Positions 1-64,000 of a stretch of 64,000 bases of DNA are shown here, piece by piece (position 1 is the first letter of the stretch; each line of letters starts with the position of its first letter). This DNA is from an archaeon. Its GTDB lineage: Archaea > Nanobdellota > Nanobdellia > Pacearchaeales > JAPDKA01. The translations under genes were made by a program, and so were the position numbers. The notes beneath the pieces are model-generated. The model was not told where the DNA came from and made no database searches. It saw only the letters and a list, made by a program, of their open reading frames with translations. The stretch spans positions 39,548-103,547 of the forward strand of contig JAPDKA010000008.1 in assembly GCA_029258825.1 (NCBI GenBank). Direction: 5' to 3'.

Positions 1-688
1 CTGCTTTTCTATTGAAAGGTGTAACTATAAAATATTCAGGCCAAATCTCTTTTATTATAGCTTCCTCATCCAATTGTTTCCACAAAGTGCTATTTGTTTT
101 TTTAGGACTAATTCCTTTTTTTTCGATTAACCATCCTTTTTCAGTTTTAAATACAATTTCATTTCTTGATTGTAGAAGTACTATACAATTATAGTTGTCA
201 TCCACTAAGATCATATCAGGAATCACAATCATATAATCAACATCCCTGTATTTTCCATTTAATGTGTTAAGTGTTAATGCGAATCCTTCAATATATTCGT
301 TTTCTTCATCGTAAAGAGTATCTATTATTCGGTTAAATCTTCTTTTTAATGTTAGGATCTTTTCTGGAAATATTTTTTTTACTTCAAAAATTACTTCCCT
401 ACCTTTTTCATACCTCCACCCATAAAATATTTTAGCTTCATCTTTTATGAGTTCTTCTAATATGCTTATACAGAATCCTGTTTCCAATTCTGCTAAATAC
501 CATTTTACAGCAGCTATTGGTAATTGTGATTTTTTGTAAATCTCGGTTATTACAATTGAACCTAGCAAACTTTCCAGGCCTTTTTCTAACCCATTCACAA
601 ATTTTCTAATTTTTTCTATTGCTTTTCTTTCTTTTTCTTTAAGTTTTTCTGGTGCTATTCTGTATGGCCAATATGCTTCCCTTTTCAT
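1..688 (-). CDS. hypothetical protein, C-terminus cut by the window edge (K/E/I-rich; possible winged-helix N-terminus)
   Basis: My own minus-strand translation from the ATG at 688-686 ([30 protein letters not shown]...) stays open to base 1. It is absent from the ORF track because no stop lies inside the window. No catalytic motif recognised. Confidence 0.45.
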   Translation of the reverse strand, partial: MKREAYWPYRIAPEKLKEKERKAIEKIRKFVNGLEKGLESLLGSIVITEIYKKSQLPIAAVKWYLAELETGFCISILEELIKDEAKIFYGWRYEKGREVIFEVKKIFPEKILTLKRRFNRIIDTLYDEENEYIEGFALTLNTLNGKYRDVDYMIVIPDMILVDDNYNCIVLLQSRNEIVFKTEKGWLIEKKGISPKKTNSTLWKQLDEEAIIKEIWPEYFIVTPFNRKA

Positions 689-795
689 TTTATATTTGTT
701 ACTACTTACTAATTTAAAAAACTTTTTGTGGTAGGGTTTACTATTTTTGATGTAGTTTAGTAACAATTTTAAATTCTCTTACTATTTATTCTTTT

Positions 796-1041
796 ATGAC
801 TGGTGAAGGCGAAGGTAAATATTTGCTAAAAGGCGCTAAAGTGTACATTCATGAAAAAGGTAAAAGCAATGCAAGAATAACTCATATTGATATAGAGCAT
901 CCTCTTATCAATGAAATTATAAAGCCGAATGAAGCAACATATGCAGCTGGTAAGCATGGCGGTTGCTTTATAGGTTTGAAAAAGCAAATGCTACAACGTG
1001 CAGAAAAATTGATTGAAAAATTAAAAAAGCAAACAAAATAA
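796..1041 (+). CDS. small hypothetical protein (81 aa)
   Basis: ORF-track ORF in an otherwise empty gap, with a TATA-like ttttaaatt about 25 nt upstream. No recognisable motif. Confidence 0.35.
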   Translation: MTGEGEGKYLLKGAKVYIHEKGKSNARITHIDIEHPLINEIIKPNEATYAAGKHGGCFIGLKKQMLQRAEKLIEKLKKQTK

Positions 1042-4008
1042 TTATTCTACGTCAAACACAATCTTTATTGTTTCATCTTTAACATTAAACTCAAAGCTAT
1101 GTTGTGTTGCCTCACCAGCTATTGCATTTACTTTTTTAAGTATAGCATCTACCAAATTGTATTTTTCCAGCATTGCTTTCAATTTTTCACTGAGTTGCAG
1201 GCTTAGCTTTATTGTTTGTTGTTTATTTAGCTTGGCTTTTTTTCTTGCTTCTTGTATATGTCTTACTATCTCTCTTGCGAAACCTTCTGCAATCAATTGC
1301 TCGTCTTGTTGTGTGTCTAGTGCTGTATCGTCAAGTTTTAGCTTAAAACTGTTTAGCTCTTGCTTGTCTACTTTTTTTATTTGCTTAACATTAACTTGTT
1401 TTGCAACAAGTTGTAATAGCTCGTCAGGCATTTCTAATGTCGTATAGGCTGCGGGAAGGGGCCATCTCACATTTATCTTTGCTTTTGCACGTAAGCTAAG
1501 TATTTTTTCAATCAAACTTAAGGCTAGTTGCATTTTTTCAAGTATTTCTGCATTATACTGTTTCATCTCTGGCCATTTATCAAGATGTGGTGAAATTTCA
1601 AAAGAAACATTGATGTTGTTGTTTTCTGCATATTGTTTTAATTTTACATAGCAATAATGGCTAACAAATGGACATACTGGCGCAAGCAAGATTGTTAATG
1701 TTTTTAAAATGTTAACAAGCAACATCGCTTTTTCATTTGCATTATCACGTATGAACTTGATATAATCTCTGCTTAAATCTAAAATCACAAAATCGTACAT
1801 AGCACGCATTGCTTTGTGCATCTCGAATTGCTCTATGTAGTTATTATAATCATTAATGAGCTTGTTTAATTTTTGTTCTATCCAAACATCAGCAACATTG
1901 CTTTGTTGTTTTTGTGTAGGCTTTAACATCAAAACAAAATTTAACAAGTTAAGCAATATATTGAAAAACTTAGCGATATCTTTTTTTGCAATATCAGGGT
2001 TAAAATTTTGCACACTGTAAGGTGGGCAATCATACATCATATAAAATCTTAATAAATCTGCACCAAGTTCGTTGATAGCGTCTTTGGCATAAACAACATT
2101 GCCCAGACTTTTACTCATCTTTTTCCCTTTTGCATCTAACACCCATCCTACCATGCTTACACATTTATAAGGGGCTTTATGGAATGTTGCGATACTTGAT
2201 GCCATCAAACTGTAGAACCAACCTCTAATTTGATCTTGACCTTCATTAATCCTATCCACCGGCCATATATCGTCAAAAATTATGTCATGATAAGGATAGC
2301 CTAAACTTGCCCAAGGTGCAATTCCTGAATCAAACCAAACATCAAAAATAGCTTTAACCGCATGCATGTCTTTGCCGCACTTGTCGCACTTAAGCGTAAT
2401 AGAATGTGCATTATGTAAATCAAAATCATCGCTTATGCTTGTGCCTGCTTTTGCTGCTTCTTCTCGCAGTTCAGCAAAACTGCCTATTACTTTTATTTCA
2501 CCACATTCACATTTCCATAGTGGAATAGGTATGCCCCAGTATCTTTGTCTGCTAATATTCCAGTCTTCAACATTTTCTAGCCAATTATCAAATCTTGTTT
2601 TGGCAAACTTTGGCAACCATAAAACTTTGTTGTTTTCCTCAAGCATTAACTTTCTGAATTTTGTTATATTCACAAATATTTCTTTACTTAGTTTAACAAT
2701 CAAAGGTGTTTTGCAACGCCAACAAACAGGATAGCTATGCTTGACTTTTGTTGCATGAAGCAATTTGTTTTGCTCATTAAGTTTTTCTAAGATTATTGCA
2801 TCAGCATCTTTAACAAACATGCCTAAAACAAAACCGGCTTTGTTATTAAATTTACATTCGTCATCAAGAGGAGAGATTGCAGGCAAGCCGTAGTGTTGGC
2901 TAACAGCATAGTCTGTTTTACCATGTCCTCCAGCACAATGCACTATGCCAGTACCTTCATCAAGTACAACGAAGTCTTCATAAATGTCTTGCTGTTTTAC
3001 TTGTTTTTTTGTTGCAGTTTTGCTTGCTACCCTTTCTTTTAGCAGTTTTATACTTGCTAATACTTTGTGTATGTTTGGTTTTTCTTGCTTTAATTGTTCA
3101 AGTTCAAGTTGCACAGGAACATCAAGTAGTGGTTCGTAGCTAAGTCCGACAAGGTTTTTACCTTTTGTTTTCTCGATTATTTCATAACCATAACCAATTT
3201 CGCTTAGCACATCTAGTCTTGATTCAGCAAGCCACACTTGTCTGCCATCAGACAGTTTGACTTTAACATAATCAGCATCATCACGCAAAATCAATGCTGT
3301 ATTGCTAATCAATGTCCACGGTGTTGTTGTCCATACAAGTAAGTACTCATCCTTATCTTTTATTTTAAACAATACAAAAATGCTAGGATCTTCTAACATT
3401 GCATAACTGTCAGTCACTTCATAACCTGCAAGGCTTGTTTGGCATCTTGGACAATAGTGTATGGGTTTTTCACTTTCATATATTAGACCTTGATTAAACC
3501 ACCTTTTGAATGTCCACCATGCAGATTCGAGATAGTAATTTTCATATGTTAAGTATGGCTTTTTTAAACAATAAACGCTGCCAAGTTGTTTATAAACATC
3601 CATCCATAGTTCCATGTTTAATGTAGCGTTGTTTTTGCATAACTTAAGAAAATTAGCTACACCATACTTGATTATGTCCTTTTTGTTTTTAAGCCCGAGC
3701 TTTTTTTCCATTGCATGCTCTATAGGTAGTCCATGCGTATCAAAACCAGGCTTAAAGAAAACATAGTAACCTTCAAGCATCTTTTTTCTAATTACTATAT
3801 CTTTAATGATAAAATTCTTTATATGTCCGACATGAGGTACATCGTTTGCATATGGCGGCCCGTCAAGAAAATAAAACTTATTTTTTTTGTTCAACAATTG
3901 TTTTTGTTTTGCTGCTTCTGCTGTTCTTTCTAAGAGTTTCTCATTTAATTTTTCAAATTCTTGCTGAACTTCTTGCTGAATTTGCTTGAGCTTCTCTACG
4001 ACATGCAT
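1042..4008 (-). CDS. ileS: isoleucyl-tRNA synthetase
   Basis: 988 aa class-I aaRS. It has the HIGH-type motif (PHVGHIKN), KMSKS (KKMSKSLGN), a CP1 editing-domain-sized insertion and zinc-knuckle cysteines (CPRC, CWRC). Confidence 0.95.
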   Translation of the reverse strand: MHVVEKLKQIQQEVQQEFEKLNEKLLERTAEAAKQKQLLNKKNKFYFLDGPPYANDVPHVGHIKNFIIKDIVIRKKMLEGYYVFFKPGFDTHGLPIEHAMEKKLGLKNKKDIIKYGVANFLKLCKNNATLNMELWMDVYKQLGSVYCLKKPYLTYENYYLESAWWTFKRWFNQGLIYESEKPIHYCPRCQTSLAGYEVTDSYAMLEDPSIFVLFKIKDKDEYLLVWTTTPWTLISNTALILRDDADYVKVKLSDGRQVWLAESRLDVLSEIGYGYEIIEKTKGKNLVGLSYEPLLDVPVQLELEQLKQEKPNIHKVLASIKLLKERVASKTATKKQVKQQDIYEDFVVLDEGTGIVHCAGGHGKTDYAVSQHYGLPAISPLDDECKFNNKAGFVLGMFVKDADAIILEKLNEQNKLLHATKVKHSYPVCWRCKTPLIVKLSKEIFVNITKFRKLMLEENNKVLWLPKFAKTRFDNWLENVEDWNISRQRYWGIPIPLWKCECGEIKVIGSFAELREEAAKAGTSISDDFDLHNAHSITLKCDKCGKDMHAVKAIFDVWFDSGIAPWASLGYPYHDIIFDDIWPVDRINEGQDQIRGWFYSLMASSIATFHKAPYKCVSMVGWVLDAKGKKMSKSLGNVVYAKDAINELGADLLRFYMMYDCPPYSVQNFNPDIAKKDIAKFFNILLNLLNFVLMLKPTQKQQSNVADVWIEQKLNKLINDYNNYIEQFEMHKAMRAMYDFVILDLSRDYIKFIRDNANEKAMLLVNILKTLTILLAPVCPFVSHYCYVKLKQYAENNNINVSFEISPHLDKWPEMKQYNAEILEKMQLALSLIEKILSLRAKAKINVRWPLPAAYTTLEMPDELLQLVAKQVNVKQIKKVDKQELNSFKLKLDDTALDTQQDEQLIAEGFAREIVRHIQEARKKAKLNKQQTIKLSLQLSEKLKAMLEKYNLVDAILKKVNAIAGEATQHSFEFNVKDETIKIVFDVE

Positions 4009-4048
4009 TTAAGGCTAAACAACTTTAGGTTTAAAAAATTTATCCAGA

Positions 4049-4552
4049 TTATGGGTCAGGAAGAATCACAACATAGTAACCCTCCTTAAGTATTTCTTGT
4101 TCAACCAAAGAATCTAAGCTTGCTGTTTTCATTCTAATGCAACCTTGACTTGTTCTTGTACCTAATGCTTGTTGTTGGTTGGTGCCATGAATTCCTATCC
4201 TGCCAATAAGTCTAACAAAATAATCCCCATATTTCAATATCTCATTATCGACTATGGCTATCCAATTAGAACAGTCTTCTATACTTTTAATCTTGAAAAT
4301 TCCTTCAGGTGTTCTATAATCAGCATATCTATGCTTTTGTCCTGGTTTTTTTCCTGTTGAAACTGCATACGTTTTTACTAGTTTGCCATTCACATTATAC
4401 AAAAAAGCTTTTTGTTGTGTTTTGCTTACAACAAGAACATATTCTTGTTTACTTTTTTGCTTTATTTCATTAATGTATTTTTGTGTTAATGCTTGTTCAT
4501 GCATTAGCTGAGCAAAAGTTGTTGAGAAAAACAAAAGCATTAATCTTATCAT
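4049..4552 (-). CDS. secreted L,D-transpeptidase (YkuD-domain) protein
   Basis: Hydrophobic N-terminal signal (MIRLMLLFFSTTFAQ). YkuD catalytic signature is present: IGIHGT ... SQGCIRM (His and Cys). Confidence 0.8.
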   Translation of the reverse strand: MIRLMLLFFSTTFAQLMHEQALTQKYINEIKQKSKQEYVLVVSKTQQKAFLYNVNGKLVKTYAVSTGKKPGQKHRYADYRTPEGIFKIKSIEDCSNWIAIVDNEILKYGDYFVRLIGRIGIHGTNQQQALGTRTSQGCIRMKTASLDSLVEQEILKEGYYVVILPDP

Positions 4553-4568
4553 TTTACTTTTTTGAAAA

Positions 4569-4622
4569 CCCTGGCAGGAGGAGTTGACGGAGCAAAAAAC
4601 TTGCCAACCCCTCCTGCTGGGG
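4569..4622. other. GC-rich extended hairpin of unknown function (possible small structured RNA or UTR element)
   Basis: A 13-bp stem pairs CCCTGGCAGGAGG (4569-4581) with CCTCCTGCTGGGG (4610-4622), with 2 G-U pairs. The 28-nt interior can pair further (GCAA/TTGC, GTTG/CAAC). It is a local GC island in an AT-rich spacer. Confidence 0.3.
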
Positions 4623-4836
4623 AAAAAGAGGTGATACTATTATATAGTAGTTAGGGTTTTTAAATCTTTCGATTGTGCCACTATTTCGAGAGAGTTACAC
4701 TTTCGCTTGATAAAGTATGTAATAAAAATGTGGTTTTTAAAATATCTTTTATTTTATACAAATATTTATAAAGTGTAAAATTTACACTATCTTATAGTAA
4801 TTGGAACACTAAGTAAGTAAAGCAAAACAATAGAAA

Positions 4837-5670
4837 ATGATAAGAAAAAATAGAAAGAGAAGTAAGTATTCATTTGCAAATATAAACTTTTTGGGTAAGT
4901 GTAATCTTGATTGTTTTTTCTGTCTTGGTAAGGATTTAGAAAAAGAGTTTTCAAAATACAATCAATTAAACACACCCCCATCAGAATTGCCAAATTTAGA
5001 CGAGTTTCTAAATTTATGTAAAGAATTAAATATTGAAAATATTTACATAACTGGTCAGAATACAGATTCTCTTCTATATAGGCATCTAGATGAACTAATA
5101 GACTATCTTCAGGAAAAGTGGAATTTTAAGGTTGGCCTAAGAACTAATGGGCTTTTAGCTAAAAGAAAAATTAATACTATAAATAAATGTAAAAAATCGA
5201 TTAGTTATACTCTCTTAACATTGGACCCAGAAATAATGGAAAAAATAACCGGTGTTGGAATAATTCCTGATTTTGATTATATTTTTAGAAATGTGAAAAT
5301 TCCACAGAGGGTTGCAACGGTTGTAACCACATATAATGTTGATGAGATTTTGGATCTAATTAAATTTGTATCTAAATACCCTCAAATAAGGTACTTTCAA
5401 GTTAGAAGAATCTCCACAGATACAAGATATGATGAAATGAAAGAACATATAGAAGCTTTTGAAAACTTTTATGAAAAAATTAAACAGAAATTCCCCCAAG
5501 TAGACGAATTTGAAAAATCCCCTATTTTAGATATTTATGGTGTGAGAACTTCATTCTGGAGAACTGTAGAAACCACTGTAAATTCTTTGAATTATTTTTC
5601 TAATGGTGTTATCTCTAAAGAGTATTTTATAATCGAAGGATACTTAAAATATAAAGAAAAATACTTATAA
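4837..5670 (+). CDS. radical SAM domain protein, specific function unknown
   Basis: Canonical CxxxCxxC cluster near the N-terminus (GKCNLDCFFCLG). Size fits a minimal radical-SAM core of about 277 aa. Confidence 0.8.
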   Translation: MIRKNRKRSKYSFANINFLGKCNLDCFFCLGKDLEKEFSKYNQLNTPPSELPNLDEFLNLCKELNIENIYITGQNTDSLLYRHLDELIDYLQEKWNFKVGLRTNGLLAKRKINTINKCKKSISYTLLTLDPEIMEKITGVGIIPDFDYIFRNVKIPQRVATVVTTYNVDEILDLIKFVSKYPQIRYFQVRRISTDTRYDEMKEHIEAFENFYEKIKQKFPQVDEFEKSPILDIYGVRTSFWRTVETTVNSLNYFSNGVISKEYFIIEGYLKYKEKYL

Positions 5671-5744
5671 AGTAACTAAAGGATTAAAAAATAAAAGCAA
5701 ATCAAACAGAAATTTTAAAAAAATATATAAGGTATAAATTATGT

Positions 5745-6410
5745 ATGTCCTTTGAAGATTATCCAAAACCAGCAGTAACTGTCGACATAGTTATATTTAC
5801 TATTAAAGATAATGACTTAAAAGTCTTACTTGTAAAAAGAGGAATTGAACCTTTTAAAGGAATGTGGGCTATTCCGGGAGGCTTTGTCAGAATTAATGAA
5901 TCTTTAGAAGATGCTGCAAGAAGAGAACTAAGAGAGGAGACCGGTGTTAAAGATGTTTACTTAGAACAACTTTATACTTTCGGTGATTTAGGTAGAGATC
6001 CAAGAGGGAGAGTAATTACAGTAGCATATTTTGCTTTGGTTAATTCCGAAAATCTCAAGCTCAAAGCTACAACAGATGTAAAAGAAGCTAAATGGTTCTC
6101 TGTGCGTAAGCTTCCTCCTCTCGCTTTTGATCATGAAAAAATTTTAAAATATGCATTAAAAAGGTTAAGATGGAAATTTGAATATACGACTGTAGCTTTT
6201 TCTCTTTTGCCAAAAAAATTTACTTTAAGTGAACTTCAAAGAATTTATGAAATAGTATTTAATAAAAAATTCGACAAAAGAAACTTTAGAAAGAAAATTC
6301 TTTCTTTGAATATTCTAAAAAAAGAAGGAAAAAAAAGAAACGTCTCTCATAGACCTCCTCAACTTTATTCGCTAAAGAAAAAAATAGGCGAAATTGTGGA
6401 GATATTATAG
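5745..6410 (+). CDS. Nudix hydrolase fused to a C-terminal winged-helix (NrtR-like architecture)
   Basis: Nudix box GGFVRINESLEDAARRELREETGV. The C-terminal part (FTLSELQRIYEIVFNKKFDKRNFRKKI) resembles the NrtR-type DNA-binding tail. Confidence 0.75.
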   Translation: MSFEDYPKPAVTVDIVIFTIKDNDLKVLLVKRGIEPFKGMWAIPGGFVRINESLEDAARRELREETGVKDVYLEQLYTFGDLGRDPRGRVITVAYFALVNSENLKLKATTDVKEAKWFSVRKLPPLAFDHEKILKYALKRLRWKFEYTTVAFSLLPKKFTLSELQRIYEIVFNKKFDKRNFRKKILSLNILKKEGKKRNVSHRPPQLYSLKKKIGEIVEIL

Positions 6411-6464
6411 GAACATAATACTTTACCTACTTTTTATTTGGATTTAATCTAAAAGATATAAGTG

Positions 6465-6677
6465 TTATTTTTCTTCTTTGATAAATTCTGTATAGTGGCA
6501 TCTGCCACAATAAAGTCTGTTCTTGTGCTTTGCTAAGAAAACACCAGGACCGCAACGAGGACAGAATTTTTTCACCCTTACAAGTTTATCTCCTTCAATC
6601 TTGTATGCAGTCCACCTTTTGCTAGAAGCAGGATTTTTTCTTTTTTTCTTTCCTTTTCTTTTAACTTGTTTCGGCAT
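6465..6677 (-). CDS. rps27ae: 30S ribosomal protein S27ae
   Basis: 70 aa and basic, with a zinc ribbon CPRCG...CGRCH. Sits in the conserved archaeal rpoE-spt4-rps24e-rps27ae gene order. Confidence 0.9.
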
Positions 6678-6694
6678 TTTCGCTTTCTTTTTAT

Positions 6695-7081
6695 TTAGCT
6701 ATTTTGTTCTTGTTGTTGGTTTTCCTGTTTGCTTGCTGTTTTACTTTCTTTTTGGTTTTCTTCTTGTTTGGTTTGTTCTTTTGTTTCATCTTGCTTTGAT
6801 GTTTCTTGTTTCATTGCTTCTGCATCCTTCTTTTTTATGTGTTCATGTTTTTTTAGTGCTTCTTCACTGTTGTAGATAAATGCTTTAACAACAACATCGC
6901 TTGTACCGAAATGTTGCGTTATTTCACGTATTGCTATAAGCTTAGCATCTTTACTTAGATATTTAGCTATAGCTTCTCTTAGTTGCTGTCTTGACGGAGT
7001 TGGTTTTGCTTCTAGCATTATTTCTAGTTCTATCCTATCCAACAATGGATTTGGCCTTTGCTTTATATTTTTGAATTCCAT
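6695..7081 (-). CDS. rps24e: 30S ribosomal protein S24e with a K/E/Q-rich C-terminal extension
   Basis: N-terminal roughly 90 aa matches S24e ([13 protein letters not shown]..., [13 protein letters not shown]). Position in the conserved operon supports the call. Confidence 0.85.
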
Positions 7082-7084
7082 TTG

Positions 7085-7264
7085 CTAGGCTTTTAATGCG
7101 TATTTACCTTCAACTTTTGCATTTATTTTTTTTGCTATTTCTGACTCTTCTGGATTTAATATGATGGCTATTCCTTTCCAACTTGTGGTTAATTCTTTAC
7201 CTTTACATATAGGACATTCGCTGCCTTTTACAAATATTTTACATTTTTTGCATACCTTGCGCAT
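7085..7264 (-). CDS. spt4: transcription elongation factor Spt4 / RNA polymerase subunit E''
   Basis: Not in the ORF track (59 aa). My translation is MRKVCKKCKIFVKGSECPICKGKELTTSWKGIAIILNPEESEIAKKINAKVEGKYALKA, giving a CxxC...CxxC zinc ribbon plus the SWKG motif. It lies between rpoE' and rps24e. Confidence 0.8.
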   Translation of the reverse strand: MRKVCKKCKIFVKGSECPICKGKELTTSWKGIAIILNPEESEIAKKINAKVEGKYALKA

Positions 7265-7271
7265 TTTTCAC

Positions 7272-7850
7272 TTATTTTTTCTTTTCTTTTTTTCCGCTTG
7301 CTACTTGTTGTTTTGCCTTTCTTTTTGCTTCAGCAATCCATTCGAGCTTGCCCAAACCAGCTTGACGCATCGTTAAGCCTATCTTAGGAGGTCTTGTTTT
7401 ATAACTTATCGCGACTATTCTTGCTAAACACAAATCGTTTGGTTTTAAACTTTTCTTACTGTTTCTGCCAAGCAGCACATTTGTCTTGCCGAATGTAACA
7501 TAATCATCCATTGTTTGGCTTATGTGTATAAGACCTTCAACAACCCCAAGGTTTACAAAAGCTCCAAAGCTTGTTATTTGGCTTATTATGCCATAAACAA
7601 TTTCATTAAGCTCTGGTTGAAATACTAGCAATTTGTATTGAGTATCATAATACACTGCAGCATCACCAGGGATGATAATGCCTTCGCCAACTTCATCAAC
7701 ACTAATTACTTTAACTACTGCTCCTAGCTCTTTATCAAAGTGTTCAGCATAAGTCTTTTCAAGTTGCTTTATTACTGCTTGCCTTACTGGCAATGCGAAC
7801 AATTCAGGTTCTACCCGCACATGATCCTTTATTGTTAATATGTAGAACAT
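7272..7850 (-). CDS. rpoE: DNA-directed RNA polymerase subunit E' (Rpo7)
   Basis: N-terminal Rpb7-like fold followed by an S1 domain (GIISQITSFGAFVNLGVVEGLIHISQ). Operon context supports the call. Confidence 0.9.
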   Translation of the reverse strand: MFYILTIKDHVRVEPELFALPVRQAVIKQLEKTYAEHFDKELGAVVKVISVDEVGEGIIIPGDAAVYYDTQYKLLVFQPELNEIVYGIISQITSFGAFVNLGVVEGLIHISQTMDDYVTFGKTNVLLGRNSKKSLKPNDLCLARIVAISYKTRPPKIGLTMRQAGLGKLEWIAEAKRKAKQQVASGKKEKKK

Positions 7851-7914
7851 GCTAACACTCTAAACTTGTACATTTTTAAAGCTTTTTGTTTTGGCTTTAC
7901 CTGTTTTGCGCTTC

Positions 7915-8715
7915 TCATCCAAAACAAATATGGCGGAAATTACAGCGTTGACATTTCTTTAATATTGACGGCAACGGCATATTATCTTTATACTGTAAAT
8001 CAAATATTTCGTCGCGAAGTTGCAGCACTTTTTGTTTTAATGTGTTGGTTATGGTTATTTGTTTTGTTTTATTGCTGTATTCTATAAAACCTGTATCAAC
8101 TTCTTGTTTATATTTGGCTTCTAGCAGCAATGCATAAGCTGTAACTTGCACTAGTTCAGAATCGTACACAACATCATTAAAAGCACGGGATTTCATTTCA
8201 TAAGGATAATATCTATTAGCGTCAATCTTTACCCTGTCTATTCTCCCTTTAAGTTTTAACTCATCGCTCGATATTTTTATCTCGCTAATGTATTTTGGTT
8301 TTAGCATTAACCATAGTTTTTGTTTTTCTATGCCTTGAAGCAGTAAACTTGAAATAGGTTGTAATCTTAATTTTATTTCACGCATAGCATATGCTAAAAA
8401 CTCGCTTAGCATTTCTCTCTTGTCAAGCTTGAAAGCACTTATTTTTTCGCTGTATCTTTCAAACAACTTGCTTGCTGTGCTTATAAAATGCTGCTTATAT
8501 GCTTCTATTATGTTTGCTATACTGTAATCGCATGTGATGGCAGAAACAACTTTATGCTCTGTTTTGCTAAATGCTTCCATGATCTTATGTTTTATTTCAC
8601 CCTTAACCATATGTTCATTTACAGGCTCTTTGATTTGCTTTACAAGTTTCAGCCAAAGTTTCCGCTTACAAAACACATATGTGCATAAATCAGTAACATC
8701 AAGCAGTTGTTTCAT
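7915..8715 (-). CDS. Cas4-like PD-(D/E)xK nuclease with a 4-Cys cluster (stand-alone)
   Basis: One N-terminal Cys (LCTYVFCKRKLW) plus C-terminal Cx2Cx5C (CQRCNFRHIC), the Cas4/DUF83 Fe-S arrangement. The central region (GRIDRV ... YEMK) fits a RecB-type nuclease core. Confidence 0.7.
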   Translation of the reverse strand: MKQLLDVTDLCTYVFCKRKLWLKLVKQIKEPVNEHMVKGEIKHKIMEAFSKTEHKVVSAITCDYSIANIIEAYKQHFISTASKLFERYSEKISAFKLDKREMLSEFLAYAMREIKLRLQPISSLLLQGIEKQKLWLMLKPKYISEIKISSDELKLKGRIDRVKIDANRYYPYEMKSRAFNDVVYDSELVQVTAYALLLEAKYKQEVDTGFIEYSNKTKQITITNTLKQKVLQLRDEIFDLQYKDNMPLPSILKKCQRCNFRHICFG

Positions 8716-10039
8716 GTTTTGTTTTTTTCTTTTTTACTTGTTTCTTTTGCTTTGGTTTTAATCTTGCTAGCTTTATTGTGTAATTTATAGGGTTTTTTAC
8801 ATTACAGGTTTGTCTTGTTGTTGCATCACAAATTCCAATGTCAGCATAATAATTGCGATTGTCGCAGTTCGGTGGCAATATTGTTTTAGTTTGTTTCTTA
8901 AACCAATTAAGTTGACATTTTATATAGCTGTTTGTCAACGGCTTGTAATTTTTTTCATTCCATTCACGCACAATGTTTTCAATTACATCAAAATCTTGGT
9001 TGAGTGTTCTTAGGTAAGTTATCAATACAAATAAAGCACGTTTTCTACCATCTTGTTTAATACCCTCAAGCAATTTTTTTATGCATGGTGGCATTACAGC
9101 AGGTGTTAGCTTATCAATTTTTATTGCTTTGCTTGTTTTTATTTGCTTTGGTAGTTCAACTATGAATTTATTTCTTGTTTGCCAATCTAATGCCTGCAGC
9201 AGCAATTCTTTTGCTTCGTTTTTTTCCGCTGGTTTTATAAAAGGCTTAACAACAATCTCGTCAGGTTTTGCCATGCTTGGCACGAATTTCTTTAGTTTAT
9301 CTTCATCAAGCACTACACTAACCAAACCTGTTTTTTCGTGTAAGCTATATGCAGCTCTATAAAGATGTCTGCTTGATATTAGTACTGTATCGATATCTAC
9401 TACAGAAAAAGGATTAAAGCTGTTGCTTATCATTAAATCTTGTGGCTTTTTGTTTGTTCTTTCGGCAATTTCCTTTAACGTATTTATGCTTAATATAGCA
9501 TTGCTTAATTGTTTTGCTATCAGTTCTTTTAGATAACTTGCTATTAACCTTGCACCTTCTGGAAAGAAATCTTTTGTTTGTATATTTCTAACTTGTTTTG
9601 GGAACGCATCAAAAGAAACAACTATGTGAAAGCCCTTGTTGCCGCTATATTTTATGCCATAACTATGTATGCCATGAAATTTTAAAGCTTCAACAACAAG
9701 ATGTGCTGTTATTTTGCTATACTCGAGAAATTTGCAATCAATGTCAATAAGCAAGTCCCAACCTATGCGCAGTTCATTCAGTTGCTTTAAGCTTAATCCT
9801 GTAGATAGTTGCATTACATCTTTCCATATTTCTTCAGAAACGTGGAAGCTTGTTGCACCCTGATTTGCTAAAGCAATTACGTCATGTTCATACTCTAGCG
9901 CGTCTGGTCTTTTTCCAAACTTATCGTAAAATTTAGCAACAACTTCTCTGTTTCGTGTTTGCTCTACTAATACTTTCGCTATGTTTTTTTGCTTGTAGTA
10001 ACGTCTTGCAATTAGCTGTATTTTTTCTTTTCTGTCCAT
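8699..10039 (-). CDS. priS: DNA primase: catalytic PriS fused to a PriL-CTD-like Fe-S domain
   Basis: AEP primase motifs LLIDIDC (DxD), SGNKGFHIV and SRHLYRAAYSLH. The C-terminal roughly 130 aa is helical with conserved Cys residues (PPCIKKLL..., CQLNW, PPNCDN...GICDATTRQTC). Confidence 0.85.
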   Translation of the reverse strand: MDRKEKIQLIARRYYKQKNIAKVLVEQTRNREVVAKFYDKFGKRPDALEYEHDVIALANQGATSFHVSEEIWKDVMQLSTGLSLKQLNELRIGWDLLIDIDCKFLEYSKITAHLVVEALKFHGIHSYGIKYSGNKGFHIVVSFDAFPKQVRNIQTKDFFPEGARLIASYLKELIAKQLSNAILSINTLKEIAERTNKKPQDLMISNSFNPFSVVDIDTVLISSRHLYRAAYSLHEKTGLVSVVLDEDKLKKFVPSMAKPDEIVVKPFIKPAEKNEAKELLLQALDWQTRNKFIVELPKQIKTSKAIKIDKLTPAVMPPCIKKLLEGIKQDGRKRALFVLITYLRTLNQDFDVIENIVREWNEKNYKPLTNSYIKCQLNWFKKQTKTILPPNCDNRNYYADIGICDATTRQTCNVKNPINYTIKLARLKPKQKKQVKKKKTKHETTA

Positions 10040-10085
10040 AACTGTGAATTGGTTTGTGATATTATAATCTTTTCTGTTTTATGTT

Positions 10086-11234
10086 TTAAAGAATCAATAT
10101 TCTCCACCCTCTTTCTTTAGCAATCTTCTCATAAATAGAATAAATCCTATTAGCTTTATCTGCAATCACTCTCCAATCCCTATCTTCTTTCATAGACTCG
10201 GCAATAGCAATGATATCATTAATTCCATATTGCTTTAACAATCTCTTTGCCTTTTCTCCTTTTATTAATTCCTTAATATATCCATGACCATTCAAGATGC
10301 CTTCTCCCACAATATTATATAGTATGACTTGATCAACCAATCCATGACTTAATGCAACCAAACTAAGAGCAAAATCTCCCTTAATATCCACCCCAACCAC
10401 TTGATTAGCTTTCCCACCATATGATACAACCTCATTAAGAGCCCAATATCCCTCAATACCTGCTCCAATCACTTGACTAACCCACCCACCATATGATGCA
10501 ACACTACCAAGAGCATTACCTTCCTTAATCCCTACCCCAATAACTTGATTAACCTTCCCATTATTCGATGCAACACTATGAAGAGTAAGATTTCCCTTAA
10601 TCCCTACCCCAATAACTTGATTAACCATCCCATTATTATATGATGCAACACCCCAAAGAGCCCTATCTCCCTCAATATTCACCCCAATAACTTGATTAAC
10701 CCTTCCATCTTCTGATGCAATCCCGCTAAGAGCCCAATTTCCCTTAATCCCTACCCCAACTACTTGATTAGCCCACCCACCTTTTGATGCAACTTCTTCA
10801 AGAGCATGATCCCCGACCAAATTCTTAACTATAACAACATCAGCATACTTAGTATAATAGAATAAATAATTAAACTCATTCCAACCAAAATCAATCTCAA
10901 TAATTGTTCTCTTCCTAAATCTTTTTTTATCCGTTAAATAGCTTAACAACACACCAGACAAGAAACCAACCCTTCTCCAAATTTCCTCATCATAATCCTT
11001 ATTACACTGAGACAACACAAAACCAACCAAATCATCTTCATTATATTCTATTTTACTCACAATCTCTCTAAGTTTTTCTCTTTCTCTTTTAATATCTTTA
11101 TGTTCATACTTGTCCAAATTTATCTTAATTTCCCCTATAACAATCTTATCATTCAACTCCAGCAAATCGTCTAATGCTGTCCTTTCTCTTCTTTTAATTT
11201 CCCTTTCCTTTATTCCTTTTAAATCATCAAACAT
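10086..11234 (-). CDS. solenoid-repeat protein B of the MoxR/vWA operon (382 aa)
   Basis: Seven units of about 24 aa built around NQVIGVxIKGxxAL..VAS. The N-terminal 32 aa are identical to 13046-14245 and the C-terminal roughly 60 aa are near-identical. Overlaps the upstream gene by 8 nt. Confidence 0.8.
   Translation of the reverse strand: MFDDLKGIKEREIKRRERTALDDLLELNDKIVIGEIKINLDKYEHKDIKREREKLREIVSKIEYNEDDLVGFVLSQCNKDYDEEIWRRVGFLSGVLLSYLTDKKRFRKRTIIEIDFGWNEFNYLFYYTKYADVVIVKNLVGDHALEEVASKGGWANQVVGVGIKGNWALSGIASEDGRVNQVIGVNIEGDRALWGVASYNNGMVNQVIGVGIKGNLTLHSVASNNGKVNQVIGVGIKEGNALGSVASYGGWVSQVIGAGIEGYWALNEVVSYGGKANQVVGVDIKGDFALSLVALSHGLVDQVILYNIVGEGILNGHGYIKELIKGEKAKRLLKQYGINDIIAIAESMKEDRDWRVIADKANRIYSIYEKIAKERGWRILIL
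10290..10826 (-). repeat. coding tandem repeat, 7 units of about 24 codons (NQV[IV]G-x-x-I-[KE]-G core)
   Basis: Counted by eye in the translation: WANQVVGVGIKG, RVNQVIGVNIEG, MVNQVIGVGIKG, KVNQVIGVGIKEG, WVSQVIGAGIEG, KANQVVGVDIKG, LVDQVILYNIVG. Confidence 0.8.
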
Positions 11235-11237
11235 TTT
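11138..11237 (-). repeat. 100-nt perfect duplicate of 14149-14248 (5' end of the paralog plus 3 nt upstream)
   Basis: Base-by-base comparison shows the two copies are identical at an offset of 3011 nt. Confidence 0.9.
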
Positions 11238-13044
11238 CGTAGTAAAATTTGGATAGGAGATTTTTCATTATAGTCTTCTTTGAAAATTTTATAATATCTT
11301 CTCTGCTATTACATTTTAATACCTTTATTCCTTCATAAACTCCAGAGGTTTCATTATCATAACCAGGTATTTCAAGATCAAAGCCTCCTGTATGTATTAT
11401 TGTTGGCCTATATTGAGGATTTTCTTTCATAAATTCAATAACCTCATCGATGTTCTTTATCCCTCCATCTGTTATTATAACAAAATCTGTTATCTTTTTA
11501 CTTTCTGATCTTAGATTAGAAACATTTACATGTGCTCTCTTTATTAGATATTTCCTGAACAAAGGATTTCTTTTTACCTCTTCCTCTAACAGTTTATTAT
11601 CAAGTCTTAGATAATCCTGTTTACTCTTTTCAAGGTCTTCTTTAAGCCTCTCCATGTCTATAGATGTACCACCACCCTTATAACCACATAAGACAGCTAA
11701 AAGTTCATCCTCATCATAGCCATAGAAGATTTCACTTGTTTCAGAGTCAAATAAGGCAATACCAACTTTTGCATGACTCCTTAAATAACTTAATACAAAT
11801 ATTGCTCCAGCTATCGTAGCATAACATTTTTCATTTCTTGGATCTGGCATGCTTCCTGAAGCATCCTTATATAATATCAATGTAGGTAATGTTTCTATAG
11901 TAGCAGGATAAAGTACTTTTTCTGTCCTTATAGCCTTTGTTAATCCTGGTAATATCTTACCACCAGAATACCTTGTATCTGTATTGGTTACAGGATCTGT
12001 TAGTTTATAATCTTTTTGACCAAAAACAATATTAACACTTGATATACCTCTTATCCTTCTTGGTCTTATGTATATTCCATATTCCTTTGCAGCTTCTCTA
12101 TAATATTCCACTGTTCTTCTATCAGCAAGTTTTACATCTAAGCTTCCTATACCGATACCAACACCCCTTCCATCACTTCCTTCTTTTTCCTCTTCACCTA
12201 AGAAATGTTTTTTAATCTCTTCATAAACTCCTTTTGGCAATACTACTATCAATTTTCTAATAGCTTCCTCAACTTTCTTTTTAGCATCAATTGGTAAATC
12301 TTCAACATTCTCTTTTTTTATTAATCTACTTCCACCTGATTTACAGGCACAAATTAAAATCTTGTATGTTTTATTCTTTTCTTCCTCGAGTAGGGGTTTT
12401 ATTGCATTTCCGAACATTACCATTTGTGAATATTGAAATCCACAATCTTGTTTAGAATCAATGATTATTCTTTCAAGATCTTTAACAGCTTTCAATATTT
12501 TTTTCCTTGTTTTTCTATCAAATCTATCAAGATTAATGTCAACGTCAATATTCATCTTTTCTTTATAATAAAGCATCAAAGCAGTTATAACCTTCGAATC
12601 TTTAGCTAACATATAAATTGCTTTTAATGTTCTTGCTAATTTTTCTCTATTTATATCTTGGTAATATATAATCATGTTGTTCTCGAAGTCTGTGAAGAGT
12701 GCGTATATATCTTCTGCAAGTTCTCTAAACACCTTTTCAGCTTGATGAGATAAATACAGAGCCATGGAGAGTTCTCTTGGGTGGAAGATATAGTGTCCAA
12801 ATTCATGAGTGAACAATCCTTCAATTACAGTTTCAACATTTTCATGTTGTGAAAGTTGTCTTACAAAATCTTCATTTATACCAACAACAAGATTTAATAA
12901 GTCTATAAAGGCTGTTCTTTCTTCTTTTCTTACTCCTGGACCTTTTATTATTTTAGGCCCATCTAAAGGAGGCCTATAATAACTATTTTTAACATCCTCG
13001 AACTTTCTTATTATCAATTCCTCCAAATTTTGTTTAGCTTTCAT
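11227..13044 (-). CDS. HExxH metallopeptidase-like domain fused to a vWA domain (DUF2201-like architecture)
   Basis: HEFGH at residues 80-84 (nt 12793-12807). vWA MIDAS DASGS at residues 394-398 (nt 11851-11865) and a later IITDGG. Sits between the two repeat-protein genes with 1-nt and 8-nt junctions. Confidence 0.8.
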   Translation of the reverse strand: MKAKQNLEELIIRKFEDVKNSYYRPPLDGPKIIKGPGVRKEERTAFIDLLNLVVGINEDFVRQLSQHENVETVIEGLFTHEFGHYIFHPRELSMALYLSHQAEKVFRELAEDIYALFTDFENNMIIYYQDINREKLARTLKAIYMLAKDSKVITALMLYYKEKMNIDVDINLDRFDRKTRKKILKAVKDLERIIIDSKQDCGFQYSQMVMFGNAIKPLLEEEKNKTYKILICACKSGGSRLIKKENVEDLPIDAKKKVEEAIRKLIVVLPKGVYEEIKKHFLGEEEKEGSDGRGVGIGIGSLDVKLADRRTVEYYREAAKEYGIYIRPRRIRGISSVNIVFGQKDYKLTDPVTNTDTRYSGGKILPGLTKAIRTEKVLYPATIETLPTLILYKDASGSMPDPRNEKCYATIAGAIFVLSYLRSHAKVGIALFDSETSEIFYGYDEDELLAVLCGYKGGGTSIDMERLKEDLEKSKQDYLRLDNKLLEEEVKRNPLFRKYLIKRAHVNVSNLRSESKKITDFVIITDGGIKNIDEVIEFMKENPQYRPTIIHTGGFDLEIPGYDNETSGVYEGIKVLKCNSREDIIKFSKKTIMKNLLSKFYYENV

Positions 13045-13045
13045 T

Positions 13046-14245
13046 TTACCCCCTTACCAAATCCTTCCATCCCTTTTCTTTAGCAATCCTCTCATAAATT
13101 GAATAAATCTTATTAGCCTTATCTATCATCACTTTCCAATCTTTATCATCCCTCATAGATTCAGCAATAGCAATGATATCATTAATTCCATATTGCTTTA
13201 ACAATCTCTTTGCTTTCCTTCCTTTTATTAATTCACCAATAAGTCTAGAATGTTTCAAAACATATTTTCCAACAACATTGTACATTATAACCTGATTAGC
13301 CATTCCATAAAGAACGCCATTTCCCTTAATATCTACCTTAATAACTTGATTAACTTCTTCATATGATCCAACTCCATAAAGAGCAAAATTACCTTTAATA
13401 CAAGCTCCAATAACTTGATTAACTTTTCCACCCTCCGATGCAACCCTCCCAAGAGCATTATTCCCCTCAATATCTATCCCAATCACTTGATTAGCTCTTC
13501 CACGATATGATGCAACCTCACAAAGAGCCCCATCTCCACTAATCCCAACTCCAATAACCTGATTAGCTTTTCCACGATATCCAACCCTATAAAAGGCCAT
13601 ACATCCTTTAATATTTACTCCAATAACCTGATTAACTCCCCCACCTGATGCAACCTCACTAAGAGCATTACGCCCTTTAATATCTATTCCAATAACCTGA
13701 TCAACTTTTCCACGATAAAATGATGCAACCCTCCCAAGAGCATCATCCCCTTCAATATCTATCCCAATCACTTGATTAGCTTTTCCACCATATGATGCAA
13801 CACCGTAAAGAGCACTATTTCCAATCAAATTCTTCACTATAACAACATCAACACACTCAGCATAATAGAATAAATTATTAAATTCATTCCCACCAAAATC
13901 AATCTTAATAATTGTTCTCTTCCCTTCCTTCCAATTCTTCTCTGTTAAATAGCTTAATAACACACCAGAATAAAATCCAACCAATTCCCAAATTTTCTTG
14001 TCATAATCCTTATTACACTGAGACAATACAAAAGAAATCAAATCATTCTCATCATATTCTATTCTGCTTACAATCTCTTCGAGTTTTTTTCTTTCTCCAG
14101 AAATAACTTTTTTTGTAATCTTATTTAAATCAATCTTAATCTTCCCTCTAACAATCTTATCATTCAACTCCAGCAAATCGTCTAATGCTGTCCTTTCTCT
14201 TCTTTTAATTTCCCTTTCCTTTATTCCTTTTAAATCATCAAACAT
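13046..14245 (-). CDS. solenoid-repeat protein A of the MoxR/vWA operon (399 aa)
   Basis: Eight units of about 24 aa of the NQVIG type. Shares N- and C-terminal domains with 10086-11234. Confidence 0.8.
   Translation of the reverse strand: MFDDLKGIKEREIKRRERTALDDLLELNDKIVRGKIKIDLNKITKKVISGERKKLEEIVSRIEYDENDLISFVLSQCNKDYDKKIWELVGFYSGVLLSYLTEKNWKEGKRTIIKIDFGGNEFNNLFYYAECVDVVIVKNLIGNSALYGVASYGGKANQVIGIDIEGDDALGRVASFYRGKVDQVIGIDIKGRNALSEVASGGGVNQVIGVNIKGCMAFYRVGYRGKANQVIGVGISGDGALCEVASYRGRANQVIGIDIEGNNALGRVASEGGKVNQVIGACIKGNFALYGVGSYEEVNQVIKVDIKGNGVLYGMANQVIMYNVVGKYVLKHSRLIGELIKGRKAKRLLKQYGINDIIAIAESMRDDKDWKVMIDKANKIYSIYERIAKEKGWKDLVRG
13262..13834 (-). repeat. coding tandem repeat, 8 units of about 24 codons (NQVIG core)
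   Basis: Eight cores counted in the translation: KANQVIGIDIEG, KVDQVIGIDIKG, GVNQVIGVNIKG, KANQVIGVGISG, RANQVIGIDIEG, KVNQVIGACIKG, EVNQVIKVDIKG, MANQVIMYNVVG. Confidence 0.8.
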
Positions 14246-14248
14246 TTT
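14149..14248 (-). repeat. 100-nt perfect duplicate of 11138-11237
   Basis: Identical on direct comparison. Confidence 0.9.
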
Positions 14249-14263
14249 ACCTTCTATTGTTTT

Positions 14264-15700
14264 TTATTTTCTCTGATGTTTTAGGTAATTGCGGATCATG
14301 GATTCTAATACCAACATAGCTAAAGGATGGTCCGCATGTTTTAACATATCACGAGCTTCTTTCAGATCTTCTTTTGTGACCACTTCTTTTCCTACAAACT
14401 TATTAATAACTTTCCTTATATAGTTAAAAGAAGGATTACCTTGATCAGAAAAGTCTGTATAGTTTTGGTATGCAATTTTTACTAACTCTTTAGCAAGCGC
14501 ATGCCTCAAAGGAAGACTTCTTCCACTATTCAATACCTTCTGGTAGAATTCTTCTTCTGGGAATATTCTTCTTGGTGACGAAAATATAAACCCTGCCTTA
14601 ACATCCTCTATATCTACTTTATCCTTCCCAAGATACCACGCAATCATCTTTGATGTGTTTTCCCAATCTTTCATAAATCTGCCAGCAAACCCTATTTTGA
14701 TTTTCGTTGATAAATATTCTTTATCATGGCTACTATTTGATTTAGGGTCTTCAAACCTATTCCTTCCGTAGTAATGGCTATAATTGGCTTCAGCCAATAA
14801 GCTATAGAAAAACAATTTAGCTTCTGGATCAAATTCTAGAGATTCAATTTGTTCTTTTATTTTCTCTAATTCTCCATTATGGATTAAAGGAAGCCCTCTT
14901 TTCTCGTAAGCTTCATAAGTTATTTCCTGCAACTCTTTTATCTTTCTACATATCTTTTCATGATCATTCTTATTTTCTTTATAAAATTTAAAAAATTCAA
15001 GGACCTTCTCTTCAAGACCAAGCATCTCTTTTATTCTCCTGTCAGCATTCTCTACAATCTGTGCGTCCTCAAGCTCCACATATTCAGGAGGCCATAAAAC
15101 AATTGAATAATTATCAAGAAGATTCTCGTTAAGTGTAAATGTTCCACCGTAGACTTCCGGATTTATAGCTGATACAACAATCTGTTTTATTATCTTCCAT
15201 GAATGATTTGCATAATTCCAAACATCATTTGCAACACCCTCTCTAATCCTGTTTTGTTCCAGCTCCGAGAATCTGTTAAGCTCATCTATAACCAAGAAAG
15301 GCATTAAAAAAGGTAAATAAAGAAATGCAACATCTCTACCTTTATTTAACTCAGCTATATCGTGAGTAGCATATATATCATTTACAGTTGCTCCGGGGCT
15401 TCCAACAACCCTCCTCCAATCAAAAACTTCTATAGGAATTTGATAAAGTAATGAACCAATAACACAAGCAAGTCTCGTTTTCCCTTTACCGATATCTCCT
15501 TCTATTAAAGTGTTATTTCCCATAATAGAATTCAATACTAATAATGTTGTAGTTACTGGAATAAGTCTATGTTCTTTTCCTTCTTCTATTAATTCATAAG
15601 TTGAACTTTCACAGTAAATGTCTGTTGGATGTTCAGCAATCAAATTAGTATTTATATAATCCACAATCTTTCTTACCTTAGCTCTATAGTTAACACCCAT
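14264..15700 (-). CDS. MoxR-like AAA+ ATPase with a C-terminal extension
   Basis: Walker A GDIGKGKT and Walker B FLVIDELNR (MoxR-type DE[IL]NR). First gene of the four-gene operon. Confidence 0.75.
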   Translation of the reverse strand: MGVNYRAKVRKIVDYINTNLIAEHPTDIYCESSTYELIEEGKEHRLIPVTTTLLVLNSIMGNNTLIEGDIGKGKTRLACVIGSLLYQIPIEVFDWRRVVGSPGATVNDIYATHDIAELNKGRDVAFLYLPFLMPFLVIDELNRFSELEQNRIREGVANDVWNYANHSWKIIKQIVVSAINPEVYGGTFTLNENLLDNYSIVLWPPEYVELEDAQIVENADRRIKEMLGLEEKVLEFFKFYKENKNDHEKICRKIKELQEITYEAYEKRGLPLIHNGELEKIKEQIESLEFDPEAKLFFYSLLAEANYSHYYGRNRFEDPKSNSSHDKEYLSTKIKIGFAGRFMKDWENTSKMIAWYLGKDKVDIEDVKAGFIFSSPRRIFPEEEFYQKVLNSGRSLPLRHALAKELVKIAYQNYTDFSDQGNPSFNYIRKVINKFVGKEVVTKEDLKEARDMLKHADHPLAMLVLESMIRNYLKHQRK

Positions 15701-15919
15701 TTTGATTTCTGCTGTATTTTATTTTATCATTATGTCATAGTAATATTTTAGACTATTTAAACTTTTCGATTTTTACCATTATTAAAAGAAAACATCTAAT
15801 AAATTTTGTTTACTTTTTCACTATACTTGCTTTGCTTGTGTAGTGAGGTGATTGGGTTGATAGAAATAACTTTAAACTTTAAGCAAACTTTTTAAATCAA
15901 TCTGGCTTAGCAATTTTGT

Positions 15920-16003
15920 GCCGGGGTCGCCTAATTGGTATGGCGCCAGCCTGCTAAGCTGGTGGGCGTAATGCCCGTGTGGGTTCGAGTCCCACCCCCG
16001 GCG
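15920..16003 (+). tRNA. tRNA-Ser (anticodon GCU)
   Basis: Hand-folded cloverleaf. Acceptor GCCGGGG/CCCCGGC, anticodon stem CCAGC/GCTGG with loop CTGCTAA, long variable arm (TGGGCGTAATGCCCGTG), T-arm GTGGG-TTCGAGT-CCCAC, discriminator G. Confidence 0.9.
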
Positions 16004-16010
16004 TTTCAAA

Positions 16011-16946
16011 ATGAAAACAACAAGATTGCAGACAAAATTAGAGGCAAAACAAAGCAAAAAGCAATCCAAACCAAGCACAAGGCTTATTTTTGGTTTTGTG
16101 TTGTTGTTCGTTGCAGCTTTTTTACTAGGAATGCTTGTTATGTCTAACTTAAATCATAGCAGTACAAAGCATAAAGTTGCTGTGTTGCATCTTGATGGAG
16201 TTATTGTTTCGCAGGCTTTTGGTTATGGTAGGTTTACTGTTGCCAATGATTTTATTGAACAGTTGGATAAAGCGTCCAGTTATGATGGTATAATCATCGT
16301 TATTCATTCTAATGGCGGCTCAGCTTTTGCTTCAGCAAAAATAGCAAAAGCAATTGAAAAACTTAGACAGCAGAATAAAACAGTTGTTGCAGTTATTGAT
16401 GCTGTCGGTTTGAGCGGTGCTTATCTTGTTGCTGCTACATGCAATAAAATTTATGCCGATGAGTTAAGCTTGGTTGGCAGTATTGGGGTTACTGCAAGCT
16501 ATCTAGAAATTGCAGAATTGCTTGAGAGATTTAACATAACTTATAGGAGGCTTGTTTTAGGCCAATACAAAGATATAGCAAGTCCATTAAAACATTTAAC
16601 CGAGAAAGAAAAACAATTGCTAATGCAAAAATTGCAAATAGTGTACGATTATTTTGTTAATAAAGTTAAGCAATACCGTAATGTTAGTGATTCTGCTTTC
16701 AATGGCGAGTTTTTTCTAGGCAATGAGGCAAAACAACTTGGCTTGATTGATGATTTTGGTGGGCTACAAGAAGCGAAACAATACTTTGAGCAACAATTAA
16801 ATACAACAGTTCAGCTCATAGAATTTGCCAAGCCAAAATCTATGCTTGAGAAACTGCTCGATAGAATAGGCTTTGTTGCATATTCTGCTGGCTTTAATTT
16901 TGCATTAGGTTTTGTTAATGCATTGAACGATAATTTTATTGCATAA
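16011..16946 (+). CDS. sppA: signal peptide peptidase SppA (S49 family), membrane anchored
   Basis: N-terminal TM segment. S49 motifs HSNGGS, GLSGAYLVA and VGSIGV are present. Confidence 0.85.
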   Translation: MKTTRLQTKLEAKQSKKQSKPSTRLIFGFVLLFVAAFLLGMLVMSNLNHSSTKHKVAVLHLDGVIVSQAFGYGRFTVANDFIEQLDKASSYDGIIIVIHSNGGSAFASAKIAKAIEKLRQQNKTVVAVIDAVGLSGAYLVAATCNKIYADELSLVGSIGVTASYLEIAELLERFNITYRRLVLGQYKDIASPLKHLTEKEKQLLMQKLQIVYDYFVNKVKQYRNVSDSAFNGEFFLGNEAKQLGLIDDFGGLQEAKQYFEQQLNTTVQLIEFAKPKSMLEKLLDRIGFVAYSAGFNFALGFVNALNDNFIA

Positions 16947-17979
16947 GTGTTGGTTTGATTGTTATTTCTGCTTTATCTGCATTTATTTCAAATTTTACAG
17001 GCATAAACTTTTCTATAGTATTAGCATTAGTTTTAGCATGCTCTGTTATCCATGCTGTTTTGATTTTTATAGGCATTTTCTTTTCTAAAGAAACAATTGC
17101 AGCATGCGCAAGTAATTGATCGCTTGCATGTATGTCAACGCACGGTTGTTTTGTTATTTGTTCTTCCATGTCCTGCAGAAGTTGTTTAGCAATAGCCTCA
17201 CTTGTTTTGTGTTTTTCACATATTTTGTCAAACCCTAGCAATATGTTGTCCTGATTTATGCATAATGTCAAGCTACATCCTATGCTTGCAGTGTTGCAGT
17301 AATGTATATGTGTGTTTATGTTTGCATCATAACATTCAAGCAATTCTTGTGTTGTTTTAGCAAGTCGTTCTGCAACTTTTCTTTGTTTAAGTTGTATTGA
17401 AGCAACAGCAAAAATGCTTGCATTGAATTTTTTTCTTGCATTAAATTGTTTATCAAAATTGTAGTGTATTGCTTCAAACTTGTTAAACGTGAAATTGACT
17501 ATGCCTTGGCCCTTCGGCATAAATCCATACTTTACTATCTCAACTTCAGCACTAAAGCCGAGTTTTTTAAGCAATTCAAGAGTAACTGTTTTAACATACA
17601 TTGCAGTAGGGCTGAAACTTACATCAGTTCCACCAGTTATGCAAGCTTGTAGTTGTGTTTTGCATGCTATCATTAATGCTTGCAACAATAAACAAGTACT
17701 GCCGGCAGTACCTATATCAATATTAAGCTTGTTTAACATTGCTTTTCCTGGAATAAAAACAACCTTACTAGAGCTAATAAAATTTCCTTCAACCTTTGCA
17801 TTGCATAATTTAGCTAATGCATTTACAACAGCAAGATGTTGTGGCCTCAAACCTGGTTTTGGTCTTTTTGCTCTGATGTTATAGATTGTTACAGGTTTGT
17901 TTAGTCTTACTGCTAAACCTAAGGCTGTTCTTAATACTTGACCACCACCACTACCATAACTTCCATCTATGTTGATCAT
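16936..17979 (-). CDS. rtcA: RNA 3'-terminal phosphate cyclase
   Basis: N-terminus IDGSYGSGGGQVLRTALGLAV and PGLRPQHL match the RtcA signature. Length of 347 aa fits. Confidence 0.9.
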   Translation of the reverse strand: MINIDGSYGSGGGQVLRTALGLAVRLNKPVTIYNIRAKRPKPGLRPQHLAVVNALAKLCNAKVEGNFISSSKVVFIPGKAMLNKLNIDIGTAGSTCLLLQALMIACKTQLQACITGGTDVSFSPTAMYVKTVTLELLKKLGFSAEVEIVKYGFMPKGQGIVNFTFNKFEAIHYNFDKQFNARKKFNASIFAVASIQLKQRKVAERLAKTTQELLECYDANINTHIHYCNTASIGCSLTLCINQDNILLGFDKICEKHKTSEAIAKQLLQDMEEQITKQPCVDIHASDQLLAHAAIVSLEKKMPIKIKTAWITEHAKTNANTIEKFMPVKFEINADKAEITIKPTLMQ

Positions 17980-18097
17980 CCTTACTGTTTGATGTGATTT
18001 TATTTTATAAAACTTTACTGCTTATATTGAGAATACCTCTTCAAGCGAGATTTAGTAGAAAGATTTAATGCTAGAATTAGCAGGCTAACATAAAATA

Positions 18098-18105
18098 TTT
18101 AAATA
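18098..18105 (+). promoter_or_regulatory. TATA box (TTTAAATA) for 18126-18422
   Basis: Consensus archaeal TATA ending 20 nt before the ATG, which implies a leaderless or near-leaderless mRNA. Confidence 0.5.
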
Positions 18106-18125
18106 TTAAACTTTAAAAATATAAA

Positions 18126-18422
18126 ATGGGCGGAACAGAATTAATTAAAAGAATGAGAGAAAATCAAGAAAATTTTGAAAAAAATCTTTTGACAGTAGTG
18201 CTTCACTTAGAAGGAGAGGAACGGAGGCTTCGGATGCCACATCCACCAAGAAAAGGGGATTATTTAATTTGGCAAGAAGAAAAAGATGAAAAACTTTCTG
18301 GAAAGTATGTTGTTGATAGAGTCGAATACAAGACCTTTCCATTTGATACTACTACAACTAACGGGTTTGAGGTGCGTGATGTAGCAAGTATTGATGTATA
18401 TTTAAAAAAGATAGCTGAGTAG
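18126..18422 (+). CDS. small hypothetical protein (98 aa, E/K/R-rich)
   Basis: ORF with its own consensus TATA box. No recognisable motif. Confidence 0.5.
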   Translation: MGGTELIKRMRENQENFEKNLLTVVLHLEGEERRLRMPHPPRKGDYLIWQEEKDEKLSGKYVVDRVEYKTFPFDTTTTNGFEVRDVASIDVYLKKIAE

Positions 18423-18558
18423 GTAGCTGCAATTTCGAACTCTCTTGGCTTCGAACCTTTTTGAGCGATTATGTTAAGATCATAGGAAGCTTAACAAAAG
18501 AAAGACCTTTAAATCTCGTCGGAATTAAAGTTGTAAACCTCTTAAGCTTACAGTAATA

Positions 18559-18568
18559 TTTAAAAATA
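18559..18568 (+). promoter_or_regulatory. TATA box (TTTAAAAATA) for PCNA
   Basis: Ends 20 nt upstream of the ATG at 18589. Confidence 0.5.
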
Positions 18569-18588
18569 CAACCTACTTGCTATTTAGT

Positions 18589-19317
18589 ATGAGGCTCAAA
18601 CTAGAAACACCAAAATTATTTGCAGACGCCATAGCAATCATTAACGAGCTTGTTACCGAAGTGAAAATAAAAATTAATAAGGACGGACTAAGCATTACTG
18701 CGCTAGATCCGGCAAGTGTTGCTTTAGTTGATTTACATATTCCTGCTAAGTTCTTTTCAGAATTTGACATTAATGGAGAAGAAATTATAGGTGTTAATCT
18801 TGATGATTTAAAACAAGTGCTAAAACGTTTAAGCAAATCTAGCAGTTTGGTTATAGAAAAAACAGACAACTTATTGCATTTAAAAGCAAGCGATACTGGC
18901 AAGAGGTCATTCGCTTTAGCTTTAATCAATGTCGAGGCAGAAGAAAAGAAATTGCCAGAATTCGATTTTACTTCTGTAATTGAAATGAATGCAGACATGC
19001 TAAGCGAAGCTATAGATGATGCTGCCATTGTTGCTGATTCATGCAGTTTTGAAACAAGCGATACAGCTTTTATTATTGAGGCAAGAGGCAGCTTAAACAA
19101 GATGCGTGCAGAGTTTAGCGATGAAGTTAGCTTGTTAAAAGCTGGAAACGATAAAGCAAAATACAGCATAGAATATTTACAGAAATTCATGAAAGCAACA
19201 AAGATTGCAGATAAAGTACGAATAAGCTTTAAAACAGACCATCCTTTAAGCCTTAAGTTTGAGCAAGACGGCTTTGCTCTTGTGTTTGTTCTAGCTCCAA
19301 GGATGGAAGAAGAATAA
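18589..19317 (+). CDS. pcn: DNA polymerase sliding clamp PCNA
   Basis: MRLKLETPKLFADAIAIINELVTEV...GLSITALDPASVALVDL is a typical archaeal PCNA, about 242 aa. I prefer the ATG at 18589 over the TTG at 18577 given in the track. Confidence 0.9.
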   Translation: MRLKLETPKLFADAIAIINELVTEVKIKINKDGLSITALDPASVALVDLHIPAKFFSEFDINGEEIIGVNLDDLKQVLKRLSKSSSLVIEKTDNLLHLKASDTGKRSFALALINVEAEEKKLPEFDFTSVIEMNADMLSEAIDDAAIVADSCSFETSDTAFIIEARGSLNKMRAEFSDEVSLLKAGNDKAKYSIEYLQKFMKATKIADKVRISFKTDHPLSLKFEQDGFALVFVLAPRMEEE

Positions 19318-19332
19318 ACAAAAACATTTTAA

Positions 19333-20367
19333 ATGAGAGCCAGCGCGCATTCCAACGTAAATTTTAACGATGTTATAAAAAAGCAAAAATCTTTTGTGCT
19401 GAAAAAAACAAAGGCTAAGGTAAAAGCGAAGGCTGTTAAAGGCAATCCAGAGTTTGTTGTTAAAAATAAACAAATTGGTGAATTAACAAAACAACTCTAT
19501 ACAGTTGGTTTTACTGCAACTGATTTGGCTAAAGCATATAATGTTATAGCAGAAATGCGTAAAGCAAATGCTAGTATTTGGCTTGGCTTTTCTTCAAGCA
19601 TCGGCAGTAGTGGTTTGCGCGATTATATCACTTATCTTGTTAAGCATAAAAAAATCGATTGCATTATTACTACGGCAAGCTGCATAGAAGAAGACATAGC
19701 AAAGTGCTTGCATGATTTTTTTATTGCAGATTGGTTTATGGATGATGTAAAGCTAAGACAAAAAGCACTAAACAGAATTGGCAACATAATTGTTCCATCT
19801 ACTGCTTATGTAAAGCTTGAACGTTTTTTTGTTGGTTTTCTTGACAGCTTGATGAAGTCAAGCAATGTTTGGAGCGCATCAGAATTGATAAAACAGCTTG
19901 GCAAATTTATGTCTAAGCTAAAAAATCATGAGCAAAGTTTTGTTTACTGGGCATACAAAAATAATGTGCCAGTTTTTTGTCCAAGCTTGACTGACGGCAG
20001 TTTAGGCGATATGATTTATTTTTATAAAATGTCTAAGGCAGCAAGAAAAAAACTACACATAGACATAGCTAATGATATAGTAAAGCTTAATGAACTTGCT
20101 TTTGCAACAAAAAAACTTGGTGTGATTGCTATTGGTGGAGGCATTGCTAAACATCACTTGATTAATGCTGCGTTGTTTAGAGGTGGTGCAGATTATGCAG
20201 TTTACATCACTACTGGTAGTATGTTTGATGGTTCTGTGTCTGGAGCATTGCCTACTGAAGCTATATCTTGGGGTAAAATTAAGGCAAAAGCAAAACAAAG
20301 AACAGCTTTTGTTTGTGCTGATGCTACAATAGCATTACCTTTGCTCATGCCTGCTTTTTTTGAATAG
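19333..20367 (+). CDS. dys: deoxyhypusine synthase
   Basis: Motifs IDCIITTA, IGGGIAKHH and TEAISWGK (the last contains the catalytic Lys region). Confidence 0.9.
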   Translation: MRASAHSNVNFNDVIKKQKSFVLKKTKAKVKAKAVKGNPEFVVKNKQIGELTKQLYTVGFTATDLAKAYNVIAEMRKANASIWLGFSSSIGSSGLRDYITYLVKHKKIDCIITTASCIEEDIAKCLHDFFIADWFMDDVKLRQKALNRIGNIIVPSTAYVKLERFFVGFLDSLMKSSNVWSASELIKQLGKFMSKLKNHEQSFVYWAYKNNVPVFCPSLTDGSLGDMIYFYKMSKAARKKLHIDIANDIVKLNELAFATKKLGVIAIGGGIAKHHLINAALFRGGADYAVYITTGSMFDGSVSGALPTEAISWGKIKAKAKQRTAFVCADATIALPLLMPAFFE

Positions 20368-20427
20368 CTTTTTTTCACTTTCCGTGGTGAATATTCTTTT
20401 TTAAATTATGCTTTAACAAATTTTAAA

Positions 20428-20598
20428 ATGAAAAAAGCATTGTTGTTTTTCCCTTTGCTTTGGGCTTTCACTCCTTTTGTTGATGCAAAAGCAGCCACGC
20501 TAAAACTTAGGCTGGAAGATAAGTCAATTACAGTAACTTATGAAACTGATGCAGGTGAAATAATAAACATCAGTGTAACTGACCAGAACGTTGATTAA
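20428..20598 (+). CDS. possible small secreted peptide (56 aa)
   Basis: Not in the track. My translation is MKKALLFFPLLWAFTPFVDAKAATLKLRLEDKSITVTYETDAGEIINISVTDQNVD, which has a Sec-type signal with an AxA-like site. Confidence 0.3.
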   Translation: MKKALLFFPLLWAFTPFVDAKAATLKLRLEDKSITVTYETDAGEIINISVTDQNVD

Positions 20599-20607
20599 CG
20601 CTTGATT

Positions 20608-21480
20608 ATGTTTGGTGTGGCTTTTGACGATTTTATAAAAACTGAGTATGGCTCATACAGTAGTGCAAAGTCTACGCTTGAGGACATGATAAGCTATTTT
20701 GATGATAAAGCAGAAGAGCTTATTGTTAAAGCCAATCTTGCAGACGCTTTGCTTGAAGCCGGAGCAGCAATTGCTTATGACATTTACAGCGGCGGTTTGC
20801 CAAGCGATATAAGATGGAAAATTGCTAAGAGCATAGGCATGGATTTTTTCTTAAGTACAGTGCGTGATATAATAACATATCATGGTATTTCGTCTGGCAC
20901 TTTAGAAGGTAAAATTGTTGCAGAGCTTGTTCAAGTTGCAGCGTCGCATTATTTGGCAAGATATAGCATACCTGACAAGAAAGCAGCGCTTGTTGAGGAT
21001 ACAAGGCTTGGTTTTTATGCGCAGCTAGCACTTGCAAAAAGACTTGCAATGCAGGCAATAAACAATCTAGAGCGACTTAGCAATGGAGAAGTGCTTGATG
21101 TTGGTGAAATGCAAGAAACATTTTATGCTATGTCCGAGGCAATGGCGCGTGGTTATGGTGCAATAGCAGGTTGGGCATATTTGGAAGATGAAAATTTCTC
21201 AGACAAAGTAAGCCAGGCGATCGGAACAATTGTTGGCAGCTACATAATGAAAGAGGTAGAAAAATCGAGTGGTGGCAATGACATTTTTAGCGTTTTGAAA
21301 ACAATCGCAGAAGTATCAGATTTTGTTGATAAAGTTACAGACAGTCCTGATAGGCGTATAAAAGAAATAAAAAGACTGTTTGAAGAAAGCTACATCGGAG
21401 AAGCGCTCAAAAAAATGCAGAGAGAAGCATCAAGACAATATGGAAAGTTTGGTTCAGTACTGAGATATGTTGGCTACTAG
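20608..21480 (+). CDS. hypothetical protein (about 290 aa, helical, A-rich)
   Basis: Long ORF; I prefer the ATG at 20608 over the TTG at 20602. No motif recognised. Confidence 0.5.
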   Translation: MFGVAFDDFIKTEYGSYSSAKSTLEDMISYFDDKAEELIVKANLADALLEAGAAIAYDIYSGGLPSDIRWKIAKSIGMDFFLSTVRDIITYHGISSGTLEGKIVAELVQVAASHYLARYSIPDKKAALVEDTRLGFYAQLALAKRLAMQAINNLERLSNGEVLDVGEMQETFYAMSEAMARGYGAIAGWAYLEDENFSDKVSQAIGTIVGSYIMKEVEKSSGGNDIFSVLKTIAEVSDFVDKVTDSPDRRIKEIKRLFEESYIGEALKKMQREASRQYGKFGSVLRYVGY

Positions 21481-22212
21481 TTCTGGTAACGATTTTTCTA
21501 TTTTATTTTTTAATTTTTCATAAAGCTGATATGCCTCTGGATAATCTTGCTTTAATGTGTCCAGCACGTCATCATAAAAACTTCCGCTGATTAAATGTGG
21601 AAAAAACTCTTCCCAATTTATCCAAACTGCAAATTTAGCAAATGGTCTGTATTCTGGTTTATCTTCAAGTAAGTCAGTACCGTCTTTCTTTTTTCTGTCT
21701 TTTAAACCCATCCAAGCTTTGATTATTTTTTGTTTATCTTTTTGGCTTAGTCTGTCTACTTCTCTATGCATTCTCTCATGTTTAATTATTTTTTCAAAAT
21801 CTTGCCGTTTGAGCAGGCTTTTCTTGTATATTATTAATCCCTTTGTGCTAAACAACTTAATGTAATGCTCAATTTCTTCATCAGTGCAAAATTGTTCTAG
21901 TTTTTTTCTAAACTTTTTTTCTTTTCCTTTCAAGAAGTTTTCATTTATGTATGTAGCTAAAGGTACTGCTGCAGAAGAATCAACACAATGTTGATAACAT
22001 TCCATCACTATGCTTGGAACCACAAATTCGTATCCAGCAAGTTTCTCATAATTGATTAATTCTTGTTCTGTTAAGCATATCGGTGCTTCAATAGCATATC
22101 CTCTTAATGATGCATATACTTTATTCTGCAATCCATTTTGCATGTTTGGCGTTGAAAGTGCAAGCAATATTGATATGAGACCTGCTATCATAAATAAATA
22201 TAAGGCGTTCAA
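21454..22212 (-). CDS. membrane-anchored hypothetical protein with an HExxH motif
   Basis: N-terminal TM (LYLFMIAGLISILLAL). A single HERMH motif (KHERMHREV) could be a zinc-peptidase site, but this is weak. Confidence 0.45.
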   Translation of the reverse strand: MNALYLFMIAGLISILLALSTPNMQNGLQNKVYASLRGYAIEAPICLTEQELINYEKLAGYEFVVPSIVMECYQHCVDSSAAVPLATYINENFLKGKEKKFRKKLEQFCTDEEIEHYIKLFSTKGLIIYKKSLLKRQDFEKIIKHERMHREVDRLSQKDKQKIIKAWMGLKDRKKKDGTDLLEDKPEYRPFAKFAVWINWEEFFPHLISGSFYDDVLDTLKQDYPEAYQLYEKLKNKIEKSLPELVANISQY

Positions 22213-22318
22213 CTTTAAAAATCTTTTGGTTTGTAATTACTTTTTAGTAAATATAAGATAGAAAAAATTTAAATTATTAATCAAAAAAAGAAATCGATTT
22301 TTGAAGAGATGTTAAAAG

Positions 22319-22333
22319 CGAAAGATTTAAATA
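22319..22333 (+). promoter_or_regulatory. BRE+TATA promoter (CGAAAGATTTAAATA) of the DUF234-type ATPase 1
   Basis: The purine-rich BRE-like CGAAA abuts TTTAAATA. The TATA ends 25 nt before the ATG at 22359. Confidence 0.6.
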
Positions 22334-22358
22334 TTCTTAATTTTAGTATTATACTAAA

Positions 22359-23819
22359 ATGACGATTTTAAAATTCAAAGATAGGGAGCATGAACTTTCT
22401 ATCCTAAAGAAAGCTTTACCAGTTAAAAAAGACATAAAATATATTGTCATATTTGGAAGAAGAAGAATAGGAAAAACGAGACTGGTTCAAGAATTTGCAA
22501 AAATGATGAAAAATTATGAATTGATATATTTCTATGTAGACAAGAAATCTCTAGAATTGTTGCTAAGAGATTTTTCAGAGTATTTATGGAGTAAAGGGAT
22601 ATTGCCTGAAGGAGTAATAATTTCTAATTTAGAGGCTTTACTCGAATTTCTTGCAGATTATGCAAAAAAAAAGAAAGTGATTATAGTTTTCGATGAATTT
22701 CAAAATTTTAACTATGTTTACCCTGCAGCTTATTCTATATTTCAGAAATTTTACGATTATTTTCATTTGCACATAAATGGTAAAGAGTCTAATTTATTCA
22801 TCATTTTTCTAGGTTCTTATGTAGGTTTAATGAAAAGGTTATTTTATTATAAAGAACCTCTCTATGGAAGGGTTCATCAATACATTTATTTGAGACCATT
22901 AAGTTTCAAATATGTATCTTCTATTTTAGACGATTTAGGAATTAAAGATATAGAAAAACAACTGGAATTTTATTTTGTATTAGGAGGAATACCAAAGTAT
23001 TATGAAATTGTGCATTTTTACAATATAAAAAGTATAAGAGAATTTATAAAATTGGCATTTGTTTCAAGAGAGGCAATTTTAAAAGACGAGATCAAAAATA
23101 CTTTGCTAGAGGAATTTGGAAGGGATTATAAGACATATTTTTCTATACTTGAAGCTATTAGTGTAGGCAATTCAAAACTTACAGAAATCTCAAATTATTC
23201 TGGGATTGAGATTAAAAATATGCATCGTTTTCTTTATGAACTTATCGAAATTTTTGATCTTGTAAAGAGAGAAAGCTATTCTTTAAAAGATAGAAAAACG
23301 AAAAAAACAGTCTACTCTATTGTAGACCCTATTACTTCATTTTGGTTTAGGTATATCTATAAAAATGCTTCTTTGCTAGAATCTGGTAACTATGATTTAT
23401 TGCTTAAGAAAATAATGGATAACATAAATTCTTTTTTTGGAGTACAATTTGAAGAATTATGTAGAAAAAATGTTCACTTATTTTTTGATAATTTCTTTAT
23501 AGCGAGAAGATGGTTTGGAAGTATTAAAGATGAATATGGAATAAGGAAGGAAGCAGAGATAGACATTGTTGCAATTAATGAGCAAACAAAAGAAATATTA
23601 TTTGCTGAATGCAAATGGCAAAACAAGGTGAATGCAGAAAAAATTGTTAAGAAACTCAGCGAAAAGAGCAAATTTGTTAAATGGCATAATGAAAAGCGTA
23701 AGGAAAGTTTTGCAATTTTTGCAAAAAGCTTTAGTAAACGCATTAAGGAGTGGCAAGGCAAGCCTGTTTATTGCTTTGATTTGAAATATTTGGAAAAGGT
23801 TTTGAAGAAGAAGCGTTAG
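22359..23819 (+). CDS. archaeal ATPase (Arch_ATPase/AAA + DUF234-type C-terminal domain), paralog 1
   Basis: Starts FKDREHEL...FGRRRIGKT (Walker A), with Walker B IIVFDEFQ. The C-terminal EIDIVAIN...ECKW block is typical of the DUF234 nuclease-like tail. Confidence 0.85.
   Translation: MTILKFKDREHELSILKKALPVKKDIKYIVIFGRRRIGKTRLVQEFAKMMKNYELIYFYVDKKSLELLLRDFSEYLWSKGILPEGVIISNLEALLEFLADYAKKKKVIIVFDEFQNFNYVYPAAYSIFQKFYDYFHLHINGKESNLFIIFLGSYVGLMKRLFYYKEPLYGRVHQYIYLRPLSFKYVSSILDDLGIKDIEKQLEFYFVLGGIPKYYEIVHFYNIKSIREFIKLAFVSREAILKDEIKNTLLEEFGRDYKTYFSILEAISVGNSKLTEISNYSGIEIKNMHRFLYELIEIFDLVKRESYSLKDRKTKKTVYSIVDPITSFWFRYIYKNASLLESGNYDLLLKKIMDNINSFFGVQFEELCRKNVHLFFDNFFIARRWFGSIKDEYGIRKEAEIDIVAINEQTKEILFAECKWQNKVNAEKIVKKLSEKSKFVKWHNEKRKESFAIFAKSFSKRIKEWQGKPVYCFDLKYLEKVLKKKR
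23568..23785 (+). repeat. 218-nt near-identical direct repeat, copy 1 (3' end of ATPase paralog 1)
   Basis: Matches 39914-40131 at an offset of 16346 nt. The core 23601-23726 is a perfect 126-nt match, and the flanks have about 8 mismatches by eye. Confidence 0.9.
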
Positions 23820-23844
23820 ATTGGTATTTGTGAAAGATGAAAAA

Positions 23845-23859
23845 CGAAAAATTTAAATA
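23845..23859 (+). promoter_or_regulatory. BRE+TATA promoter (CGAAAAATTTAAATA) of the DUF234-type ATPase 2
   Basis: Same 15-mer family as at 22319 and 38748. The TATA ends 32 nt before the ATG at 23892. Confidence 0.6.
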
Positions 23860-23891
23860 CTTTTCAGGTATTATACCTAATAGGTATTAAA

Positions 23892-25289
23892 ATGAGATTT
23901 TACAATAGAGAGAAAGAAATTGAAATTTTGAAAAAACTCTCCGGAAACTTTAGGATAGCAATAATTGGAAGGAGAAGAATAGGAAAAACAAGATTGGTTG
24001 AGGAAACCTACAAAAATTGCTTAACCTTTTTTGTTCCTGCAGAAAAAACAGAGAAAGAGATTATAACAAGTTGGAATGAAGAATATCCGGAGCTTAACTT
24101 ACCAAAAGTTGACACTTTCAAAGAATTTTTTACTTTTATATTTACCTATCTAAAAGATAGGATAATATTCATAGATGAAATTCAAAATTTTTTGAAGGTT
24201 AATAAGTCATTCCTTTATGACTTACAAAGGTTGATAGACAAGCACAAACCAAAACTTGTGGTGACAGGATCATTGATAAGTATTATGAAAAAAATAATTC
24301 AAGATGAAAAGCAACCGCTTTATGGAAGATTTGATTATATAATAAAGCTTAAGGAATTGGATTTTAAAACAATTTTTCATATATGTAAAGATTTTGGTAT
24401 AAACTTTGAAGATACCATAAGACTCTGGACAATTTTTGGAGGCATACCTAAATATTATGAAACCATTGAAAAAATAAAGCAATTTGAATTTAGAAATTTT
24501 GTTAAACAAATGTTTGTTATATATCCTAGACCTCTTTATGAGGATGTTAGGATTATTTTGAAAGAGGAATTCGGAAAAGAATACAAAACATTCTTTTCTA
24601 TTCTTTCTGCTATTGCTAGAGGAAAGAATAAGCAAAGCGAGATAGCAAACTTTCTTGGAAAAAAAGAAACCCAAATTACTAAGTACATAAATACATTGAA
24701 AGAGGAATTTGAAGTTATTAGGAGAATTACTCCAATACTCAAAGGGAAAAAAGGTATCTACAAGATATCTTCAAACATATTTGAATTTTGGTTTGACCTT
24801 ATCTGGAGATATAACTATTTTCTAGAATCAGAAGAGGAAGATAAACTTTGCAAGCTGATTGATAAAAGAATAGAAAGCTATGTTGGAAGAAAATTTGAAG
24901 ATCTTATTTTACATCTCATAAGAAAAGGATTTTTTAATTTCAACTTTACAAAAATCGGCAAGCAGTGGGGTAAAATAAAGGGAAAGCCGAAAGGCCAAAA
25001 TACTTATGAAATCGACATCCTCGCTATCAACGAAAAAACCAAACAACTTCTTGCTTGTGAATGCAAATGGCAAAGGGTTAATGCTGAAAAGATAGCTAAA
25101 GAGTTAAATGAAAACTTAAGCTATGTGGAGTGGCACAAGAATAAAAGAAAAGAAAGTCTTGCAATTTTTGCAAAATCTTTTAGCAAGAAAATTAAAAGTT
25201 ATGAAGGCAAAAAAGTTTATTGCTTTGATTTGAGGGATATTGAAAAAGCAATAAAATTGACAAAGATTAAATTAAAAACTACAAATTAA
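23892..25289 (+). CDS. archaeal ATPase (Arch_ATPase + DUF234-type), paralog 2
   Basis: FYNREKEI...IGRRRIGKT, IIFIDEIQ and C-terminal EIDILAIN...CECKW. Confidence 0.85.
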   Translation: MRFYNREKEIEILKKLSGNFRIAIIGRRRIGKTRLVEETYKNCLTFFVPAEKTEKEIITSWNEEYPELNLPKVDTFKEFFTFIFTYLKDRIIFIDEIQNFLKVNKSFLYDLQRLIDKHKPKLVVTGSLISIMKKIIQDEKQPLYGRFDYIIKLKELDFKTIFHICKDFGINFEDTIRLWTIFGGIPKYYETIEKIKQFEFRNFVKQMFVIYPRPLYEDVRIILKEEFGKEYKTFFSILSAIARGKNKQSEIANFLGKKETQITKYINTLKEEFEVIRRITPILKGKKGIYKISSNIFEFWFDLIWRYNYFLESEEEDKLCKLIDKRIESYVGRKFEDLILHLIRKGFFNFNFTKIGKQWGKIKGKPKGQNTYEIDILAINEKTKQLLACECKWQRVNAEKIAKELNENLSYVEWHKNKRKESLAIFAKSFSKKIKSYEGKKVYCFDLRDIEKAIKLTKIKLKTTN

Positions 25290-25314
25290 AATACTTGTTG
25301 TATTTTTAATTAAA

Positions 25315-25329
25315 CGAAATCTTTAAAAC
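25315..25329 (+). promoter_or_regulatory. BRE+TATA-like promoter (CGAAATCTTTAAAAC) at the head of the surface-protein supercluster
   Basis: Ends 19 nt before the ATG at 25349. Confidence 0.45.
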
Positions 25330-25348
25330 CTTTACACTGTTTATTTTT

Positions 25349-26245
25349 ATGCCAAAATACAACCTAGATAAACTCGTTGATTATATCAAAGCATGCAAGC
25401 GTAAGGGTATTTCTGTTGAAACTGCAAAACAAGAACTGCTTAAAGCTGGTTGGCCTGTAAGCATTGTTAATGAAGCAATCTCACGCTATAATGCTGAAAT
25501 GCTAAAGCAAATTAAGATGCCCAAACTGCCGAAATCGAGCAGAACACTAAAAGCCATACAAGCAAAACCTGAGAGCTTTAAAGCGAGAGTGAAACTTTAT
25601 GTCGATACTTACTTTAAACCTATACAAACATTCAGCATGCAGAACAAAGCAGGAAATACGCGCGAGATTTTTATCAATATATGGCACAGTTATTGGCCAT
25701 TAGCAATTGTTATTTTCCTTTCATTCATTTTTCTTAATGCTCTAATCAACTCAATGGAAGCAATGTTCAAACAAAATATTCCAATAGCCTTACCCAATTG
25801 GCTAATATCTGTTGTTATGTTTTCAAGCGTCATCGGTCTTTTTGTAGCTACTGTTGTTAGTTTTTTCTTTTTTCAAGCATTGCTTTTTGGTGCAGCAAAA
25901 ATGCTGAAAGGAAAATCAAGTTTTGTTAATCAATGCTATCTTGCAAGCTTAACCATGCCTTTCTCATCTTTTGTTGAAGCTGCAACAATGTTTGTAACAT
26001 TATTGATAGCTTTACTGCCGTTCGGTGCCTTTTTTGCTTTGTTCTTTTTTGAAATAGTTGGCGGTATTATTTTTAATGCACTTTATCTTTACTTGATTGT
26101 TCTTAATGTGATGTACATCAAGGAAGCGCATGAATTTAGCTGGGGTAAAGCAATAGGCACATTCCTTATATTGCTAGGCTTTGTCGCATTGATTGTTATT
26201 TTGGTCGTTGCAATCTTTCTTGGGATAGCAATTAAGACAGCTTAA
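25349..26245 (+). CDS. multi-pass membrane protein with a soluble helical N-domain (Yip1-like topology is a guess)
   Basis: About 110 aa soluble N-terminus, then about 5 hydrophobic helices. No enzymatic motif. Confidence 0.55.
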   Translation: MPKYNLDKLVDYIKACKRKGISVETAKQELLKAGWPVSIVNEAISRYNAEMLKQIKMPKLPKSSRTLKAIQAKPESFKARVKLYVDTYFKPIQTFSMQNKAGNTREIFINIWHSYWPLAIVIFLSFIFLNALINSMEAMFKQNIPIALPNWLISVVMFSSVIGLFVATVVSFFFFQALLFGAAKMLKGKSSFVNQCYLASLTMPFSSFVEAATMFVTLLIALLPFGAFFALFFFEIVGGIIFNALYLYLIVLNVMYIKEAHEFSWGKAIGTFLILLGFVALIVILVVAIFLGIAIKTA

Positions 26246-26298
26246 TTTATCTTTAAATTGACAAAAAACTTATATAGCTAGTGTGAAGTAAAAATAAC

Positions 26299-28788
26299 AT
26301 GAAAAAAGAGGTATCAGCAGTGTTAGTTATTTTGTTGTGTGTTTTACTTTGCGTCTTTGTTAACGCACAGTCTGATGCTTATACATGGTTAAAGCAGCAG
26401 GTTTATACAGGAAACTTGAACACAGAACAGCTTAGTTATGCTTTACTTGCACTTTCTAACGATAATATTGCTACAATGATTGTTAATATGCTTTATGGCA
26501 AAAGCTATAACATGCAATGTTTTGCAACTGACACAGCAAGCAGTGAACAAGCATGTAATGCTTACGATACAGCTATTGCAGCATTTGCTTTAAGTAAAGC
26601 TGGAAAAAGCATTACAGATATTCTTGATTGGTTGAAAGCACATAAACATGTAGTGCAAGTTGATGCTTGGTATGTACAAGTAATTACTGATAATGCAAAA
26701 ACATGTACTTTACGTTATTATGATGGTGGTCAACTTAAGGAAGTTGCTTTGAGCATTACAGAGCAAGGAATACAGTTAAGCAATGATAATTGCGTTTCTG
26801 TTCCAGATAATTTTCCTTTTTGGCTTGAAATTGAACAAAATTGCTTTGATAAAGAATTTGTGTTGCAGTGTGATAACACTATTAAACTTATCCCTGCTTT
26901 TAAGCTAGCGAATCAGTTAATTGCCGTATCTACTGTTTATGGTGTTGGCCAAGCTGTCAGTTTTAAACAAGATGTGTATTGTATTGCAAATGCAAATAGC
27001 GATTGCGATTATGTTGCTAGTGCTTTGTATTATTACTTAACGCACGATTCAAGCGTGTTGCCGTATTTAATGCTTTATGCAAGTAAGGCAAAAGAACAAG
27101 GCATTTTTGCAGACGCATGGCTTTATTTTGTTACATCACAAGAATCGTTTAAACAATCAATGGAGAAATACAAAACAATTTTGCCTGGAGATAAAGCTTA
27201 CTATGCATTAAGCGATATCTACTTTGATACCTGTCTTGCTGGTTTGGCATTGAGCGAAAATGCAGATAGTACTACTGATATTCAGGCATATTTTGAGGAT
27301 TATCTTGGCGATAATGGTATTAATGGTGATGTTATTGTAACAGCACTTGCTTTGTATGTGTTTTGGCCTTCTTATGGTGTAGCATGTAGTGTTGTTGGTG
27401 GTCAATGCAAGCAAGAGTGTAGCAGTGGTGAAGTGCAGACGCAGCATTACTGTAGTGAAGGTGTTTGCTGTAAACCTACTGTATGTAATCCTGATTGGTG
27501 TAAAGCGTCCTGTAGCGATAATGAACAGCAAGTTCAACTTTTTTGCGAGTCTGGTGTTTGCTGTAAGCCTGTAACAAGTAATCCTTCAGAGTGTGATTCT
27601 GCTGGCGGTTCTTGTGTTAGTTCTTGCTTGGATGATGAAATCCAAATAGATAAGCAATGTGATTCTGGTTTAGTGTGTTGCAAGAAAAAATCTCGTGCTA
27701 CTTGTGATGAACTGCATGGCCATATATGTGGTAGTAATGAAGAATGTGTTGTTAACAACCAAATAGTTTCATTTATTACAAGCATTGATTCAGATAGATG
27801 CTGTCTTGGTACTTGTCAAGAACGCAAAGAATCATGCGATGCTTTAGGTGGTGTAATTTGTAGCAGTGGTTATTGTTTAAACAATCAATGGCTTAATGCA
27901 ATAGAGCAGTATTGCTGTAGACGGTCGTATTGTGCTGATACTGCAACATGCAGTCAGCTTGGTGGTGAAATTTGCGACAGCGATGAGATTTGTAAAGATG
28001 GTTTGATGGTTGCAACAAGTGATACGCAGTATTGTTGTGTTCAAGGTGGAAAGTGTGTTAAACGTTCCTGTGATGGTATAGGCGAATTGTGTGAGCCTGG
28101 CGAAATTTGCGACGGCACTACAGTCGAAACAGCAGAAGGTTTGTGTTGTGTCGGCGAATGTGTTGGCGATTGTGCTGATATGGGTGGACAGATTTGTGAT
28201 GAAGGCTATAGATGCAGCACAGATTTTGTTGAAGCTGCCGACACTTCGTTTTGTTGTTTAGGTGAGTGCAAAAAAACAAACATAGCTTTGATTTTGATTG
28301 TGTTATTTGGCATTCTTGCTGTTTCTGGTTTGTTGTTCATGCTAAAGCATAAATATAAGCCAGGCAAAAAGCGAAAGCAATTGCCAATGCAACCATCAAT
28401 GCAAACGCAACAAGCCAGATTAATGCCACAAATGCGACAACCAAAATTAATGCGACAGGCAATGCAACCAATACCCCAAACAATGCCACAAGCAATGCAA
28501 ATACCACAAATGAGACAAACACAAATGCAACCACGAGTAATGCAAAAAGCAATGCAAGTAAAGCGACAGCCATTACCACAAAGACCAATAATGCCATCAA
28601 TGCCAAAAATGCCAAAACCATCTCAAATCATTGAAGCGAAAGCAAAACAATTACCAAAGTTGGAGCAGCAGACAAAACAAAATTTAATACAAGTTAAAAA
28701 AATAGAGAAAAAGAAAGAGAAAAAAAGCAAAGTTAGCGAGATTGATAAAAATATAGAAAAAATTAAAAAGTATTTGTCTAATTTATAA
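26299..28788 (+). CDS. secreted cysteine-rich surface protein (829 aa) with a C-terminal TM anchor and an M/P/Q-rich tail
   Basis: Sec signal ending VNA|QS. Then an alpha-helical repeat-like N-domain, 3 modules ending GVCCKP, 5 modules of CDxLGGxIC...CC.G.C, a TM (IALILIVLFGILAVSGLLFML), and a low-complexity tail. Confidence 0.85.
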   Translation: MKKEVSAVLVILLCVLLCVFVNAQSDAYTWLKQQVYTGNLNTEQLSYALLALSNDNIATMIVNMLYGKSYNMQCFATDTASSEQACNAYDTAIAAFALSKAGKSITDILDWLKAHKHVVQVDAWYVQVITDNAKTCTLRYYDGGQLKEVALSITEQGIQLSNDNCVSVPDNFPFWLEIEQNCFDKEFVLQCDNTIKLIPAFKLANQLIAVSTVYGVGQAVSFKQDVYCIANANSDCDYVASALYYYLTHDSSVLPYLMLYASKAKEQGIFADAWLYFVTSQESFKQSMEKYKTILPGDKAYYALSDIYFDTCLAGLALSENADSTTDIQAYFEDYLGDNGINGDVIVTALALYVFWPSYGVACSVVGGQCKQECSSGEVQTQHYCSEGVCCKPTVCNPDWCKASCSDNEQQVQLFCESGVCCKPVTSNPSECDSAGGSCVSSCLDDEIQIDKQCDSGLVCCKKKSRATCDELHGHICGSNEECVVNNQIVSFITSIDSDRCCLGTCQERKESCDALGGVICSSGYCLNNQWLNAIEQYCCRRSYCADTATCSQLGGEICDSDEICKDGLMVATSDTQYCCVQGGKCVKRSCDGIGELCEPGEICDGTTVETAEGLCCVGECVGDCADMGGQICDEGYRCSTDFVEAADTSFCCLGECKKTNIALILIVLFGILAVSGLLFMLKHKYKPGKKRKQLPMQPSMQTQQARLMPQMRQPKLMRQAMQPIPQTMPQAMQIPQMRQTQMQPRVMQKAMQVKRQPLPQRPIMPSMPKMPKPSQIIEAKAKQLPKLEQQTKQNLIQVKKIEKKKEKKSKVSEIDKNIEKIKKYLSNL
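28378..28626 (+). repeat. coding low-complexity imperfect repeat (M/P/Q-rich: MQP, MPQ, MRQ units)
   Basis: Translation QLPMQPSMQTQQARLMPQMRQPKLMRQAMQPIPQTMPQAMQIPQMRQTQMQPRVMQKAMQ...MPSMPKMPKPSQ. At DNA level aatgc[ac]a-type units recur. Confidence 0.8.
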
Positions 28789-28791
28789 TTG

Positions 28792-29553
28792 ATGCTAAAA
28801 AGAGGTCAGATTTCAATTTTTGTTATAATCGCATTGATATTGGTATTTTCAACCATATTGTTTTTTCTGCTTAGACCTGTCATTTTTCGTTCAAAATTTG
28901 AGTTACCAGATTTAAATGGATATATGAAACAATGTATAGAATTAAAGTTTGGGCCAATAATTGATAATGTTAGTGCTAAAGGAGGATATCTAGAACCTCA
29001 GCTAGCAGTGATATATCATCAAATACCTAGGGCATACCTATGCTATACAACAGAGCCTTATGCAGCTTGTGAGCAGTTAGTGCCTATGTTAAAAGACCAT
29101 ATAGAATCTGAATTGAAGAGTGTTATGCAAGATAAAGCAATTGTCCAACAATGTTTGGAAGAATTTAAAGAACAAATCTCGCGTGGTGGATATGTTTTAA
29201 CATATTCTAGACCAGAAATAGATGTTAAGATAGTTCCAGAAAATGTTTTAGTATCAATTAATACTTCTGTAGTAATTAGTAGAGAAGACGAAATTACAAA
29301 GTTTAATCATTTTGATATTCAATTTAATCATCCTCTTTATGATTATATAATCATAGCAAAAAAAATAATAAGCGAATCTATAATTAATCATTATTTTGAT
29401 CCTGCATCATATATGATAATGCATCAAAGTGTTATAATTGACGAATCTTCTGTTAGTGATGGTAGTAGAGTCTATGTGATAAGAAAGAGAAACTCTAATA
29501 AGGAATTCGGCTTTGCTATAAGAAATTATGTTTTTCCAGGAGGTGTAGTGTAA
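28792..29553 (+). CDS. pilin-like protein (class-III signal peptide, RG|QISIF)
   Basis: MLKRGQISIFVIIALILVFSTILFFLL has a charged residue, G, Q at +1 and a hydrophobic helix, as in EppA/PibD substrates. The ATG lies 3 nt after the upstream stop. It ends ...FGFAIRNY, like its paralog 33188-34039. Confidence 0.7.
   Translation: MLKRGQISIFVIIALILVFSTILFFLLRPVIFRSKFELPDLNGYMKQCIELKFGPIIDNVSAKGGYLEPQLAVIYHQIPRAYLCYTTEPYAACEQLVPMLKDHIESELKSVMQDKAIVQQCLEEFKEQISRGGYVLTYSRPEIDVKIVPENVLVSINTSVVISREDEITKFNHFDIQFNHPLYDYIIIAKKIISESIINHYFDPASYMIMHQSVIIDESSVSDGSRVYVIRKRNSNKEFGFAIRNYVFPGGVV
29539..29545 (+). promoter_or_regulatory. Shine-Dalgarno-like GGAGGTG for the internal operon gene 29555
   Basis: Sits 9 nt upstream of the ATG at 29555 and is complementary to the CCUCC end of archaeal 16S rRNA. 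Confidence 0.5.
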
Positions 29554-29554
29554 A

Positions 29555-32500
29555 ATGAGAAATCGTTATACCATGCTAGAGAAAGGAAGGATTTTCGAAG
29601 CATTATTCATTATTATAGTTATATTGGTGTCAATTTTTGCTTCAGCATACTTTTTTAACCAATATGTTTCTGTTGTTCGTGCTGAAGAAGTGGGTTGTTG
29701 TGTTCAAAAAGAAGGTTTAAGTGGTTATTATTGTCAAGATCAAACTGATAGCGAAGGTTGTAGCTCTTATGTTGGGAGGTCTTGCTCTGAAGTCTATGAG
29801 TGTCAGCTTGGTTGTTGTATAGATTCTGAAGGTTTACCTACACCAAACACCCATAGGGGTGACTGTACTGGTGTTTTTATAGAGGAGGACCCTTATTGTG
29901 AAACTGTTCAGCTTGGTTGTTGTGTTTATGGTGTTAATGCTGAGTTAACGACAGAGCAGAGATGTGTAGATATACTACACGGGAGCTGGCATGGAGATAT
30001 TACAGATCAGATAGAATGCTTTAGCCAAATTGAAGGTGCAGATCGTGGTACTTGTAGATTGGCTACGAGGTGTGCGTACGTTACTCAGGAAGAATGCGAA
30101 GAGCTTGGTGGTTTTGATTTTGTTCCTGGATTAAAACCTATAGATGATCCTAACTGTAACTGCGAGATTGTAGATGATAAAGGAAAATGTATAGACGGTC
30201 TTCAACATGTTTACGAATACGATACTTGTGGCAATGTTTATCCTGACAGGATTCGTAATGAGTGCAATTCGGATGAGTGGTGTATAGATGATGAATGTCA
30301 GTCTACAGACTGTACTAATGTATATGATAACTGGAACGAGTCTAACCAGGGCTTTACAGGGAAGCCAGGTAACCATGGTAAAACCCGTCATCACGGAGAG
30401 TCATGGTGTGTTTATGATATTCCTGATAGAACTTTTTACTACACTCCTATTGGCGGGCTTGACCCTGTTGGAAGTGAACATTGGTTGGCTAAATGTTTGT
30501 ATGGTAAGGTTTATGTTTCGCCACCACCACAGCCATATAGACAGTACATATGTTTTGAAACACTTATCGATGCTGATACAGGGGAAATAGCAAAAGAAGA
30601 TGGTACTCCTATTATGAGGGATAAGAGATATAAAAACAACAACTATAGGTCATTTGCGTTTTGGGTGCTCAACCCGTGGAGAGAGTGCTATTTAATCCAG
30701 GATGAAGAGCAATGCAGAGAACATCCTTGGTGTTACTGGGTTACTGACTTGAATTACAGTGCAGGATTTTTGACAGAGGATAAAGACAATGATATAGCAA
30801 AATGGTTCGGGATTAAGGATGAAAGTTTGGAAAAAATAACAGGTTTTCCAGGATCTGAAATACTTGGCATAGACGAAATCGCAGCTCCAGTTAGATGCTT
30901 GCCTAGGGTTGCACCAGGTTTTGACGAGAACGGTAAAGTTCTATGCGATCTCGCCACAGTACAGTGTACTCTTGAAGATCGATTGATAGGCGATACAAAC
31001 CCTGAATGTGATGATGCTCCTTGGATTGAGTTAATGGCACAAAGATGTAGGGCAATGGGTGATTGCGGTCCTAACATGAATTGGTTAGGAAAGGTTAGCG
31101 ATCCTGCATGGGAGAACAGTATCCTTGCAGCTGAAATCAATCCAGAAAAAGACGATGCAGGCAACATAATTGGAAAGGATATAGAAGGATTGTGGGATCT
31201 AAAGGAGGGAGATGATTTTAAAAAGATTCAAGCTTCTGCTGGAGAGAGGGGCTGGGGGAGAAAGATTGCTACTGGTGTAGGAAAGTTTCTTCTTGTCCCT
31301 GCAGGTTGGCTTGCTGGTGTGGCTAGTGTGGTGGTAGAGGCTGTTGCCATAGCTAACATCCCGTTTGCTGCTTTTAATAAAGGTTTTCTTTGGAAATCTT
31401 TATCTTTTTCTACAACTGGAGCTATTGTGGCAGTCGCTGGACTTATAGTTTATCTCGTTGGTTGTTACTTGACTAATCATGGTTGGCGTGTTGTCGGAGA
31501 AACGTTGAAATCTATAGGTGTAGGTATGATGGCTGGAGGGTTGGCAGTTGCTTTGGGTGCAAGTGGCCCAGTAGGTTGGGCTGTAGGAATAGCAGCTGCT
31601 GTGATTTATGCTGTATTTTTTGCTACTTGGGATGTTGACCATGTTGTTGTTAAATGTGCTGGTTGGGTTCCTCCTTATAGTGGTGAAGACTGTAGCAAAT
31701 GTAATGACGATCCATATAGGCCTTGCTCAAAGTACAGATGCGAATCTTTGGGTGCAGCATGCAAGTTTGTTAATGAGGTTGGGGGCATACCATTAGCTGA
31801 TAGTGATGCTGTGTGCGTATCAGAAGAAAACGATGGCCAGCCTCCTTACATTGTAGAGATATCTGCAGAAGATGATGTGGGAAATAGTCTCGATGTGAGT
31901 CCAAGCACAACATCAGGACCAACAACAATTAATGTTCAAGCTAGTGATGGCGGAGACTTAGATCCTGGTGTTCCTGTGATTCTTCATATGAAATTTAACG
32001 AAAGAGTTCTTTGTAAATGGGACATAACAGAAAAGGACAGCATGGAGGATATGGCTTTTTCTGTTGATGGTAGGTTTAGCAATGAGAAAACATTGCTACT
32101 TGGTACAAGTCCGTTAAGGGTAAACCAACAAGTTTTCCTAAGATGTGCAGATGTTTATGGAAACGAAAATAGTGCAAGTTATATCATAAAATTTGATGTA
32201 AAGGATGTTTCATACGATATATTTCCACCAAGAATATTAGCTACCAACCCTCCAGATGGTGCTTATATAGGTTTTGATAAAAACAAAATAGATGTGTTAG
32301 TTTATCTCAACAGGCCTGCAGAGTGTAAATGGGCAAATTCAGATATGTCTTATGATGATATGACAACTGAAAAGTGCACTACAGAGCCTGCCATGGCAGG
32401 ATTAATATGTAACCTTACAAATGTAGATGTTAGTAGTGAAATTAACAATATCTACATAAGATGTAAATCTTCAGATGCAGGAGAAACGGCACCAACTTCA

Positions 32501-33061
32501 TTGAAAGTTATAACTTTAAGAAAAGCGCCACCAATACAGATTGTTAACATAGAACCTAATGACACGACGGTTTATCTTGGTCCCGACAATATGGCAGTAG
32601 AGTTAACTGTTCATACAGCTGGAGGTATTGATAATACCGGTACAAGCGTTTGTTATTATTTAACCGATTCAGACAAGGTTCCTTTTGATACGACGGGAAC
32701 TAACTTACATAAAACCCTTGTTCCTGTTGAGGAAGGAAAAAATGACATTACTGTGTCTTGCTGCTTATATAGCTCTTGCGTTGATGCTCATGCGGTATTT
32801 AATGTTCAACTAGATACTGTGCCACCTAAAATAAAAGCTATTTACAAGGAAGATAATAAATTAATTGTTAAAACAGACGAAATTGCGGAGTGCAAATACA
32901 GTACAGAAAGTTGTGAAGCAGTAGCAAACGGCGAAACAATGGTTACAAGTTTGGGTTTAGTTCATTCTATCTCTTTAAGTACAGGAATGGATACTTATTA
33001 TATTCAATGTAAAGACAAATATAACAATCAAGGAGAATGTGTTTCTGTTAAGGTGGTGTAA
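29555..33061 (+). CDS. giant cysteine-rich membrane/surface protein (1168 aa)
   Basis: N-terminal hydrophobic helix after EKG|RIFEA. Then GCC-type Cys modules, a Gly/Ala-rich block of about 4 helices (about nt 31265-31625), a Cys knot CSKC...C...CESLGAACKF, and 4 C-terminal modules of the EC[KR][WY]...Y[IV][KR]C type. Confidence 0.85.
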   Translation: MRNRYTMLEKGRIFEALFIIIVILVSIFASAYFFNQYVSVVRAEEVGCCVQKEGLSGYYCQDQTDSEGCSSYVGRSCSEVYECQLGCCIDSEGLPTPNTHRGDCTGVFIEEDPYCETVQLGCCVYGVNAELTTEQRCVDILHGSWHGDITDQIECFSQIEGADRGTCRLATRCAYVTQEECEELGGFDFVPGLKPIDDPNCNCEIVDDKGKCIDGLQHVYEYDTCGNVYPDRIRNECNSDEWCIDDECQSTDCTNVYDNWNESNQGFTGKPGNHGKTRHHGESWCVYDIPDRTFYYTPIGGLDPVGSEHWLAKCLYGKVYVSPPPQPYRQYICFETLIDADTGEIAKEDGTPIMRDKRYKNNNYRSFAFWVLNPWRECYLIQDEEQCREHPWCYWVTDLNYSAGFLTEDKDNDIAKWFGIKDESLEKITGFPGSEILGIDEIAAPVRCLPRVAPGFDENGKVLCDLATVQCTLEDRLIGDTNPECDDAPWIELMAQRCRAMGDCGPNMNWLGKVSDPAWENSILAAEINPEKDDAGNIIGKDIEGLWDLKEGDDFKKIQASAGERGWGRKIATGVGKFLLVPAGWLAGVASVVVEAVAIANIPFAAFNKGFLWKSLSFSTTGAIVAVAGLIVYLVGCYLTNHGWRVVGETLKSIGVGMMAGGLAVALGASGPVGWAVGIAAAVIYAVFFATWDVDHVVVKCAGWVPPYSGEDCSKCNDDPYRPCSKYRCESLGAACKFVNEVGGIPLADSDAVCVSEENDGQPPYIVEISAEDDVGNSLDVSPSTTSGPTTINVQASDGGDLDPGVPVILHMKFNERVLCKWDITEKDSMEDMAFSVDGRFSNEKTLLLGTSPLRVNQQVFLRCADVYGNENSASYIIKFDVKDVSYDIFPPRILATNPPDGAYIGFDKNKIDVLVYLNRPAECKWANSDMSYDDMTTEKCTTEPAMAGLICNLTNVDVSSEINNIYIRCKSSDAGETAPTSLKVITLRKAPPIQIVNIEPNDTTVYLGPDNMAVELTVHTAGGIDNTGTSVCYYLTDSDKVPFDTTGTNLHKTLVPVEEGKNDITVSCCLYSSCVDAHAVFNVQLDTVPPKIKAIYKEDNKLIVKTDEIAECKYSTESCEAVANGETMVTSLGLVHSISLSTGMDTYYIQCKDKYNNQGECVSVKVV

Positions 33062-33187
33062 ATTTGAAATCAAATTTATTTTTCTTACTAACACCTCTTT
33101 TTTTAATCATTGCTTACTTAACAAATTGAGAGTTTATAAAATTAATGACACAAAAAGTTTTATAAATCTAAAAATAGTATCATCAGT

Positions 33188-34039
33188 ATGCTATTTAATG
33201 CTAAAAGAGGTAACACTAAAGCACAGATTGCTGTTTGGGTTATCGTTGCCGCTGTCATTGTTGTTGCTGGGCTTATTACTTATGCTGTAAAACCCGACTT
33301 GTTTAGGGTAGGATTTAGCAAGCAAAAAGCAAGTCAGATTCTCGAAACTCAAGCAAGCAACTTGCAGGACGCTATTGCTTACTGTGTTGAGCAAGCAGCA
33401 AAATACTGCTTTGATAAGCTTGGCAAGCATGCAGGTTATTACAACTATGATTTTCTTTCAACAATTCACTATGCTGACAGCGATAAAGTTGTTGTGATGT
33501 ATAAAGATGCAAAAGCAAACCGCATAAACAAGTTGCCTTCGCTTGAACAAATTTTAAACAGAGAATTTCAAGCATGCATGGATGCTGAAGGTTGGGAAAT
33601 GATTGACACATGTGTTGATTTCCGTAAATATCAACGTTATTTTAGCATTGCTGAATTAAAGCCAAGAAGCATAACAGCAAGCAGTGATTATGCTAACGAC
33701 GCAATAATCATCAATGTTGACTGGCCATTGCAGTTAACCAAGTTTACTTTTGCTGGTAGAGTAAGCAAGCAGATAAATCAAAAACAGGTTGTGCTTTTGC
33801 TTCCTCTTGAAAAAGTATGGAGGGTTGCTAACGATATTGTCAATTTTGAGGTTCAGCAAAAAAACTTCATTGAACATATTGAAAGCTATTTGCAAAACAA
33901 TCAAGTTGCATTAAGGCAAATAACTTTTAAAATTCAGAACTATCCTACATATATGCAAACAATATACATGATTGAAACAATTCCATATCGTTATGGTGAA
34001 GAAAAATTCAGCTTTCATTTCGCTGTAGATAGAAGTTAA
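33188..34039 (+). CDS. pilin-like protein (TKA|QIAVWVIV), paralog of 28792-29553
   Basis: MLFNAKRGNTKAQIAVWVIVAAVIVVAGL. The C-terminus ...FSFHFAVDRS parallels ...FGFAIRNY. Confidence 0.7.
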   Translation: MLFNAKRGNTKAQIAVWVIVAAVIVVAGLITYAVKPDLFRVGFSKQKASQILETQASNLQDAIAYCVEQAAKYCFDKLGKHAGYYNYDFLSTIHYADSDKVVVMYKDAKANRINKLPSLEQILNREFQACMDAEGWEMIDTCVDFRKYQRYFSIAELKPRSITASSDYANDAIIINVDWPLQLTKFTFAGRVSKQINQKQVVLLLPLEKVWRVANDIVNFEVQQKNFIEHIESYLQNNQVALRQITFKIQNYPTYMQTIYMIETIPYRYGEEKFSFHFAVDRS

Positions 34040-34040
34040 A

Positions 34041-35996
34041 ATGAAAAAAATAATGCTAGCAATGCTTGCAGCAGTGTTGCTAGTTGTAGCTAGCACTAGC
34101 TTAACAAGCTTTGTTAAGGCAGAGCAATATGGATGCTGTGTTATCACGAATGATGGGCATTACTGTGTTGACAATGCTGCTGAATCAAGCTGTCAGTCTG
34201 GCTGGTTCTTTATTGGGGCATGTGCTGATGTTTATCCTGAATGTAAGCCAGTAACATGCATAACTGAGCAGGGCAATTGTATGGATAATGTGCCTAAGCT
34301 TGTTTGCGAACATGAATATGACGGCAGTGTTGACTATACTGATAAATGCGAGAAGGGTTGCTGCATTGTTGGTAGTTACTGCGATTATGTTGAGTTTGCT
34401 AAATGCGAATATTGGGCAAGAAACTTGACAATTGATGTTTCTGAGATTGGATTTTATCCTGAAATAACCAACCAGCATGATTGCTTGTTAAAATGCAGTG
34501 CTTCTGATAGGGGAACGTGCATAAAATCTGATGGACAGTGTGTTTACACTACACGCGGTAATTGTGACGGTGAGTTTGTTGCTAATACTTATCCTTATCA
34601 AATCCCTCACTGTAATGTTGAGCATTGCGTAAGGCTTGGTTGTGGTATTATGCCAGGCGATGAAAACAAGATCTGCTGTTTCGATTCTGCTGGTAATCAG
34701 GAGGAATGCCCTGTTGCTTGCGAAGAAGGCATAAGCATATGTACTGCATGCGATGGTGAAAACTGTAATGCAAACTGCCGGGGCGAGAGAAGGGTAACTG
34801 TTGGAGGCAGTACTGACGAGTCTGATTGTTCTTTTGGTGATACTAACAACAATGAAAAACTTGACACTTTTGAGCCGTATTGTAAAAAAACACAATGTAG
34901 TTTAGAAGGAGTATTTAATCAGGAACTTACAGGGATAAATGTTACAAGAGATAAAGTTATTGTAAGCATAACAGCCTATTTCCATGGAAATGAATGGATT
35001 TCTTTGGATGATGGCCATGCAGTTTGCTCTAATATGATATATGCAAACGTTACTAAGGAGGACAGCGTATTTGTTGAATTTGATTGTAAAGATGTTAACG
35101 GAAACCCTTGTCCAAAAAATAATAATGATTTTGCTGAAGCATACAAAAACTACACAGCTTATTTAGCTGGCCGAACTACAGGGTTGCAGGCATACAAGGT
35201 TGTATGCCATAACGGTGAGCTTATATGGACAGGTTTAAGCAGTGACAGAAAACAGCTTTGCTTGAACGATGAAGAGAATATAGCAACATATCTTGTTGAG
35301 AACAATTATGAAGAGTGTGAAAAATGCGGTGTTGATACTGGTGCTGGCGGTAGGTGGCGAGACCCTCTCGGCGATTTGCTTGGAAGGGGTTTGCTTGGTG
35401 CTTGGCTTGGCCAACTTGTATCTAATCAGTGCAAGCCTGCTGATTGCAGAAACATTACTGTTAGGGCAGGAAACAAAACGATTGCTGTTTGTGATTATGC
35501 TCGCAAATTCCAGTGGAGAGGGTCGGCAACTATTGGTAGATGCGTGCCGAGGTTTGCTCCTGGTACGTCTGATTTGTGTGAAACATGCGGTGCTGGGGGC
35601 GACTGGATTAGCAACACATGTCATGCTGGTGAGTGCTACGCTTTAGGCAACTGCGAGTTTACAGAAAACAATCCAGGCATGAAGCTTTGGATCTTCACGA
35701 TACATTCACTTGGAACATTTATAAGCTCATTGTATACCACTAGTTGGATAAGGTGTATTCCGATAGCCTCTCTTGTAGAATGTGAAGGTAAAGGACTTTC
35801 AGGAAGTGGTGTCGCTTGTTTTATAGTGAAATATCCTATTTGTACATTTATTAAAGAGCCAATTGAAGTTAGTAAACCTTTATTTGATGTATTGAGTGTT
35901 GGACATAAAACAGTTAAAGGAGCGCTTAAAGATATTTGGGACGCGTTATCTACAATCGATTTCATAAAAGGGATTATGAAAAAAGCCTCAAGCTAA
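34041..35996 (+). CDS. secreted cysteine-rich protein (651 aa), paralogous to the N-half of 29555-33061
   Basis: Sec signal ending VKA|EQ. It shares with the 1168-aa protein the GCC modules, DRGTC...C.Y.T, RCVPRFAPG, and the knot CETC...C...CYALGNCEF. Its C-terminus is hydrophobic. Confidence 0.85.
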   Translation: MKKIMLAMLAAVLLVVASTSLTSFVKAEQYGCCVITNDGHYCVDNAAESSCQSGWFFIGACADVYPECKPVTCITEQGNCMDNVPKLVCEHEYDGSVDYTDKCEKGCCIVGSYCDYVEFAKCEYWARNLTIDVSEIGFYPEITNQHDCLLKCSASDRGTCIKSDGQCVYTTRGNCDGEFVANTYPYQIPHCNVEHCVRLGCGIMPGDENKICCFDSAGNQEECPVACEEGISICTACDGENCNANCRGERRVTVGGSTDESDCSFGDTNNNEKLDTFEPYCKKTQCSLEGVFNQELTGINVTRDKVIVSITAYFHGNEWISLDDGHAVCSNMIYANVTKEDSVFVEFDCKDVNGNPCPKNNNDFAEAYKNYTAYLAGRTTGLQAYKVVCHNGELIWTGLSSDRKQLCLNDEENIATYLVENNYEECEKCGVDTGAGGRWRDPLGDLLGRGLLGAWLGQLVSNQCKPADCRNITVRAGNKTIAVCDYARKFQWRGSATIGRCVPRFAPGTSDLCETCGAGGDWISNTCHAGECYALGNCEFTENNPGMKLWIFTIHSLGTFISSLYTTSWIRCIPIASLVECEGKGLSGSGVACFIVKYPICTFIKEPIEVSKPLFDVLSVGHKTVKGALKDIWDALSTIDFIKGIMKKASS

Positions 35997-36005
35997 ACAG
36001 TTAAA

Positions 36006-38717
36006 ATGAAAAAAACTTTAAAAACAAAAAATATGAAAATAGCAATGCCAAATTTAAAAAGAATCGTTTTATCGATTATTTTAGTTGCATTAGTCTTTTG
36101 GTTGTGCTGTAGTGATGTATATGCTGGGGGAGGTGGTGGAGGGTCCTCTTCTACCCAGGGTGCCACGGATACCGGGACTTGTCCTTGCAAGATTGACTAT
36201 GTTGGTATAACCCCTATTTCAAATGGAGGATCTCTTAAAGTAATTGTTAATGTTAGAGTTTCTTCTGTTAATAGCCAGCAGTGTACAAATCCTAAATTGA
36301 ATATTACAGGGACATTTACTGTTGACGGAAAGACATTTACAAGTAAAAAAATAGGACAACAAATAACAGTAGATCAAAACTCTGAAATTACTCTAAATGG
36401 GTGGGCAGACGGAAGAGCATCCTTTGACCCTTCATCTTATAAGGGGAAAACTATAAATGGTAAAGTGACAGTAAGGTTTTCCAATCCTCTACAGTGTGGT
36501 AATGTGAAGGAGGAAAGACCTTTCGTTTTTACCATTAGCGATGATGGTAAAATCACATTAACTCCTATGTTGTTACCAAATCCGGAAATATTAAAGGAAA
36601 ATCCTGAATCCGGTTTATTTACTGTTGGGAAGCTATTTACCGGTATAGGTTACATTTGTTGTTTTGGCGCTACTGGTTATGGTCCTTTTACTTCATGGAT
36701 AAAGCAATTAAAGGAAAACCTTAAGAATCGAGGCGAGAAAGCAACAGAAGAACAATTAATTAATAGGTTATTGAACCTAAACTGTGACAACGAAAATGTT
36801 TTAAAAGCTAATGGATGGAGCAAGGAAGATTGTTTGACAGCTAAAGAATATGCTGAAAGAGCAAAAGAATATAAAGAAAAATATGAAAAAAGATGTGGTC
36901 CAAAAGAAAAATGGTATAGTGGATTGAAGGGTAGTGTTCATATGATAACATGCATTATTTCTATCGGGTACTCAGTTTCAGAAGGAATACTTCTAGCATC
37001 GCACTCAGGCTCATGTCACCCAGAACAACCGTTGCCGGGAACAGAGCATTGTGAAGCATGCAATGCTTATGGTCTTTGCTTGAAGGAGCGATGTGAAGTG
37101 CTCGGCCACTGTAAGTTTGTGCCTTTCGAAGACAAAACAGGCGGCTTATGCTTGCCAGATGTTTGCGAACCTACAGCAGTGCCTGTAATTGAAGACATAT
37201 CAACACGCTGGTTTGTTGACAGAGCAAGGGAAATTACTGACGATCTAGATATAAGTACTAGTTCAAAAGCAGGCGGTGTACAGGTTGTTGTTAGTTATGA
37301 TGGCACTGATGTTGATCCTGAAGGAGCACTACCTTTCGGTGTGTCAGATGTTGAAATAACGTTAAAGCTTAACCAGGGTGCAAGGTGTAGATATGCTATT
37401 GATCAGCCAGGCCTCAATTTCAGCGAAATGCCTTATGAATTTGATAATGCTTATCTTTATCCAAAAGAGCAGACAGCACGCATTGATTTAACAAGCCTAA
37501 CGCCGGGCATGAACCATACAATATACATAAAGTGTCAAGGTATTTGCGGACAGGCGCACGAAGCAACGTTTGACTGGAATTATGTTACATTCACAAAATC
37601 GAACAAGCCTGACGAGTTGCCTCCTGAAGTCATGTACGTTGTTCCTGATGGCTACAGACAGTACATAAGCAGTACTGCTAAAAAACAAACAATCAAGTTT
37701 TATTTTGATGAAAGTCTTGATGAATGTAGAATTTCAACCATAGCAAACAACTTAACCGAGGAGTGGGGTGAAATGAACTCAGAGCAATCTCCTCCAGAAT
37801 GCGTAACTCAATTTACTTGCACAAACAACCAACCTTGCTATGTTCGAACACCAGAAGGTTATGTCACAGAAAGCGAGAGACACGATTGCGGAATGTGCGA
37901 AGTTACAGTTAAGCTTACTCCTGAATGCAAAGACAAGGTTTACACTGTGATAGACTGGGATAACCTTACAAGTATGCTTGAAAGTGCGTCTGAAACAAAC
38001 GAGACAATAGCAAGAATGCTTGAACGCTTTAGCTATACTGAGAGAATGCAGCAGCTGGGCCTAACAGGACAAAGCAAGATTGTACAGTTAATGCTCAAAT
38101 GTGAAGACACTCATTACAACAGAATGCAAGAAGCTTACGCATACATGATAAGCACTTACCCACCATACAACATGTCTATTGTGTTGCCTGAGAATGGTTA
38201 TGACACTTTTGATAGACAAATCTTGATTAATGTGACCACAACAAGAGCTGCAGAATGCAGATACAGCTTGAATGAACAAAAAATCTGGGAAGAAATGACA
38301 CCAATTAGTGAGGGCTTCGATGTTGTGCATGTTGGCATGACAGAATGGCTAGAACCTGGCGACTATACATTGTATGTTAAATGTCGCGATATAGGCGGCC
38401 TTGAAGTTGGCGATAGCGTGCAATTCAAAATAAAACCTGACAACACACCACCAACCATTATAAGAATGTTTGCAAGAAGTAACAATCTTGTTATTGAAAC
38501 AGATGAACAATCAACATGCTACTTCAATATTGATGATGAAGTTGGTTGCAACTTTAATGTTGATGATGTTGAAAGCTTTAGCACAGTGAATGGTTATACG
38601 CATATCGCACCACTTAACGATGATTGGACATATTATGTTAAGTGCAAAGACAGGTTTGATAATATGCCAGCTGGATGTACTGCAGTGATTAGAGCTGCTC
38701 AATTGCCGCGTGGTTAA
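36006..38717 (+). CDS. large surface protein (903 aa), paralogous to the C-half of 29555-33061
   Basis: Signal/anchor then a Gly6-Ser3 linker. Two hydrophobic segments, the knot CEAC...C...CEVLGHCKF, four EC[RK]Y...Y[IV]KC modules, and a DNTPPTI...TDEQSTC terminal module matching DTVPPKI...TDEIAEC. Confidence 0.85.
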   Translation: MKKTLKTKNMKIAMPNLKRIVLSIILVALVFWLCCSDVYAGGGGGGSSSTQGATDTGTCPCKIDYVGITPISNGGSLKVIVNVRVSSVNSQQCTNPKLNITGTFTVDGKTFTSKKIGQQITVDQNSEITLNGWADGRASFDPSSYKGKTINGKVTVRFSNPLQCGNVKEERPFVFTISDDGKITLTPMLLPNPEILKENPESGLFTVGKLFTGIGYICCFGATGYGPFTSWIKQLKENLKNRGEKATEEQLINRLLNLNCDNENVLKANGWSKEDCLTAKEYAERAKEYKEKYEKRCGPKEKWYSGLKGSVHMITCIISIGYSVSEGILLASHSGSCHPEQPLPGTEHCEACNAYGLCLKERCEVLGHCKFVPFEDKTGGLCLPDVCEPTAVPVIEDISTRWFVDRAREITDDLDISTSSKAGGVQVVVSYDGTDVDPEGALPFGVSDVEITLKLNQGARCRYAIDQPGLNFSEMPYEFDNAYLYPKEQTARIDLTSLTPGMNHTIYIKCQGICGQAHEATFDWNYVTFTKSNKPDELPPEVMYVVPDGYRQYISSTAKKQTIKFYFDESLDECRISTIANNLTEEWGEMNSEQSPPECVTQFTCTNNQPCYVRTPEGYVTESERHDCGMCEVTVKLTPECKDKVYTVIDWDNLTSMLESASETNETIARMLERFSYTERMQQLGLTGQSKIVQLMLKCEDTHYNRMQEAYAYMISTYPPYNMSIVLPENGYDTFDRQILINVTTTRAAECRYSLNEQKIWEEMTPISEGFDVVHVGMTEWLEPGDYTLYVKCRDIGGLEVGDSVQFKIKPDNTPPTIIRMFARSNNLVIETDEQSTCYFNIDDEVGCNFNVDDVESFSTVNGYTHIAPLNDDWTYYVKCKDRFDNMPAGCTAVIRAAQLPRG

Positions 38718-38747
38718 AAATTCGTTTAACTTTAATTTCTAAAGCAT

Positions 38748-38762
38748 CGAAAAATTTAAATA
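38748..38762 (+). promoter_or_regulatory. BRE+TATA promoter (CGAAAAATTTAAATA) of the DUF234-type ATPase 3
   Basis: Identical 15-mer to 23845-23859. The TATA ends 23 nt before the ATG at 38786. Confidence 0.6.
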
Positions 38763-38785
38763 TTATAATTTAGATTATTATAATT

Positions 38786-40165
38786 ATGATTACGAAATTC
38801 ATAAATAGGGAAACTGAGCTTAATGCTTTAGAAAGGAGATATAAAGAGAAAGGCTTTGAGTTTATTCCTATTTATGGCAGACGTAGAGTTGGTAAGACTG
38901 AGTTAATATTACAGTTCATAAAAAATAAAAAAGCGATCTACTTTCTTGCTACTTCTGGTTCTAAAAAAGAAAATATAACTAGATTTAAGCAAGCAGCAAG
39001 TCATATAATAGATCTTTCCTTAGTTAGGGATGATTGGGAAAGCATATTTGAATACATTAAGGATAAGGTTAAAGATAGATTAGTCATAGTAATAGATGAA
39101 TTTCCTTATTTAGTTGAAACTCAGAAAGGCCTTTCATCAATATTCCAAAGGATAATTGATACAATCTTAAAAGACACTAATATTTTTCTTATTCTCTGCG
39201 GGTCTAGCTTGAGCATGATGTATAAAGAAGTATTATCATATAAAGCCCCTCTTTACGGAAGAAGAACAGGTCAAATTTATTTAGATGCTTTAAAATTTAA
39301 AGATGTGATAAAATTTTTTCCAAACAAAAATCTGGAAGAAATTATAAAGATATACTCTATTTGTGGAGGTATCCCTGCTTATCTTAAAGAGTTTGTTGGA
39401 AATAAAAACGTATTTTCATTAATCAAAGAAAAAATACTTGAAAAAGATGCCGTTTTAAGAGAAGAGCCTGTGTTTTTATTAAGAATGGAATTTAGAGATC
39501 CAAAGACATACTCTTCTATACTTACAGCGATATCATTAGGTAACAGAACTTTAGGTAAAATAATTAATTATTGTGGTTTTCCAAATAAAACTGGTATTAT
39601 GCCTTATCTACAAAATTTGGAATATTTAGAATATGTAAAGAGAGAAGTTCCCATCACAGAAACTCTAAGATCTAAGAAAGGATTATATTTTATAAAGGAT
39701 AATTTTTTTGATTTTTGGTTTAAGTTTGTAAGACCAAATCTAAGCTTACTAGAACAGGATGTTAATTCTGTTATTGAAATAATAAAAGAAAATTTTGAAA
39801 ATCATGTAAGTTTTATATTTGAAAATGTTTGTAAGGAAATGATGTTTTATTTAAGGCCTATTGATTTTACAAAAATTGGTAGATGGTGGCATAAAGATAA
39901 TGAAATCGATATAGTTGCAATTAATGAGAAAACAAAAGAAATATTGTTTGCTGAATGCAAATGGCAAAACAAGGTGAATGCAGAAAAAATTGTTAAGAAA
40001 CTCAGCGAAAAGAGCAAATTTGTTAAATGGCATAATGAAAAGCGTAAGGAAAGTTTTGCAATTTTTGCAAAATCTTTTAGCAAACGCATTAAGGAATGGC
40101 AAGGCAAGCCTGTTTATTGTTTTGATTTGAAGAATATTGAAAAAATTTTAAAAAAGAAAAAATAA
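38786..40165 (+). CDS. archaeal ATPase (Arch_ATPase + DUF234-type), paralog 3
   Basis: FINRETEL...YGRRRVGKT and VIVIDEFP. The last roughly 75 aa are almost identical to paralog 1. Confidence 0.85.
   Translation: MITKFINRETELNALERRYKEKGFEFIPIYGRRRVGKTELILQFIKNKKAIYFLATSGSKKENITRFKQAASHIIDLSLVRDDWESIFEYIKDKVKDRLVIVIDEFPYLVETQKGLSSIFQRIIDTILKDTNIFLILCGSSLSMMYKEVLSYKAPLYGRRTGQIYLDALKFKDVIKFFPNKNLEEIIKIYSICGGIPAYLKEFVGNKNVFSLIKEKILEKDAVLREEPVFLLRMEFRDPKTYSSILTAISLGNRTLGKIINYCGFPNKTGIMPYLQNLEYLEYVKREVPITETLRSKKGLYFIKDNFFDFWFKFVRPNLSLLEQDVNSVIEIIKENFENHVSFIFENVCKEMMFYLRPIDFTKIGRWWHKDNEIDIVAINEKTKEILFAECKWQNKVNAEKIVKKLSEKSKFVKWHNEKRKESFAIFAKSFSKRIKEWQGKPVYCFDLKNIEKILKKKK
39914..40131 (+). repeat. 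218-nt near-identical direct repeat, copy 2
   Basis: See 23568-23785. The perfect 126-nt core is 39947-40072. Confidence 0.9.
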
Positions 40166-40189
40166 AACCAAAGATAAAACAAAATAAAA

Positions 40190-40705
40190 ATGGTAAAACC
40201 AAAGAAGAAAGCACAGATATTCGGCATGCCTTTCACGTTTTTGTTTGCTTTAATACTAATTGCCGTGTTTTTGTTTACAGCAATCTGGGCGATCAGACAT
40301 TTTTTGCATACAACAGAGTACACAAAACTGATGACAAGCATAAATGATTTAAGAACACAAGTACAAACATTATGGCAGCAACGGGCAGGCAGAGTAACAG
40401 TAACATTGCTTTTTCCGAAAAGCTTTGAAAAAATTTGTTTTGCCGATCCTAATGATAAATCTGGCTGGGCTCAAGAATCAGATTTAAGACAAGACTACAA
40501 TTGGGTTAACAATGTAAAAGCAAACTTGTTTTTACTGCCTCGCAAGGCAGCGCTTGATTTTGGTTTGAAAGGTTACCTGTTCATTGGTTGTGGTAATGTT
40601 GACTGTCTTGACTTTAACAATCCAACTTGCATAACTATTAAGAATGGCAAAGTTAGGTTAAGGCTGACAATGCAGGATGATAAAGTATGGGTTGAAGAAG
40701 CTTAA
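40190..40705 (+). CDS. pilin-like protein (KKA|QIFGMPF)
   Basis: MVKPKKKAQIFGMPFTFLFALILIAVFLF. Confidence 0.65.
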   Translation: MVKPKKKAQIFGMPFTFLFALILIAVFLFTAIWAIRHFLHTTEYTKLMTSINDLRTQVQTLWQQRAGRVTVTLLFPKSFEKICFADPNDKSGWAQESDLRQDYNWVNNVKANLFLLPRKAALDFGLKGYLFIGCGNVDCLDFNNPTCITIKNGKVRLRLTMQDDKVWVEEA

Positions 40706-40783
40706 ACATTTTTGCTTTTTATTGTTTTTTGTTGGTTTGTTGTTTTTCGTTAAATTAATAAATATGTGGATAATGCTATTTAC

Positions 40784-41239
40784 ATGGATGAAAAAAGTAA
40801 AAAAGAGGTGATACAAAAAAATGTTGAGATGCTTATCAGTGACGATTTCTTTAATGCTTTATGGAGAGAATCTGTAGGAGGTAATGCTGGTGAAAACTGC
40901 GCCTGTGTTAATGCAATAGTTGACAAGCGTACAGGTGAAATAGTTGATTTTTCGAACCAACCTATAAAAGATTGGTTAAATACAAAAGCAAAGAGAAAAG
41001 GTATAAAAGGAGAGGCAGAAAATTATGATAAAGCAAGTATAATTGTTGATCTTTCTTACACTAGTAAGGAAAAATTATTTAGCACGAACATTGAAGATTG
41101 TTATCCAAAGATTACCAAGCTTGTTGGTGCTAAAAATTATGAAAGCTTGAAACGTGCTGTTGAAAAGGCGAATGAAATATACAGAAGCAAAATTGGAGGG
41201 CAAGTTAAAAAACTAAGAGAAGAAGCTTATAAAAAATAA
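40784..41239 (+). CDS. soluble hypothetical protein inside the pilin-like gene run
   Basis: ORF with no signal or TM. I prefer the ATG at 40784 over the GTG at 40766 given in the track. Confidence 0.45.
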   Translation: MDEKSKKEVIQKNVEMLISDDFFNALWRESVGGNAGENCACVNAIVDKRTGEIVDFSNQPIKDWLNTKAKRKGIKGEAENYDKASIIVDLSYTSKEKLFSTNIEDCYPKITKLVGAKNYESLKRAVEKANEIYRSKIGGQVKKLREEAYKK

Positions 41240-41256
41240 AATGACTCTCTAATAGA

Positions 41257-42231
41257 ATGTATAAACAAAAGCAGAAAAACGCACAGATGCCTGCATTTGG
41301 TTGGCTGTTTTCTGTAATCATTGGTGCTTTCATTTTGTTTTTTGCTTTCTTATTTGTGTTTCGTTTTACACATATCGCTGAACAGCAAGAACAAGCAGTA
41401 ACCACAACAAGCCTTGACATCTTGCTAGAGCCGTTTGCAAGCAGCATTGCAACAGGCCAATCAGACATAATAACACTGCCACGCAATTCAAAGCTTGAAA
41501 TTGATTGTTCTTATTCTGATTTTGATTTTGGCAAAAATATTGTTAAATACTCGACTACTGGTCAATTTAGATTCAGCAAAGTAGTGCGGGATAAATACAT
41601 ATTTGCTAGACCAATACAAAAACGCAACATACTTGTTGTAGTGTTGCCTTTTGAAATGCCGTTCCGTATTGCTGATTTAACTTTACTAATTGGTCATGAT
41701 TACTGCTTTGTAGGATTGCCAGAGCGTTATAAAGATTTACTTCAGGAGTTAACTGAAACGAATGCTGATGCCGCAAACATCAGGCTGGAATTTTTTAGCG
41801 ATGTTAATGACTGTAGTGAAGATTCGATAAAAGTTTGTAAAGACAACCTCAATTGTGATGTTTCTTTCACTTGTGCTGATGGTTGTAGTTATGGCACTAT
41901 AAGTTATGGCAATAATGATAAGCAATACTTGTGGTATGGCAACTTGTTGCTTGCTGCTGCATTTTCAGAGCCAGAACTTTATGAATGCAATGCCAACAGG
42001 TTGTTGAAGAGGGCAAAGCTAATTGCTAGCATCTACAAAACCGAAGCATCAATGCTGTCAAGTAAAGGTTGCAGTAGCATATCCGGACTAAGCTCGCAGC
42101 TTGATAGGTATATTACTCAGCTTAATAACATTGATATTAGTGATACCAGCACAAGTAGTTTTGCTTCATTACATGACACAGCCAAAACCATAGACCACAT
42201 TAATGGTTTTGCTTTGTGTAAAATCTACTAG
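41257..42231 (+). CDS. pilin-like protein, 324 aa (KNA|QMPAFGW)
   Basis: MYKQKQKNAQMPAFGWLFSVIIGAFILFFAFLFVF. The body is Cys-containing and looks extracellular. Confidence 0.65.
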   Translation: MYKQKQKNAQMPAFGWLFSVIIGAFILFFAFLFVFRFTHIAEQQEQAVTTTSLDILLEPFASSIATGQSDIITLPRNSKLEIDCSYSDFDFGKNIVKYSTTGQFRFSKVVRDKYIFARPIQKRNILVVVLPFEMPFRIADLTLLIGHDYCFVGLPERYKDLLQELTETNADAANIRLEFFSDVNDCSEDSIKVCKDNLNCDVSFTCADGCSYGTISYGNNDKQYLWYGNLLLAAAFSEPELYECNANRLLKRAKLIASIYKTEASMLSSKGCSSISGLSSQLDRYITQLNNIDISDTSTSSFASLHDTAKTIDHINGFALCKIY

Positions 42232-42234
42232 AAA

Positions 42235-42771
42235 ATGAAAATAAAAATCAAGCATCAAGAAAAAGTACGGAAAGCACAAATTCAAATCCAGGAAATGGCG
42301 TTTGTGCTAGTAGGACTTTTTTTGCTTTTTGCGTTTGCTTTTCTTGGTTTTGCCGCATGGCAAACATCACTCATGAAACAACAAGCAACAAGCTTAAGGC
42401 TAGAAAAAGCAACTGTAATGATAAACAGCTTAATAAGTATGCCAGAACTTGCATGCAGCAAACAATTAGGCTATTGTATCGATGAAGACAAACTTGTTTT
42501 GTTTAAATCCTACATAGATAAGTACGAGCTCTTATTTAAATCTGCCCGAATAAATTACATTGCTGTAAAGCGCATATTTCCGAAAATTGAAGATAGTGTT
42601 GAATGTAATTCAGATAATTATCCAAATTGCAATTTGCATGTGCTTTATAACAAGCAAGACGAAGATACAATAATTCATTCAAGCTTTGCTGTTTTGTGCC
42701 ATTACGATATGTTTACTGGCAATAGATGTGATATTGCTGAAGTTTTAGTTGGCATAAAACCTGAAACATAA
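42235..42771 (+). CDS. pilin-like protein (RKA|QIQIQEMAFVLVG)
   Basis: Basic leader, KAQ, then a hydrophobic helix. Starts 3 nt after the upstream stop. Confidence 0.65.
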   Translation: MKIKIKHQEKVRKAQIQIQEMAFVLVGLFLLFAFAFLGFAAWQTSLMKQQATSLRLEKATVMINSLISMPELACSKQLGYCIDEDKLVLFKSYIDKYELLFKSARINYIAVKRIFPKIEDSVECNSDNYPNCNLHVLYNKQDEDTIIHSSFAVLCHYDMFTGNRCDIAEVLVGIKPET

Positions 42772-42772
42772 A

Positions 42773-43306
42773 ATGAAAATAAAAAATAAAGCAAAAATGG
42801 ATAAATCAAAGCACAAAGCAAAACATACAAGAAAGGCACAGCAAGAAATTTTCGGGTTTGTGATTATCGTGATGCTTATTCTTGTTATAGCTGTTATTTT
42901 CTTTGGCTTAGCATTGCAAAGAGCGATCAACAATCCGACTTATGAACAATACCAGAAAGCCAATGATTTGTTGTTTGTTATGATGCACTACACAACAGAT
43001 TGCAAAAATAAAGAGTTAAGCAGAGTTATTGAATTATGTATTAGCGGTGACACATGTAAAATTGAAGGCAATGAAATTAGTGCATGTGATTATATGCGGG
43101 ATGTATTTTCAGAAATACTTAATGTTACATTAGGCAATGAAACACAATTGCTGAACAGGCCAATACATGGTTATTGGTTTAGGATTAATGATGGTGAACT
43201 GCTAAATATTTCTGCTGGCAACTTATCAGGCAATATTGCAGTTGGCTATTATGTAGTGCCCCTTACAGAAGGTAGCGTAACAGCAGAACTTTGGCTCTAC
43301 TATTAA
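42773..43306 (+). CDS. pilin-like protein (RKA|QQEIFGFVIIV)
   Basis: Basic leader, KAQ, then a hydrophobic helix. Starts 1 nt after the upstream stop. Confidence 0.65.
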   Translation: MKIKNKAKMDKSKHKAKHTRKAQQEIFGFVIIVMLILVIAVIFFGLALQRAINNPTYEQYQKANDLLFVMMHYTTDCKNKELSRVIELCISGDTCKIEGNEISACDYMRDVFSEILNVTLGNETQLLNRPIHGYWFRINDGELLNISAGNLSGNIAVGYYVVPLTEGSVTAELWLYY

Positions 43307-43336
43307 GCAAGCTTAGCATTTCTATTTTAAAATCAA

Positions 43337-43735
43337 CTAAATCAATTGTTGCTTTTTTAACCTTGTTATTGCTTGGTTTTGCCAAAGTTTTTTATAAAAA
43401 TAAAAATAATAACTTAATTCTGTTTTATCTTTTACATATACAGGGATGTTGTTATTTATTACTTCAATTTTCATGTACAAAGGCATGATTTCAAAAATTC
43501 TTATATCATATCTTTCATTTTTTCCCGATATCTTTAACATTTCAGGAATTATTTGTTTTATTTTTTCTTTATCATTATCACCAACAACTATGCAAATATC
43601 TACATCACTTTTTTCACTTTGCTCGTTACTTGCATAGGAACCATAAATCAATACAGCTAACACTTTATCAAATAAATGCGTGAACTCTTGTTTTATTTTT
43701 TCTTTTAATTTTTCTAATTCTTTATTATGATTCAT
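43337..43735 (-). CDS. mntA: minimal nucleotidyltransferase (MNT) antitoxin
   Basis: YGSYASNEQSEKSDVDICIV matches the GS...DxD pol-beta NTase motif. Overlaps the HEPN gene by 4 nt. Confidence 0.8.
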   Translation of the reverse strand: MNHNKELEKLKEKIKQEFTHLFDKVLAVLIYGSYASNEQSEKSDVDICIVVGDNDKEKIKQIIPEMLKISGKNERYDIRIFEIMPLYMKIEVINNNIPVYVKDKTELSYYFYFYKKLWQNQAITRLKKQQLI

Positions 43736-44151
43736 TTAAATTCCTGTATTTTATTTTGCAAATGTTTTAACACCTTTTTAATTCCAGTTATCAATTTTTC
43801 ACAACTTTCCACAAATATGATATCATCAACGTGATTGTATCTATGTATAATCCTATTTCTTAATCCATTTGCTTCAATGCAAATTTCTTTTTGTTCTTTT
43901 GTAATTATTCCTTTGGTTTCTAATAACTCGAAATTAGAATAGTCATCCTTAATACTGTAATTAATATGTCTTATAATTAAGGCGACAGCGTCTGTTAAGG
44001 CTTCTACAACCTCTTGGAAGGCTTTCATTGATGCAGCTAAATCTTTCTTATTGTTACTTTTTTTATAATCTTCTATCCATTGTTTTACATCTTCAAGTCT
44101 GTCTGATGCGTAATTAAGTTTTTCTTTAATTCTATCTAATCTCTCTATCAT
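43732..44151 (-). CDS. hepT: HEPN-domain (DUF86-like) toxin
   Basis: Rx4-6H motif in GLRNRIIHRYNHVD. About 139 aa and helical. Confidence 0.75.
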   Translation of the reverse strand: MIERLDRIKEKLNYASDRLEDVKQWIEDYKKSNNKKDLAASMKAFQEVVEALTDAVALIIRHINYSIKDDYSNFELLETKGIITKEQKEICIEANGLRNRIIHRYNHVDDIIFVESCEKLITGIKKVLKHLQNKIQEFK

Positions 44152-44169
44152 AAATAATATAGCGTAATT

Positions 44170-44811
44170 TTATTTAAAAACTTTCTGAACCGCGAGGAAA
44201 CAAAACAATTGTAATAGTTCTTTATTAAGTACTTCAGGATGGAATAAAACGCCGTAGATTGGTTTTGTTTTGTGTTTTATTATTTCTGCTATTCCCCTTG
44301 ATTTTGCCAGAACAAGAAAGTTATTGCTTTTGTCGATGCTTTTACATTCTATTGCAAAATTGTGTAATTCATAAACTTTAAGCTTTTTACCTTTTATGTT
44401 GTTAAGTAATTCATCATGTTTTGCATGGTGTGTTAAACTTATGTAACTTACGCCAATACGTTTTTTTCTTGTTATATGTTGATCAAATATTTTGGCTATA
44501 ATCTGCATGCCTGCACAAATGCCGAGTACAGGTTTGTTACAATGTTTTAACCAATCAAACAATTTAACATGTTGCATATACTCATTATCTTTTAATGCTG
44601 TTCCTGCAATAATGATGCAGCATGCTTTATTTAAGTCGTTCTTACTTATACTTTTGTAATGCTTTACTATTATGCAAATTTGCTTTAATTTTTCTGCTGC
44701 TTTTAAAGCTTGAACAATTGGCAAAACAAATTCAAATTCGTGCAGCTTGAATTGATTAGTGCTTATTATTAACACACTCGCTTTTTTATTGTTATGCTTT
44801 TTATTTTTCAT
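44170..44811 (-). CDS. class-I glutamine amidotransferase
   Basis: Nucleophile elbow GICAGMQ and VLFHPE (His/Glu of the triad). I prefer the start MKNKKHNN at 44811, 8 nt past the Dph6 stop, over the track start at 44859. Confidence 0.75.
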   Translation of the reverse strand: MKNKKHNNKKASVLIISTNQFKLHEFEFVLPIVQALKAAEKLKQICIIVKHYKSISKNDLNKACCIIIAGTALKDNEYMQHVKLFDWLKHCNKPVLGICAGMQIIAKIFDQHITRKKRIGVSYISLTHHAKHDELLNNIKGKKLKVYELHNFAIECKSIDKSNNFLVLAKSRGIAEIIKHKTKPIYGVLFHPEVLNKELLQLFCFLAVQKVFK

Positions 44812-44819
44812 TTTTGTTT

Positions 44820-45500
44820 TTATTTTGCTGTAAGCTTTGCTTTTTTTATTTCGAGCCAACCAACATGATTCTTGTAGTGCTCGACAGCATTAACAATTTC
44901 GATGCGTTTTTTGAACAAAGGACAATCAAGTACAAGCGTTTCAATTTCACCGCCTTCACCGCTAGGATTTAGTTTATATTGTTGTTGCATCTTGCTTAAT
45001 TCTTTTATGGCTTTCTCATCTATCTTTCTGCCAAGCCATTCCTGCGTTAAAGGCCATGCAAAAATTCCGGTAATAATTACTTCAAAACCTGCTGCCAGCA
45101 TTTGTTTAAGTAATGTTATTTGGTCTTGACACCACAAAGGATTGAAGCAATGTATGTTTAATTTATTGCATACTTGTTGGATCCTTGTTGCTTGATAAGT
45201 TGATGCAATCGCACCAGAAACAACACCATCAATGTTGTATTGCTTTATAGCTTTTCGTATCGCTTTTAATAAATCGCTAATTTCTTTTTCTTTTTGCCCT
45301 GTTGTTTTCTGCACTATTTGTTTTATGCCTAATGCCTTACTCGCGAGTTTTGTTAATTCTATATTTACTGTATGAAACATATAACTATATTTATTTTGTG
45401 CATTAAGTGTTATGCAACACGCTATGTTGGCGTATTGTTTTGCCCTATATAATGCAAAACACGAATCTTTGCCTGCTGTAAACAATACTGCAAGTTGCAT
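44820..45500 (-). CDS. dph6: diphthine-ammonia ligase-type ATP pyrophosphatase (Dph6/MJ0570 family)
   Basis: LFTAGKDS PP-loop, GAIASTYQATRIQQVC, NPLW and GEGGEIETLVLDCPLFKK. All are characteristic of the MJ0570/Dph6 N-terminal domain. Confidence 0.85.
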   Translation of the reverse strand: MQLAVLFTAGKDSCFALYRAKQYANIACCITLNAQNKYSYMFHTVNIELTKLASKALGIKQIVQKTTGQKEKEISDLLKAIRKAIKQYNIDGVVSGAIASTYQATRIQQVCNKLNIHCFNPLWCQDQITLLKQMLAAGFEVIITGIFAWPLTQEWLGRKIDEKAIKELSKMQQQYKLNPSGEGGEIETLVLDCPLFKKRIEIVNAVEHYKNHVGWLEIKKAKLTAK

Positions 45501-45546
45501 TTAACAGAATATGGATGTTAATTTATAAAATTTAATTTTTTTGATG

Positions 45547-45756
45547 TTACAAATGCTTACTTGCATAAAATATTAAAGCAAGACCAAAGAACGCAGTTAA
45601 AGCATAATACACGATAGGGTTTGATGGTAAAAAACCAAGCAATTCAGGCATAAACGATTTTACGATTGCAGCAATTCCAATTAAAAAAATTATAAAACCA
45701 ACCAGCATAATAGTGATTTTTGTTATTATTAATCCTGAACTATAGCTAGTCATCAT
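45547..45756 (-). CDS. small two-helix membrane protein
   Basis: 69 aa with two hydrophobic helices. No other support. Confidence 0.4.
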   Translation of the reverse strand: MMTSYSSGLIITKITIMLVGFIIFLIGIAAIVKSFMPELLGFLPSNPIVYYALTAFFGLALIFYASKHL

Positions 45757-45800
45757 GTGTTTGCATAGTTACATAAATTTATAAATTTTCCGATGTAATT

Positions 45801-46646
45801 ATGAGTATGGTCGATAATGAAAAAATTAATGTTAGAGGCTTTGAAACAGTTGGTGATATTGCAATAATCTCTCTACCGATACAACTAAATGCAAGACAAC
45901 TGAAGCAAATAAAAAGTAAAGCAAGAGAAATACTAAAGCATAAGCATATTAATACAGTCTTACTTAAATGTCAAAAAGTAGGTGGCAAGATTAGAACAGC
46001 AAGCTATATGTGGCTTGCTGGTCAGCGAAAAACACAAACAGTGCATAAAGAAAATGGATGTATTATGCATGTTGATTTGGCTAAAGTTTATTTTAGCGCA
46101 AGATTAAGCAGCGAAAGGTTGTTTATTGCACAAGACATAGTTAAGCATATTAAGTCAAAAAAATCAAAATATAGAAAAGCGAGCATTGCAGTGTTGTTCT
46201 GTGGAATTGCTCCTTACGCTTTGGTTTTAGCAAGGCAGCTAAAGCTAAATAAAATTAATGCAACTATAGAATGTGTTGATATCAATGCGTATGCAATTAA
46301 ACTTGCAAAAATTAATGTTAAGCTTAATGGTTTTAACAATATCAATGTTGTCCGTGGAGACGTGAAAAATATAACAAGATTGTTTAGAAAAAAATTTGAT
46401 TTTGTTCTTGCGTTAAGACCACAAACAGATTATGATTTTATCAAAGAAGTGTTAAGCATAACTAAAAAGCATGGTATTGTTTATTATAGAGATTTTGTTA
46501 ATGCTGTAGAACTTGGCAAATTGAAACAACAAATTGTGGAAAAAGCAAAAACATGCGGTTTTAATGTTAAAGTGCTGAGCATAAGAAAAGCAGGCCAAAT
46601 CAAACCTAGATTTTGGCGTGTTCTTGTTAAGATGGTTAAGCTATAG
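45801..46646 (+). CDS. trm5: Trm5/Taw2-family (Met-10+ like) tRNA methyltransferase
   Basis: FETVGDIAIISLP and HVDLAKVYFSARLSSERL are typical of COG2520. A SAM-binding Rossmann region follows (VDINAYAIKLAKINVKLNG). Confidence 0.75.
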   Translation: MSMVDNEKINVRGFETVGDIAIISLPIQLNARQLKQIKSKAREILKHKHINTVLLKCQKVGGKIRTASYMWLAGQRKTQTVHKENGCIMHVDLAKVYFSARLSSERLFIAQDIVKHIKSKKSKYRKASIAVLFCGIAPYALVLARQLKLNKINATIECVDINAYAIKLAKINVKLNGFNNINVVRGDVKNITRLFRKKFDFVLALRPQTDYDFIKEVLSITKKHGIVYYRDFVNAVELGKLKQQIVEKAKTCGFNVKVLSIRKAGQIKPRFWRVLVKMVKL

Positions 46647-47957
46647 TTACTCCCGTTTTTCCACTTTTACAGCTGTTGGAGATTCTCCGCCATGCCATGT
46701 ATAGCGTGGCCTTACGCGAATAGCATAAATGCGTTCGCTATTATCGTCTAGCACCAAAGCGCTGCCTTTTAATTTTGGTAAATTGTTTAAACTTGCTATA
46801 ATATCTTCACTAAGATAAGTTTGCATTATACTGCTTAATGCCTGTATGTCTGGCTTTGCTGTTAGCCTATGGCTGATCACAATGTCTGCTTGAGTCATAG
46901 CGTCTGTATGTATTTTTCCTGGTTGTTGTGTAGCTAACACTAAGCTTATACCTGGCTGACGACCTTCTCTTAGCAATTGAATCAATGCGTCTGTTGCTGC
47001 TGTTTTGCCTTTTTCCGGAATAAACTCGTGCGCTTCGTCAATAAAAATCCAAACTAAAGGCATTTTTCTTTTTTGTGTGTACGCTAAATAATCCATACCG
47101 TGCTTTACAGCTTCTGCTTCTTCCTGCTTTCTTGCTTTCATTCTAGCTTGAAATATTTTTTTGCATACTAATCCAATAACTAACGCACGAATGTTGAAAC
47201 TGCCAATGCTTGTATACATGCTTAAGTCCAGGACAGTGGTTTTGCCAACATTAATTAGTTCTTCAACTTTACTTGCTTCTTGATGTTTTGTTGCAAATAT
47301 TTGCCATGTTTTTGCTGCCTCGAACATGTTTATTGCAGCAAGCTTTGCAGTTTTGCTTATTTCTTTGTCTTTGCTTATTACATCGATAATGTCATCTATA
47401 TCGTAATTGTTTGCACTAGCTTGTAGCATTGTTACTGCTTTTTGTATAGCGATGCCTGTTTCATCATTAAAGTTAAGACCAAATGTTATTAGCCAATCAT
47501 CAGCATTGATGTCTGGAACGTGTAAAGCGAATGGTTTAGCATTAATGCCAAATTTTTCGAATTTAGTAACATAACCATATGGCACGTACACAACTACTGG
47601 CAACGATTTTGGCTTGAGTTGCCATTGCCTCAATAGCTCTATTTCTTTATCGTTTCTGTATGCCATGGTCCAAAAAATACCCATAGTATCAAATATGAGT
47701 CCTGCAATGTTCTGCTTTACTTCTTCACTTTGATTTGTTAGCTCTTCTGCGATCACAGCAAGCGTATACGATTTACCACTACCACGCTTACCGCATATAA
47801 GAACAACATGACTTCTTGCGGTGTCCATCATAACAGGATTGCTCAAGCTTACCAAGTGCCCCATTCTTACCCATTGTTTGCCGATATATGCTAGTGCTTT
47901 TTTGCCGAATCGTTTCATATCGTCTTCGTCACGGCCAATCACAACCTCTTGCGGCAT
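46647..47957 (-). CDS. HerA-like (DUF87) P-loop ATPase
   Basis: Walker A CGKRGSGKS and Walker B WIFIDEAHEF. The arginine-finger region ATQQPGKI fits HerA/FtsK-class ATPases. Confidence 0.75.
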   Translation of the reverse strand: MPQEVVIGRDEDDMKRFGKKALAYIGKQWVRMGHLVSLSNPVMMDTARSHVVLICGKRGSGKSYTLAVIAEELTNQSEEVKQNIAGLIFDTMGIFWTMAYRNDKEIELLRQWQLKPKSLPVVVYVPYGYVTKFEKFGINAKPFALHVPDINADDWLITFGLNFNDETGIAIQKAVTMLQASANNYDIDDIIDVISKDKEISKTAKLAAINMFEAAKTWQIFATKHQEASKVEELINVGKTTVLDLSMYTSIGSFNIRALVIGLVCKKIFQARMKARKQEEAEAVKHGMDYLAYTQKRKMPLVWIFIDEAHEFIPEKGKTAATDALIQLLREGRQPGISLVLATQQPGKIHTDAMTQADIVISHRLTAKPDIQALSSIMQTYLSEDIIASLNNLPKLKGSALVLDDNSERIYAIRVRPRYTWHGGESPTAVKVEKRE

Positions 47958-48121
47958 TTTCCACCTCTTTTTTAACTATTTTGACTTTTATCAATAAAAA
48001 TGTTTTGGTTTTTTATTTTTCAGAAATCGTTAATGGAAACATTTAAAAACTAGCCAATGTTAAAATTAACGCTAATGCTGATGCCTGGGAAGGGTATTTG
48101 CTTTTTTATTTTGTTTTGAAA

Positions 48122-49576
48122 ATGACAGACAAAACCAAACAAGAAGGACAGCAAAAGAAGCAACGTAAAAAGCCTAAAAAAACTCTACTGTTTATTGGTT
48201 TAGGTGTTGTTGTAGTGCTAGCAGGATTGTTACTGTTGTTCTCTTTTAAACATACTGAAGCTTATACTACTTCATACACAGTAAGTTACGCTTTGATCAT
48301 TGATAATCAAACTGTAAAACAAGATAATATTACATTCATGCAAGGTAAATTATCATCATTACTTGGTTTGATGTCAACTAAGCTGGACGATGCTGTTGCA
48401 TCAATGCAAGTTGGCGACGAAATTACTTTGACGCTTAATGCTAGTGAAGCATTTGGCGAATACGATGAAAGTAAGAGAATTACTGTTAACAGAACAAACA
48501 ACTTAGAAAGAAAAAGTGAAATAGATAAGTTTTTTTATATAACTCTTGACAAGTTTGTTGAGGTATTTAACGAACAGCCAATTGTGGGCAATGCTTATTC
48601 AACACAAGGTCTTAGGTGGCAACTAAAAGTTGTTGAAGTTAACGATAGTCTTGTTAAACTTGAGCATCTTGCTAAGATTGGTGACACTATGCCTTTAGGC
48701 TTTCTTGGTTTGACACAAAAAGTTATTGGTGTTACAAGTGACAAGATTATACTTGAAATTGAAGGACAACCAACAAGTATGGAAACGCCTAATGGTGTGC
48801 TTGAAGTAAGTTTTGATGACGATTATGTTTATTTTACACTAACACCTGAAATCGGTCAAGAAGTTGAGTTGAATGGTGTTAAAGGCAGAGTTGTTGAAAT
48901 TACTAATGATTCGATTGTAGTTGATGCTAATCCGTTGTATGCAGGAAAGCAAGTTGTGATTAAGCTTAAGCTTTTAGCAAAGCAAAAGGTAAAAGCAAGT
49001 ATAAGTGCAAGTTGTGTATATCATCCGAATGCGCCAACAATGCAAGTATTCATCATGAGTTATTGCCCTTTTGGATTGCAAATGGTAAAAGGTTTGCTTC
49101 CTGTGTGGAAGTTGCTTGGAGATAAGGCAAACATTGAGTTGAGGTTTGTTAGTTATACTATGCACGGCCCTAAAGAAGAAGAAGAAAACAAACGTATGAT
49201 ATGTATTAGGGAAGAACAATGTGATAAACTTATTACATATCTTGAATGTTTTGCTGGTAGTGGCGATTGGGAAAAATGTATTGCTCAGGCAGGAATTGAC
49301 AAAGCAAAACTAGAGCAATGCATGCAGTTCAGAGCTGAAAACTATTTTAAAGTTGACAAGCAACTTAACGAGAAATATGGTGTGCGTGGAAGTCCTACTG
49401 TTGTTATAAATGGCAAAGTAGTTGAAATATGGCCTCGTTCTCCTGAAAACATAAAGCAAGAACTTTGTAAGGCTTTTGCTAACCCTCCTGAAGAATGCAA
49501 TCAACAATTATCAACGCAAAACCCTAGCCCAGGTTTTGGTTATGGCACAAGCAGTGCTGGTGGTAGTTGTGCGTGA
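48122..49576 (+). CDS. membrane-anchored FKBP-type PPIase-like domain fused to a DsbA/thioredoxin-like domain
   Basis: TM (LLFIGLGVVVVLAGLLLLF). FKBP-like MQVGDEITLTLNASEAFGEYD. The C-terminal thioredoxin-like part has SYCPFG at the active-site position and the cis-Pro loop GVRGSPTVVINGK. ATG at 48122 preferred. Confidence 0.6.
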   Translation: MTDKTKQEGQQKKQRKKPKKTLLFIGLGVVVVLAGLLLLFSFKHTEAYTTSYTVSYALIIDNQTVKQDNITFMQGKLSSLLGLMSTKLDDAVASMQVGDEITLTLNASEAFGEYDESKRITVNRTNNLERKSEIDKFFYITLDKFVEVFNEQPIVGNAYSTQGLRWQLKVVEVNDSLVKLEHLAKIGDTMPLGFLGLTQKVIGVTSDKIILEIEGQPTSMETPNGVLEVSFDDDYVYFTLTPEIGQEVELNGVKGRVVEITNDSIVVDANPLYAGKQVVIKLKLLAKQKVKASISASCVYHPNAPTMQVFIMSYCPFGLQMVKGLLPVWKLLGDKANIELRFVSYTMHGPKEEEENKRMICIREEQCDKLITYLECFAGSGDWEKCIAQAGIDKAKLEQCMQFRAENYFKVDKQLNEKYGVRGSPTVVINGKVVEIWPRSPENIKQELCKAFANPPEECNQQLSTQNPSPGFGYGTSSAGGSCA

Positions 49577-49630
49577 GTTGTGTGCTATTTCTTGTTTTTG
49601 ATTTGCTTGTTCACTTTCAATAGCAAAAAC

Positions 49631-49638
49631 CTTTAAAA
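49631..49638 (+). promoter_or_regulatory. TATA box (CTTTAAAA) for hisS
   Basis: Ends 21 nt before the ATG at 49660. Confidence 0.45.
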
Positions 49639-49659
49639 TTGGTGTGTTTTTAGTTATGC

Positions 49660-50964
49660 ATGAAATTGAGGCAACTTAAAGGGACAAGAGAGTATTTACC
49701 AGAACAGCAAATTCTGCGTGAATACATTGTTGATGTTCTCAAGACAGTTTTTAAGAAATACGGCTACAAGCCAATAGAAACGAGCATACTTGAGTTTTAT
49801 GATATAGCAGCAAGCAAATACGCTGGTGGTGAAGAAATACTCAAGGAGATTTATAGGCTTAAAGATAATGCTGGCAGGCAACTCTGTTTGAGATATGAGT
49901 TAACATTTAAACTTGCTAAATTGGTTGGTCTTAATCCAAACATAAAGCTTCCTTTAAAGCGCTATGAAATTGGTAAAGTTTTTCGTGATGGTCCTGTAAA
50001 GACAGGCCGTTTGCGTGAGTTTACTCAATGCGATGTAGATTGTGTTGGCACTAGCAATCTTGCAGTTGATGCAGAATTAATTGCTCTTGCGTTTGATGTT
50101 TTTAATGCTTTAAGCTTGGATGTGTATGTTCTTGTCAACAATCGCAAATTGCTTTTTGGTTTGTTCGAATATTGCGGCATTGATAAGAAAAAATTTGTTG
50201 ATGCTGCACTTTGCTTAGATAAGCTAGAAAAAATAGGCAAGCAAGAAGTAGCGCGAGAAATGAAACAAAAAGGCATAAGCGAAAAATGCATAAATCAACT
50301 TTTTAGCATTATTGATGAAGTGCAAAAACTGAAAAGCAACAAACAAAAACTTGATTTTGTAAAGAAAAAACTAAACAATGAACTAGCGCAAGAAGGAATT
50401 GCGCAACTTGAACAGTTTTTTGATTTTTGTGATGCACTCAAGCTAAATCAGCAAAACATCGTGTTGGCTTTATTTTTAGCTAGAGGTCTTGCCTACTACA
50501 CAGGCATGATGTGGGAATTTTACTTAAAAAATTCAAGCATAAAAAGTTCTGTGGCAGCTGGTGGCAGGTGGGACGAAATGATACAAAACTTTCTGCAATG
50601 CAAGCAACAGTATCCTGCAACAGGTATGAGCTTTGGATTGGATGTAATTTATGAAGCATTGAAAGAGAAAAAATTAGCTATTCCTACTTCATTGCAAATA
50701 CCAAAAGTGTTAATAATACCAATAAACACATTAAAAACAAGTATGGAAATAGCACAAAAATTGCGTGAAGCCGGTATTAGTACTGATATAAGCATTGATA
50801 AAAAGTTAAGTAAAGCTTTAGACTATGCTAACAAACTGAACATCCCTTTTTGTATTATTGTTGGTAGTAAAGAACTGCAGCAGGACAAAGTCAAATTGAG
50901 AGATATGCAAACTGGCAAAGAACAATTGCTAACATTAACCCAAGTAATTAAGAAGTTGAAATAA
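49660..50964 (+). CDS. hisS: histidyl-tRNA synthetase
   Basis: LKGTREYLP, class-II motif 2 (RYEIGKVFRDGP...GRLREFTQCDVD), motif 3 region (GGRWDEM) and an anticodon-binding C-domain. Confidence 0.95.
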   Translation: MKLRQLKGTREYLPEQQILREYIVDVLKTVFKKYGYKPIETSILEFYDIAASKYAGGEEILKEIYRLKDNAGRQLCLRYELTFKLAKLVGLNPNIKLPLKRYEIGKVFRDGPVKTGRLREFTQCDVDCVGTSNLAVDAELIALAFDVFNALSLDVYVLVNNRKLLFGLFEYCGIDKKKFVDAALCLDKLEKIGKQEVAREMKQKGISEKCINQLFSIIDEVQKLKSNKQKLDFVKKKLNNELAQEGIAQLEQFFDFCDALKLNQQNIVLALFLARGLAYYTGMMWEFYLKNSSIKSSVAAGGRWDEMIQNFLQCKQQYPATGMSFGLDVIYEALKEKKLAIPTSLQIPKVLIIPINTLKTSMEIAQKLREAGISTDISIDKKLSKALDYANKLNIPFCIIVGSKELQQDKVKLRDMQTGKEQLLTLTQVIKKLK

Positions 50965-51003
50965 ACATGTTTATTTTTCTGTAATTTCTAAAAAAACTAA
51001 GAG

Positions 51004-51076
51004 AGCCCCGGACGGGATTCGAACCCGCGACCTGCTGCTTACGAGGCAGCCGCTCTAACCGCTGAGCTACCGGGGC
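51004..51076 (-). tRNA. tRNA-Thr (anticodon CGU)
   Basis: The reverse complement folds as a cloverleaf. Acceptor GCCCCGG/CCGGGGC, D-arm AGCTCAGCGGTTAGAGC, anticodon stem GCTGC/GCAGC with loop CTCGTAA, T-loop TTCGAAT. Confidence 0.9.
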
Positions 51077-51168
51077 ATACATGAAGATCTTTTTATCACT
51101 ATAAATATTTTACTTAAGGAGTGAAAAAAAAGCTAAAATTTGATGTTAGTTTTTCAAGGCAATACAAT

Positions 51169-51672
51169 TTAAAACTTTTCCTGCAGGAAATTCTCTATTT
51201 TACTTTTCAATTTTTCTGCTAATTTTTCAAAATCTTTTGCTTTTATACTTTCATTTTTAGGATAAACTCTAATATCTAAATTTTGTTTTTTAATATCAAT
51301 ATAAATGTAAATTTGTAATCCTTCTTTTGTAAACGCAGTTATCGATTTTGGTCCAAAACTAATATTCTTTAAACCTAATCGTTCAAAATCTTTTTTCTTT
51401 TCTATTATCTTTTGTTCAAGATTTATGTATTTTTTCCATATCTTATCAAGTTTAGAGGTTTTTATTTTATATTTATCTGCTAATCTTTTAATTGTTAATA
51501 AATCATGTTTCCAATAAAAATCCGCTTTTTCTATTAGCGATTGAACAATTATAGCATCTCTTATATTCAGCACTTTTTGTTTTATTTTCTCAACTATTCT
51601 AAATACCTCTTTTTTCATTTCTTCATATAAATTTCTTAACTCGAAGAGCTTATCTTTTATCCTATTTTTCAT
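51169..51672 (-). CDS. hypothetical coiled-coil protein (K/E/I-rich)
   Basis: 167-aa ORF with no recognisable motif. Confidence 0.5.
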   Translation of the reverse strand: MKNRIKDKLFELRNLYEEMKKEVFRIVEKIKQKVLNIRDAIIVQSLIEKADFYWKHDLLTIKRLADKYKIKTSKLDKIWKKYINLEQKIIEKKKDFERLGLKNISFGPKSITAFTKEGLQIYIYIDIKKQNLDIRVYPKNESIKAKDFEKLAEKLKSKIENFLQEKF

Positions 51673-51728
51673 ATCCTTAGGAAAATTAAAAAACTTTTAA
51701 TTTTATCGTTAGTTTGTAGCTCTTAAGC

Positions 51729-51743
51729 CGAAATACTTAAATA
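51729..51743 (+). promoter_or_regulatory. BRE+TATA promoter (CGAAATACTTAAATA) for RNase P RNA
   Basis: Ends 21 nt before the first base of the P1 helix. Confidence 0.55.
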
Positions 51744-51764
51744 TATTTATAGCTTATTTAGTTG

Positions 51765-52031
51765 GATAGGCAAGCAGCCGACTTTCCGTCAGGAGGAAGG
51801 TCCGCCCACCGTTAACAAGCCGGCTCCGCAAGGAGCGTGCCGAAAGGCACGGCTCTGGCACAGAAACGATACGGCTAACAGCGTAGGATGATTGTTTATG
51901 ACGTTGCTGTTAGCCGATGAAACGGCCACCCCGGCTGGTGCAAGCATTTTGCGCTTAGTCGAATGTCGGCGTGCTCTTTTTCCAGCTTTTGGCTGGAAGG
52001 AGCAACAGAAGGCGGCCTATGCTTGCCTATC
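51765..52031 (+). ncRNA. rnpB: RNase P RNA (archaeal type A-like, compact)
   Basis: P1 helix ATAGGCAAGC (51766-51775) pairs with GCTTGCCTAT (52021-52030). Conserved P4 strands GGAGGAAGGTCCGCC and ACAGAAGGCGGCC, plus GGCACAGAAA. It is a GC-rich island in AT-rich DNA. Confidence 0.8.
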
Positions 52032-52039
52032 TTTGCCTA

Positions 52040-52045
52040 TTTTTT
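52040..52045 (+). terminator. oligo-T tract after RNase P RNA
   Basis: TTTTTT lies 9 nt after the P1 3' strand. Archaeal RNAP terminates at T-runs. Confidence 0.4.
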
Positions 52046-52111
52046 GTTCCCGAATCTTCATTTCGTTTTTTCATTCGTTAGTTTTATTAATGCTTTACTT
52101 TCTGCATTAAT

Positions 52112-52570
52112 ATGCAAAAAACAAGAAAAGCTGTGATTGCTGTTTCGCTAATTGTCGGTTTTATAAGCATAGTATCACTTATAACCATGTATATTCAAAC
52201 AAGATTGATTAAGGAAGGCAGCGCATGCTTATGTATAGTTCCGGTTTACTTGCTTGTTCCAATTTTATCTTGTTTTGGCCTTCTTATAGGTTTTATAGTT
52301 TATTCAATGCTAGCAGAAACAAAAGAGAAAGCAATTGCAAGAAACATAAGACATACATTAATGTTTCTTGATCCTGATGAGCGGGCTGTAATTGAAAAAA
52401 TAATAAACAACAAACAAATAAGTCAAGCAGCAATAAGTAAGGAGCTAGGTAAAGTTAAAGCACATCGCATTGTTGCAAAGTTATTGCAGAAAGGTATAAT
52501 CAAAGCTGTCAACGATGGAAAAACAAAAAAACTAAGATTGCACGATAAACTCGAAAAATTGTTTTACTGA
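52112..52570 (+). CDS. membrane-anchored winged-helix transcriptional regulator
   Basis: Two N-terminal TM helices, then a MarR/TrmB-like wHTH (ERAVIEKIINNKQISQAAISKELGKVKAHRIVAKLLQKGII). Confidence 0.6.
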   Translation: MQKTRKAVIAVSLIVGFISIVSLITMYIQTRLIKEGSACLCIVPVYLLVPILSCFGLLIGFIVYSMLAETKEKAIARNIRHTLMFLDPDERAVIEKIINNKQISQAAISKELGKVKAHRIVAKLLQKGIIKAVNDGKTKKLRLHDKLEKLFY

Positions 52571-52614
52571 TTCATCTTATTGAACAAATTTAAGCTAAAA
52601 AGTTAAGTAAATGT

Positions 52615-53154
52615 TTATTGTATTACTTCATCAAAGAATGGAACCATTTTATCAATTAATGCATCATCTTTGCTGCGTGATGCTATCACAACAAGTTTAG
52701 CATTGTATAACTTTACCTTTCTTATTAAAAATTGTATAAACCTTAGCACAGTATTTTCATTGTTATAAATCTTGAGTGTATTAACAGCATCTATTACTAC
52801 TGCCTTTTTACCAGGAACTACTTCGAGAAATTGAGAAACACTAATGCCTATGCTTGTTAGATCTGCAGGGTTTTGTATGAATAATACATTTTCTGTTCTT
52901 ATCTTTGAAGGCATTGCTTGGGTAGAACAATCGACAAAAAATATTTTTTCAGGATTTATTTCGTTTTTTTCTATCATAGAAAGGTATGTGCTTGCTGGTT
53001 TTGCAAGGCTAATGAAAATTGTAGGCACATTAAGCACATCTAGTACAGAAATAACTGCATCATTGAACACAGACGGATCTACAACAAGCAAAGACGAATC
53101 TACTTTATTTATTCTTTCTAACCCCTTCCTTATTGTCCTATCAAATACTATCAT
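52615..53154 (-). CDS. KaiC/RecA-fold-like protein lacking a Walker A motif (DUF835-like guess)
   Basis: Alternating beta-strand/helix pattern (LLVVDPS..., IFFVDCST, AVVIDAVNTL, LVVIASRS) like KaiC/RadA-type cores, but no GxxGxGKT. Confidence 0.35.
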   Translation of the reverse strand: MIVFDRTIRKGLERINKVDSSLLVVDPSVFNDAVISVLDVLNVPTIFISLAKPASTYLSMIEKNEINPEKIFFVDCSTQAMPSKIRTENVLFIQNPADLTSIGISVSQFLEVVPGKKAVVIDAVNTLKIYNNENTVLRFIQFLIRKVKLYNAKLVVIASRSKDDALIDKMVPFFDEVIQ

Positions 53155-53217
53155 ATTAATGCTTGTTTTTTTAGCTTTATAATCTTTTTGTTTTATGGCT
53201 TACCCAATTGCCACATA

Positions 53218-53589
53218 TTATTTAAGCTTATATCTTTTAACTTTGTTTTTCTTTTTTAATGCTATTTGGCTAAATTTCACAATCCTGAACCCGTAAGTTC
53301 TACCAAACCAAGCAATTCTGAACAAGCAAATACAGAGCAGCACTAGTCCTGCAATAAAAAGCGTATTAGCAGCATGCCCTACACCCTGATCAAAATCATA
53401 TAAAAAGCGTAAAAGTTTTAGTACTTCATTGGCTAGGAAAAAGATAAATGAAGAGCTAAGCAACATTAGTATTTGTTTTAGCGAACCGCTCACACGAAAT
53501 GCAGAATTGAAAATTAGAGATGTAGCATACAGAATCAGCAGTACACTAATACCTGCCATTACAATGTTAATTACTTGCCAATTCAACAT
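53218..53589 (-). CDS. membrane protein (about 3-4 TM)
   Basis: Hydrophobic ORF starting 1 nt after the upstream gene's stop. Confidence 0.5.
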   Translation of the reverse strand: MLNWQVINIVMAGISVLLILYATSLIFNSAFRVSGSLKQILMLLSSSFIFFLANEVLKLLRFLYDFDQGVGHAANTLFIAGLVLLCICLFRIAWFGRTYGFRIVKFSQIALKKKNKVKRYKLK

Positions 53590-53590
53590 T

Positions 53591-54298
53591 TTATTTTTTC
53601 TTCTTTTTTATTTTCTTTTTAGTTTTCCTATACTCATACAACCTAGTTTGGTTTCTGCATATGAAAAAAGCTCTAGCTGTAAATAAAGCAGCAATGATCG
53701 TAGCAAGTTGACTAGTTAAAAATATTTTAACATTTGTTAAAGCGAAAAAGATATCGAATAAAGCGAAAAATACAATGATTGTTGGGGCAATAATAAACAC
53801 ACGAGAAATTCTGTAAATTTCACCTTTTTGTTTTTTGGTAAATATGAAAAACTTTACTAATGCAACACTCATGAGCAAACCTACTGTGATGTATAGCAAA
53901 AATTGCAATGGTCCTTGCACGAATCTTATTCCGTACCATACATGTTCAGCACTTTCAATAAATAAACCTGTAAACAATACAAATGGTAAAAGTATAAGCG
54001 CAGGAATATAAGTTACGATTGCATAATTTTCATGAATAAAGCTATTAACAAAGTGATACCATACGCTAGCTATCATTAAGATTAATCCAAATTCAATTCT
54101 AATGAGAATTGTTGCTTGATGAATTGAGACAATGCCAGCATGCAGGATAGCTTCGATAACATTCCATAAACATATGAAAGACATCATCCAGAAGAATGTT
54201 TTGTTTTGTATCGCGTGAGGATTTCTTAATAGCACGACAATTGCGATAATATAGTTAACAAAAAATGCAACTAACGATAGCAGAGTTAGCCATGTCAT
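53591..54298 (-). CDS. polytopic membrane protein (about 7 TM, sensor-like)
   Basis: Seven hydrophobic segments and a poly-K tail. Starts 1 nt after the upstream gene's stop. Confidence 0.55.
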   Translation of the reverse strand: MTWLTLLSLVAFFVNYIIAIVVLLRNPHAIQNKTFFWMMSFICLWNVIEAILHAGIVSIHQATILIRIEFGLILMIASVWYHFVNSFIHENYAIVTYIPALILLPFVLFTGLFIESAEHVWYGIRFVQGPLQFLLYITVGLLMSVALVKFFIFTKKQKGEIYRISRVFIIAPTIIVFFALFDIFFALTNVKIFLTSQLATIIAALFTARAFFICRNQTRLYEYRKTKKKIKKKKK

Positions 54299-54299
54299 T

Positions 54300-54758
54300 T
54301 TATCTTGCCATACCGAAAAATCCTTTTAATTTGTCTTCAGTTGGTTTTCCAAAGCCATATTCTTTACTTATTTCACTCATTAAAGTTGCTGAAATGACAA
54401 AAATGAAAGCTGAAACAAGTGCAAAGTAGTTTTCTATTAACAACCAAGGATTGAAGTCAAGTGTGAACAACTCTCTTAAAAAATGGATTGTGCTATAAAA
54501 AAGAAAAAACAATACACCCATGCTAAAGTAAACCAAACAATTATGTATTTTTCCTTTTAATGTTCTTATAGAAAAATAAGCTGCAAGCAACACAAGTAAT
54601 TCAGCAATAATTAATACAGCACCAAAAACAATAGAAGCCTTTGTTGCAACATAAGGTGTTTGCAGATGCAAAGCATAAACAGGCTGAGCATACATAAACA
54701 GTGCAACCGCGACCATTGTTATGAACAGTAAAGCAAACATAAATTGAAAATTTAGCAA
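54300..54758 (-). CDS. membrane protein (about 4-5 TM)
   Basis: Hydrophobic ORF. The track start is a TTG; an alternative ATG lies at 54740. Confidence 0.5.
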   Translation of the reverse strand: MLNFQFMFALLFITMVAVALFMYAQPVYALHLQTPYVATKASIVFGAVLIIAELLVLLAAYFSIRTLKGKIHNCLVYFSMGVLFFLFYSTIHFLRELFTLDFNPWLLIENYFALVSAFIFVISATLMSEISKEYGFGKPTEDKLKGFFGMAR

Positions 54759-54801
54759 AACATTTATAAAATTATTGTAGTATCACAAAGTAACAACGTT
54801 T

Positions 54802-55698
54802 TTAACTTGAAAGTTCCTTCCTCCTTGCTTCAAGAAATAATGGTTTAATGCCGGCAAACTCTGCTGCAGTTAGTACTTGCTTATCTTGTTGTTGTGCTGC
54901 CTGCAATACTTCTGCAATTTTTTGTTTATAGTGTAGATCCCTAACGATATGGTGATCAAGCAGAATAACTTTAACTTTACTCTGCTTTAATATACGAATA
55001 AGGTTTGCATTAGCCTTGCTTAATGCTTTTTTGCCAAAACGCCAACCTAAAAATAATGTTGGAAATCCTGAAATGATTAATACGTCAGGGTTTTGTTTTA
55101 TTATCCAATCTGCGGCTTTGTTCCATTGAGGGCCTTGAACATCACTTGCATGAACTACGCATTCATTTTTGTAATGTATTGCAAGCATCAAGACAAATCC
55201 TAGTTTACTGTTTTCGCCGCCATGCCATGCTGGCATAGAAAATACAAGTTTTGTTTTTCCAAATACAAACTGTTTGTTGTCTGCTATCAGTAGTTTTGCT
55301 GGTTTGCATTGCTTTAGAAAATCAAAGAAAGCGATAGCTCTTTCGTGTTGCGATTTATTTATGTTTGCTTGCCCGTCCTTAACTAGCACAATTTTGTTCT
55401 TGTAAATGCATGTGTCTGGCATGTAATGGTCATAATGGTAATGACTTATGCTTAGAATGTCGCATTGCTTAGCTATAGCAATGATGCGTTTTTCTCCTTG
55501 TTCTAGCGCGTTCAGCTCTTGTTGTGATGGCTCTAAGCCATAACGCACCGGTGCTATTGCAATTCCAGGATCAACAAAAATACGTTGGTCTGTTTCAACA
55601 TAAGTTGCCATACTTCTTACGCTGAATGAATCAAAAGCAACTGGCTTTAGCTTGATATGTTTTAATATCTTTATACTTTTGTTTATGCTTTTGGGCAT
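54802..55698 (-). CDS. metallo-beta-lactamase-fold hydrolase (archaeal UPF0282-like)
   Basis: HxHxDH motif in SISHYHYDHY. I prefer the start MPKSINKS (55698) over the hydrophobic upstream extension to 55782. Confidence 0.7.
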   Translation of the reverse strand: MPKSINKSIKILKHIKLKPVAFDSFSVRSMATYVETDQRIFVDPGIAIAPVRYGLEPSQQELNALEQGEKRIIAIAKQCDILSISHYHYDHYMPDTCIYKNKIVLVKDGQANINKSQHERAIAFFDFLKQCKPAKLLIADNKQFVFGKTKLVFSMPAWHGGENSKLGFVLMLAIHYKNECVVHASDVQGPQWNKAADWIIKQNPDVLIISGFPTLFLGWRFGKKALSKANANLIRILKQSKVKVILLDHHIVRDLHYKQKIAEVLQAAQQQDKQVLTAAEFAGIKPLFLEARRKELSS

Positions 55699-55792
55699 AT
55701 GTAACAAAAGCAACATATATTTTAATTTTTTCGTTATTAAGCAAAAACTTATAAACATAAAACAAAAAATAAAAACAAACAAAAATAGAATT

Positions 55793-55865
55793 GCCCCCGT
55801 AGTTCAGTTGGATAGAACACAGGCTTGCGGAGCCTGAGACCTGGGTTCGAATCCCAGCGGGGGCA
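55793..55865 (+). tRNA. tRNA-Arg (anticodon GCG)
   Basis: Acceptor GCCCCCG/CGGGGGC, D-arm AGTTCAGTTGGATAGAAC, anticodon stem CAGGC/GCCTG with loop TTGCGGA, T-arm CTGGG-TTCGAAT-CCCAG, discriminator A. Confidence 0.9.
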
Positions 55866-55934
55866 TAACGACTTTTCTTTTCTTAATAAAAAATAATTAG
55901 AGAAATAATTTTAGAAAAGTTTGGAGAAGTTTGC

Positions 55935-56897
55935 TCACACTTGTTTGTCACTTAGACCATGTCTTGTGATAAAGAATACTGTTTCTGCATCAGGTAGATT
56001 AGGACTGTCTATGAGTTTGGCAACTCTGCTATCTTTTTTACCTTTTCTCAAGTAGATTCTATATGTTGATGCGTGCCCTACTATGTTTCCGCCTATTGCC
56101 TGTGTTGGATCACCAAATAAAACATCAGGCCTCGCCATAACTTGATTAGTTACATAAACTGCTATGTTGTAAGTTTCTGCAAGACGCATTAGGTTGTGCA
56201 TATGTCTGTTTATGCGTTGTTGTCTATCAGCAAGTTGACCACGGCCAGTAAACTCTGCCCTAAAATGTGCTGTTAAGCTATCAACAATTAACAACTTTAT
56301 AGGCTCCCCTTTGTTAAGCAAATCACGCACTTTATCAACTAACAGCATTTGGTGTTCGCTATTAAAAGCTCTGGCCACAAAAATGTTTTTAAGTGCTTTT
56401 TCAGGATCTAGGCCCACACCTGCAGCAATTTGTTTTATTCTTTCTGGCCTAAACGTGCCTTCTGTATCAATATATACTGCTTTACCATTTGCGCCACCCC
56501 TCTCAACAGGCAACTGCACGTTTACAGCTAAGCAATGAGCAATTTGCGTTTTTCCACTTCCGTATGCACCAAATGCTTCAGTAATTGCTTTGGTTTCTAC
56601 ACCGCCTCCTATTAATGCATCAAGATTTTTACTGCCTGTAGTAATACGTAATATCTCTTTACGTTTTTCAGCATAACTTGCAGCATCTTCAAAACCAAGC
56701 TGAAGAACTTTTCTTGCGGCAGCAATAGCCTTCCTTGCAGCAGCTTCGCTTATGTCAGCAATGCTACTAAGTTCAGAAGGTGCCATAACAGCAATACTCA
56801 TAACATCACAATAACCAGCAGACTCAAGCTTAGATGCTATGGTTGGTCCTATACCTGGCAAATCAGTGAGCTTGACTTCTTTCTTTGGCGAGGCCAT
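55935..56897 (-). CDS. radA: DNA repair and recombination protein RadA
   Basis: N-terminal HhH ([20 protein letters not shown]), Walker [10 protein letters not shown] and Walker B LLIVDSL. I prefer the start MASPKKEV (56897) over 56999. Confidence 0.92.
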
Positions 56898-57030
56898 AAA
56901 AACTGCATGCTTGACAGCTTTATAAATATTTTTGCCATGTTTTATCATATACAACAAAATATTTGTTGTAACATATAAATGAAAACTGAACCAAGACAAT
57001 ATTTTTAAATTTTAAGCTAAAATAAAAAAC

Positions 57031-57486
57031 ATGCAAGGCAAAACGCATCTCGCGTTTGGCATGCTTATAGCAGCATTGTTAACCTTGGTTATACATTTTA
57101 ACATGCTACATAAGTTTCTTTTCTTTGCCATGATTGTTATTGGCAGTGTACTTCCTGATATAGATACACCAAAATCATATGTAGGAAAACGTGTAAAGCT
57201 TAACCCAGCAGTTTTGTTTGGTCATAGAACTTTATTTCATAGTTTTACAATTGTGGTAGTATTGTTTATTGCGTTTTTATTTGCAAAACAAGCAAGGCTT
57301 TTGCTTGGAGGGCTGCTTATAGGTTATGTATCACATTTATTGCTTGATGCGTTAACTTTGCAAGGCATAGTATTGTTTTGGCCTTTTAAAGCAAAAGTGC
57401 GTGGAAGCATAGCAACCTCAAGCATGATTGATCATGTATTGTTTTATATTTTTTTAATTACAGCTTTTTTTATATTGCTTAGATAA
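57031..57486 (+). CDS. membrane-bound metal-dependent hydrolase (YdjM/DUF457-like)
   Basis: MQGKTHLAFG..., LPDIDTP and SHLLLDALT are typical of the YdjM family. About 4 TM. Confidence 0.7.
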   Translation: MQGKTHLAFGMLIAALLTLVIHFNMLHKFLFFAMIVIGSVLPDIDTPKSYVGKRVKLNPAVLFGHRTLFHSFTIVVVLFIAFLFAKQARLLLGGLLIGYVSHLLLDALTLQGIVLFWPFKAKVRGSIATSSMIDHVLFYIFLITAFFILLR

Positions 57487-57510
57487 TTGCAGAATTTTTG
57501 CGTAAGCAAA

Positions 57511-58482
57511 CTACATCTTTGCAAGTTCTTCAACAAGTTGTGAAGGATCTACGGCTGTAATTTTATTAGCTACAAACTCTAATACATTTAACTGGGTATT
57601 CTTGCGTACTCTCCCTTCAAAGATGAATTCTTTGCCAAGCAGTTCAGCTTTGATTTCATCTGTAGTTTTGTTCCGAAGAGCCATTACTTGCTTGCTCTCT
57701 TGTTCAGGAGTGTCTGCATTTATGTTAAACAACTCTAGTGTTGGCCTAGTAAAGCATAACACACGAATGTTTGCTGTTCCATCATCAACGATCAAGCTAA
57801 GTAATACTCTGTGCAATGCTGCATTATGCACATCGCAAACACTGTCAACGCGCTTTTTACATTCAGGACAAATGCTGAAATAGAACGGATCAAAGACATG
57901 CACAACAACAGCCCTAATTTTTGCTCTATCATTAGCATTTAATTTTGCTATCTGCGTTTGCTTTACCTCTTGTTTTTCTTTAACATTCTCTAACACAACA
58001 TTACTTAACTCTATGTTGCTGTAGCTAGTTAAGTGTAGTTCTTTTGTTGTTTCGCTGCCACGCACATTTGCGTTAGTTATTTCAACTGTTACACCTTCTT
58101 TTATTTTACCATTTTCAACAAGGGCTATGTGGTTAGTGTCCCATAACACAACCCTTATGATATCGCTATCATCAGCAAGCAAAAAGCTAACTATTTTATG
58201 TGTCTTGCCGTTACGTTCAAATTGTTTAATAGGAAACATCTTGATGATTTTTCCTATTACATTAACACGTTTCATGCCAGCAAGCAAGTCAGCAATTTTC
58301 AATTTTATATTTTCAAATTTAATGCCAAGTTCTGCAGCAACAACTTGGATAGCTCCTTCTTTACTTATCAAACCAGAAAGTCTAGCACGTTTTGCTTCTA
58401 CACGCTTTTCTACCTCCTCCTTACTAAGTCCAGACAGCTTTGCTATTCTTTCAAGCAGTTCTTCATAGCTTGCTTTAATCAT
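57511..58482 (-). CDS. rpa: replication protein A-type ssDNA-binding protein (OB folds + zinc ribbon)
   Basis: N-terminal helical domain, OB-fold region (KIVSFLLADDSDIIRVVLWD) and zinc motif CPECKKRV...CDVH. Confidence 0.8.
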   Translation of the reverse strand: MIKASYEELLERIAKLSGLSKEEVEKRVEAKRARLSGLISKEGAIQVVAAELGIKFENIKLKIADLLAGMKRVNVIGKIIKMFPIKQFERNGKTHKIVSFLLADDSDIIRVVLWDTNHIALVENGKIKEGVTVEITNANVRGSETTKELHLTSYSNIELSNVVLENVKEKQEVKQTQIAKLNANDRAKIRAVVVHVFDPFYFSICPECKKRVDSVCDVHNAALHRVLLSLIVDDGTANIRVLCFTRPTLELFNINADTPEQESKQVMALRNKTTDEIKAELLGKEFIFEGRVRKNTQLNVLEFVANKITAVDPSQLVEELAKM

Positions 58483-58489
58483 ATACCAT

Positions 58490-59128
58490 CTAAGTTAGTG
58501 CTATTTTTAAAGTAATCGTTTTTACTGTTTTCTCGCTCGGGCTAACAAAAGGCCTAGAAGTGAGAGTAACAAAATTGTTGTCAATGCTTACATTCCAAAA
58601 CTTAAACTTGATTTCATCAGAATTTTCCAATTTGGTTTTTTCGCTTAATTTTTGTAGCTCTAGCAATGCGTTTAAGCAATAGCTGCTTTCACTCCTTACC
58701 TTTGGCTTGATAACAACATAGCTTTGCTTGGATGTTTGGAGTGTTTGATTAACGCTAAAACTGCAATGCACAACGTTTTTAATGTAACAGCTAGCATCAT
58801 TGAATGTTTGATTAAGTTTATCTTCAAATGCTTTGGCAATATTCTCTTGTATGTTATCAAAGCAAGATACAGCAAATGCGTTTCCTGTTAACATACAATC
58901 ATTATCAGTAACTCTATTTATGTTTTGCAGGAGTTCACAGCTGTAAACATTGCCAAACAGCCTAAACCATTGTTCATAGTCAGTACTGTTAACGTTTGTA
59001 AAAATACGAGTTGGCTTATAAAGCGAAAAACTGTAAAGCAAGTAGCCAAATACAATTAAAGCTATGAGCACTAAGAATGTTGCAAAAAGCTCTGCACGTT
59101 TGTTTTTGAGTTTATTGTTTATTTTCAT
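58490..59128 (-). CDS. pilin-like protein (NKRA|ELFATFLVLIAL)
   Basis: Basic leader, small residue, then a hydrophobic helix. The body is Cys-containing. Confidence 0.55.
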   Translation of the reverse strand: MKINNKLKNKRAELFATFLVLIALIVFGYLLYSFSLYKPTRIFTNVNSTDYEQWFRLFGNVYSCELLQNINRVTDNDCMLTGNAFAVSCFDNIQENIAKAFEDKLNQTFNDASCYIKNVVHCSFSVNQTLQTSKQSYVVIKPKVRSESSYCLNALLELQKLSEKTKLENSDEIKFKFWNVSIDNNFVTLTSRPFVSPSEKTVKTITLKIALT

Positions 59129-59143
59129 TTTATGTTTTTTATT

Positions 59144-59590
59144 TTATGTTTTTTTCTTTAACCCTACTTTTATGTCCAACGCATAAGGGTTTGGCACATT
59201 TACAGTTGCTCTTAACAAGCAGTTGCTCGCAATTTTTTTGCCATTCACTACAATAACAAAACATTGATCGCCAAACACATCAAAAGCAGCATTACTTAGT
59301 GCTTGTTTCTGCTGTTCGCTTAATTGGTCTAGCATTAATAACTGGTATACAGTAGTATTGACAGCCATACCATCTTGCACGTTTATTTGCCTGTTTAACC
59401 ATTTGTAGCAATAGCTTAGTGCTGCAAGTTGTTCTGCATTTGCCACAGCTACATTTATGCTTGATTTTTTATAAGTGTTTACTAGCATTGAGCTGAATAA
59501 AAAAAAGATAACAATAAAAAAGATTAATACAAACGTAGAAGCTGCTAAAACTAATGTTGATGCTTGAGCTTGCTTTGTTTTGATTTTCAT
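59144..59590 (-). CDS. pilin-like protein (KQA|QASTLVLAAS)
   Basis: MKIKTKQAQASTLVLAASTFVLIFFIVIFFLF. Confidence 0.6.
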   Translation of the reverse strand: MKIKTKQAQASTLVLAASTFVLIFFIVIFFLFSSMLVNTYKKSSINVAVANAEQLAALSYCYKWLNRQINVQDGMAVNTTVYQLLMLDQLSEQQKQALSNAAFDVFGDQCFVIVVNGKKIASNCLLRATVNVPNPYALDIKVGLKKKT

Positions 59591-59631
59591 TTTGCTTGGC
59601 TAAAGTTAATTTTCTTGGTTTAATTTTTTGT

Positions 59632-60063
59632 TTATTTTACTGCCAAAAAAATGTCAGCGTATGGCATTGCTTGATTTATGCATGCTATATCTATTTTTGC
59701 TTTTTTCTTAATCTCACAATAAATTTTTAGTGTTGTATCACCATACTCAACTGTGTAATCCTTCTTTTTTATCATAACGAAAAAATTTTTTGTATTAATT
59801 GCATTAAGACATTGTTCAATATCATCCTGCAATTCATACTTAGCGCAATTGCTTACCGCATGAAATAACAAAGCTGCGTTGTTTTGCTCAAAGCTTATTC
59901 GCAGCTTTGCAGTTATTAGCACTAAACCAAATAAAAAAATTGTTACTAACATTAAGCGATACATCCATAACAACATTTCACTACCAAACAACTGCGCTTT
60001 GTTATTAAGCTTGCCAGGCTTGTTCTGTTGATGTTTACTACACTTATACTTTTTCTTTAACAT
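59632..60063 (-). CDS. pilin-like protein (NKA|QLFGSEMLLW)
   Basis: Long basic leader, KAQ, then a hydrophobic helix. Confidence 0.55.
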   Translation of the reverse strand: MLKKKYKCSKHQQNKPGKLNNKAQLFGSEMLLWMYRLMLVTIFLFGLVLITAKLRISFEQNNAALLFHAVSNCAKYELQDDIEQCLNAINTKNFFVMIKKKDYTVEYGDTTLKIYCEIKKKAKIDIACINQAMPYADIFLAVK

Positions 60064-60073
60064 TTTTTTGTAC

Positions 60074-60436
60074 TTATTTTGTATAAGGCTGGATCAAAAT
60101 TTTGTTTTGCTCAATTGAAACTTTGGCATTTGTTATGTAGCTGCATTGCACTTTTACATTATTTTTTTCAATCATAATTGAGTTAGCATCTATGTTAATG
60201 TTATCTACATTATTAAGTTGTATAATTGTTTCGTGCTTAGCTTGGCCAATCAATGCTGCTATCTCCATGCATTGTGCTTTTAGCTTTAGGCTGCATATGT
60301 TAGAGTTAATAAATACAAGCGATGCAAATAGAATAAATGCAAGCAAAATAAGCGCAATAATATTTTGATAAAGCATGGTAACGGCTTTTTTTTCACTTAC
60401 TTGTTTTGCTTGACTTTCTTGTTTCGCTTGAGACAT
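60074..60436 (-). CDS. small N-terminally anchored protein, possibly pilin-like (EKKA|VTMLYQNIIALIL)
   Basis: Charged leader, then a hydrophobic helix. First gene of the four-gene run. Confidence 0.5.
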   Translation of the reverse strand: MSQAKQESQAKQVSEKKAVTMLYQNIIALILLAFILFASLVFINSNICSLKLKAQCMEIAALIGQAKHETIIQLNNVDNINIDANSIMIEKNNVKVQCSYITNAKVSIEQNKILIQPYTK

Positions 60437-60488
60437 GTTTTACTAACACGATAACAATTAATAAAGCTTACGTCAGTATTAACATACA

Positions 60489-60523
60489 TTATGAATATAT
60501 ATTCATAACGAAATTATGAATAT
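60489..60523. promoter_or_regulatory. 20-nt perfect palindrome TTATGAATATATATTCATAA plus a third half-site (candidate operator)
   Basis: 60489-60508 is self-complementary with no spacer. ATTATGAATAT recurs at 60513-60523. The site lies 53-87 nt upstream of the ATG at 60436 (minus strand). Confidence 0.55.
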
Positions 60524-60557
60524 TTATTCAAAACAAAGCCAAAAACTTTTCTTTTTC

Positions 60558-62036
60558 TTATTTAACAACCCCAACCTTTGTGCTTGTTTGCTTTCCTTTC
60601 ACAAAATAGACACCACCACCAACATCAAGACCAGCAAAATCAACCTCATTGCCATAGCCTCCCGCCACTTTTCGACCTGCAACATCATAAACAGCCCAGC
60701 TGCATGCATTACTGAACTTAACAACAGGCATGGCTGTAAAATTGTTAAGCACTCTTGCTTCAAGATTGCTGCCAGCCCTGTTTTGCCTTGCTATACCTGT
60801 TTGTTCATACTTGAAAAGCCAGACAGTTGGCCATGATGTTGTTGTGTCAGTTGTATCAGCATAATCTTTACTGCCATAAGCAACAAGCATGCTATCGTTC
60901 AATGCTTCAACACAATAAATCCTGCATGAATCTAATCCAGCTTTGTAAACCTCAACAAGATTCAGGTTTTTATCAAATCTATAAATAAATGCAGTATCTG
61001 CAATGTTTTCGCTTTCCCACCCATCAACATAGCCAGCAATATCAATCAAACCAGCTGAATCCACACAGCTATCATAAACAAGATAGTTAAGATCACTGTT
61101 CGGATGCTGTATAACCACAAACCCCAATGTATCAAGCTGTCTGTCAAGCTTTGCAACAATAATCTCCCTAGGATATCCACGACCACCAGCAATATACAAG
61201 TAATTCCCATCAAAAGTTATGGTACGTGCAAGATCATCATTACCAGGATAAAAATTATATTCTTTACTGTTAATTAATGAGCCATCTTCAGCATCTAGTT
61301 TAGCAAAAACTGTATTAACTTCATAAGCATCTGAACGATAATACCCACCAGCTGTGTATATTGTATCATTAATATTGAACATTTCGTAAGGAGTACCAAC
61401 AGTTGAGCTTGCATGGAATACATTATACACAACATTACCTAATGTGTCAACCCCTGTAAATCTTTCTCCATTACTGTTCATGAAATAAAACATTACACCA
61501 AAATCTGTATTTACCAACCCTTTTTGATCAAGCAAGTAAGCATCGCCTGGATCACTATAATAATTCTCCCACAATTTTGTGCCAGTTGTGTCATAGCATG
61601 CTATCCATGGCTTATTAATGTTGCCATCCCAATCTGCACCAAACATCCATAGTCTGTTGTGAGCGTACAAGATTGATTGAAGCCATGTGTCACCTTGTTG
61701 TGATCCTGGTGGCGATCTTGCTCTTGGAATCGTATCATTTATTATTAATTGATCTAAATCTCTTATATCAAATATGTATGAATTAGTTATATTATCATCA
61801 CTCCCTAAATAAATCTCTTTCTTATTTTTATTAATACCGATACCTTGATAGGTAGCGTATTTAGCTTCACCCACTTGATACTTCCTACTATCAACCAACG
61901 TCAATGCTTTTGTATTAACAGGAAGGAATGATAAAGCAAGTGTGGGAACTAAAATCAAGCCTGTCTTAGGATTGGGCAAGTACAGTTTTGCTTTGTTCAA
62001 TGCTTGCTTTATCCTGCTTACCAACTTTTTTACCAT
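60558..62036 (-). CDS. secreted beta-propeller-like protein with a T9SS-type (Por_Secre_tail/FlgD-Ig-like) C-terminal domain
   Basis: Signal-like N-terminus (MVKKLVSRIK...LALSFLPVNTKA). The body has repetitive Y/G/D-rich beta-strand blocks. The last roughly 70 aa (AVYDVAGRKV...GLDVGGGVYFVKGKQTSTKVGVVK) fit the T9SS CTD pattern. ATG at 62036 preferred. Confidence 0.7.
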   Translation of the reverse strand: MVKKLVSRIKQALNKAKLYLPNPKTGLILVPTLALSFLPVNTKALTLVDSRKYQVGEAKYATYQGIGINKNKKEIYLGSDDNITNSYIFDIRDLDQLIINDTIPRARSPPGSQQGDTWLQSILYAHNRLWMFGADWDGNINKPWIACYDTTGTKLWENYYSDPGDAYLLDQKGLVNTDFGVMFYFMNSNGERFTGVDTLGNVVYNVFHASSTVGTPYEMFNINDTIYTAGGYYRSDAYEVNTVFAKLDAEDGSLINSKEYNFYPGNDDLARTITFDGNYLYIAGGRGYPREIIVAKLDRQLDTLGFVVIQHPNSDLNYLVYDSCVDSAGLIDIAGYVDGWESENIADTAFIYRFDKNLNLVEVYKAGLDSCRIYCVEALNDSMLVAYGSKDYADTTDTTTSWPTVWLFKYEQTGIARQNRAGSNLEARVLNNFTAMPVVKFSNACSWAVYDVAGRKVAGGYGNEVDFAGLDVGGGVYFVKGKQTSTKVGVVK

Positions 62037-62104
62037 AATTATAAAACACAAAACAAATTTATAAATCTTTCGTTACTGAATAATGATTATATTTATGTAT
62101 ATAA

Positions 62105-62986
62105 TTATAACTTATCTGCTAAAGGGTTGAATGTTGTTTCTGGTTCAAATGCTTTAACAAACACATTGCCGTTTTCATCCTCAAGCCTTGCCACCCACCA
62201 CCAAACATAAAACGGCTTTACAACACAACTACCATCAAACTCACAATCTTTCATCCATTCTGTATATTTTTGATTAAACTTATCAATAGTATAGTTTGCT
62301 CCTTCCCATTCAATGATTATTTTTTGAATTGTTGTCGGATCTGTAATTCCTAACCCTCCTTGACTTATTGGTTTACTCACATTAATCTCAGCTGTCAGCT
62401 CGTTGTAATTAAGCACGTCCTTGGCGTCAACAATAACGCAATAACGCCATCTTAATGTTTCTACTTGCACATCTGTGCATGCAGAAATGTTATACTTTGT
62501 GCCGTTGACTTTGTATATTTTAGTTCTACCATCATCGGTCACAAAATACAACGTCGCCGGCTGTTTAGCAAAGTTGAAGAAGTAAAGCCTGTCGATTGTG
62601 CCGAAAAGCCAGGCAATTTCAAAGCTGGGAAAAGCCATCAACTCAAGATCAAGCCATGCATCTGTGTAATTCACAAGGCTATCCCTCATACATTCTGCAA
62701 CAACAGTCATGTTGCCCCTTAATTGACCTATGTTTTCTCCAAACCTGAAATTTGTTTTTTCCATGCACTCTGGCATGATTTGTTTTGCAAGCAGTGTGTT
62801 GCTTCCTATTTGGTAAAACCCTAAAAAGTTCTTGAACTTTTGTGGTGCTTCTGGTGAATGCGGCAAGTAACGCTGTATGCTTAATGCGAACAAGCCTGAA
62901 GCAACAACAGCAATGATGGTTGCTGCAATCAAAAACCACTGTGCTTTTTTGCTCAAAACATTAAGCAAAACCTTAAGCTTAGCCAT
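62105..62986 (-). CDS. pilin-like protein, 293 aa (KKA|QWFLIAATIIAVV)
   Basis: MAKLKVLLNVLSKKAQWFLIAATIIAVVASGLFAL. An SD-like GAGGTG lies 14 nt upstream (plus-strand CACCTC at 63001-63006). Confidence 0.65.
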   Translation of the reverse strand: MAKLKVLLNVLSKKAQWFLIAATIIAVVASGLFALSIQRYLPHSPEAPQKFKNFLGFYQIGSNTLLAKQIMPECMEKTNFRFGENIGQLRGNMTVVAECMRDSLVNYTDAWLDLELMAFPSFEIAWLFGTIDRLYFFNFAKQPATLYFVTDDGRTKIYKVNGTKYNISACTDVQVETLRWRYCVIVDAKDVLNYNELTAEINVSKPISQGGLGITDPTTIQKIIIEWEGANYTIDKFNQKYTEWMKDCEFDGSCVVKPFYVWWWVARLEDENGNVFVKAFEPETTFNPLADKL

Positions 62987-63122
62987 CTTGCTTCTTCACC
63001 CACCTCTTTTAATCTTTATTATAATTTTAACAATGATTTTAAATTTTTAAAACTTTCTAGCTTTTTGCTTTCGCTTAAGTTTAAAAATTAAGTTTAAAAA
63101 CACACACACCATTAGCAAAATC

Positions 63123-64000
63123 ATGTATGCATTCATATTTGGCAGAGACAAACTGCTTGGCTTTATAGAACTCATAAGCTGGTTAAAAGCAAGAAGCATT
63201 GATTATAGCATGATTAACTATGCCGAAGACTTTAGTTATTGCATCATTGCTGTTGACGATGCTGTTATTGACGAATTAACAACTTGGATTGCTGGTACAG
63301 TGAAGATTGTTAAGATTACATGTTTCTGGCATAGCATAGAAAGCATAAACATTGAAGAACTAACTGCAGTAGTAAATGCAGTTATAAACGATAAAATAAA
63401 CTATGGTATAAATATTTTTGTTAATGCAAGCAGAAAAAAACGCGAACAAATTTATAGCATTATAAAACAAAAATTCAAACAGTTTTTTAATGCAAACAAA
63501 TGCAAAGCAAGGCTTGTTATGCCAAGATTGAAGCACAAGCTGCATTACTTACAGCCAAAAGAAATAATAACAAAAAAACTTATTGAAAGCAAGACAGATT
63601 TTTGTTTTTTCATAAGTGAAAGTGTTGTTTATGCAGGTTATACAGTAAAGCTAATCAATCCTGAGCAATTTAAACAAAAAGATCAAGCAAGAACAGCAGT
63701 AAGCATTGAAGCAATGTCACCAAGACTAGCAAAGATACTAATTAATCTTGCTGGTCTAAAACAAGAAAGCTTTATGCTTGATCCATTTTGCGGAATTGGC
63801 ACAGTATTGGTTGAAGCAACCTTGCTCGGCATAAATGTTGTAGGCACTGATATAAATGAAAACAAGATCAATGCGGCAAGACAAAACGTTAAAGCAATAA
63901 CAAGCAAAACTGTTCCTGTTATTAAGGCGGACGCTACAAAACTAGCAGAAATCCAAGCAGGGCTTATGCAAAATGCAAAGTTTGATGCTATAGTCACAGA
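63123..64000 (+). CDS. Trm11/TrmG10-like tRNA (guanine-N2) methyltransferase, 3' end cut by the window edge
   Basis: My translation from the ATG at 63123 stays open to base 64000. THUMP-like N-half, then the SAM/N-methyltransferase motif LDPFCGIGTVLVEA and GTDIN. Confidence 0.7.
   Translation, partial: MYAFIFGRDKLLGFIELISWLKARSIDYSMINYAEDFSYCIIAVDDAVIDELTTWIAGTVKIVKITCFWHSIESINIEELTAVVNAVINDKINYGINIFVNASRKKREQIYSIIKQKFKQFFNANKCKARLVMPRLKHKLHYLQPKEIITKKLIESKTDFCFFISESVVYAGYTVKLINPEQFKQKDQARTAVSIEAMSPRLAKILINLAGLKQESFMLDPFCGIGTVLVEATLLGINVVGTDINENKINAARQNVKAITSKTVPVIKADATKLAEIQAGLMQNAKFDAIVT

What the first reader, a model, noticed from the sequence alone, without database searches (positions are those of the whole stretch)
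29555..38717. Three giant paralogs related by fusion or fission and sharing a conserved Cys knot
The 1168-aa protein shares its N-half with the 651-aa protein: GCC modules, DRGTC-x5-C-x-Y-x-T, and RC[LV]PR[VF]APG. It shares its C-half with the 903-aa protein: four EC[KR][WY]...M...Y[IV][KR]C-x-D modules and a terminal D-[TN]-[VT]-PP-x-I...TDE-x-x-x-C module. The 651- and 903-aa genes are adjacent with a 9-nt gap, so together they look like a split version of the 1168-aa gene, or the 1168-aa gene is a fusion of the two. All three carry the motif C-x2-C-x(5-10)-C-x(3,4)-C-x2-LG-x(1,2)-C-[KE]-F (nt about 31691-31776, 35575-35659, 37050-37118) next to Gly/Ala-rich hydrophobic segments. The 1168-aa protein has a second, degenerate copy of the motif before its hydrophobic block of about 4 helices (about 31265-31625).
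Basis: seen in the sequence. Interest (0 to 1): 0.65.

Follow-up and report, generated by a model that had tools for sequence, protein, structure and literature searches.

The report
Split and fused giant archaeal surface proteins
The three large cysteine-rich genes are two ancient copies, one whole and one split in two, of an undescribed envelope protein family found across Woese-/Pacearchaeota (DPANN archaea), and they sit in a conserved gene cluster with five pilin-like proteins that probably builds a cell-surface contact structure.

Summary
The 1168-aa protein (A) shares its N-half with the 651-aa protein (B) (BLASTP 9e-16, profile 3.7e-15). It shares its C-half with the 903-aa protein (C) (1e-11, profile 2.8e-32).

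This is not a local accident. A profile of the family finds 2288 protein clusters at E<=1e-30. A genome scan finds 479 loci, and the 80 best are almost all labelled Woese-, Pace- or Nanoarchaeota.

In related loci the gene order is conserved: ~260-aa prepilin-like gene, full-length giant, second ~260-aa gene, N-half gene, C-half gene, then four small prepilin-like genes. Of 55 loci with enough flank, 34 carry the split second copy and 11 carry it fused. Fused second copies group with the split halves, not with the first copy. So B+C are a split second paralogue.

No Pfam, NCBIfam or PDB sequence match exists. The C-half is four Ig-like sandwiches. The N-half model (pLDDT 76) matches no known fold and no fusogen.

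The likely role is a membrane-anchored surface adhesin or scaffold working with pilin-like partners. That role is inferred, not shown.

The parts
28789..29553 (+). 254-aa prepilin-like partner gene ('P260' family) that precedes paralogue 1. N-terminus is MMLKRG|QISIFVIIALILV.
   Evidence: 37% identical to the gene preceding the homologue in L001 (E=4e-56). The family is present in 82 of 83 loci and directly precedes 81 FULL and 55 N-half genes, never a C-half gene. It has a conserved [KR][GA]|Q[VI]TIF motif, with Q at +1 in 95% of members.
29555..33061 (+). Paralogue 1, full-length giant (A, 1168 aa, 5.1% Cys). Order of parts: anchor helix, Cys-rich ectodomain, membrane block, Cys motif, four Ig-like modules.
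   Evidence: covers HMM positions 2-1107.
29687..31090 (+). A aa 45-512: disulfide-rich N-half ectodomain with about 36 conserved Cys. It includes three GCC modules, DRGTC, NGESWC.YD, RCLPRVAPG and the terminal C.[SA].GDCG motif.
   Evidence: Invariant columns. AF2 model has pLDDT 76. No fold match in PDB (best E=1.3) or in BFVD (best E=0.33).
31253..31639 (+). A aa 567-695: Gly/Ala-rich, Cys-poor hydrophobic block of about four transmembrane helices.
   Evidence: Kyte-Doolittle segments at 575-608, 614-642, 651-684 and 669-699. AF2 helices at 567-599, 620-641, 645-667 and 671-690. Family medians are 14.7% G, 13.5% A and 0.6% C in the block, against 7.0%, 4.8% and 6.0% elsewhere.
31655..31816 (+). 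A aa 701-754: post-membrane 'Cys knot'. Family consensus is F.C.PW.PP.GG.DC.KCN.DP..PC..YRC.SLG.AC, with seven invariant Cys.
   Evidence: pLDDT is 81-88.
31844..33058 (+). A aa 764-1168: four Ig-like beta-sandwich modules, each with an EC[KR][WY] ... Y[IV][KR]C.D Cys pair.
   Evidence: AF2 pLDDT is about 80-90. Foldseek hits are multi-Ig/FN3 ectodomains at E about 1e-13. No Pfam hit.
33188..34039 (+). 283-aa second P260-family prepilin-like gene, preceding the N-half gene. N-terminus contains KAQ|IAVWVIVAAVIVV.
   Evidence: Matches the P260 profile at E=7.8e-45 (P0175). Weak direct match to the 254-aa copy.
34041..35996 (+). Paralogue 2, N-half gene (B, 651 aa, 8.1% Cys). It has a Sec-type signal peptide (..FVKA|EQ). 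Its Cys motif lies at aa 501-539 (nt 35541-35657).
   Evidence: HMM 48-291; no clear TM besides the signal peptide.
36006..38717 (+). Paralogue 2, C-half gene (C, 903 aa). Parts in order: signal/anchor, an extra beta-rich domain (about aa 58-190), two weak hydrophobic segments (204-222, 313-331) around a charged 80-aa loop, the Cys knot (aa 336-372, nt 37011-37121), and four Ig-like modules.
   Evidence: E=2.8e-32; HMM 638-1106; knot 8.8e-7. No close relative found in the 5.8-billion-protein search.
40190..40705 (+). 171-aa small prepilin-like protein (S171 family). N-terminus contains KKKA|QIFGMPFTF.
   Evidence: Orthologue of the L002 196-aa gene (1e-14). Conserved position after the C-half gene. 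Motif statistics.
41257..42231 (+). 324-aa prepilin-like protein (S324 family).
   Evidence: Orthologue of the L002 312-aa gene (4e-35). Conserved order.
42235..42771 (+). 178-aa prepilin-like protein (S178 family). N-terminus contains RKA|QIQIQEMAFVL.
   Evidence: Match at 1e-24. Q at +1 in 26 of 26 members with the motif.
42773..43306 (+). 177-aa prepilin-like protein (S177 family). N-terminus contains RKA|QQEIFGF.
   Evidence: Match at 3e-9. K[AG]|QEE..GF conserved in 26 of 26 members with the motif.

Best explanation
The three ORFs are two ancient paralogues of one large, undescribed family of ~1200-aa envelope proteins typical of Woese-/Pacearchaeota (GTDB Nanoarchaeota, DPANN).

Paralogue 1 (A) is in one piece. 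Its parts, in order:
- a basic N-terminal tail and an anchor helix;
- a ~470-aa disulfide-rich ectodomain of unknown fold;
- a Gly/Ala-rich block of about four membrane helices, bracketed by two small Cys motifs;
- four Ig-like sandwiches ending in a free C-terminus.

Paralogue 2 is split at the border between the ectodomain and the membrane block. B is a secreted N-half. C is a membrane-anchored C-half.

Both paralogues belong to a conserved cluster. Each gene that carries an N-half is preceded by a ~260-aa protein with a prepilin-type (class III) signal peptide. Four further small prepilin-like genes follow in fixed order.

Proposed working: both Cys-rich halves face outward. The even number of helices in the block and the Cys-poor composition of the block fit this topology. 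The giants would act as membrane-anchored adhesin or scaffold subunits. They would work with a short pilin-like fibre or tip complex made of the five prepilin-like proteins. The closest analogy is four minor pilins plus PilY1 in bacterial type IV pili. The structure would mediate cell-to-cell or cell-to-surface contact in these presumed episymbionts.

Shown: homology, the split/fused relationship, cluster conservation, Ig-like fold of the C-half, topology signals.
Inferred: cleavage by a prepilin peptidase, physical association of the parts, adhesion as the function.

Confidence is about 0.9 for identity and evolutionary history and about 0.35-0.4 for the mechanism.
For: Homology within the window.

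Family size and taxonomy:
- 36 mostly ~1200-aa hypothetical proteins in the first search.
- 6173 clusters at E<=1e-3, 3629 at <=1e-10 and 2288 at <=1e-30 in the representative library.
- 479 loci in species-representative genomes. The 80 best are nearly all labelled Woese-, Pace- or Nanoarchaeota.

Cluster conservation:
- The L002 locus has the same order as the window, and each small gene is orthologous.
- The pattern P260-FULL-P260-NHALF-CHALF-S171-S324-S178-S177 recurs across 83 loci.
- Of 55 informative loci, 34 are split, 11 have a fused second copy and 3 have a single copy. P260 precedes 81 FULL and 55 N-half genes and never a C-half gene. N-half genes end at HMM position about 489 and C-half genes start at about 567.
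- The first copies group with each other. Fused second copies group with the split halves.

Prepilin-type N-termini: [KR][GA]|Q followed by a hydrophobic helix, with Q at +1 in 90-100% of members that carry the motif in four of the five small families.

Structure and topology:
- Ig-like C-half.
- Membrane block rich in G and A and poor in C.
- N-half genes carry Sec signal peptides.

Envelope context:
- An S-layer gene (PF05124) follows the cluster in L058, L069 and L073.
- A DsbA-like gene lies nearby in the window.
- Archaeal type IV filament loci often carry large Ig-fold adhesin-like proteins (bioRxiv 10.64898/2026.04.22.720090).
- PilY1 plus four minor pilins form a priming/tip complex in bacteria (PMC7541494, listed; the content is from my own knowledge).
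Against: - No Pfam or NCBIfam pilin model matches the small proteins: one marginal Pilin_N hit among 59 members.
- No type IV filament ATPase, platform protein or prepilin peptidase was found in the ORFs scanned, which cover most but not all of the 64-kb window. I did not classify the unlabelled flanking ORFs of the related loci.
- A four-helix membrane block is unlike known pilus-tip adhesins, which are soluble, and would keep the giant in the membrane.
- Near-universal presence next to PCNA and S-layer genes fits a housekeeping envelope role at least as well as adhesion.
- No expression data: only DNA runs hold this sequence.
- In this window the membrane block of the split copy is degenerate, with C having two weak segments and B none.
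- The AF2 model has low confidence in the membrane block, and pTM is 0.48.
Confidence: 0.5

Rival explanations
1. Housekeeping envelope scaffold. The giants would be structural components of the cell wall, for example anchors or spacers that hold or pattern the S-layer above the membrane. The pilin-like proteins would be further envelope subunits. Adhesion to a host would not be the primary job.
For: - The family is very widespread in the clade.
- The cluster position is fixed next to PCNA, and in some genomes directly upstream of an S-layer gene (PF05124).
- A string of four Ig-like domains is typical of archaeal S-layer and stalk proteins (the comparison is from my own knowledge of SlaB-type and Ig-rich S-layer proteins).
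- Two stable paralogues with fixed order suggest a stoichiometric structure.
Against: - No hit to S-layer models in A, B or C.
- Sequences diverge fast: A is at most 39% identical to its best homologue, and C has no hit at all. This is more usual for host-facing proteins.
- S-layer adjacency was confirmed in only 3 loci (5 candidates found).
Confidence: 0.25
2. Membrane-active conduit. The Gly/Ala-rich helices would oligomerise as glycine-zipper bundles into a pore or fusion-like device. The two ectodomains would dock this device onto a host membrane to move lipids, metabolites or DNA.
For: - The block has 14.7% G, 13.5% A and a median of 23 [GAS]xxx[GAS] motifs, with conserved Gly positions.
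- The block is bracketed on both sides by conserved Cys motifs at the membrane surface.
- The organisms are expected to depend on hosts (Castelle et al. 2021, PMC8204110).
Against: - No structural similarity of either half to any fusogen or pore-former in PDB or BFVD.
- The block reads as an ordinary even-numbered TM bundle in the producer's own membrane.
- It is poorly conserved in sequence and is degenerate in this window's split copy.
- Small-xxx-small motifs are common in any tightly packed helical bundle.
Confidence: 0.1
3. Recent local gene break. B and C would be the two pieces of a gene disrupted in this genome, a decaying duplicate of A with no separate function.
For: - B and C are only 9 nt apart.
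- They are much more diverged than typical family members. B matches only HMM positions 48-291, and C has no database homologue.
Against: - The same split occurs in 34 of 55 informative loci from many species, with the break always between HMM positions about 489 and 567.
- Each half has its own targeting signal.
- Intact ORFs of 651 and 903 codons in a 33-40% GC genome do not persist without selection.
Confidence: 0.03
4. The shared motifs are a compositional coincidence of Cys-rich sequence, or the modules are ordinary members of a described Ig/PKD family.
For: - High Cys content: 4.1-8.1%.
- One marginal Y_Y_Y hit in C (E=0.015, below the cut-off).
Against: - Composition-adjusted BLASTP and profile E-values run from 1e-11 down to 2.8e-32 over hundreds of collinear residues.
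- No Pfam, NCBIfam or PDB sequence hit for the family profile.
Confidence: 0.02

Closest known systems
Bacterial type IV pilus priming/tip complex: four minor pilins (FimU/PilV/PilW/PilX or GspH-K) plus the large adhesin PilY1/PilC (Treuner-Lange et al. 2020, PMC7541494)
   Same: A fixed set of four small proteins with prepilin-type N-termini is encoded in a row next to one or more very large secreted surface proteins. An extra pilin-like protein (P260) is paired with the large protein.
   Different: - No sequence or fold similarity to PilY1: no significant beta-propeller match.
- The giants carry a four-helix membrane block.
- No assembly ATPase or platform gene was found among the window ORFs scanned.
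- The organism is an archaeon.
- The pilin assignment rests on the N-terminal motif only.
Archaeal type IV filament loci with large Ig-fold 'adhesin-like' proteins (arCOG05616, arCOG07037 and a PilY-like adhesin; bioRxiv 10.64898/2026.04.22.720090)
   Same: Class III signal peptide proteins sit next to large multi-Ig-fold proteins in archaea. A proposed role in attachment or envelope passage.
   Different: - Those loci are defined by an ATPase and a platform protein, which were not found near this cluster.
- That survey does not describe this cluster, as far as the passages I read show.
- The Cys-rich N-half and the membrane block have no counterpart there.
Multi-Ig/FN3 cell-adhesion ectodomains (PTP-delta, contactins, titin I-band; also the Aureispira grappling-hook protein GhpA)
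   Same: The C-half is a string of four beta-sandwich domains (Foldseek E about 1e-13 to 1e-10).
   Different: - Sequence identity is 9-13% and TM-scores are low (0.1-0.3), so the match is a generic fold match to repeated domains.
- No Pfam Ig, FN3, PKD or Big model matches.
Giant DPANN surface proteins, e.g. SPEARE proteins of Ca. Nanohaloarchaeum antarcticus (Hamm et al. 2019, PMC6642349) and the murein-transglycosylase giants of Woese-/Pacearchaeota (Castelle et al. 2021, PMC8204110)
   Same: Large, lineage-restricted, extracellular or membrane proteins of DPANN archaea, suspected to mediate host interaction. The literature records many DPANN-specific membrane or extracellular families without annotation.
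   Different: - No shared domains.
- This family has no enzymatic domain.
- It is much more uniform in length and architecture.
- It comes as a fused-plus-split paralogue pair inside a pilin-like cluster.
Fusexins / HAP2-type class II fusogens (archaeal Fsx1)
   Same: Cys-rich beta-rich ectodomain followed by membrane helices in an archaeal protein.
   Different: No fold match to any fusogen in PDB or in the viral structure library. The membrane block here lies in the middle of the protein, between two ectodomains.

Membership tests
Type IV pilin-like proteins (class III signal peptide), for the five small partner families | Short basic N-terminus, [KR]-[GA] cleavage motif, then a hydrophobic helix of about 20 aa | tested here: met
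   Motif plus helix found in 130 of 151 P260, 31 of 35 S171, 28 of 33 S324, 26 of 30 S178 and 26 of 29 S177 members. Q at +1 in 90-100% of those in four of the five families.
Type IV pilin-like proteins (class III signal peptide) | Match to a curated pilin or class III signal model (Pfam Pilin_N, Class_IIIsignal; NCBIfam) | tested here: not met
   No hits for the window proteins. One marginal Pilin_N hit (E=0.036) among 59 members and none among 26 P260 members.
Type IV pilin-like proteins (class III signal peptide) | Cleavage by a prepilin peptidase and assembly by a type IV filament ATPase and platform | not testable with these tools
   None of these genes was found among the window ORFs scanned, which cover most of the window. 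The whole genome is not available to me.
Ig-like / FN3 / PKD adhesin domain families, for the C-half modules | Beta-sandwich fold | tested here: met
   AF2 pLDDT is 80-90 over aa 760-1168. Foldseek hits to multi-Ig/FN3 chains at E about 1e-13.
Ig-like / FN3 / PKD adhesin domain families | Sequence match to a described family model | tested here: not met
   No Pfam hit for A or B. C has only Y_Y_Y at 15.6 bits, below the 26.6-bit cut-off. No NCBIfam or PDB profile hit.
Class II fusogens / fusexins | Three-domain beta-rich ectodomain fold detectable by structure comparison | tested here: not met
   N-half model (pLDDT 76): best PDB match E=1.3, best viral match E=0.33. The full-length model hits only Ig strings.
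PilY1/PilC-type pilus tip adhesins | C-terminal beta-propeller domain | tested here: not met
   No significant propeller match. Henipavirus attachment glycoprotein hits (Langya, Mojiang virus; chains I know to be beta-propellers) have E=2.6-5.4 and probability 0.01.
Archaeal S-layer proteins (PF05123/PF05124) | Match to S-layer N/outer domain models | tested here: not met
   None in A, B or C. The model does match the gene downstream of the cluster in L058, L069 and L073.
Cystine-knot domains (growth-factor or inhibitor type), as implied by the name 'Cys knot' | Three disulfides with one threading the ring formed by the other two | not testable with these tools
The motif has seven invariant Cys, and no structural neighbour was reported.
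The family itself (undescribed ~1200-aa Woese-/Pacearchaeota giant) | Collinear match to the family profile: N-half (NGESWC.YD, C.PKYP.GF, C.S.GDCG), then membrane block, then F.C.PW.PP..DC.KCN...YRC.SLG.AC, then four EC[KR]Y/Y[IV][KR]C.D modules | tested here: met
   A covers HMM positions 2-1107, B covers 48-291 and C covers 638-1106.

The most novel reading that the evidence does not exclude
The cluster would encode a previously unseen, clade-wide host-contact machine of Woese-/Pacearchaeota. A short type-IV-pilin-like fibre (P260 plus four minor-pilin-like proteins) would present or position a hetero-oligomer of the fused and split giants. Their glycine-rich helices would form the membrane-embedded core of the intercellular junction or conduit through which these reduced archaea draw on their hosts.
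Probability: 0.12. Interest if true: 0.9.

Novelty: new variant of a known kind. Interest (0 to 1): 0.62.

Why it matters
Woese- and Pacearchaeota are abundant, uncultured, reduced-genome archaea. How they attach to and exploit other cells is unknown, and published surveys only note that their lineage-specific membrane and extracellular families lack annotation (PMC8204110).

This finding isolates one such set of genes with several useful properties:
- It is very widespread: 2288 clusters at E<=1e-30 and 479 loci in species representatives.
- Its composition and order are fixed.
- It gives testable parts: five prepilin-like proteins and two giant paralogues, one of them naturally split at a domain border. 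The natural split tells an experimenter where the protein can be cut for expression.
- Its ectodomain has a fold with no known relative.

This makes the envelope and host-contact biology of the clade directly approachable. It is also a clean natural example of a gene kept side by side in fused and split form across many species.

Tried and rejected
- Pfam, NCBIfam and a PDB sequence-profile search of A, B, C and the partner proteins gave nothing above noise.
- Homologue search with C alone found only itself.
- Homologue search with the P260 profile found 15 unannotated proteins.
- Foldseek of the full-length model returned only generic Ig strings.
- Foldseek of the N-half against PDB and viral structures gave no match at E<0.3, so the fusogen, viral glycoprotein and propeller ideas were dropped.
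- The test of whether the two Cys motifs flanking the membrane block are duplicates gave only a 6-column C.SLG match (probability 2.9%), so duplication is not shown.
- Assigning B's Cys motif to one of the two was inconclusive: 6.0 bits against 1.5 bits.
- The search for a type IV filament ATPase, platform protein or peptidase found none among the window ORFs scanned.
- The search for RNA evidence found only DNA runs, from a hydrothermal-vent metagenome.
- Four literature searches found no description of this cluster.
- The 10-15.7 kb minus-strand genes with extreme GC skew looked like possible partners but are an unrelated repeat-protein set.
- The profile of alignment A1 had 1223 positions, over the limit for the representative search, so I used the 1110-position profile of A2.
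Full report
**1. What is in the sequence**

The region holds three long + strand ORFs:
- A: 29555-33061, 1168 aa.
- B: 34041-35996, 651 aa.
- C: 36006-38717, 903 aa.

B and C are 9 nt apart. The window is a low-GC (about 33%) archaeal genome, with PCNA, deoxyhypusine synthase, diphthamide synthase and archaeal ATPase_2/DUF234 genes. Its DNA is found in a hydrothermal-vent metagenome.

The proteins are Cys-rich: A 5.1%, B 8.1%, C 4.1%.

**2.

- BLASTP with composition adjustment aligns A12-204 to B3-194 (27% identity, E=9e-16), plus RCLPRVAPG to RCVPRFAPG.
- It aligns A711-925 to C347-575 (E=1e-11) and A988-1158 to C707-886 (E=2e-8).
- B and C share only the Cys motif (E=0.029).
- Against a profile of 25 full-length homologues, B25-412 matches columns 70-404 (E=3.7e-15) and C334-900 matches columns 741-1229 (E=2.8e-32).

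The similarity is therefore homology and not composition.

The Cys motif C-x2-C-x5-10-C-x4-C-x5-6-C-[KE]F is at A713-738, B512-539 and C349-371, as stated. The hydrophobic block is A575-695.

- The 'degenerate second copy' in A (aa 464-504) shares only a C.SLG core with the main motif.
- B's motif directly follows RCVPRFAPG, which is where the N-half ends in the family. It scores only 6 bits against the post-membrane motif model and 1.5 bits against the N-half terminal motif model.

**3. The family**

- A finds 36 proteins, nearly all 1150-1350 aa, all 'hypothetical', none with a Pfam domain apart from one Y_Y_Y entry. Where named, they come from Pacearchaeota or uncultured archaea.
- A profile search of 1.84 billion representatives gives 6173 clusters at E<=1e-3, 3629 at <=1e-10 and 2288 at <=1e-30. 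The top 150 are almost all full-length.
- A scan of species-representative genomes for the motif [NHE]GESWCxY[DE] finds 479 confirmed loci. The best 80 are labelled Woesearchaeota, Pacearchaeota, Nanoarchaeota or Nanoarchaeia, with one 'Bathyarchaeota', one 'bacterium' and a few plain 'archaeon' or 'uncultured archaeon' records.
- No Pfam, NCBIfam or PDB sequence relative exists.

**4. Architecture of the full-length protein**

The alignment shows about 36 conserved Cys in the N-half, seven in the post-membrane motif and paired Cys in each C-terminal module.

AF2 on the full-length protein gives mean pLDDT 70.6. It predicts:
- an N-terminal helix;
- a mixed beta/alpha N-half;
- four long helices at 567-690 with low confidence;
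- a small alpha/beta Cys domain at 693-756 (pLDDT 81-88);
- four beta-sandwich domains (pLDDT about 80-90).

Foldseek matches the C-half to multi-Ig/FN3 ectodomains (E about 1e-13, identity 9-13%). This is a generic fold match.

A separate model of the N-half (aa 40-560, pLDDT 76) has no match in PDB (best E=1.3) or in the viral structure library (best E=0.33). It is an unrecognised fold and shows no resemblance to fusogens.

Across 57 full-length relatives, the stretch between the two Cys motifs is a median of 221 aa long. Its core has 14.7% Gly, 13.5% Ala and 0.6% Cys, against 7.0%, 4.8% and 6.0% in the rest of the protein.

An even number of helices, Cys-rich flanks and a Cys-poor core point to one topology: both halves outside, the block in the membrane. 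This is an inference.

**5. The gene cluster**

The homologue P0016 lies in a locus (L002) with this order: PCNA, a 260-aa gene, the 1213-aa giant, a 252-aa gene, a 502-aa N-half-only gene, a 712-aa C-half-only gene, then four small genes.

The window has the same order:
- 254 aa, A, 283 aa, B, C;
- an inserted ATPase_2/DUF234 gene;
- 171 aa, a window-only 157-aa ORF, 324 aa, 178 aa, 177 aa.

Each small gene is orthologous between the two loci, with E from 3e-9 to 4e-35. The 283-aa protein is the exception: it did not hit its L002 counterpart by BLASTP and was placed in the P260 family by profile (7.8e-45).

I called ORFs in 83 loci and classified them with HMMs:
- 100 full-length, 59 N-half and 35 C-half genes.
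- The ~260-aa family (P260) is in 82 of 83 loci.
- It directly precedes 81 full-length and 55 N-half genes, and never a C-half gene.

Among 55 loci with at least 8 kb downstream:
- 34 have the first copy plus a split second copy;
- 7 have an N-half with the C-half out of reach;
- 11 have a fused second copy;
- 3 have a single copy.

N-half genes end at HMM position about 489, just after the C.S.GDCG motif. C-half genes start at about 567, at the membrane block.

**6. Fusion or fission**

I looked at nearest neighbours in other loci:
- First copies group with first copies (188 of 213 for the C part).
- Fused second copies group with other fused second copies and with the split halves.
- The split halves group with each other and with fused second copies.

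So there are two old paralogues. The first is always fused. The second is fused in some genomes and split in most. Because both paralogues share the full collinear architecture, duplication of a fused gene followed by fission of the second copy is the simplest history. I have not built a tree to count the events.

The split is not a plain cut:
- N-half genes carry ordinary Sec signal peptides.
- C-half genes carry an N-terminal helix with a mid-helix E/Q (29 of 35) and an [AS]F[ASGT][YFW] motif (20 of 35). Full-length proteins show the same features (79 of 99 and 42 of 99). N-half genes almost never show the second motif (1 of 59).

In this window the split copy is unusually diverged:
- B matches only HMM positions 48-291.
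- C has no database homologue at E<=1e-3.
- C has an extra N-terminal beta-rich domain and only two weak hydrophobic segments.
- B has no clear hydrophobic segment after its signal peptide.

**7. The small partners look like prepilins**

All five small families begin with a basic stretch, then [KR][GA], then usually Q, then a hydrophobic helix:
- P260: [KR][GA]|Q[VI]TIF, with Q at +1 in 95%.
- S171: [KR][GA]|Q, with Q at +1 in 90%.
- S178: K[AG]|Q[LM]KIQQMAF, with Q at +1 in 100%.
- S177: K[AG]|QEE..GF, with Q at +1 in 100%.
- S324: [KR]G followed by a helix of the form F.W.F.

This is the pattern of archaeal class III signal peptides. From my own knowledge, Q at +1 is typical of substrates of the EppA-type peptidase.

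No curated pilin model matches them. No filament ATPase, platform protein or peptidase gene was found among the window ORFs scanned, which cover most but not all of the window. The pilin assignment therefore rests on the motif alone.

**8. Envelope context**

- In L058, L069 and L073 the gene after the last small gene is an S-layer protein (PF05124, E from 1e-15 to 4e-4).
- The window also has a DsbA/GILT-like protein at 48098-49576, a candidate catalyst for extracytoplasmic disulfides.
- Upstream of the cluster lies a fourth Cys-rich, membrane-anchored protein at 26299-28788. Its relatives occur in 35 related loci.

**9. Mechanism**

My best reading is that the giants are membrane-anchored, outward-facing adhesin or scaffold proteins. 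They would work with a short pilin-like fibre or tip complex made by P260 and the four small proteins.

The nearest analogy is the four minor pilins plus PilY1 of bacterial type IV pili. A second analogy is the archaeal type IV filament loci that carry large Ig-fold adhesin-like proteins.

P260 pairs strictly with N-half-bearing genes, which suggests it binds or presents the Cys-rich ectodomain. In the split copy the secreted N-half must be held by a partner, either P260 or the C-half.

All of this is inference. What is shown is homology, conservation, fold class and targeting signals.

Rival readings:
- A housekeeping envelope or S-layer scaffold (0.25).
- A glycine-zipper conduit or fusion device (0.1). 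No fold support, and the block is degenerate here.
- A recent local gene break (0.03).
- Compositional coincidence (0.02).

**10. Novelty**

Four literature searches found no description of the family or the cluster. The closest statement is that Pacearchaeota have lineage-specific modules of unannotated membrane or extracellular families (PMC8204110).

I rate it a new variant of a known kind: a pilin-associated surface adhesin system. It has three unusual features:
- an ectodomain of unknown fold;
- a mid-protein membrane block;
- a conserved pair of one fused and one split paralogue.

**Limits**

- ORFs in related loci were called by my own script as maximal ORFs, so N-termini may be over-extended.
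- Only the 80 best of 479 loci were examined.
- The nearest-neighbour analysis is not a phylogeny.
- AF2 confidence is moderate, and domain packing is unreliable (pTM 0.48).
- No expression or protein data exist for this sequence.

Noticed in passing
window 23556-23812 and 39902-40158: A 257-nt direct repeat at 92% identity forms the 3' ends of two ATPase_2/DUF234 genes (22359-23819 and 38786-40165). A third paralogue lies at 23892-25289. The 38786 copy sits inside the otherwise conserved cluster, between the C-half gene and the first small prepilin-like gene. The repeat pair brackets about 16.3 kb that includes all three giants.
   Followed up: partly
window 26299-28788 (+): An 829-aa Cys-rich (7.1%) protein with a signal peptide, about eight 'C..GG.C...CC' repeats, a TM helix at aa 656-685, and a cytoplasmic tail that is first Q/P/M-rich and then K-rich. 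HMM relatives occur in 35 of 83 related loci, usually upstream on the opposite strand. No Pfam hit.
   Followed up: partly
related loci L058:9308-11572, L069:16930-19449, L073:20197-22479: The gene directly after the last small prepilin-like gene is an S-layer protein (PF05124 S_layer_C). The window has a HepT-like/nucleotidyltransferase pair at that position instead.
   Followed up: yes
related loci and window 29591-29656: The N-terminal helices of full-length and C-half genes share a basic tail, a mid-helix E/Q and an [AS]F[ASGT][YFW] motif. N-half genes instead have plain Sec signal peptides. The split therefore redistributed targeting signals rather than simply cutting the gene. Many of these helices are preceded by [KR]G, which is faintly prepilin-like.
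   Followed up: partly
window 10086-15700 (-): Four genes of 478, 399, 605 and 382 aa. The 399- and 382-aa proteins share an identical first ~30 residues and tandem 'NQVIG[VI].I.G' repeats, and they flank the 605-aa gene. This stretch has the strongest GC skew in the window (-0.46). It is unrelated to the finding.
   Followed up: no
window 43337-44151 (-): A nucleotidyltransferase (Polbeta/NTP_transf_2) and HepT-like RNase pair, which is a HEPN/MNT-type toxin-antitoxin module, lies immediately downstream of the cluster.
   Followed up: no
window 48098-49576 (+): A 492-aa protein with weak DsbA-like and GILT thioredoxin-fold hits. It is a candidate extracytoplasmic disulfide oxidoreductase that could serve the many Cys-rich surface proteins nearby.
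   Followed up: no
window 4049-4552 (-): A YkuD L,D-transpeptidase catalytic domain protein (E=7e-17) in an archaeal genome. This is a bacterial cell-wall enzyme type, and it recalls reports of murein-directed enzymes in Woese-/Pacearchaeota (PMC8204110).
   Followed up: no
window 40766-41239 (+): A 157-aa GTG-start ORF without a hydrophobic N-terminus lies between two of the small prepilin-like genes. It has no counterpart in any of the 82 related loci, so it is either a window-specific insertion or not a real gene.
   Followed up: partly
related loci, e.g. L006, L007, L031, L033, L036, L039, L081: In about a dozen loci one or two extra ORFs of about 160-290 aa lie between the N-half and C-half genes. 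The median gap is 634 nt and the maximum is 5.4 kb. I did not classify these ORFs. In the window the two genes are 9 nt apart.
   Followed up: no
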